Source: Euglena gracilis (lineage: Eukaryota). Taken from it: 64,000 nucleotides of DNA. The notes beneath the pieces were generated by a model. It was not told the DNA's origin. It searched no databases and was given only the letters and a program-made list of their open reading frames with translations. Positions 1-64,000 of this stretch are shown here, in pieces; position 1 is the stretch's first letter, and each line of letters begins with the position of its first letter. The stretch spans positions 3,477,715 through 3,541,714 of the forward strand of contig CP154954.1 in NCBI GenBank assembly GCA_039621445.1, written 5' to 3'. The position numbers were made by a program, and so were the translations under genes.

Positions 1-249
1 AAGGGTATGCCATTTTTAACTTCAACGTTTTGTGTTGTGTGTGCGTGCAAATGCGTCCACAAACAAATTATGTTTGTGCGCATTTGCACGTTTTCGCTCA
101 CAAACACACATCAGTTGCGTGACGGCTGGCAAACACAGTATGTAGTATGAGATGCCATATCACTCCGTGTGTCCTAACGGGCGGCTGCAGTACCCAAGCC
201 AGTTGAGGCACCACGTCAGCACCAGTACCAATTGTCATGACAGCGGGTG

Positions 250-1760
250 TGCTTCTCACCTGTTTGACGTACAAGAGCACCAATCTCTCCCTTGGCACTT
301 TTTGCGTCACTCGGTCAGCAACATGTGTACCAAACCCCCTGGAGTTACAACCCTCTAACACGGGGTTGCAACAGTTCATAAACTGTTTTCCATGTTTCAG
401 GGAGTTAAAGGACACTGATGATTACCACAACTCTACGAGGTTTTGGGACGTAATAGGCGCGTTGGTGCGCGCATTTGCGCGCACAAATGATTTGCAAACA
501 AACAATTTGTTTGCGGCGCAAATGCGCGGGCAAACATTTAATCATTTACTTCAAAATAATGGATTTGTGTGAGCCTTAGCGCACACAAACAATTTGTTTG
601 TGGGCGCAAATGCGCGCACCAACGAATAATAGTTGTGCGATACCATCTCCTCGTCCGTGATGGCTGGCGAACGCAATTCCGCACACCAACCATTGATGAT
701 ACACACCACCAGTGCGTGGTGATGAAATTTGCGGTGAGAGGTAGCGCATGATGTTCACTTGAGCACGGCACCTGGCGTGAGGAAAATTGCCTGCCTTACG
801 TGTGCACGTTCTGCACTGCTGTTCCCCGGCCCGCAGGTCAGGTAGTTTTTGCACCATCGGTTTGGCAGTTAAGCGTATCAAATTGCGCAAACAACCTGCG
901 ACTGTTGGACACTTTTTCTGCAACAGTACTGTGTTGCCAGAATTCAAAATTTGGAACCTGGAATACCCAGGATGCGTCAAACCGGGAATCTGTTTTCCGG
1001 TGTTCGCCATCGTGTCTCCTCATTTCTCCCTTAGAAAACATGCAACGCACCAGCTTTGACACATAACTTGTGGGGGGCAAGTCCCACTGCTTTCATGCAA
1101 CCAATCGAGTGGTAAAGGTTCAACAATTCCTGCAAATAACGGGTGTTTGAGGGCTACGTTTCTCCGGCTGCTGGTTGCCATGAACTGCTGGTTGCCATGA
1201 ACTGGCACCACGTCGTCCCCCAGTCTCACGCCCCAGTTGCGGGGAATAACGTGGCCACTGACAGTGGGTGCTGTTGCTGGGGAGGTGGATGCCGGCTTGG
1301 TGGGCGCTGAGGCATCAGCAGCTGATGTGGCTGCAGCAGCGGAGCCCAAGCCGCGGGCTAGCGGCAAGGCCTTTGGGATCCTGAATTGGTGCCGGCGGAC
1401 GTGCACCGTTATCGGGGGGCTGCGTAACCACCTTCAGGAGATCCTCTCTCAACCATTCCTGGGACCTGTCACTACAGTAGAATTGGCCCCCTAATACCTG
1501 ATGTTGGGGAAGATGGTATGCTCGTTGGGGTTGAACCCTTCAGAAGCCAGTGAAGGTGGTTGTTGCAGGGCCGAGTGGTGTCGCTTCATTGGCAATTCAT
1601 TTGCGCTAAAGCGCGCGTCACTTTGTTCGCTGGCAAATAAGTGCAAATGAACCACTTGTGAAATTTTGGAATTTCTGCAACTGTTTCATTTGCTTTTCGT
1701 GCCCACCAACAGCATGACCCATGACAATAGCATGATGGACACATGAACCACCAGCGATTT
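250..1760 (+). mobile_element. Decayed Ty3/gypsy-like pol relic (RT/RNase H); copy near 44146-45657
   Basis: Ordered degenerate motifs RYHLLVRDGWRTQFRTP..QCVVMKFAV, GLAVKRIK..VGHFF..VLPEFKI..YPGCVK..F, ILSQPFL, SEASEGG; stops and frameshifts; no YxDD seen. Confidence 0.45.
457..626. mobile_element. 170-bp MITE with perfect 21-bp inverted repeat and TAATAG target duplication; copy near 44353-44523, relative at 43843-43996
   Basis: cgttggtgcgcgcatttgcgc at 460-480, its reverse complement at 604-624; taatag at 451-456 and 627-632. Confidence 0.85.
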
Positions 1761-2869
1761 ACCGGCGTTTGACGGTTGTGTATTTTGTCGCATTGAACAT
1801 AATTTTTTTGTGTAGTGTATTTGCGCACACAAGCACAATTTTTGCCTATGGACTGACGCCATTGATAAACAGTATCACAAACCCACCAAATTATATTTCT
1901 CGACGTTCTACTGGTTCGCGCCATCATGGCCTCTTTGTCACACTGTTCATCAACGGTGTCAGTTCATGAGCGCTAAAGCCCAACCCTTGAAGGACAAAAT
2001 ATTGTGTTTATGGGTGCAAATGAACGCACCAACATATTGTGTTACTGCGCCTGTTTGCGCCCATGAACACAATTTTGTTCTTCAAGGGTTGGGCTTCTTC
2101 TTCCGGGTTCTTTGCAACAAAACTGGTTGTGCGGATCCTGGGCATAAGCGGGAGACACCCGTCCCTTTCATCCCCTGTGGACCCTATTTCTTCCCCCCTG
2201 CACATCATTTGCCAAACCCCCTGCACCTACCTTCCTTACCCTACACCCTTCACCCCATCCTACACCCTTCACCCTACACTCACACACTTTGTCACTCTGT
2301 GGCCACACTTTGCAAAATTTGTCAAAAACACCACACCAAGGAGCGCAAGAAAGCAATCCGGCAAACACGCAGGACACACACCGCGTTCAGGTTCACCCGG
2401 GGAAACAGTTGAAAAGAGCAAGAAGGGCAGTAAAGGCCCTGTTCCTTTGCGGCTTTTTTTGCGTCTTTTTCACTCCCAGGGAGGAAGGTTCCGGGGAATC
2501 GACGTGCGGAGCCCATTTCCAGAACCCCAAAACACCATTTTTGACCAAAGTCCCAGTGGTACAACCCCCAAAAAACAGAATTTTGCTCATTTTTTGCATT
2601 CTCTTGTCACCATGTTTTCAAACCCCCCCCACAGCCACACAGCCGAAATAAATATTTTTGTTAATTTGCGCATGTGCGCAAACCAACACCAAAAAAGCTC
2701 AAGTGCGAATCCGGCCGCCTAAGCCTGACCTGGGGGGTCCTGCGGACCTGCGGGGGTCCTGGGGGGTCCTGGGGAAGAAATTAGCCATGTCCCGTTGGGG
2801 GCCCCCCCCCCCCGATGGCGGGAGGCCGTGGTGGGAGACGCCCCCCCCCCCCGGCCCCCGGGCCTGGGC

Positions 2870-2949
2870 GGGGGTTTGTACTGCCGCAGGCCGGTGAGTG
2901 TGAGGGACTCCGGAGGGGCGTCCAGCCCGAGGGAGGGCCGCAGGTGGCC
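2870..2949 (-). CDS. Exon GHLRPSLGLDAPPESLTLTGLRQYKP(P)
   Basis: aag| acceptor; followed by GCC-CAG non-conventional 5' end. Confidence 0.7.
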
Positions 2950-5900
2950 CTTCGGGGGGGACAGCGGGGCGACAGTGGGGCCCCCCAGCCCCCCGAGGAG
3001 TGGCGAGGGGGGCCGGTGGAGGATCGGGAGGGAGGGATGAGCAGGGCTGGACGGAAAAAAACTGGTGGGCCCCCCAGGGGCCAAACCAACCAACCGAAGA
3101 ATGCCTGAAAACCCCCAAGTGAAACGAACTAAATAATGTGAAAGGCCCTCAAAGAAAAGAAATAGTGTGCACGGAAAACAAAAAACCATGAAAAAGCAGA
3201 AAAATCGTGAATGACAAAATCCCACCGCACAAACGGCCCTGCAACCTAGGGCCCGCCCTGTGGTTTGTGCGAGTCCACCACAGAACCCGCCCGCCCACAC
3301 CCTTCCGCGTCGACACGTCCGCAGAGAGAAGCAGAAGGGCGGGCCGGGGGCCCGCCCCCCCCCAGCCAGGCCCAGGCGGGCCCAGGACGGGGGGGGCACA
3401 GCAACCAACATGCCGGAAGACCCGTCTTTAATGGACCCCGTCCAACAAAGGGAAAAGGGCTGGCGGAAAAAGCCCCCCCCCCCCCTAGGGGCCGGGCGAG
3501 CGACCCAGGGTCGAACCGAAAAAAAAAAAAAAAAATACACAAAAATGCCCAAAACAGGGAGGAAAAAAATCCAACCCACGCAGACCGGGCCCCACCCACA
3601 AAGAACCGGAGTAAAGGACCCCGGGACCACTCAACTAAAAAAAAGCCCAGAACCCGAAGGGCAGAAAAAAATAAAATGAAAAATGAAAAGCGCTGACAAA
3701 AAAAAAAAAAACCCAAAAAGGACGGCAAAAAAAAAAATCCACATCCACAGCCAGGAAAAGAAGAGAGCCAACATGTGCGCACACAAAAAAACCCTCACAG
3801 CGGCACCTGCCCCTCTGGGACGTCCCCTCAGCGAAGCTCGACAAACGCCCCGTGGTGAAAAAGGCTGGGGGAAGGCGCCCCCCCCCCCCCCGGGCCTGCG
3901 ACCAAAGGCCGCACGGTGGACCCAGAAACACGCCCACACAGCACCAAAAGATGGGCCGAGCAAAAAAAACCCCCCCCCCCCCCCCCAAAACACCAACCGA
4001 GCAAAAAAACGCAAAATACCACGCTTTTTGAGCAATGTGTATGTGACCAGCCATGAAAATCACAAAAATCATAAAAATCATGAAATCAGCGGTGAAAAAT
4101 CATTGTGAGATTTTTTTGGCCAGAAAAAAATGTGTGGTTTCCCGCCTGGAGCCGACTGGACCGGCCCCCCGCCTCGATGTCCTTGGTGACGTCCGCGAAG
4201 ATGGTTGCGCCTTCAGGCCACACGCCGTTCCGCAGCAGCTGCAGGGCAGAGTGCGGGCCGGCCGGGGGCCAGGCCCTCCCCGCCAGCCAGGCCCCAGGCG
4301 GGGCCGGCCAGGACGATGGGGATCTGCCGGTACAGCAACTGATTGCTGACCCGGGGGCGGGGCGTCTTTTAACGACCCCGGGGTGCCAGCTCAGAGGCTG
4401 GAAAATGTGGGCTGGCGGGAAAAACGGCTGCTGGCTGCCCCCCCCCCCCTAGGGGTCCCGGGCTGGAGCGACCCAGGGTCGAACCGGGTACCAAAAAATC
4501 AAAAATGAAAAAATGTCCAAAAAAACTGCCAATTTGGCTGGAAAAAAATCGATTATTTGACCCAAATTTGCCCTGGCTGGCCTTATTCCATCCCATTTTC
4601 ACCCATTATTGACCCATTTTTGGCCCATTTTTGCACCTCTGAAAGCGATAAATCCGTTACCGCCCAGTCGCCCGAAGGGCGGCTGGAAATAAATAAAACT
4701 CGAGGGGTGGGGAGGGGATCCCGGGCTGAAAAAGGCTGCTGGCTGGAAAAAGGCTGCTGGCTGGCTGGACCCCCCTGGGGGTGGGGTCAAATTCTCTTTA
4801 GCAACGCCCTGCCCTGGGGTGCCCGCAGCCGCGGGCAGCACTTAAGCGGGCACACCAGCCACACAACGTCCCCAGTGATGCGCAATCACACAAATAATAA
4901 CAAACACAGAGCACGCACATAATATCTGCAAACGCTTGACGCTGTGGTGTGCTGTGCTGTGGCTGTGCCGTGCTGTTGTGAGCCGTGGTGTGGTGTGGCG
5001 TGCCACGTTGTGCCGCGGCAGTGTCGTGTGCCGTGCTGTGCTGTGGTGCATTGTGCCGCGTTGTGCTGTGGCTGTCTTTGTGGAGCACGACACGCCACAG
5101 CACGGCGCACCACGGTGCGTGAATGGCCGAGGCACAGCAGGGCATCGCCTCCCCCCCCCCCCAGCCGGGGCGGAGGTCCTTGCGGCATTCCACCAGCTCC
5201 CCAGCGACGCGGTGGTGCCGGCTGCGCACGAGGAACTGCCTCGGGTGTTCCATGTTGTGGGTGCGGCTGTACAGCCGCGCCGCGACGGAGTTGATGTGGA
5301 CCCGCCCCCGGGGCCGCCCGGGGGGTGCGTTCGTGTGCCCGCAGAGCCCTGGCTGAGACGGCGGACAAAACGGCGCGTCAGTTTGAAGCGGGGGGAAAAA
5401 GAAGTGACCCCTGTGGGCTTCCTGCAGGGGGGGGGGGGCAGACCTGAACCACCCCAAACGTTCCACCGGGCTTTGCCTCAGAGTTGGCTGCTGGTTCTGG
5501 GGGGGGGGGCGGTGCACCTCGTCCGTGACACACAACACTTTGTAGCTGACCGCCGAGGGGGGGGGGGCGGATTCGCTGGAGGTCAACGCAGAGTTTGGGG
5601 GGAAGTCAGCCGGGTGGAAGCCCCAAAGAACCCCGACCTGAACAGTGGTGTGGCACAGAAGAAGGGACGCCTGGACGCCTGGTGGACTGAACGTCCCGGC
5701 CAGAAGTCGATGGGGAAGGGTGGGAGCGTGGGAGTGTGCTGGCTCGGGGCAGGGCTGTCTTCCTTGGCACCCCCCACTGCGGCGCTGTTTGATTCTCTCC
5801 CCCCCCACTCTGTCCATGAGATACGTTAGGGCAACCAATGAAGTTAGGGCGTTGGACTCCTCGCACCCGATTGGTTGTTTTGCGTCTTTGCCACTACTTC

Positions 5901-8900
5901 GGTCCAGACACCGCTTCGGCGGCAATGGGGGGGCCCCATGCTGGGGGGAAGGGGATGCACTTTGGCTTCTGGCTGGGTTAAGGCCTGGCGCTGCAGTCCG
6001 CTCTGGCTCTTTCTTCCGAGCAGCTCCGAATAATTGTCTGACCCCGTATCTCCATTTTGCGTTTTCTGCGCCCTCCCCCTCCCCCTCACCGCGTGCAGAA
6101 GAACCGCATGGTGATGTGGAGGGGATTTGGCGGCCACTTTTGGCCAATCCTGGCTGACCCCCCAGGGGGATCCAGGACCAAAAACCAGGCAGTCACTCCG
6201 AGAAAAACCCAGCCGCTCACCCCCAGGGGTGTGGGGTTGGACACACCGAGAGCAATGGTGTGATCGGGACTTTGGCTTCGTGGGTGTTTTGCGCCATCCT
6301 TGCATGTGCGCTGTTCCCCGGTAACCCCCCCAAATAACCTGGCGGGGTCCTTGCTCCTGGCGGGGGCCAAACAACTTGGCGGGGGGAGGGGCAAAAAGGA
6401 TGGTTCCAGTAACTGGGCAAAATTCCTTCAGGGCGTCAAGGGTTAAGGGGCCCAAATAATCTGGCGGGGAGGGGGGCAGGGACAAAAGTTGGTTCCAATA
6501 ACTTGGCACCCCGCCAGGTTATTTAGGGCTGCCCCGCCCTCCCCCGGCTCCGGGAGGGGCCCGGGCCTCCCCGGCCGCTCCTCCGGCAGCAGCGTCTCCA
6601 GCACCGTGTCCTTCAGCGCGGGGCAGAAGCACACCGCGCTGTCCAGGTCGTCCCCGCGGTGCGCCCCGCACCTGTGGGCCGGCGGAGTGCAGGGGGGGGG
6701 GACGTCCCCGACTGCCGCTGTGAGCCCAACCAAGGATTCTTTTCAGACCGGGTCCCTGGCGGGCGGGCGGGGGTCCAGGGGACGTCTTGGGAGGGCGCCC
6801 CCCCCCCACCCACCCACCCACCCAGGGGGCACCCCAGTGATGGGGAGGGGGGTTCCGGGGACCACTTTTGGGGGGTCAATCATGGGGGTCCAAAAAAACT
6901 CAGCGCTGCGGCCCGAAAACTGAGGAAACCCCCCCCCTCCGGGACTAGACGCCAGGCCCGGGTGTAGCTTCCAGACCCCCCTGGCCTCGACGCTAGGCCC
7001 CACTCCGGGGGGGGGGGGGTCCAATGGACCCCCCCACCCCCTCTCCCAGGGTCCAACCTCTGGGCCCAGCCACCCTTTTTTGATTTGATCACAACCGGGG
7101 TGGAAAACCAGCCAGTCGCCCCTTGAACACCGGAGGGGGGGTGTCCCGAGGAGGAGAAAAAAAGGACAAACCCTTCCAGGGAGGGGAAGTGAATTTGATT
7201 GGGTGTGGGCAGCGCTGCGCTTATCAAGCGCACACCCAGAGGCGTACACTGACGCGCGCAAACAGTTGTGTGGCCGAAATGTCCTTTCACATTCACAAAA
7301 AAATACAAAAGCCTCCTCCGGCTTTACATTTGGGTGGGATTTCAAGGCTTGTGGGGGGAGCAAAGTTGTTCTTGAAGGAACGCTATGGACTTTCACTTCA
7401 TTCAACTGAGGTCAATTCGACATCAACTTTCCTACCTGCATCTGTCAATTCTTCCCTGAGTTGTGCCACGTGCAAAACCGATGTGATTTTTCGCAGACAA
7501 AAGTTCATCATTGATTCATGAAAAACAATCCTTGCGGTCCTTGGAACGCATTTATTTGGGGAGCAGGGGCTTTCTGCACACGTTTCAAAGCCAGTACGGA
7601 ATGGGGCGGCTTTGTGTTTGGGTCTTCCAATTCGGGGGGGGGGGGGCAGGCAACGTGGCACACTGTGCCCACCCACCGCAACACACACCTGTGTGGGCAG
7701 AGGGTGATGAGGCCCAGCGCCTCCAGTTCGTTCAAGTTGCCGGTGGTGTGGATGGGGTCAAGGTCGAGCAGCCCGGCGGTCACCTCCATCACGGTGGGGA
7801 GGAAGGCCGAGATGCCCGGCTGCGCCGTGATGGATGGGCGCGCCGGGCCACTTGGGGCCAGCGTGGGGAGGGAGGGGGAGTGGAAGCCCAAGCACCCGGG
7901 TCAGGCTGCGGTCCTCTGTGGCCTCTGAGCTGAACCCGTCCACGGAGGGGGGGGGGGTCGCTAAGCCACGCCTTGAATACCCCCTAAAACGCGTGGCATT
8001 GAACTTGAGGATTTTTTTGTGTGTTTCCGTTGGAAATGGGGAAGGGAGGCCACAACGAAGAGATTGGTGCAGAGTCTGTAAGTGTGTATTTATCCACCAG
8101 TGCCCAACTATCCTGATTTCTGGACCTCCCTAACAGGGTAAAAAGCAGGTGAGCAGTGATGAGGGCTAGGTATTGGGCGTGCATCAAGAAAGGGCAGGTG
8201 GGTGTCACTGCTGGCAGATCACCTGTTTTTGATTGGGGCCTCTTTGGCTTGATGCAACCTTTTTCCTACACAGTTGAGACTTGGCATTTCAAATCCTCCT
8301 TGACTCCACTTTTCCACTTAAAATGCAAAGAAATTTGGCACAAATGGAAAATGGAGTCTGAATACTGAACCTCTTCAAACTGGCCGCTAACCAAACGAGT
8401 ACATTTATTTCGCCTTTTGCACAGTTTTCTTGTGTTTTAAGTTCATGCTGTCCCCTCCGCCACGGGATGCGTGGGCATTCATAAGTGGGCCTGACCCAAA
8501 AATTTCAAGCTGCCCCTCCCCTCAGCTCATTGGCTCTGGCATGTAATTCCAACGGCCAGGGGGGGGGGGTGAATACGTGGGAGGGGTGGGCAGGATTGGT
8601 CTTCGCCTAATTACTGTCTCCTTTCACTTGGGCGTGGTGGTGTTGTGTGGTGTTGGTTCGTGGTGTTGTCCCCATCTGGGCCTGGCCCTGGTCGAACCGG
8701 GTACCAAAAAAGATAAAATAACAAAAAGGTCATGAACAGCCAATCACACAAAAAAAAGACCACCGACCCAAGAATTGAACTGCAGTTTCGACCCATCTTC
8801 GACCCATTTTTGAACCCGCTTGCATCCATCCCCTGCCGATCCCCCCGCCCCCCCCCCCTGGTTGTGGGGCCAGACACGGGTGCAAGTGGCGGGATGGTTG

Positions 8901-11900
8901 CAATCACCTTCAGCATCCGCTGCTGCAGGAAGGGCAGCAGGTCGAACAGGTGGAACATCTTGAGCGTCAGGGCCTGGTGAGACCCCGGGGGGCGACGCTC
9001 GGGAGGGGTTGGCAGTAGAAGCGGGGGGGGGGGGGGGCTGGTACAGGTTGATACCATGCTGAAAACTGGAAACCTTGCGGGGGGTCTGAGAGCGTTTTGA
9101 AGTGGCAGTGCCGGGAGGCATTGCCACTCCGGTGGGCAGCCTGGTTGACACCTCAGACCCCGTCCGAGTTGGTGGGTCAACAAAAAGACCACAGGTCGTG
9201 GTTCTGGGGGGTGGGGCTGTGTTCTTCACACAATCCATCTCTCACCAAGGTTATATTGTTTGGTGGCCATGCATTTACACACGTCTTATTGCGCAGGTTG
9301 TTTTTGACGAGCCCCATTCTTCTCCACCGGTTTCTGACAGACTCACACCAAAAAAAGGCCCATTCCCGCGAGAGAAGCAGACTCTGTCAACTGCAGGGAA
9401 TTCCAAGCTCCACGCCACTTGGCAACGGCATTCCAAACGGAGCGTGTGGGACGTCTCCGAAGCGCATGGCTTCTGATGAGACGGGCAGGCAAGACAGCGG
9501 GCCGGGCCAGCACGTGGCGGGGGTGCTGGGGGGGCACAGGGTCCGACCGGGGCACGATGGGGCAGAGGGCCGTCCAGCTGCGGTCCGCCAACGCGGCCAG
9601 CGCCGCCGCCGGGCGGTCCGCGGTGTCCGCGTCCGCCCACCCGCCGCGCAGGAACTGGCCCGCCGCCGCCGCCACGCTCTGTAGGTGTCCCGCCCAGGGC
9701 ACCTCTGCTCGGGGGGCGGGCTGCTACCAACGGCGTCGGGGGGGGGGCACCCATCATTGGGGGACGCAAAGGGAGAGAGGCTGTGCTGTGATGTGCTGTG
9801 CTGTGTGCTGTGCTGTGCTGTGCTGTGCTGTGCTGTGCTGTGCTGTGCTGTGCTGTGCTGTGCTGTGCTGTGTGTGCTGTGCTGTGCTGTGCTGTGCTGT
9901 GCTGTGCTGTGCTGTGCTGTGCTGTGCTGTGCTGTGCTGTGCTGTGCTGTGCTGTGCTGTGCTGTGCTGTGCTGTGCTGTGCTGCGCTGCGCTGTGCTGT
10001 ATGCTGTGCTGTGTGCTGAGCTGTGCTGTGCTCCTGTTGCGGGACTCAGTTTCCCGGCTCCCAAGGCCTTCAGCGCAGCACAGTGCAGCAGAGCACAGCC
10101 CAACTCAATGCACACAGTCACAGTGATGGAGTTCAAGGGGCTTCCCTGGCCCCGCCGTCCGCGCCATCACAGTCTCCACCAAAGCGGCCTCCGGGCGGCC
10201 CCCAAGTAGTGCTGCGGGGGCGGGCCGGGGGGAGGGGGCGCCGATCCCCTTTCTGTCCTCTGCCGACAGAAGGGATGACTTTCCGGCGATCGCCGCCGTT
10301 TGCGGGGCTCACTTTGACCTGGACTCTGCGTCTGTGGGGGTCCCGCTTCCATTGGGGCCCAGCCCAAAAACCACACAAATTCGGCCAAAACCCACCAAAG
10401 TTTTTCGGCCAACCCAGCTGGACGGGTTCGCTATTGTTTTGTGTGCCAGACCCACCGCCCGGGGGGGGGGGGGGGCAGCCAGGCCCCCCCCACAAAGGTC
10501 AAAATTTCCCTTCCACTTTGGCCTAATTATTTTTTGCATTTTGATAAATAACAAAAAATATTTCTCGGGCGGCCCAACTCGCACTTAAGGTCTTGATTTT
10601 TGTATTGCACTTCAGCGCAATGCTGAAGCCTTTTTCAAACCCAGCGGTGAAACCCACCCTTTTGAGAGGCTGCCTGGCATACCCATAGGCACTTAACCCG
10701 GTTCTGCCCCGGGGGTGGGGGGGGTCAAAAGCGAGTGAGTGGGGTTTGGGGCCGTTGGACACCGCGCTGCACCTCAACCACCAAGGGAAACACACACTTT
10801 CTGCACAAGTTGGCCACCTCAGGAGCCGAGAGACAGACGGTGTGCCCAGTTCTTTAGGGCACCTTGCCCATGTAGGTGGGGGCTGAAGGGCCCCAGCGCG
10901 CCGGATGATCTGACAGTTCAGCCCCTCCCACCCCCCCCACAATCAGTAAAGGGTGCATTACAGGAGATACAGGCTGGGGTCCTACTGGAATGGCCGCACT
11001 TAACGGAGAGAGGTCCGCCATCAGAGCACCGGTGCTCTGGCTGGAGGGGAACGCTGAATGGCAAAACTTGCCAAACCACGAGCATGTTGCAATTTGCTTC
11101 GTTGCAACAGGAACACACCTCCCACCCCCCTGGGGGTCAAAACCCACCTCGAAAACCTGCCCACCCCCTGGGGTCGGGTCACGCTTGGGTGAAGTGTCTC
11201 TATGGTACAGACAACTCAGGAAGAACAGAGGGGAAAGACCGGTCCCTGCGAGGACAGCGGGTACAAAGGGGAGAGGACAGTTTCCGGGGGGGGGGGGTAT
11301 ACTGGCAAACACCCTCCCCCAAATACAACCCCGATTGTCCGAATTTCGCAACAGAACATTCTCGTTGGAACGTTAGAAGGGAAAAGTGTGGTCTCGACTG
11401 CCACAATTACATCCAAAAGCCATCCAGCAGGGGATGTGGTCAGCTGGTCACACGCATCCATCGTCAGTCGGGTTGTCCGCCGTGCGCCAACCCAAAAAAA
11501 TGACCATTCTTCCAATTTTTTATCTGGTTTTTTTTTGGCGTTTTGCGCCATTCCCCAACACGCTTTCGCTTGCTGACGCCAAGGAACATTTCTTTCAACC
11601 TGGTGGAATGAACCCCCCCCACCCCAGCCCGGGCAGCAGCTCGGTGACCTGGGCCTTGTCCAGCGTGGGGAGCTCCAACAGTTGGTGCCAGGGAGGCCCA
11701 CCCGTTCGGAACAAACTGGGCGGGGGGTCAGGTCGTGCGGCCACCACAGGGCCAAGGGCAGTGAGGTCAAGCCAGGGGTGTGCTCACTGCACAGAGCGCA
11801 GCGGTATACACACATACGCATATAATTACAGATGCACATATACATATATACATACATATAGAGAGAGTATACATATATTTGTATATATACACACACATAT

Positions 11901-14900
11901 ACATATGCCCATGTATACATATATGTACATACAAATACATATATATACATATATACATATACGTATATGTACATACATATATATGCATGCATATACATAC
12001 ATTTTCATATACACATATTTTTGTATATATGCATATTATATTTATGTATTGTACATATTACATATATTATATATGCAGTGGTAGTGGTTACAGTCTTGCC
12101 CGCCAAGGAGTCGAGTGGGGGTAAAAAAGGCTGGGAGGATGGTCTGCCGATAGCAAGGTCGGCAGGCTTGACTTCGGAAGAGTTTGGAAGAAGGATTCGA
12201 TGTTGGGCACCCCAATCACCGCCGAAAAGGTTTAAAGTGACCCTCGCGCATCCGCCCCCGGCAAGGTTCTTTCCCATGGATGCATTCCGCGCTTCTGCCA
12301 ACAACACTCGCAGCAAAGGTGCCTGTGCCGGACGTCCGTTCGCATTGATCCTTTTTTGGCATCTTGGCAGTTTGTCAAGGTTCAGAAAAAGTTTTGCCGT
12401 TCGCCCACCTCGCCTGCCCAAGACCTTTATTCTTAATAGTGTGTGTTGCCTGACCCCCCACCGTTGGAGTGGCCCTTGGATGCTGATGGGGGGGGGGCGG
12501 GTACGGACACAATTTTGCAACGGATTTTTCTCCATCGGCGATGTCGGTGGGCAGGGCCGCATGGACCCCTTCGGATGGGGCACCTCAACGCGCTACCAGA
12601 ACGTCTCAGAACCTTTTCCCCATGTCATGAACCATGGATGAACAGAGTGAGGCACGGGGAGCTGTGGGGGGGGCGGCCCTGCACGCGCGCCGTAGATCTG
12701 GGCGGTGAGGGCGGGCGGCGTGAGGGCGCCGGAGGCGTGGTAGTGGGTGAGGCACTGCACGTACCGCCCCCGGACCCCGGCCGGCAGCTCCGTGCCAGGC
12801 CCCCTCTCCCGAAGGCCCCCAGCCCCGCGCACCGGCGGGGGCCTCATCGTCCAAAACCTCCAAACGGTTGGCACTTTGGTGATGCGGTCGTGGACTGCTG
12901 GGGGTGTTGGCGGGTATCCCTCCCCGGGCGCCCGACCCCCCTCCTCCGCACATGAAACTTTGCCACATAAGGTTGGCCCCCCAGGCTTACCCTCAAACAT
13001 GGCCCAGGCCAGGGGGGGGGGATGCTGGCAGGTATGGCCGGGGTGTGTTCGAAAACACGGCAAGCCCGCATCCAGAATAGATGGCCGAATAAATGGGTGG
13101 CTGGGATTGTAAGGCCATGGCAGGGATTGTTGGGATTTGTCACCGGAGGTTTGTTGGCCAGGCTGCCATTGGAGGGTGGGGGAAGAGTTCCCAGGAGGTC
13201 TGGGTTTGTGGACGCCTCAAGGGGTACTCTCCCCCGGCAGCACCCGACCGTCAGCTGAGACATGCCAACCCGGCTGGACTTCTGGATTTTTTTTGGGCAC
13301 CAGCCTGGGTCCAGCTGCCAGCTGGCTTGGATCCCCCCCCCCCCCGCTGGACCTCCACCCACAGGGGGGTGGGGACGGGGGGTCCGCAGCCCCTCTGAGC
13401 TGATGGCTGGAAGAAAAAAAAGGTGCTAAAAGCGAAGGCCAGAGGGCAACGACCTCCCCCCATGTGTCTAAAACAGGAGCGGGAGGGGGAGCCAGGGCGC
13501 AGCGGGCCATCTCGGCCAGGAAGCGCAAGGACATGTCGTCCAGGAACTGCACGTGGCGCACCAGCAGGGCCAGCCGGAGTCCCCCCTCCAATGCCCGCTT
13601 CACCAGCTCCACGCCCTCCCGGAACACCGTGAGCACCTGTGGGGGGGGGGGGGGTGGAGCGGCTGTGAAAAACTACTTTTTAGCATTTTCAAGCCACCCC
13701 CGGGGGCCCCTTCAATGCTACCAGCACAGCATAGCCAGGGGGTTGGGTGAGCACGACATCCCGCAGGGGGGTCGCTGAGCTCTTATCCCTTTATGGGTAA
13801 GAGCGAAACTCACCCCTGGGGAAAAGGGGGGTTGACCCCCCACCCTCCTCCCCCCCTGGGTCGGGGTCACCTCGGGAACCGGCAGATTATCATCATGATC
13901 CCAACGCCGTTGCCGGAATTTTTTTTTCAGTCGCGAGCGACTGCATTTCTAGTTTCCGAATCACCTCCGTTTGACCCCAAACTCCCAGCCAGGCCCGGGT
14001 TATTCACGGGCGAAGGGGTCCAAACTGGGTAGGATTGGCCCACCCCCCTTCCGACTCTGCCATTTTGCCTGGGTCCAAAAATCGGTCAAAAAATCGATTT
14101 TTGAAAATGTCTCGAGAAAATGTTCATTATCTTCGGAAATGTCGGTCTGACAAAATGTGCCCCTGGAGGCCCTATCACCCCCCGTTCGCCGTTTTGGCTG
14201 CCGACACGACACGCCTGGCCCGTGTTTTGGCGCACCTTCGCGGGTGTTTTTGGGGCCTTTTTGCTCAAAATAAATTTGTTTTCCAAAATATCTCGACAAT
14301 GAAGCAAAATCAAAGGAAAAGTCCAGAGAGCAAAAATGAAGCCCTTGGAATGCCCTATCCAACCATGGTTTACTTCTCCCCCTCTTCATGTAGCCCAAGC
14401 AGGCAAGGATAGTCATCCCCAGTTTTAGGTCTCCAGTGAGGTCCGGTGGGACCCGGTGGGATCCGGTGGGATCTGTTGGGATCCGGTGGGATCCGGTAGG
14501 GTTCTGCTGGGTTGCCTTGGGGGGGGGGGGACCAGGAAAAAAATCATGCAACAAGGTGGTTTAGACCGGATATTCCTTATGCATCATGCAGCGAGTGGAC
14601 AGCATAACCACACGCATGCCCCCCCATGGAGTCAGGGTCTTGGCCTCTTTTTTTTTTGTCCCACACGAGTCACCTTTTGGCTCTGTTTAGTTGCACATCC
14701 CTCTTTGCAGCATCAGACTTTGGGGGTGGTTCGAGACATGGGGGTGGGGGACACAGAGGGGGGGGCGGGGTGGATGCGGGTGTGGGAGGGGGAACTATGG
14801 CTCAACTGTCCACATAAACCTTCAATTTTCCTCAGACCGACCAAGAAATGTGCCCGGCCAAGCACCTGATCTCCACAGGTTCTCCTTCTGTATTTATGGC

Positions 14901-16749
14901 CCCAAATCTCCCCACCATACAATTTTTTACCGACCCCGGGGGGGGGGGTCACTCCACTTTTCAAAAAACCAGTCAGTCACTTTTTTGGTGAAGCCAGTCA
15001 GTCGCTACCCCCGGGGGATCACTTAGTCACTGTCCCACCCTCCCCCCCCCCCCCGGGGTGACTGGGGTTTTCAGAGTGACTGACTGTTTTTTTGGCCCGG
15101 CCCCCCTCCCCTCCCCCCGGGGGGGGGGGGGTCGGCAAAAAACCACAAAAGTGACCCGGCGCCGCCGAAGGCGCCGGAAATTTTTTCTGGCCTTTTTTTT
15201 TCATGTTTTGGGTCAAATTTCCTTTGGATTCCAGAGTGGCCGACCCCCCCTCCCCATTGTATGCTCCCCATGTCCTCCCCGCATCCCGGATATTTTGGAC
15301 CCTCCCCCCCCCCAGGTGAAGATCACCGTTTGGAACTTCACCGGGGGGTCCCGGACCCCCTCCCCCCCTAACCCAACAGTGAACTTCGACAGTGAAAAAA
15401 TCTCCGGTGGGATCCGGTGCGGTCCGGTGGAATCCGGTGGGATCCGGTGGCTGTCCTTGCCTGAGCCCGAGTTATGCCCATTTTTCAGTCAACTTTGGCC
15501 TGTTTCAGGGGCCACTTTGGGCCGCTTTTGGGGTCAAAAAAAAACCGATGTTTCCCAAATATCTCGGAAATGGAGCAAAATCAAAGGAAATGTCCGGAGA
15601 CCTAATTTTAAGCCCTTGGAATGCCCTATCTAATGGTACTTTGATTTCCCCGCAACTCCCCGCCAAGCCTGAAATATGGCCAATTTACGGCCCAAAACAG
15701 CGCGGCAGGCTTGCGACTTGGCCGTTTTCGGCAGTTTTTTGGGGGTCAAAAAATCAATTTTTATAAATTTATCAAAAATGGTGGGGAATCAAAGGAAATG
15801 TCCGGAGACCTAAATTGAAGCCCTTAAAATGCCCGATCTAACACTATTTTGATTTCCCTGTAACTCCCCGCCTAGCCCGAGTTACGGCCATTTTTCCGGC
15901 CAATTTTGGCCATTTTGTACAGTATTGGCTTGTTTTGACTAGTCGGTTTCGGAAATTGTTGGTCGAAAAGTCGGGGAAAAAACCGAAAAAAAAAATTGCC
16001 CAAACCGATGTTTTCTGGCCTCCAGGCCAGAAAAACTGTTTTTGACCCGAAAACGAGCGTTTTTTTTGACCCGCCAGTGCCCCGTTTTTGGCCCTAAACC
16101 CATGGAGTTTGAATCAGAAACAGGTCAAAAAATTCGAAGAAAAAAATAACAAAACGGGTAGGGGTGTATGGGGGGTTGCCATTTCAGAAATTACTGTAAA
16201 ATTACTGAATATTACCGTAAATTGCAAGTGTTTAATATGTAAATTATAAATTGCGCGAAATTTGCAATGCTAGTCCTTTCCGCCTCCCATTACGTGCAGG
16301 TCCCATTAAGAGCTCAGCACTGTTCAAAACACGGTTGGACCACAGGCCCTCCAAAAACACCACACAAAAAAAGGCAAATAAACAAAAATGGAAGCTAGCA
16401 TTGTTTGTGTTGTTTGTGTTGCTTGTGTTGTGTTTTGTGTGGTGTTTGTGTGTTGTGTATGTGTTCTGTGTGTGTGTTGTGTGTGTTGTGTGTGTTGTGC
16501 ATGTTGCGCGTGTTGCGCATGTTGCGCGTGTCGTGTGTGTTGCGCATGTTGTGTGTGTTGTGCTTGCTGTGCGTGTTGTGCTGTGTGCTGCACGTGTTGT
16601 GTGTGTGTTGGGTGTTATGTGTGTGTTGTGTGTGTGTGCGCGTTGTGAGTGTTGTGTGTGTTGTGTTGTGTGTGTGTGTGTGTGTGTGTGTTATGTTGTG
16701 TGTGTTGTGTTGTGTGTGTGTTGTGTGTCCGTTGGGTGTTGGGTGTGCG

Positions 16750-16782
<33 letters not shown>

Positions 16783-17026
16783 GTGTGTGTGTGTGTTGGG
16801 TGTAGTGTTGTGTGTTGTGTGTGTTGCGTGTGTTGTGTTGTTTGTGTTGTGTGTGTGTTATGTTGTGTGTGTATGTTTTGTGTGCATGTCTGTTGTGTGT
16901 GTTGTGTGTGTCTTATGTTGTGTGTGTTGTGTTTTGTGTGTTGTGAGTGTTGTACATGTTGTGCGTGTGTTGTGTGTGTGTTGCGCGTGTTGTTTGTGTG
17001 TTGTGTTTTGGTGTTTGTGTGTGTGG

Positions 17027-17062
<36 letters not shown>

Positions 17063-20000
17063 GTGTGTGTTGTTTGTGTGTGTTGTTCGTGTTGTGTGTG
17101 TTGCGTGTTGTGTGTGTGTGTGTTGTGTGTGTGAGTTTGTTGTGTGTGTTGTGCTGTGTGTTGCATGCTGCGTACTGTGTGCTGCGTGTTGTCTGTGTTG
17201 TGAGTGTGTGGGTGGGTGGGTGGGTGGGTGGGTGGGTGGGTGGGTGCGTGCATGCATGCGTGCGTGCATGCGTGCGTGTGTTCATGCGTGTGTCTGTGTG
17301 TGTGTTGGTGGTGGCGTTCCACCTTATTTGCATTGCAATGTGAAGAAATTTATTTTGTTTTAAAAAAATCACAGGGAGACGTGGAAAAGGCGAAGTAAAC
17401 GACAAAAAAGGTATGGCAAAAAAACCACTTATAGTTTGTTCCAGATCCTGACAGTAGCGAGGAAAATGATTCACTCATATCCCGCAGTGTCTTAAACCTC
17501 CACCGAGGCAGCATCACCTACTCTCAAGCAACCCTGGGACAGGGAGGTGGTGGTTAACGAGGTGGGGGTCAATCACAACCCGTCAACCATCCACAGGACC
17601 GCGGGATTCCTGTTCAGCCCTGGACGGGAAGGCTGAACCCCCAGCTTCAGTAACAGGGGGGGGGACGAAAGGCCTGGTGGTTGGGGGGGAGGGGCACCCG
17701 CCACCCATGGGGATTCCTGAACAGCCCTGGGGGGGGGGGGGGGACCGCCACACCTGCTGCTGCTCCAAGGCGTCCAACACCTGCTGCGGCAGGTCCCCGA
17801 GCGTCTGTGGCTGCGTCCGGGCCAGGGGGCGGCGCCGCCCCGGCCACATGTGCAGCTGTGACACCGTCTGCCCCTTTGCCAAGCCACGACCGAAAAGGGA
17901 CAAATATTCTGCCATTCGGCGCCTGGTCCACCCCCCACGGCGTCCGACAGAGATTGGAAAACCCCGGCCTCGGAGCAACGGTGGAGGTGCGGGAGGGGAT
18001 GGGTCACCCCCTGGAGAGGCCCCACGTGGCGAGGGTCCAGACCGTTGGGGCCGGGATGCCTCTCGAGGCAGACACAGACGTAGGGGGGGGGTCAAACCCA
18101 CCCTGCCAGATGCGAATCAACGGAATGTGTTTGTGTCAGAAGGGGTTGGAGAGTGTGCACAAGGATGGCGGGAAGCGTTGACACACACACACACACACAC
18201 ACACACAAAACCAAAACCTGGAAAATATTCACGGGTGTACAGAGTTGAGGCAGGAGAAACTTCAGTGCAAAAAAGGGCTGGCCACCCAGCAACAGACTCG
18301 TAGGTGACAAAAGCTGCGGTCTGGTCTGAGCATGGGGTGTTCAGTGAACGAGGGTGTTCGGTTGGACACGGGGAGCGGGCGTAAGAACGAACTGGCCCCT
18401 CGATCTTACGCCTCTTTAAGGACTCCAGGGGGTTGCTGGGCTAGAAATTTGGGCTGGCTGGAAATTTGGGCTGGCTGCCCCCCCCCCCCACGGGGGCTAG
18501 ACCCCGGCTGGAACTGATCTGGGCCAGGCAGGGCCGAAATCGGACTATTGCTTACCTACAGAGCACAGTTTTGAAAAAATGCCCATCTGAACAACCCCCC
18601 TAAAAACTCCAAAACACTGCAAAAACGCCATTTTTGGCCTTTCTTGAACACTTTTTTCAAAAAAATTTGGGCTGGGCCCTCCAAAAACAGGCTGGCTAGA
18701 TTGGCTAGCAGAACCCCCCCAGGGGTGCTGTTTCGGCTGGGCTGGGCCAAAATTGGGGCTGGCCGCCGTAGCCCCCCCGGGGTCTGCAAAACCTTAAAAA
18801 GATGTGTGCCCTCGATGGCCCCCCGAACGCCAGCCAGGGTTCCATCAGCTGGGCCACGTGCTCCACCACATGGAAGTCGCGGTCGCGCAGGACCCGCAGG
18901 CGGGTCGAGGGAGAATGCTGTTGGGGCAGGCTGTGTGCTCAGGAGAGGGTGGGGAGAACCGCTTCCCCGCAAAATGCACAAACCAATCCACCCGGATAGA
19001 AACATACTTCCTTATCCTTGATCACAGTGTTTCCCTTTTCCATTTTCCTCAAGAATTGCACACGACTGATAGTGTGAATCAAAAGCGTGTGGTGCAGCGC
19101 TGACTCCGGCTCGCAAAATTTGAAGCAGCAAAGTATATTATTTGGCTTCGTCTCTTTTGGTACGCCCAGAAAAAGAATGCAGACATCTAATAGTGCACCA
19201 AACCCATCCAACCCACACGCGCACGCGCACACATGCTCACACACACCCACCCAATAAGGTGTCATTCAGCACATTACATGCATGGTGCATGCATTGCAAA
19301 ATGAAATAAGACTGAGAAAAGCTACACAACTCATGCTGTGTCATGCTATGTCATCCACATGCACTCAGGTGGTCGCTGGTCCTTCCTCCAAACCAGATGC
19401 CTCCCTCTGCAGAACCAGCGTTTGCCTGACCCCCGGGGCCCCGTGATCAGGAAAGTTGTGCGCTGCCAGGACCCTCACGAAACAGCAGAAAGTGTGTGTT
19501 GCAAAGTGTGCTGCAACCTCCACAATATCTGGCTGAACAAAACCTTTGTCCTCCCACACCGCTTGGCCCTCCAGCAGTGTACAAAGGCAGAGGGCGCCGT
19601 AAACACCAATTGCGGCACGCACCATCGCCCAGCTTTTCAATCCAAACAAAGGAAAGGTTTTTTTTTAAGAACGGGGAGGGGGAGGAGGGGGTCGGCACCC
19701 ACCCATCCACACCCTGGGATGGGGCCCCCCAGAGGGGTCCTGGGGGACCTACCCACTTTTGCCCGAAAAATGGCCAAAAATGCTAAAAATAGCCTTTTCA
19801 GCGCCGAAAAAGATATAACCACCAGCCCCTACCCCGACCTCCCCCCCGGGGGGGAGGGTGTCCAAGGGACTCACCAACCCTGCCCCCCCCCCGGGGGGGA
19901 GGGGGTTCCAAGAGAGCGGATTGGCACAGGCTGACAGGAGCCCCCACCCTTGGGACCATGTGGCACATCCACCAACCAGACAATGCCCGCAGTGCGGCCT

Positions 20001-23000
20001 ACCCCGGGGGGGGTCCGACCCCCGCTTTTTTCCCTTTGCGCTTTGCTCTTGCCCGTAAACCTCTCCAAATAACACCCTCCCTTGGTGTGTTATTTGGGCA
20101 CCCGAACTGGGGCCCCAGAGGGGGTGTTATTTGGGGGGGGTGTTATTTTTACATGGAAAACCAAAGGGAAACTGGGGGGTGTATTATTTGGGGGGGTTAT
20201 TGGGGGTGTTATTTGGGAGGGGGTTATTTGGGGGGGTTACAGGGATAGGAGCTCCGCAACCCTCCGGATCTGTGCCATGGCTGGGTGGGCCTTCGCAGCC
20301 TGGCCCCCGGTCGAGGAGGGGGTCCATGCGCTGCAGGAGGGCGCGGTGGAGGAGGGGGCCGGCGGGGGCCGCCGCGGCGGGGGCCGGTGGGTAGGCGGCG
20401 GGGACGAAGCCTGGCACGGGTTCCGACGTCCCCTTCAGGGAGAGGCGCTGGGGGAGCTCCTACGGGCCGTGGCAGGAGCTCGGACGAGCATGCCTCCGGG
20501 CAGGCGGCAAACAATCCGGCGCAACAGAACAAGAACAAACGGACACATATGGAGAACGCAGAGTGGCGCACTGTATGCATGTTCGGTGCAATTTGTCCCA
20601 CCCCGGGTTGCGTGAAACATTGCAGACTGACGCCTTGGTTCATCAAAGTTATGCGTGTGGTTTGTGCTTGCCAGGCATCCGATGTGTGTTGTGCTTGCTG
20701 TGCTGTGTTGTGATGTGCTGTGGTGCTGTGCTGTGTTGTGTGCTGTGCTGTGTGCTGTGCTGTGCTGTGCTGTGCTGTGCTGTGCTGTGCTGTGCTGTGC
20801 TGTGCTGTGCTGTGCTGTGCTGTGCTGTGGTGTGCTGTGCTGTGCTGTGCTGTGCTGTGTGCTGTGCTGTGCTGTGCTGTGCTGTGCTGTGCTGTCTTGG
20901 TGCAGGGGTGCATTGCGCCGAACTGTGCAGTGTGCTGTGCTGTGCTCTGTGAACACATGTGCACAGGTGCACATTAGACGGCTGGAAATGCACTTTTCTT
21001 TGGGAGTCACAAAATTCTGGCAGTTTGAGTGAAAATGCGCATCCGCGCATTCTGGAAATGGAGTGCGCACGTGCGCATTCCGAATGGTTTTGTGCCTCTT
21101 CCAGACTGGGTGTAAACACCACAAAATTGAGCTGTTAGGATTCAACACGACCAGAGGGACCACCCCTTACATACTGGTTCAACTATGTATCGTGCTGTTT
21201 ACAGCTGTTTCACAACGACTGTGGCACAGTGCGTGGCTGGACACACACTCGGCACACTCCACACGACAGGCGGAAATCGGACAACGCAGGAAAACCTGGA
21301 CTGGGCGTGCCACCTTGTGTTCATCGATGTGTGCTGATGGCTTCTGGGGGCAGGGCCTGGTGAGCCCGGGATGAGCATGGGAAGGAACTCCTTGCAGTCA
21401 TAGAGACACAGCCCTCCCAAGGTCGAAACGATAGGTGTCACTGAGTGTCAAGGCCGAAGAACGCGTACCTGCGCATTTTTGGAATGGACACAGGCTGTGA
21501 GAAGGGGGAATGCGCACACATGCATTGACGTTGAAGGACGGACTGGGTATGGCCTGTTGTTTGCCTGCCTTGAATCCGAGTTGTGCACCGCCATGATGTG
21601 GTTTTGGGCTTGCAGAGCACGGGTGTGTGGGGGGGGGGAGATGAACCAAAAGAATCACCCTTGTCACCAATGTCGCTGTACCGACCACACCCTGAAACAC
21701 GACACTTGCAGCGGCGTGGAAAACCCTGGGCTCGGCGACTGCAGGTGTCAAGGCACAAATTCATGTCCTTCGGTGACAACTGCCCCCCTGCAGCTCAATT
21801 CGTCGAACAAATCAGAATGCGCACCTGCGCATTCCACTTCACCCACTGCAGTCCAGTGCCCAGCCCAGCCTACGCTGCTCTCGTGAACATGTGGAGCACG
21901 TCACAGTGCATCTGCAGCCGTACCCCACCCGGCGGAGGTGATGGGCCGGTTGCTGCCAGCGTTGTCCGACCCCACGCCCCAGAGCAGGCTTTTTTTTTTA
22001 CCAACCCAGTTGTGTCCGAGGACGAGGCAGCCCTGGAGCGAAACATGGCAGAGGAGGACCACCTGTGGCCAAGTTGGCAACAAACGCCACCCACCACACA
22101 GAACCCTTATTTATCATGTAGTCAGAGTGGACGCTCCAGCACTGAAAACAACACCACCCCTGGCTGCTGTGAAGACCAAAGTAAACACGTGTGCAGACAC
22201 TTTCTCCATGCACACCCATTCCGCAATAGACAATCAAATATGGCACATTGGGGTGAATGCGCACATGCACATTCCCTTCTTGTGCACAGGGTCATGCCAA
22301 ACAACTCACCACACAAGGTGGACGCACAGCCCAGGAGACGTACACCCTACCCTGGAGGCATCCACCTGTGCAATGATATGCCTCTGAAATCGCTAATAAA
22401 AAGGCCAGCAGTGCACCAGGGGGTTGCCCTGCCACAATGCTGTTCAGGAGTGCGAGACACTGCTTCCCACAACACAGAGAATGCGCACCTGCGCACTCCC
22501 CCTGACAGAATGTGCACGCGCGCACTCTTGTGGATGCCCAGCGCTGCTCCCCTCCTGCTCTCCTGCAGATAAAACCACAGTCAGCCAGCGAAGGAATGGC
22601 CTCAAGAGTGCGCATGCATTCTTGTGCCTCATGCAACCTCGGAGAGGAGCCATTTTATATTGTTTGTGAGGGCTGTTCTGGAGGGTGTAGTCTGTGGCAG
22701 AAAGGGTTGAAGCAGGGCTTCGCTCCGTAGCTTTAAAAACCAGTGATGCACAGGAAAGGCGTGCAAGCCAGCCCCCCCCCCTCCAGACCCAGCACCCCAT
22801 CCCAAACGTCACTAAACACAGGTGGTCCAACATGGTGACGTGCCGTGGTGCCTATGAGAAGGCACGTGCGGAGCGGAGGTCGTGCACCATTGGAGGGATG
22901 CCATGCTGCGTGTGTCGCGGAGGGGTGCTGTGCACAGTATGGAATGCAAACAGCAGGCTCCCTGTGGCAGGGCACCAAGTCCTCCCCTGCAGACACCTGG

Positions 23001-26000
23001 CATTGGTTTAAATAATCCGTTACCCACACTCGCTGAACACATGCTCCAGGAACACACTGACCACACACCATTCCCCCCTTGTGCCAAGTTCAAACACTGG
23101 GCACAGAACCTCCCTCCACTCCAACCGTATGGACAGCAGTGCCCCCACAACCACCCGCGGGAGCCACACTAAATGTCCAAAACCCTCAGCAACGGGCCAA
23201 GGTGGGGAGGGTGGTGAATGCGCACCTGTGCATTCACTGGGCACCACAAAGAAGGGGGACGCCAGCGGGTACAACGGCTTCACCTGACCAGGGTTGTCCC
23301 CGTGAAACAGCGTTTTTGTGTCGCACCTACCTCGGCAGACTGGTTTTCCCCCAGTCGACGGAGGTGTTAAACCATCATTTTCAAAACGGAAAAAGTCGGT
23401 TTACCCAGAAAAAAACCCGGGGATGGAAAGGCGTGGTATTTTGGTACCACGGGTTTCAGCTGACGGATGCACCGCCCAGTGAAGTGATGGCAACGCAGTT
23501 GGTCAAAAAAAATATGCAGGTGCGCAAAAAAAACCACCAAAAGTGAAAAATGCATTCCAAGCCGTCTAAGTGCACATGTGGACACACAGGTTTGGAACAC
23601 ATGAAACCGCACCTCTAGCACGGTGGGGTCCTCCAGCGTGTCCAGCACGCTGGCATCGAACAGTGCCGGGAGCCGCAGCTGCTGCGCCTGCTGCATGAGC
23701 CGGCACGCGCGCACGCAGGCGAAGCCCGTGATGTCCCAGCGGCTGGCCGCCCCGTTGCCCATCAGCCCGCAGAACACCATCCCGTGGGCCACCGCCCCCA
23801 GGCCTCCGGTTCTGTTTTAAGGGCCTCCAAACGGTGATGGGCAATCCACCCCAGACCCAGACTGAGACCCTGACCCCCCAAAAAAACCTCGTTTTTACGA
23901 GTTCCCTTTTTTCTGCTGCCCTCCCCCCCCCCCCGGCTGAATTTCGTCAAACCCTGGGGAGGGCAGAGGGGGGTCTCGGTGTCCCTTTGGGGGCCTGCCA
24001 GGCCAGCAGGAAATCGTCCAAGAACTTTCAGTTTCCACATTTACTTTCCTGCTTCTGGGCTTCTGTGTCTCGCCCAGGGGTTTTTTTTAAGACCGGGGGG
24101 AGGGGGGTCCCCCACCCACCCACCCCCTGGGGGGGCTCCCCAGGGGGGTCCCGGGGGACCCACAAAAAAAATGGCCGAAAAATCGCGAAACGTGCTTAAA
24201 AAAGCACTTCTTGCATTTGGCGCCGAAAAGTATATCCCACCCCCCTCCGGGGGGACGGGGGGTCAGCCGGACCTACCCACCCTGCCCCCCCCTCCACCCC
24301 CCAGGGTGCATGACTAAAAAAAACACCTGGTCCCACCCCCCCCGAACAGCCCAGGGGTGTCGGATCTGGGTGCCTCACTGGGCAGGCAGCCCCTGGGGGT
24401 GCAGTCGGGCTCTGTCTGCAGAGAAAGGGGGGGGGGGACGAAAGAGAGGCCTGGTCCCGACGGTGCACCCCCGCAGCTCCCGCGCCACCATCACGCTGGG
24501 GGCAGGCAAGTCCGACGCGGCGCGATCGCCTGGGGCCCAAATGGCCACGTTGGATTGGGCACACCCCCTGGACCAGGTCAGCTCGGGGAGATGACAACCC
24601 GCGGAGAATTTCGGGCCAATTTCAGGCGGAGGACATTGCCGCTGACGCGCAGGAAAGCAAACAGACAGCGGGTGAGAGCGTCAGAGGATGGGCCACTGTT
24701 TGACTGCAAAGCCAGACGCAATCGTCGCAGGGCAGATGGCCGATTCCCTCCACCACAAAGAGCCGTGCCAAACATTTCCAATGGATGCCTCACCAACCCT
24801 CCCCACCCGTCGCATAATATCTTCCCGCATCACAGATGTTGATTTAATCGACATCTGTTTATTATGATTAAACAAAATAATTTTTTTTGTTAAATTAATA
24901 AATTAGTTTAAGTGAAATTAATAAAATAAAAAAAAAAGTGTTTATCAATTGACCCCCGTGCTGCGTGCCGCCAGGGGGTACCTCAAAATTCATCAGGCAC
25001 CTTTTTGATTTAGTGCTTTGTTCGTCTGCCAGAGGGGGTTCAAGTTGGGGAGGAGGAAGGCCCATGGGGTGCTCACCTGCAGGCTGGACGGAGACGAGCT
25101 CACATGAATGCCGAAAGTACGAAGCCCCCCGTGAGGACAGAACAGGGCACTGAGGCTGCCTGGGTGCGGTCGCCGGAGTCCGCACACGTCTGGTACAGGT
25201 TGAAGGCGGTCACTATGTGGATGCCCTTGTCGTCATCGATGACCTGCGGGGAGGGGGGCCACTGGGGCTCCAGCTGCGGTGGAGCCTGCCCCCCTGGGGG
25301 GGGGGGGTGCACACCCCATCCAATTAGGCATCGCCCCCACATCCCGTCCAATAAATGAACCCCAGGAGAACCAAGTCCAGAATTTTAATCATAATTAAAT
25401 TGTCCAAATAAATTTTAAAAAAACATATTAATATATAATATTACATAATATATAATATGTAAAACACAATATAATAGTATATAATATATGTAATATATAA
25501 TATATTATATTATATAATAATGTATTATAATACACAAATGTAATATAATATAATATATGTATATTATAATGATGTACGTATATTATATTTATTAATTACG
25601 GTATGTACTATATTTATTAAAAACGGCGGCATCTATCTACTACTATAATGGGAGGGCCCACTTCTTACGCGATGGAGGGTTCAGACCCCTACAAGCTCCC
25701 TGCGGGAGATATCGATATAGAAGTGGGATGCGGGGAGCCCTCTTTGTGCAGGGTATTAAGTGAGAGTTGGTTTGCAGGGGGGGGGGGGAGTGGATCACAG
25801 TCCCCGTCTGGGAGGGGGGTCCAGACTCCCCCTCTGGGACCCAGGAACCAAAATTTTTTCTCTGGCGCTTTGCGCCTTGAGCTGGAGAAGATGATGAAAA
25901 TTTCGGTGTATGTTTCGACCGATTTTTTAGGGGAAAAACTGTGCAAAATGCAAGTTTTGTCTGTTTTCAAGTTCCCAATATTTTTATGTGCTTTGCACTT

Positions 26001-27947
26001 TGTGCCGGATTGTTTTTTTGCACAGGGGGAGGGGTGTCTGCCCCACCCCCCTTTGGGGGATGATGGGTCCAGACTCCCCCTCGATACCCTGCTTTTGTGG
26101 TACACGACATTGATCTTCTGTTGAATTGAAACCATAACAAGGGAGACACGAACTTCTGAGTTTCTATCATGCTTGGCTCTTTCCCTGGGGCGCAGCAGTG
26201 GGTGACCATGTTGTGTGGGAAGTGAATTATCATTGGGGAGCTTTCTCAAAGACCACAGGTCCGGTCAGCTGGGGGAAAAATGTACTTGGTGGAAAAATGG
26301 TTCTTGGTCCCCTATCCCCCCCATGCCCAATAACTGGTCTCTGTGACCTTCAACACAAATTACAGATGGGGGGGCATTGTGGGTTCTGACCAAAAAGGTG
26401 TCCTCCGACCTTTAATGGCAGCATCAAACAAGTGGGCCCCCCGGGGGGGGGGGGGGGGCAATGCAAGGCGATGGATATTTTGTTCGCATTTGTTTGGTGT
26501 TTTCTGTTATTTTTGGGAATGAAGTTAGGGTTACAGATGTCGTCAAGGAAGGGATCAGGGCCAGGCCAAAATTAAGAGGTTCGGCCGAAATTGGGCCTAA
26601 ATTGGGCCTAAATTTCGCCAGATTTCAGCGAGAATTAGATTCAGTGAGATTCGCCAGATTCAGTGAGAATTACCAAAAATTAAGTCTAAAATGTGGCAAG
26701 AATTTCCTAAGGCAATTTCGTAATTTCAACCGTCCTCAAATAGACGGTTCCCCGCATCGCATACACCACCAAAGCCTTGAACCAACACAATTGATCCCGT
26801 TTCAACAACAAATAGAGCGCTGGATGGCTCCTCAGCGGGTCCCATGCAATTCTGGAATGGATGGATTGGGGCGGGGGGCACATTGCCAAAAGCAGGGTTC
26901 TTTTTTTTAAGACCGGGGGAGGGGATCCCCTCACCCACCCACCCCCTGGGATGGGAAGTGTGCTGCCCGCCACCCCCCCCCAGGGCAGAACGGGAAGACC
27001 TGGTGGGGGGGATGGTCGACCCCCCACCCACCACAACATTTTTCCACCTGGCGCCGAAGGCGCTGGGAAACAATTTTTGGAACGAAAATTGGTGCTCCCG
27101 GAAATACGGGAGGAGGCAGGGGGGGGGGGGCCCGAGGGGGTCCCGGGGACCCACTTTCCTTCCCCCGAAAATGGCAGAAAATCGCGAAAATTGCAATAAA
27201 AACAACCACTTTTTCAAAAAAAGTTTGGTGCCTTCAGCGCCGAAAAGTATGACCCACTCCCCCCTGGGCAGACCCCCCTGGGGGACCCCCCCCCCGGGAG
27301 GCTCGGCCGGACCCCCCTCCCCCCCTGGGGTCCACGACGAAAAAAACCCCTGGCCAAAAGTGCCTGGGCACTGCCAGTGCACTCTGGTGCAAATGAAGTC
27401 ATTGGAGGCCAAGTAAAGGCTCACTTTGGGCCGATGTCGGCCCTTGGAGGCCCGACGCCACATCTGCCCTGGCACTCCACGGCACTCCGAGACCTCCGAA
27501 TCGGAGGTTGATCAGAGTCAGCCTGGCGACCAGGCTTCTTTTACCAAGGGGGGGGGGGGGGCTTGTGCTATGGGGTGCCTGCCCATGTCCAGCACCCCCT
27601 TCCCGGGGGGGGAGGACATTTCAAAAAGAAGCCTGCGGGCGACTACTAGGCCTAAGGGTTCTTTGGTTTCTGTCTCCCACAAAAAACACCCTTTGACGTC
27701 ACATAAGAGATACATCCTGCTGTTGTAGCTGGTGCCTCATTTGCATGGGACTTTTATGGGCATTCAGTGGTTGGTTGAAAGACAAGGGTGCACTTTCTAG
27801 CAAAACCACGCAGAACCTCTGAAAAGGTGTCCTCCGACTCCGACTGGGGGGTGGGCTCGTTAGCCATAGGGGGCTCGTTGGACATAGGGGGGTGCCCTGT
27901 CCACCGATCACCCTGGTTGCGAAAATTGTGACGTCAGTATTGGTTTG

Positions 27948-27978
<31 letters not shown>

Positions 27979-28793
27979 ACACACACACACAGAACACACA
28001 CACACTCACACACAACACACACAACCACACCATAACCCAGCGTGACAAAAGCGAAGCACAGTACGACATTGCAATGGAACACAATGCAGCGCAACTCAAT
28101 GGGGACGAACGAAGGGGACGAACAGACGCAGGATGCCTGCAGATGGGCACATGGAATTTCGGCACAAGCCCGCGGCGCACCTGCAGGATGGCGCAGTGCT
28201 GCCGCTTCAGCACCTCCTGGACCTCCGCCACCCACTGGGCCACGTCCGCCTGGGCGTCGCAGTAGATGAACAGGACCGTCAGCATGCGGTTCGCCTCCAT
28301 GGAGCGGAGGTCCCGGCCGGCTACGGGGGCCACCACTGTGCTGCTGGGGAACTTGGAAAGCATGACAGTTACATGGAAAGGGTTATGGGGAGAGGAAAAC
28401 ACTTGGGAGCCAACTTCTTCTGTTTGCATTTTGGAAACTGTGGAAAAATAAATATAAAAAAAGGTCTTGTAAAAGGCAAATGTTTCTCGATATCGAGAAA
28501 CATGCCGAGATCCTCCCCCCCCACCCCCCACACACTGGGGCAGTTGGCTGGCCAGCACGGAGGACACAGCATGGCAATCCTGCGGCCGGTGGTTTGCATG
28601 CCATTAACGTGGGAGGGAGGGTGGCATGAGTTCGGTGCGAGGAAACGGAGTTCGGAGAAGAAGGGAATATGAGAAAACCGGGGAGAGGGGAGCGACCTGG
28701 GAGGACAGTCGGGACCCAACTCCCGGCAAATGCAGCAACCCGTCATGAGCAGGACATGCACCACACATGCGGAGGAGCCGCCAAAAAGGCTTC
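2870..28793 (-). CDS. Multi-exon sAC/ADCY10-like protein (class III cyclase + STAND-type NTPase), copy A; 5' end cut by the N-gap, 3' part runs off window start
   Basis: About 19 exons join, mostly in frame: RMLTVLFI..AILQ|VIDDDKGIHIVTAFNL..|..CTVG|VAHGMVFCGLMG..WDITG..RACRLM..|ELPQRLSLKG matches the sAC C2 pattern (TIVF..VFMFDKG..IGVASGIVFCGIVG..AARMM..ELPKKVMKG). Later VQFLDDMSLRF, ARTAGH, FDLLPFLQQRMLK and LKDTVLETL match STAND motifs. Confidence 0.8.
4173..4252 (-). CDS. Exon HSALQLLRNGVWPEGATIFADVTKDIE
   Basis: In frame; probable GC donor GAG|GCGGGG. Confidence 0.8.
4253..5171 (-). other. Non-conventional intron, CCG/CGG variant
   Basis: 5' GCC-CCGGCTGGGGG / 3' CCCCCGGCCGG-CCCGC|A, 11 bp with one G-U. 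Confidence 0.85.
4370..4790 (+). repeat. Interspersed GGCTGCTGGCTGG / GGTCGAACCGGGTACC repeat family; relatives at 8685-8860, 13260-13430, 18425-18790, 34370-35260
   Basis: Shared ggtcgaaccgggtaccaaaaaa, aaaaaggctgctggctg, ttttgcacctc.gaa motifs. Confidence 0.65.
5172..5303 (-). CDS. Exon VHINSVAARLYSRTHNMEHPRQFLVRSRHHRVAGELVECRKDL
   Basis: In frame through non-conventional introns on both sides. Confidence 0.85.
5304..6576 (-). other. Non-conventional intron, CGG/CCG variant
   Basis: 5' GGC-CGGGG-AG-GCCCGGG / 3' CCCGGGC-GG-CCCCG-GGGGC|G. Confidence 0.85.
6322..6529. mobile_element. Related MITE (AAATAACCTGGCGGGG arms); copy at 49365-49572
   Basis: aaataacctggcgggg ... ccccgccaggttattt perfect inverted repeat. 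Confidence 0.7.
6577..6671 (-). CDS. Exon CGAHRGDDLDSAVCFCPALKDTVLETLLPEE(R)
   Basis: cacag| phase 2 matches previous exon; high GC3. Confidence 0.85.
7689..7837 (-). CDS. Exon ITAQPGISAFLPTVMEVTAGLLDLD..LNELEALGLITLCPH
   Basis: Winged-helix-like LxxLExxGLI; AG|GTGTGT donor. Confidence 0.85.
7838..8895 (-). other. Probable non-conventional intron (exact ends uncertain)
   Basis: GCCACTTG near 5' end pairs with CAAGTGGC near 3' end. Confidence 0.55.
8896..8973 (-). CDS. Exon ALTLKMFHLFDLLPFLQQRMLKVIAT
   Basis: Matches the DxLxxxxQxxLKxxA motif after STAND domains. Confidence 0.85.
9548..9689 (-). CDS. Exon HLQSVAAAAGQFLRGGWAD..ALADRSWTALCPIVP
   Basis: In-frame join RTAG|HL; 3' end approximate. 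Confidence 0.8.
9690..10151 (-). other. Non-conventional intron
   Basis: 5' GGC-CAGGG / 3' CCCTG-GGCGG|G; junction can slide in a GGCGG direct repeat. Confidence 0.75.
9781..10031. repeat. (TGTGC)n satellite; also 20698-20946, degenerate 4942-5072, and copies
   Basis: Pentamer tandem array. Confidence 0.98.
10152..10211 (-). CDS. Exon HYLGAAPEAALVETVMARTA(G); 1 nt short here, intact in copy B
   Basis: gcag| acceptor; copy at 53204-53264 is 61 nt and in frame. Confidence 0.75.
11623..11683 (-). CDS. Exon QLLELPTLDKAQVTELLPGL
   Basis: CTG at -8..-6, C|A junction, STAND LxxLxxxxxxxL pattern; 3' phase uncertain. Confidence 0.75.
11684..12684 (-). other. Intermediate intron (GT 5' end plus CAG/CTG pairing, non-AG 3' end)
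   Basis: 5' GTG-CAGGG / 3' CCCTG-GCACC|A. Confidence 0.7.
12685..12790 (-). CDS. Exon ELPAGVRGRYVQCLTHYHASGALTPPALTAQIYGA
   Basis: In frame through paired-end introns on both sides. Confidence 0.75.
12791..13498 (-). other. Non-conventional intron with mismatch in core triplet
   Basis: 5' GCC-CTGGCTCCCCCTCCCG / 3' CGGGAGAGGGGGCCTG-GCACG|G. Confidence 0.7.
13499..13636 (-). CDS. Exon with degenerate Walker B: VLTVFREGVELVKRALEGGLRLALLVRHVQFLDDMSLRFLAEMARC
   Basis: cacag| acceptor; aligns by eye with the STAND/sAC motif hhhhDEAQFVDxxSxxF. Confidence 0.9.
13900..16150. repeat. Composite interspersed repeat with GGGATCCGGT tandem units and a repeated AAGCCCTTGGAATGCCCTATC module; inverted homolog at 41755-42050
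   Basis: Module at about 14340, 15610, 15820; reverse complement gatggggcatcccaagggcttcatt at 41765. Confidence 0.65.
16401..17306. repeat. Degenerate TG/TTG low-complexity tract; copy 59424-60328
   Basis: About 900 bp of almost only T and G. Confidence 0.98.
17754..17855 (-). CDS. Exon ..LARTQPQTLGDLPQQVLDALEQQQ (5' boundary approximate)
   Basis: High GC3, CAG|GTGTGG donor phase 0. Confidence 0.7.
18811..18922 (-). CDS. Exon ..STRLRVLRDRDFHVVEHVAQLMEPWLAF.. (boundaries approximate)
   Basis: High-GC3 open frame; caacag acceptor or CAGCCTG pairing end. Confidence 0.7.
19948..19998 (-). CDS. Candidate exon GRTAGIVWLVDVPHGPK (where a Walker A strand would lie)
   Basis: tag| acceptor and GT donors present; downstream phase unresolved. 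Confidence 0.35.
20056..20239. mobile_element. TA-flanked foldback MITE (AAATAA-C-run family); copy at 63082-63264
   Basis: ta-aacctctccaaataacacc ... gttatttgggggggt-ta. Confidence 0.7.
20306..20459 (-). CDS. Exon ELPQRLSLKGTSEPVPGF..QRMDPLLDR
   Basis: cgtag| acceptor; LKG..PV end-of-cyclase motif; 3' end ambiguous by a few nt. Confidence 0.85.
20977..23566. mobile_element. 2.6-kb non-autonomous TIR element inside a GT-AG intron
   Basis: ta|gacggctggaaatgcacttttc ... gaaaaatgcattccaagccgtc|ta; internal GAATGCGCA-N1-2-TGCGCATTC palindromes. Confidence 0.8.
23613..23793 (-). CDS. Exon VAHGMVFCGLMGNGAASRWDITGFACVRACRLMQ..PTVLE
   Basis: Class III cyclase C-terminal motifs; GAG|GTGCGG donor. 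Confidence 0.9.
23794..24456 (-). other. Non-conventional intron
   Basis: 5' GA-CCAGGCCTC / 3' GAGGCCTGG-GGGC|G, 9-bp perfect pairing; restores VGVAHG. Confidence 0.9.
24457..24497 (-). CDS. 41-nt exon SVMVARELRGCTV(G)
   Basis: Flanked by two non-conventional introns; restores the xxGVAxG motif in frame. Confidence 0.85.
24498..25165 (-). other. Non-conventional (euglenid-type) intron
   Basis: 5' ACC-CAGGCA / 3' TGCCTG-CCCCC|A; removal is in frame. Confidence 0.85.
25166..25243 (-). CDS. Exon VIDDDKGIHIVTAFNLYQTCADSGDR
   Basis: DDKG motif of sAC-type C2; AG acceptor; non-conventional 3' junction. Confidence 0.9.
25382..25620. repeat. AT-rich (TA/TATAA) tract; similar at 11805-12075, 32795-33062, 43015-43262
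   Basis: Composition. Confidence 0.9.
28181..28343 (-). CDS. Exon, start of cyclase C2: STVV..EANRMLTVLFIYCD..VQEVLKRQHCAILQ
   Basis: cccag|, CAG|GTGCGC, high GC3, R-x-x-T-V-L-F motif. Confidence 0.9.
28536..28579 (-). CDS. Exon DCHAVSSVLASQLP(H)
   Basis: gcag| acceptor, |GTGTGT donor, phase 0/2 fits both neighbours. Confidence 0.7.
28697..28793 (-). CDS. Exon (5'-truncated by gap) KPFWRLLRM..RLSSQ
   Basis: Open frame ending CAG|GTCGCT, phase 0 matches next exon. Confidence 0.55.
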
Positions 28794-28806
28794 NNNNNNN
28801 NNNNNN
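28794..28806. other. Assembly gap (13 N)
   Basis: N run. Confidence 1.
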
Positions 28807-29932
28807 GGAGGTCAGCGGGCGCGGTTTCGGGAGGGTGCGGAGGTTGTCAAGGAAAAGGGAGGGGGCAAAGAGCAGGGCGGTCCTTAAGCAAATAAAAAAA
28901 AAAACTCCGCTGTCCCAGCACACTCAGTGAAAAATATACAGGAAGATGGGCAAGAAATTTTGGCATTTTTCAGCGAGAACAGGTCGACATCAGGAAGAAA
29001 ATTGCTTTCTGGCACCCTTGGACCATCGTCCATCCACCCAAATCATCAAAAACTGTGTTTTTTGATTGTTTAATTTGTGCCCGCGTTCAAGTCCCAGTCT
29101 GGTCCTTAGCCGGCCCTTTGGCCTAAAGGGGGGGCGGTCCTTAAGGAAATAAAAAAAAAACTTTCCTGTCCTTTAAGGACCGCCCTGCCAAAGAGGGATG
29201 CAAATCAACGGCACGGGAGGCGGGTGTGGCAGCGGAAAGCGGTGGGTGGGGGGAGCAGGTCACTTGAATTTGAACCCAGCAGGGGCGATTTTCGGACCAT
29301 ATTCGAGTAGTAGGCAAGCCCTCACACCCCAAAAATGGTGGGTTAGTGGCAGGTTGGTAAGTGGGTGGGTGGGTGCTGGGGGGAGGAATGAGCTCAGGAA
29401 TCTCCAGACTCAACCTTCGGCGAGCAGATATATTTTTGGAAGCACATTGGCCAAAGCACTCCGGAGTTGGAGCATTCTCGAGAAAATGGTTCTGCGAGAT
29501 ATTTCTGAACAGTGTTCTTCCCACGACTATTACTCCCCTCCCACATGAAACTGGCCTGAGAACCTGTCAGTGTCCGTGGTACTGACCAACCTGGCAAGTG
29601 ACAGTTTCCTGGAGGGGGGTGGGGGGTAGGTAGAATGGTGGGAAAAATTTAGGTGCTGCCTTAGGATACATCCAACGATTTACCAAGAATGAATCTCGAT
29701 GCAATGCCTTGCTTCACCAGTTGTGGTCTTCCCAACGTTGGAATCAAGGCAGGGCACTGGGGAGGGGGAAGAAACCTGGACGAGAGGAAACGCTGTTGGA
29801 TAAACAGATTTTTCCGGGTGTTCTAAGCATCCATCCAAGATTTGTCCCAGGAAAGTAAAACTAAATCCTGAGTTTCTCCAGCCCAAAATTTTCTTTAACG
29901 CATTGTGTCAATGTTCCAGGTGTAAAATTTAC

Positions 29933-30329
29933 TAACCCCCCCCCCCCAAATAATACCCCCCCAAATAATACCCCCCCCCCTTGGGGTCCGACTTCGGCCG
30001 CCGAAATAATACCCCCCCCCCCTGTTCCGGGCCGAAGGCCCGGATTTTTGACCTGAAAATGTCGGTAAAAATCACAATCTCTGACAACAAATTATGAAAA
30101 CAATGGATTTTTCTGGCTCATCTGACCTCCAAAAATGGTAAATTTCACAAGGAAGTGCAAAAAATGACCCCAAAGGGCGGTTTTGGGTGCTATTTTGGGT
30201 TTTACGGGACTTCGAAAAATTTCGAAAATTTTGGAAAAATAATACCCCCCCAAATAATACCCCCCCCTCGGGCCGGGACTTCGGGCGAAAAAATAATACC
30301 CCGGGGGGGGTATTATTTGGGGGGGTTTA
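29933..30329. mobile_element. TA-flanked foldback MITE (AAATAATACCCC repeats)
   Basis: ta-acccc..aaataatacc ... ggtattatttgggggggtt-ta. Confidence 0.75.
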
Positions 30330-30535
30330 ACGCGACATTTTTCTCCAAAAGGATCAAAAAGGTCAAAAATGTCTTCTTTGATGAACTCCCATTCAACGTA
30401 GAATTTGGAAATTTCCGATTTTCGCAAATCCGGCCCATGCGCTAACGGGAACGCCGCGGGCAACAGCAACGCCACGGCGGGGCGGCCTGCGCCGCCTGCC
30501 CCGCGGGAACACATCCGGGCCACAAGGCAGCCCGG

Positions 30536-30656
30536 TCAGTCACGCGGGAGTTGCTGCGCACGGCACGGGGAGGTGGCATCCTGGCACGAGACCGGGGTAG
30601 GACTCCGGTCGCACAGCACCAGGCGGCCCACGGACGACGGAATGAAGCCATCCTCA
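30536..30656 (-). CDS. Candidate last exon (EDGFIPSSVGRLVLCD..LPRD*) or 3' UTR exon
   Basis: gtag| acceptor, GC-rich exon-like island. Confidence 0.35.
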
Positions 30657-31973
30657 CTACACAGCACCCGCCCCCCCTCCCACCCCCTCGGGGGCCAGGG
30701 ACGGTCCAAAAAATGTTGGCGCTTTGCGGGGAGAATGGGGGGGTGGGGGCATCCTCCCCGGCAGAGCAGAAAACACACCACTGCCCCTCATCCAGAGGAG
30801 ATCAGCATGGGACCCGGACCACCCACTCTGCCTCTGACCACCCCTGATTATTGTTTTTGACAAAACACAAACAAATAATCGCACCATGGACCTTTTTCCA
30901 ACACTCAAAAGCCCAAAAATTCTGCTCTGTGCCACCTCAGGGGAGTCGACCGTTCCCGAAATGTCCCGCACGGCCACGCTTGAAAAACCAATCACACAGT
31001 CGCCCCTGTGCAGTAGACGCCCCAATGTGGGATGAATGCGCGGAATACTTGTGTTAAATACACAGGCCGGCGTTTTTCCACGCATCCTTTCATTCTGATA
31101 TGGCGACTCTCGCAAAGGTGCCTCGATTGAGAACCCGCTGCCCCCAAAACACTTTGGGAGATTTTGCCATTCCAAACAGTCCGTGTGTGTGTGGGGGGGT
31201 GTGTGCGCGCGCGCGCGCGTGCGTGTGTGTGTGTGTGTGCGCGCGCGTGCGCGCGTGCGTGCGTGTGTGTGTGTGTGTGTGCGCGCGCGTGCGTGTGTGT
31301 GTGTGTGTGGGTGTGTGTGTGTGTGGTTGTGCGCGTGGTTGAGTGTGTTTTGCTGCGTTGGGTTTCTGCCCATTGCCTTCCACGGCATGGTCAACTTTTG
31401 GACTTGAACTGTAGACAGCACGCCTTCCTTTCGAGTTCTGTGACGTTGTCTAAGGGCTTTTACACTCGCTCTTTTCCATTACGTTGTCCGTTTGAACGTT
31501 TGGAGGGGCTCTGATGGCATGGCATTGGTGTGACGACAATGGCAGCAGAGGTGTCTGTGGGGTGGGCAGGGTAGGGCAGAGGGAAATGGGCCAGGGAACA
31601 GCAGCGATGTGTGCATCTCGAATGGGGGGGGAGGATTGTCGAGATTTGCGGCTGGAGGTGCTTGCCCTCCACCACAGGAGAATGGATGCACTGGAGAAAG
31701 GGAATACCACGTACCTCCCCCTTGTTTAAGAACTGGAAAAGATGGGAAAGAACCGGGGGGTGTCGCTTGCGCCAAAATACGGGCCAAGAACCAGAGGTAA
31801 TATATAAACAAAGGCCCCGTCCAAGTGCCTGGTGCTGGTGCTTGGACAGGGCTTGCTTCGACACAACACCAACGCAAAGCGGTGTTGCGAAGCCAACCGC
31901 TGTGTCAGGCAACGTTCGTCTCGGGCGGGGCTGGGCGATCCGGACCCCCCCCCGCGCAATCGGCCCCCCCAAC

Positions 31974-32083
31974 CGGGTGGCAGCCCAGCCAACGGGGTTT
32001 GCGGCGAGGGGGAGGGCTGGGCCTCCTGAGGTCCCCAACGGAGAGAGGGCGGCGCAGGGGGCCCACGCCAGACAGTGTGGCAG
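31974..32083 (-). CDS. Candidate further 3' exon ATLSGVGPLRRPLSVGDLRRPSPPPRRKPRWLGCHP
   Basis: ctctcag| and |GTTGGG; phase fits the GC donor at 32657. Confidence 0.4.
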
Positions 32084-32652
32084 CTGAGAGCCAGGCCTCT
32101 GGTTTCGAAACGAGGGGGAGGGCCGGCCACACATTCGCGTGCGGCGGGGGGGGGGTCTGGAAGAGACCGTGTGCGTTGCAGGTAGCCCCTTGGGGGGGGT
32201 GGAGGAAGGGCGCTGTTCCAAAGGACGCGCCATAGATTCATAAACCACCCAAGCGACCAGGAAGACCCTGGATGCACTGCCACCCCAGGAGAGCCGAAGC
32301 GAGGTCATAAAGGGGTTAACTAATTCCGGAGACCACGATGGGGGGCATGAACAACAAATCCCTTCTCCATTTGCTTGCCCTTTGGCAGGTCTCCACAGGC
32401 AAGTCACAGACACTGCCCATATGAATTAGACGTGCGTGTGCTGCGTATGTGTGTGTTGTGTGTGCTATGTGTTGTGTGTGTTGTGAGTGCTGTGTGTGTT
32501 GTGTGCGTGCGCGCGTGTCTGTCTGTATGTGTGTGTGTGTGTGTGCGTGTGTGTGCGTGTGTGTCTTGCTTTGTGCGCGAGCGGTCCCGGCCTGCAGAAG
32601 CCTGATAGAGGGGAGTCTCTGTGGTGGGGGCGGGCTGAGGGGCAGACCCTCC

Positions 32653-63484
<30,832 letters not shown>

Positions 63485-64000
63485 CTACGGGCCGTGGCAG
63501 GAGCTCGGACGAGCATGCCTCCGGGCAGGCGGCAAACAATCCGGCGCAACAGAACAAGAACAAACGGACACATATGGAGAACGCAGAGTGGCGCACTGTA
63601 TGCATGTTCGGTGCAATTTGTCCCACCCCGGGTTGCGTGAAACATTGCAGACTGACGCCTTGGTTCATCAAAGTTATGCGTGTGGTTTGTGCTTGCCAGG
63701 CATCCGATGTGTGTTGTGCTTGCTGTGCTGTGTTGTGATGTGCTGTGCTGTACTGTGTGCTGTGCTGTGTGCTGTGCTGTGCTGTGCTGTGCTGTGCTGT
63801 GCTGTGCTGTGCTGTGCTGTGCTGTGCTGTGCTGTGCTGTGCTGTGCTGTGCTGTGCTGTGCTGTGCTGTGCTGTGTGCTGTGCTGTGCTGTGCTGTGCT
63901 GTGCTGTGCTGTGCTGTCTTGGTGCAGGGGTGCATTGCGCCGAACTGTGCAGTGTGCTGTGCTGTGCTCTGTGAACACATGTGCACAGGTGCACATTAGA

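Follow-up and report, generated by a model that had tools for sequence, protein, structure and literature searches.

Several papers contain passages that put forward, as a hypothesis, that euglenid non-conventional introns arose from MITEs (PMC3935182, PMC12501133, PMC11282704, PMC12621601), and a short inverted-repeat element in the genome of Euglena gracilis raises the question of whether a transposon insertion could by itself give rise to such an intron. The element lies near the start of a 64,000-nt stretch of contig CP154954.1, which was analyzed at its full length and is referred to here as the window. An earlier note had read it as a MITE with the geometry of a frame-preserving non-conventional intron. 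In letter order, positions 451-632 consist of TAATAG, GCG, a 21-nt arm, a 123-nt interior, a second arm exactly reverse-complementary to the first, AA and again TAATAG, which gives the following parts:

451-456: TAATAG, left flanking direct repeat, a possible target-site duplication (read from the sequence)
457-459: GCG, between the left TAATAG and the left arm (read from the sequence)
457-626: element body of 170 bp, two or three near-palindromic modules around the core GCGCAAATGCGC (repeat finder)
460-494: left inverted-repeat arm, perfect over 460-480 (repeat finder)
590-624: right inverted-repeat arm, perfect over 604-624 (repeat finder)
625-626: AA, between the right arm and the right TAATAG (read from the sequence)
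627-632: TAATAG, right flanking direct repeat (read from the sequence)

The inverted repeat is far beyond chance. As the earlier note had described it, a 170-bp element with a perfect 21-bp inverted repeat (460-480/604-624) is found both in the letters themselves and by the repeat finder; the arms agree at 21/21 over their first 21 nt and at 89% when extended to 35 nt (460-494/590-624). RNA from the minus strand of the element is predicted to fold with -82.8 kcal/mol (z = -7.30), a value equaled by 0 of 200 shuffles, and in the predicted fold the arms form the closing stem of 21 + 6 bp. Near-palindromic modules occupy 474-534 and 564-622 of the interior; here the repeat finder reported the inverted pairs 474-502/506-534 and 564-592/594-622, and the element also repeats itself directly, with 494-542 resembling 581-630. 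The 12-nt core GCGCAAATGCGC occurs three times within the element. When at most 1 mismatch was allowed, we counted 13 occurrences in the window against 0.33 expected, a number reached in 0 of 100 shuffles, and 10 of the 13 fall in the element and a neighboring relative, summed over the two copies of a segmental duplication described below. The arm core TGCGCGCA reads the same on both strands. The 170-bp element has no coding capacity, since the open frames overlapping it, 207-569 on the plus strand and 579-1019 on the minus strand, look non-coding, and a comparison with Rfam gave 0 matches over the whole window.

The flanking repeat TAATAG does not abut the arms, from which it is offset by 3 nt on the left and by 2 nt on the right. 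When the two 15-nt flanks were shuffled, 2.4% of the trials gave a shared word of at least 6 nt; for pairs of window positions the figure was 5.5%. Because of this chance of 2-6% and because it is set off from the arms, TAATAG is weak evidence for a target-site duplication. The 6-bp duplication claimed at the outset is thus present as a 6/6 repeat on both sides, but its interpretation as a target-site duplication is only weakly supported at a chance level of 2.4-5.5%. A target duplication of 6 bp is unusual among the well-known DNA-transposon superfamilies.

A second full-length place of the element had been cited at 44351-44524, and its meaning depends on the large-scale structure of the locus. 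By self-comparison, the window covers ~1.46 units of a segmental duplication arranged in tandem, whose period is ~43.9 kb: positions 1-3159 align with 43897-47062 at 99.18% identity, and 4023-20978 with 47062-64000 at 97.37%. The alignment begins at window base 1, and the duplication continues past both window ends. A sensitive search of the window found two full-length places of the element, both in the duplicated block, the second being:

44347-44529: element in the second duplicate, arms 44356-44390/44487-44521, 98.06% identity over 205 nt, 1 nt longer

This place corresponds to that of the first element in the other duplicate, and it is therefore the same insertion, passively copied: there is one insertion predating the duplication, not two insertions. 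The sequence cited in the earlier note is present, but it does not count as an independent copy, as it is the same insertion within a duplicated block that is 99.2% identical. A comparison of filled and empty sites between the duplicates revealed no armed insertion; the length differences were simple-sequence differences of 9-13 nt and one block of 863 bp. This block (3160-4022) is found in the first duplicate only and has neither arms nor a flanking duplication. Simple-sequence arrays of GCTGT type and CA type lie at 9780-10100, 16400-17310, 37630-37820 and 42321-42485 and in their duplicates, and the long arrays of both types cross-match each other over much of the window. An assembly gap of 13 N is located at 28794-28806.

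Diverged relatives of the element were found close to it:

43843-43986: diverged relative, whole in the second duplicate; its 138-nt part 43849-43986 has 49-nt arms at 82%
35-90: right half of this relative (hairpin module) in the first duplicate, where the left half precedes the window start
663-692: degenerate arm-like remnant, 67% identity to the left arm

The relative at 43843-43986 begins at 43843 with GGTTGG, which is similar to the left end of the element, and shows no TAATAG flanks and no CCAACG right end. Querying the window with the element also returned weak pieces at 1793-1844 and 1995-2076. None of these relatives is more than about 750 bp to 2 kb away from the element and all are diverged, at about 65-80%, which fits a family with members of differing age and local palindrome growth equally well. 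In the 64-kb window, which holds 44 kb of unique DNA, there was no independent full copy besides this insertion. A metagenome scan with a 20-nt arm gave 8 loci, each of which matched one arm only over 20-26 nt; these are chance matches, located in DNA of 57-66% G+C and without likeness beyond the one arm. Another foldback of 121 bp is present at 1976-2096 (45873-45993 in the second duplicate), with arms of 30 nt at 90%, of which 17 are perfect. It has no flanking duplication (1/8), and its sequence is unrelated to that of the 170-bp element.

Judged on its letters and repeat structure, the element is probably a MITE- or foldback-type insertion. Mobility is suggested because inverted arms and a flanking repeat occur together; the counterpoints are the single independent copy in the window, the 2-6% chance of TAATAG and the location of all relatives nearby. 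In this working model, a small non-autonomous inverted-repeat element built from near-palindromic modules would have entered non-coding DNA in a single event, between genes or far inside an intron, and the tandem duplication of the ~44-kb block would later have copied it passively. Its hairpin would join both element ends in any transcript crossing it. The main rival, which we consider unlikely although it explains several of the same observations, does without a transposon: palindromic modules would have multiplied on the spot by duplication and inversion, through palindrome amplification or replication slippage at hairpins, and TAATAG would have arisen by chance. Such growth would account for the confinement of related sequence, within 44 kb of unique DNA, to ~750 bp to 2 kb, for an element that is internally repetitive with a self-complementary arm core, and for a flanking repeat that is weakly significant and set off from the arms. 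However, the outer arms agreeing at 21/21, the abrupt loss of pairing outside them and the 6-nt direct repeat are marks of an insertion, and the neighbors, at ~65-80%, are far more diverged than one arm is from the other, which fits separate events of different ages.

In 1-44200, 233 open frames have at least 100 aa; the 150 longest of them gave no Pfam match at the curated cut-off and 6 sub-threshold matches, although a search of long open frames of this kind would miss short exons. The open frame at 579-1019 on the minus strand, which overlaps the element, had no Pfam match. GC3 is 0.50-0.54 in open frames that span the hypothetical splice junction. An exon-like stretch on the minus strand near the second copy (42489-42614, 42 aa) has a GC3 of 0.86; for these 42 aa we found no homologs among longer proteins and no Pfam match. 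Removal of the candidate elements in silico did not cause any coding-like frame to appear. Because no coding signal was detected around it, the element apparently lies in non-coding DNA, whether between genes or well inside an intron. The second copy had been placed inside a larger non-conventional intron, as a possible twintron. This candidate host intron, read from 46772 to 42619, starts with GCC-CAG and ends with CTG-GGGTC, with the right offsets but only 4 consecutive pairs; the base that follows is T with a 5-nt spacer and G with a 6-nt spacer. Elsewhere in the window, an exon-like frame at ~13220-13650 on the minus strand, which has no Pfam match, is preceded near 13650 by a C-rich tract and CAG. 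These are likely a conventional acceptor, in agreement with what is reported for E. gracilis in a passage of PMC11170887.

We then compared the element with the published rules for non-conventional introns. In the descriptive model of Milanowski et al. 2014, positions +4/+5 pair with -7/-6, mostly as CA/TG; the upstream exon ends in a pyrimidine, +1 is a purine and -1 a pyrimidine, and the downstream exon starts with a purine and has C as its third base (PMC3935182). The functional code of Nomura et al. 2025 was defined genetically and reads 5'-N3-CDG...CH'G-N5-6|purine (PMC12501133). According to the passages describing these experiments, the test intron needed a 5' spacer of precisely 3 nt as well as base pairing behind the motif, and every single substitution in CAG or CTG of EaNC-INT1 impaired paramylon formation, an effect interpreted by the authors as a loss of splicing (PMC12501133). 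Of the E. agilis non-conventional introns, 61.2% fit the code and 38.8% do not (PMC12501133). In the main text of the same paper we found no report of a compensatory change of the third pair, and CGT-ACG is absent from the motif classes counted in its Datasets S7 and S8.

The excision proposed for the element is the following:

455-627: minus strand, hypothetical 173-nt excision register, ATT-CGT...ACG-CGCCT|A

The minus strand from 627 to 455 indeed reads ATT-CGTTGG...CCAACG-CGCCT and then A, and the arithmetic of the proposal is correct: the body and one TAATAG add 176 nt, the register removes 173, and a remainder of 3 is left. That this works in either orientation is true only of the count, as the plus-strand junctions (457-629) are G|G and A|T and not pyrimidine|purine. 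On the plus strand, the base after a 5-nt spacer is T; a 6-nt spacer gives A and removes 174 nt. The geometry had also been called exact, which is true of the minus-strand spacing (3 nt, 5 nt, purine) but not of the trinucleotides, where CGT/ACG takes the place of CDG/CH'G.

Measured against the descriptive model, the minus strand shows 5 of the 6 features, the third base of the downstream exon being T and not C, and its pair of +4/+5 with -7/-6 is CG/CG rather than CA/TG. With respect to the functional code, the 3-nt spacer is in place at the 5' end, whereas +4 to +6 is CGT instead of CDG on both strands; at the 3' end, -8 to -6 is ACG instead of CH'G, and the minus strand has the 5-nt spacer and the purine A. 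Pairing behind the trinucleotides comprises 21 perfect pairs, and the third pair is T-A in the element compared with G-C in the published code. The 21-nt arm, as read from the sequence, contains no CNG. A scan of 301-800 on both strands found no full-code register within the element and one weak code pair spanning it (358-687, 6/8 pairs). Of the four junction bases, two belong to the target sequence rather than to the element and would differ from insertion to insertion. Over the whole window, the full-code scan produced 142 raw matches compared with 17-32 in 10 shuffles, and most of those on the plus strand form one tandem array at 9.5-10.1 kb; the scan serves as a hairpin locator only and is not evidence that the genome uses the code.

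The published Euglena code demands C-D-G/C-H'-G trinucleotides, which the ends of the element do not have, and efficient non-conventional excision of the element therefore seems unlikely, although excision may still occur, given that 38.8% of the E. agilis introns described in PMC12501133 lie outside the code. We regard the element as very improbably an introner, that is, a MITE whose arm offset and duplication length would make every insertion into an exon removable as a frame-preserving non-conventional intron. Several observations speak for the idea: on the minus strand, 5 of 6 descriptive features are present (PMC3935182), the 3-nt and 5-nt spacers match those of PMC12501133, as does the long stem, the frame is kept by 176 - 173 = 3, and an origin of non-conventional introns from MITEs is a standing hypothesis in passages of PMC3935182, PMC12501133 and PMC11282704. 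Yet none of the tests made here supported the idea, and there is one defined mismatch, CGT/ACG in the place of CDG/CH'G in the code; in addition, 2 of 4 junction bases are target-derived, the geometry fits the minus strand alone, the one independent copy in the window is not in an evident exon, and the diverged relative at 43843-43986 has other ends. Moreover, the combination of a C...G hairpin, a pyrimidine|purine at a fixed offset and a remainder divisible by 3 would, by rough estimate, arise by coincidence in a few per cent of cases, and its choice was post hoc.

A survey of 1-44000 for perfect inverted pairs with arms of at least 9 nt located 20-3000 nt apart, from which low-complexity arms were excluded, yielded 618 pairs. 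Among the 54 pairs with CAG...CTG ends, the abutting 8-nt flanks agreed at 7/8 in three and at 6/8 in one; the corresponding numbers for the 564 other pairs were 1 and 13. Flanks agreeing at 7/8 are thus in excess in CAG-ended pairs (3/54 vs 1/564; Fisher's test, p = 0.0024), for which 0.02 such cases among the 54 are expected by composition. This excess therefore points to insertions with 8-bp target duplications and arms starting with CAGG:

14400-15463: CAGG...CCTG element, abutting 8-nt repeats 7/8
27531-27635: CAGG...CCTG element, abutting 8-nt repeats 7/8
28873-29187: CAGG...CCTG element, abutting 8-nt repeats 7/8
25749-26091: CAGG...CCTG element, less certain, abutting 8-nt repeats 6/8

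With 8-bp duplications abutting their arms, these three or four elements resemble hAT-type MITEs as characterized in PMC3517528. Merlin elements of E. gracilis have 8-bp duplications too, but their arms end in GG (PMC8101967). In plus orientation, the sixth base of the duplication is a purine in 4/4 of the CAGG elements and the fifth a pyrimidine in 3/4. None of the four lies in an evident coding frame, so they are only candidate introns. The published spacers add up to 3 + 5 = 8, and excision according to them would remove the element together with one copy of the duplication, restoring the pre-insertion sequence. Both splice junctions would then fall between the fifth and the sixth base of the duplication, that is, at one position seen twice, which would explain why pyrimidine|purine is preferred at both ends. 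We tentatively raise the possibility that the introner idea is right in kind and was attached to the wrong element, and that non-conventional splicing is the exact reversal, at the RNA level, of a hAT-like insertion. The link of 3 + 5 = 8 between spacers and duplication was not found in the literature covered by our search, which was not exhaustive, and the passages on the MITE-origin hypothesis name no source transposon family for non-conventional introns.

A further motif, CAGGTGCGCATTC, was noted in the window. Allowing at most 2 mismatches, it occurs 9 times on both strands within the 2.3 kb of 20964-23228, with a tenth match in the duplicate at 63986, compared with ~2 matches expected in the whole window. 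Three exact copies on the minus strand are spaced by 664 and 737 nt. CAGGTGCGCATTC could mark either a repeated unit or a CAGG-ended family.

The 170-bp element could itself be a degenerate member of the class with 8-bp duplications, its true duplication being the 8 nt that abut the arms and not TAATAG; we think this quite improbable. The two octamers (452-459 and 625-632) agree at 5/8, with both junction positions included, and 173 equals 165 + 8, so that removal of 3 + 165 + 5 = 173 nt from the RNA would restore the target exactly. However, an agreement of 5/8 is expected by composition alone in 2.9%, three consecutive mismatches beside perfect arms would be odd for a young insertion, and the arms start with CGTTG and not with CAG. 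The reading as 8 abutting nt and the reading as TAATAG depend on the same few letters.

If the reversal model is true, CAGG...CCTG-like elements would be the long-sought source of euglenid non-conventional introns. Any transposon family whose geometry matched would render the MITE-origin hypothesis, which has been proposed since 2014, testable. The 170-bp element alone is no such family, being a single insertion that lies in no evident exon and lacks the required trinucleotides; its value is that of a pointer to CAGG-ended elements that match the published code numerically.

Compared with known systems, the element shares with euglenid non-conventional introns a terminal stem that joins the ends, a spacer of 3 nt before and of 5 nt after this stem, minus-strand junctions that are both pyrimidine|purine, and direct repeats at the junctions. 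It differs from them in having CGT/ACG where they have CAG/CTG, CGG/CCG, CGG/CTG or CTG/CAG, in lying outside a recognizable exon and being known here from DNA sequence alone, and in its stem of 21-35 bp, which is far longer than the stems described as required in PMC3935182 and PMC12501133. Like MITEs and foldbacks, the element is small (170 bp) and non-coding, with terminal or subterminal inverted repeats, a flanking direct repeat and a strong hairpin potential; unlike MITEs, its flanking repeat is set off from the arms and no autonomous partner was identified. The arms of hAT elements start with CAG or TAG by consensus. In hAT-type MITEs such as Mar of Drosophila, short arms starting with CAGG are abutted by 8-bp target duplications (PMC3517528), a configuration from which the 170-bp element departs with arms starting CGTTGG and abutting octamers that agree at 5/8.

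Finally, the introners of Micromonas and Aureococcus provide the closest conceptual parallel. In these algae, a DNA transposon and its target duplication reportedly yield a precisely spliced sequence, as Huff, Zilberman and Roy are said to have described in 2016; the resulting introns are reportedly spliceosomal GT-AG introns, with near-identical copies numbering hundreds to thousands within genes. In contrast, the E. gracilis element has one independent copy in the window, outside evident exons, and the pathway in question is non-spliceosomal. The concept is the same in both cases, namely an insertion that, together with its target duplication, would be removable by a splicing machinery.
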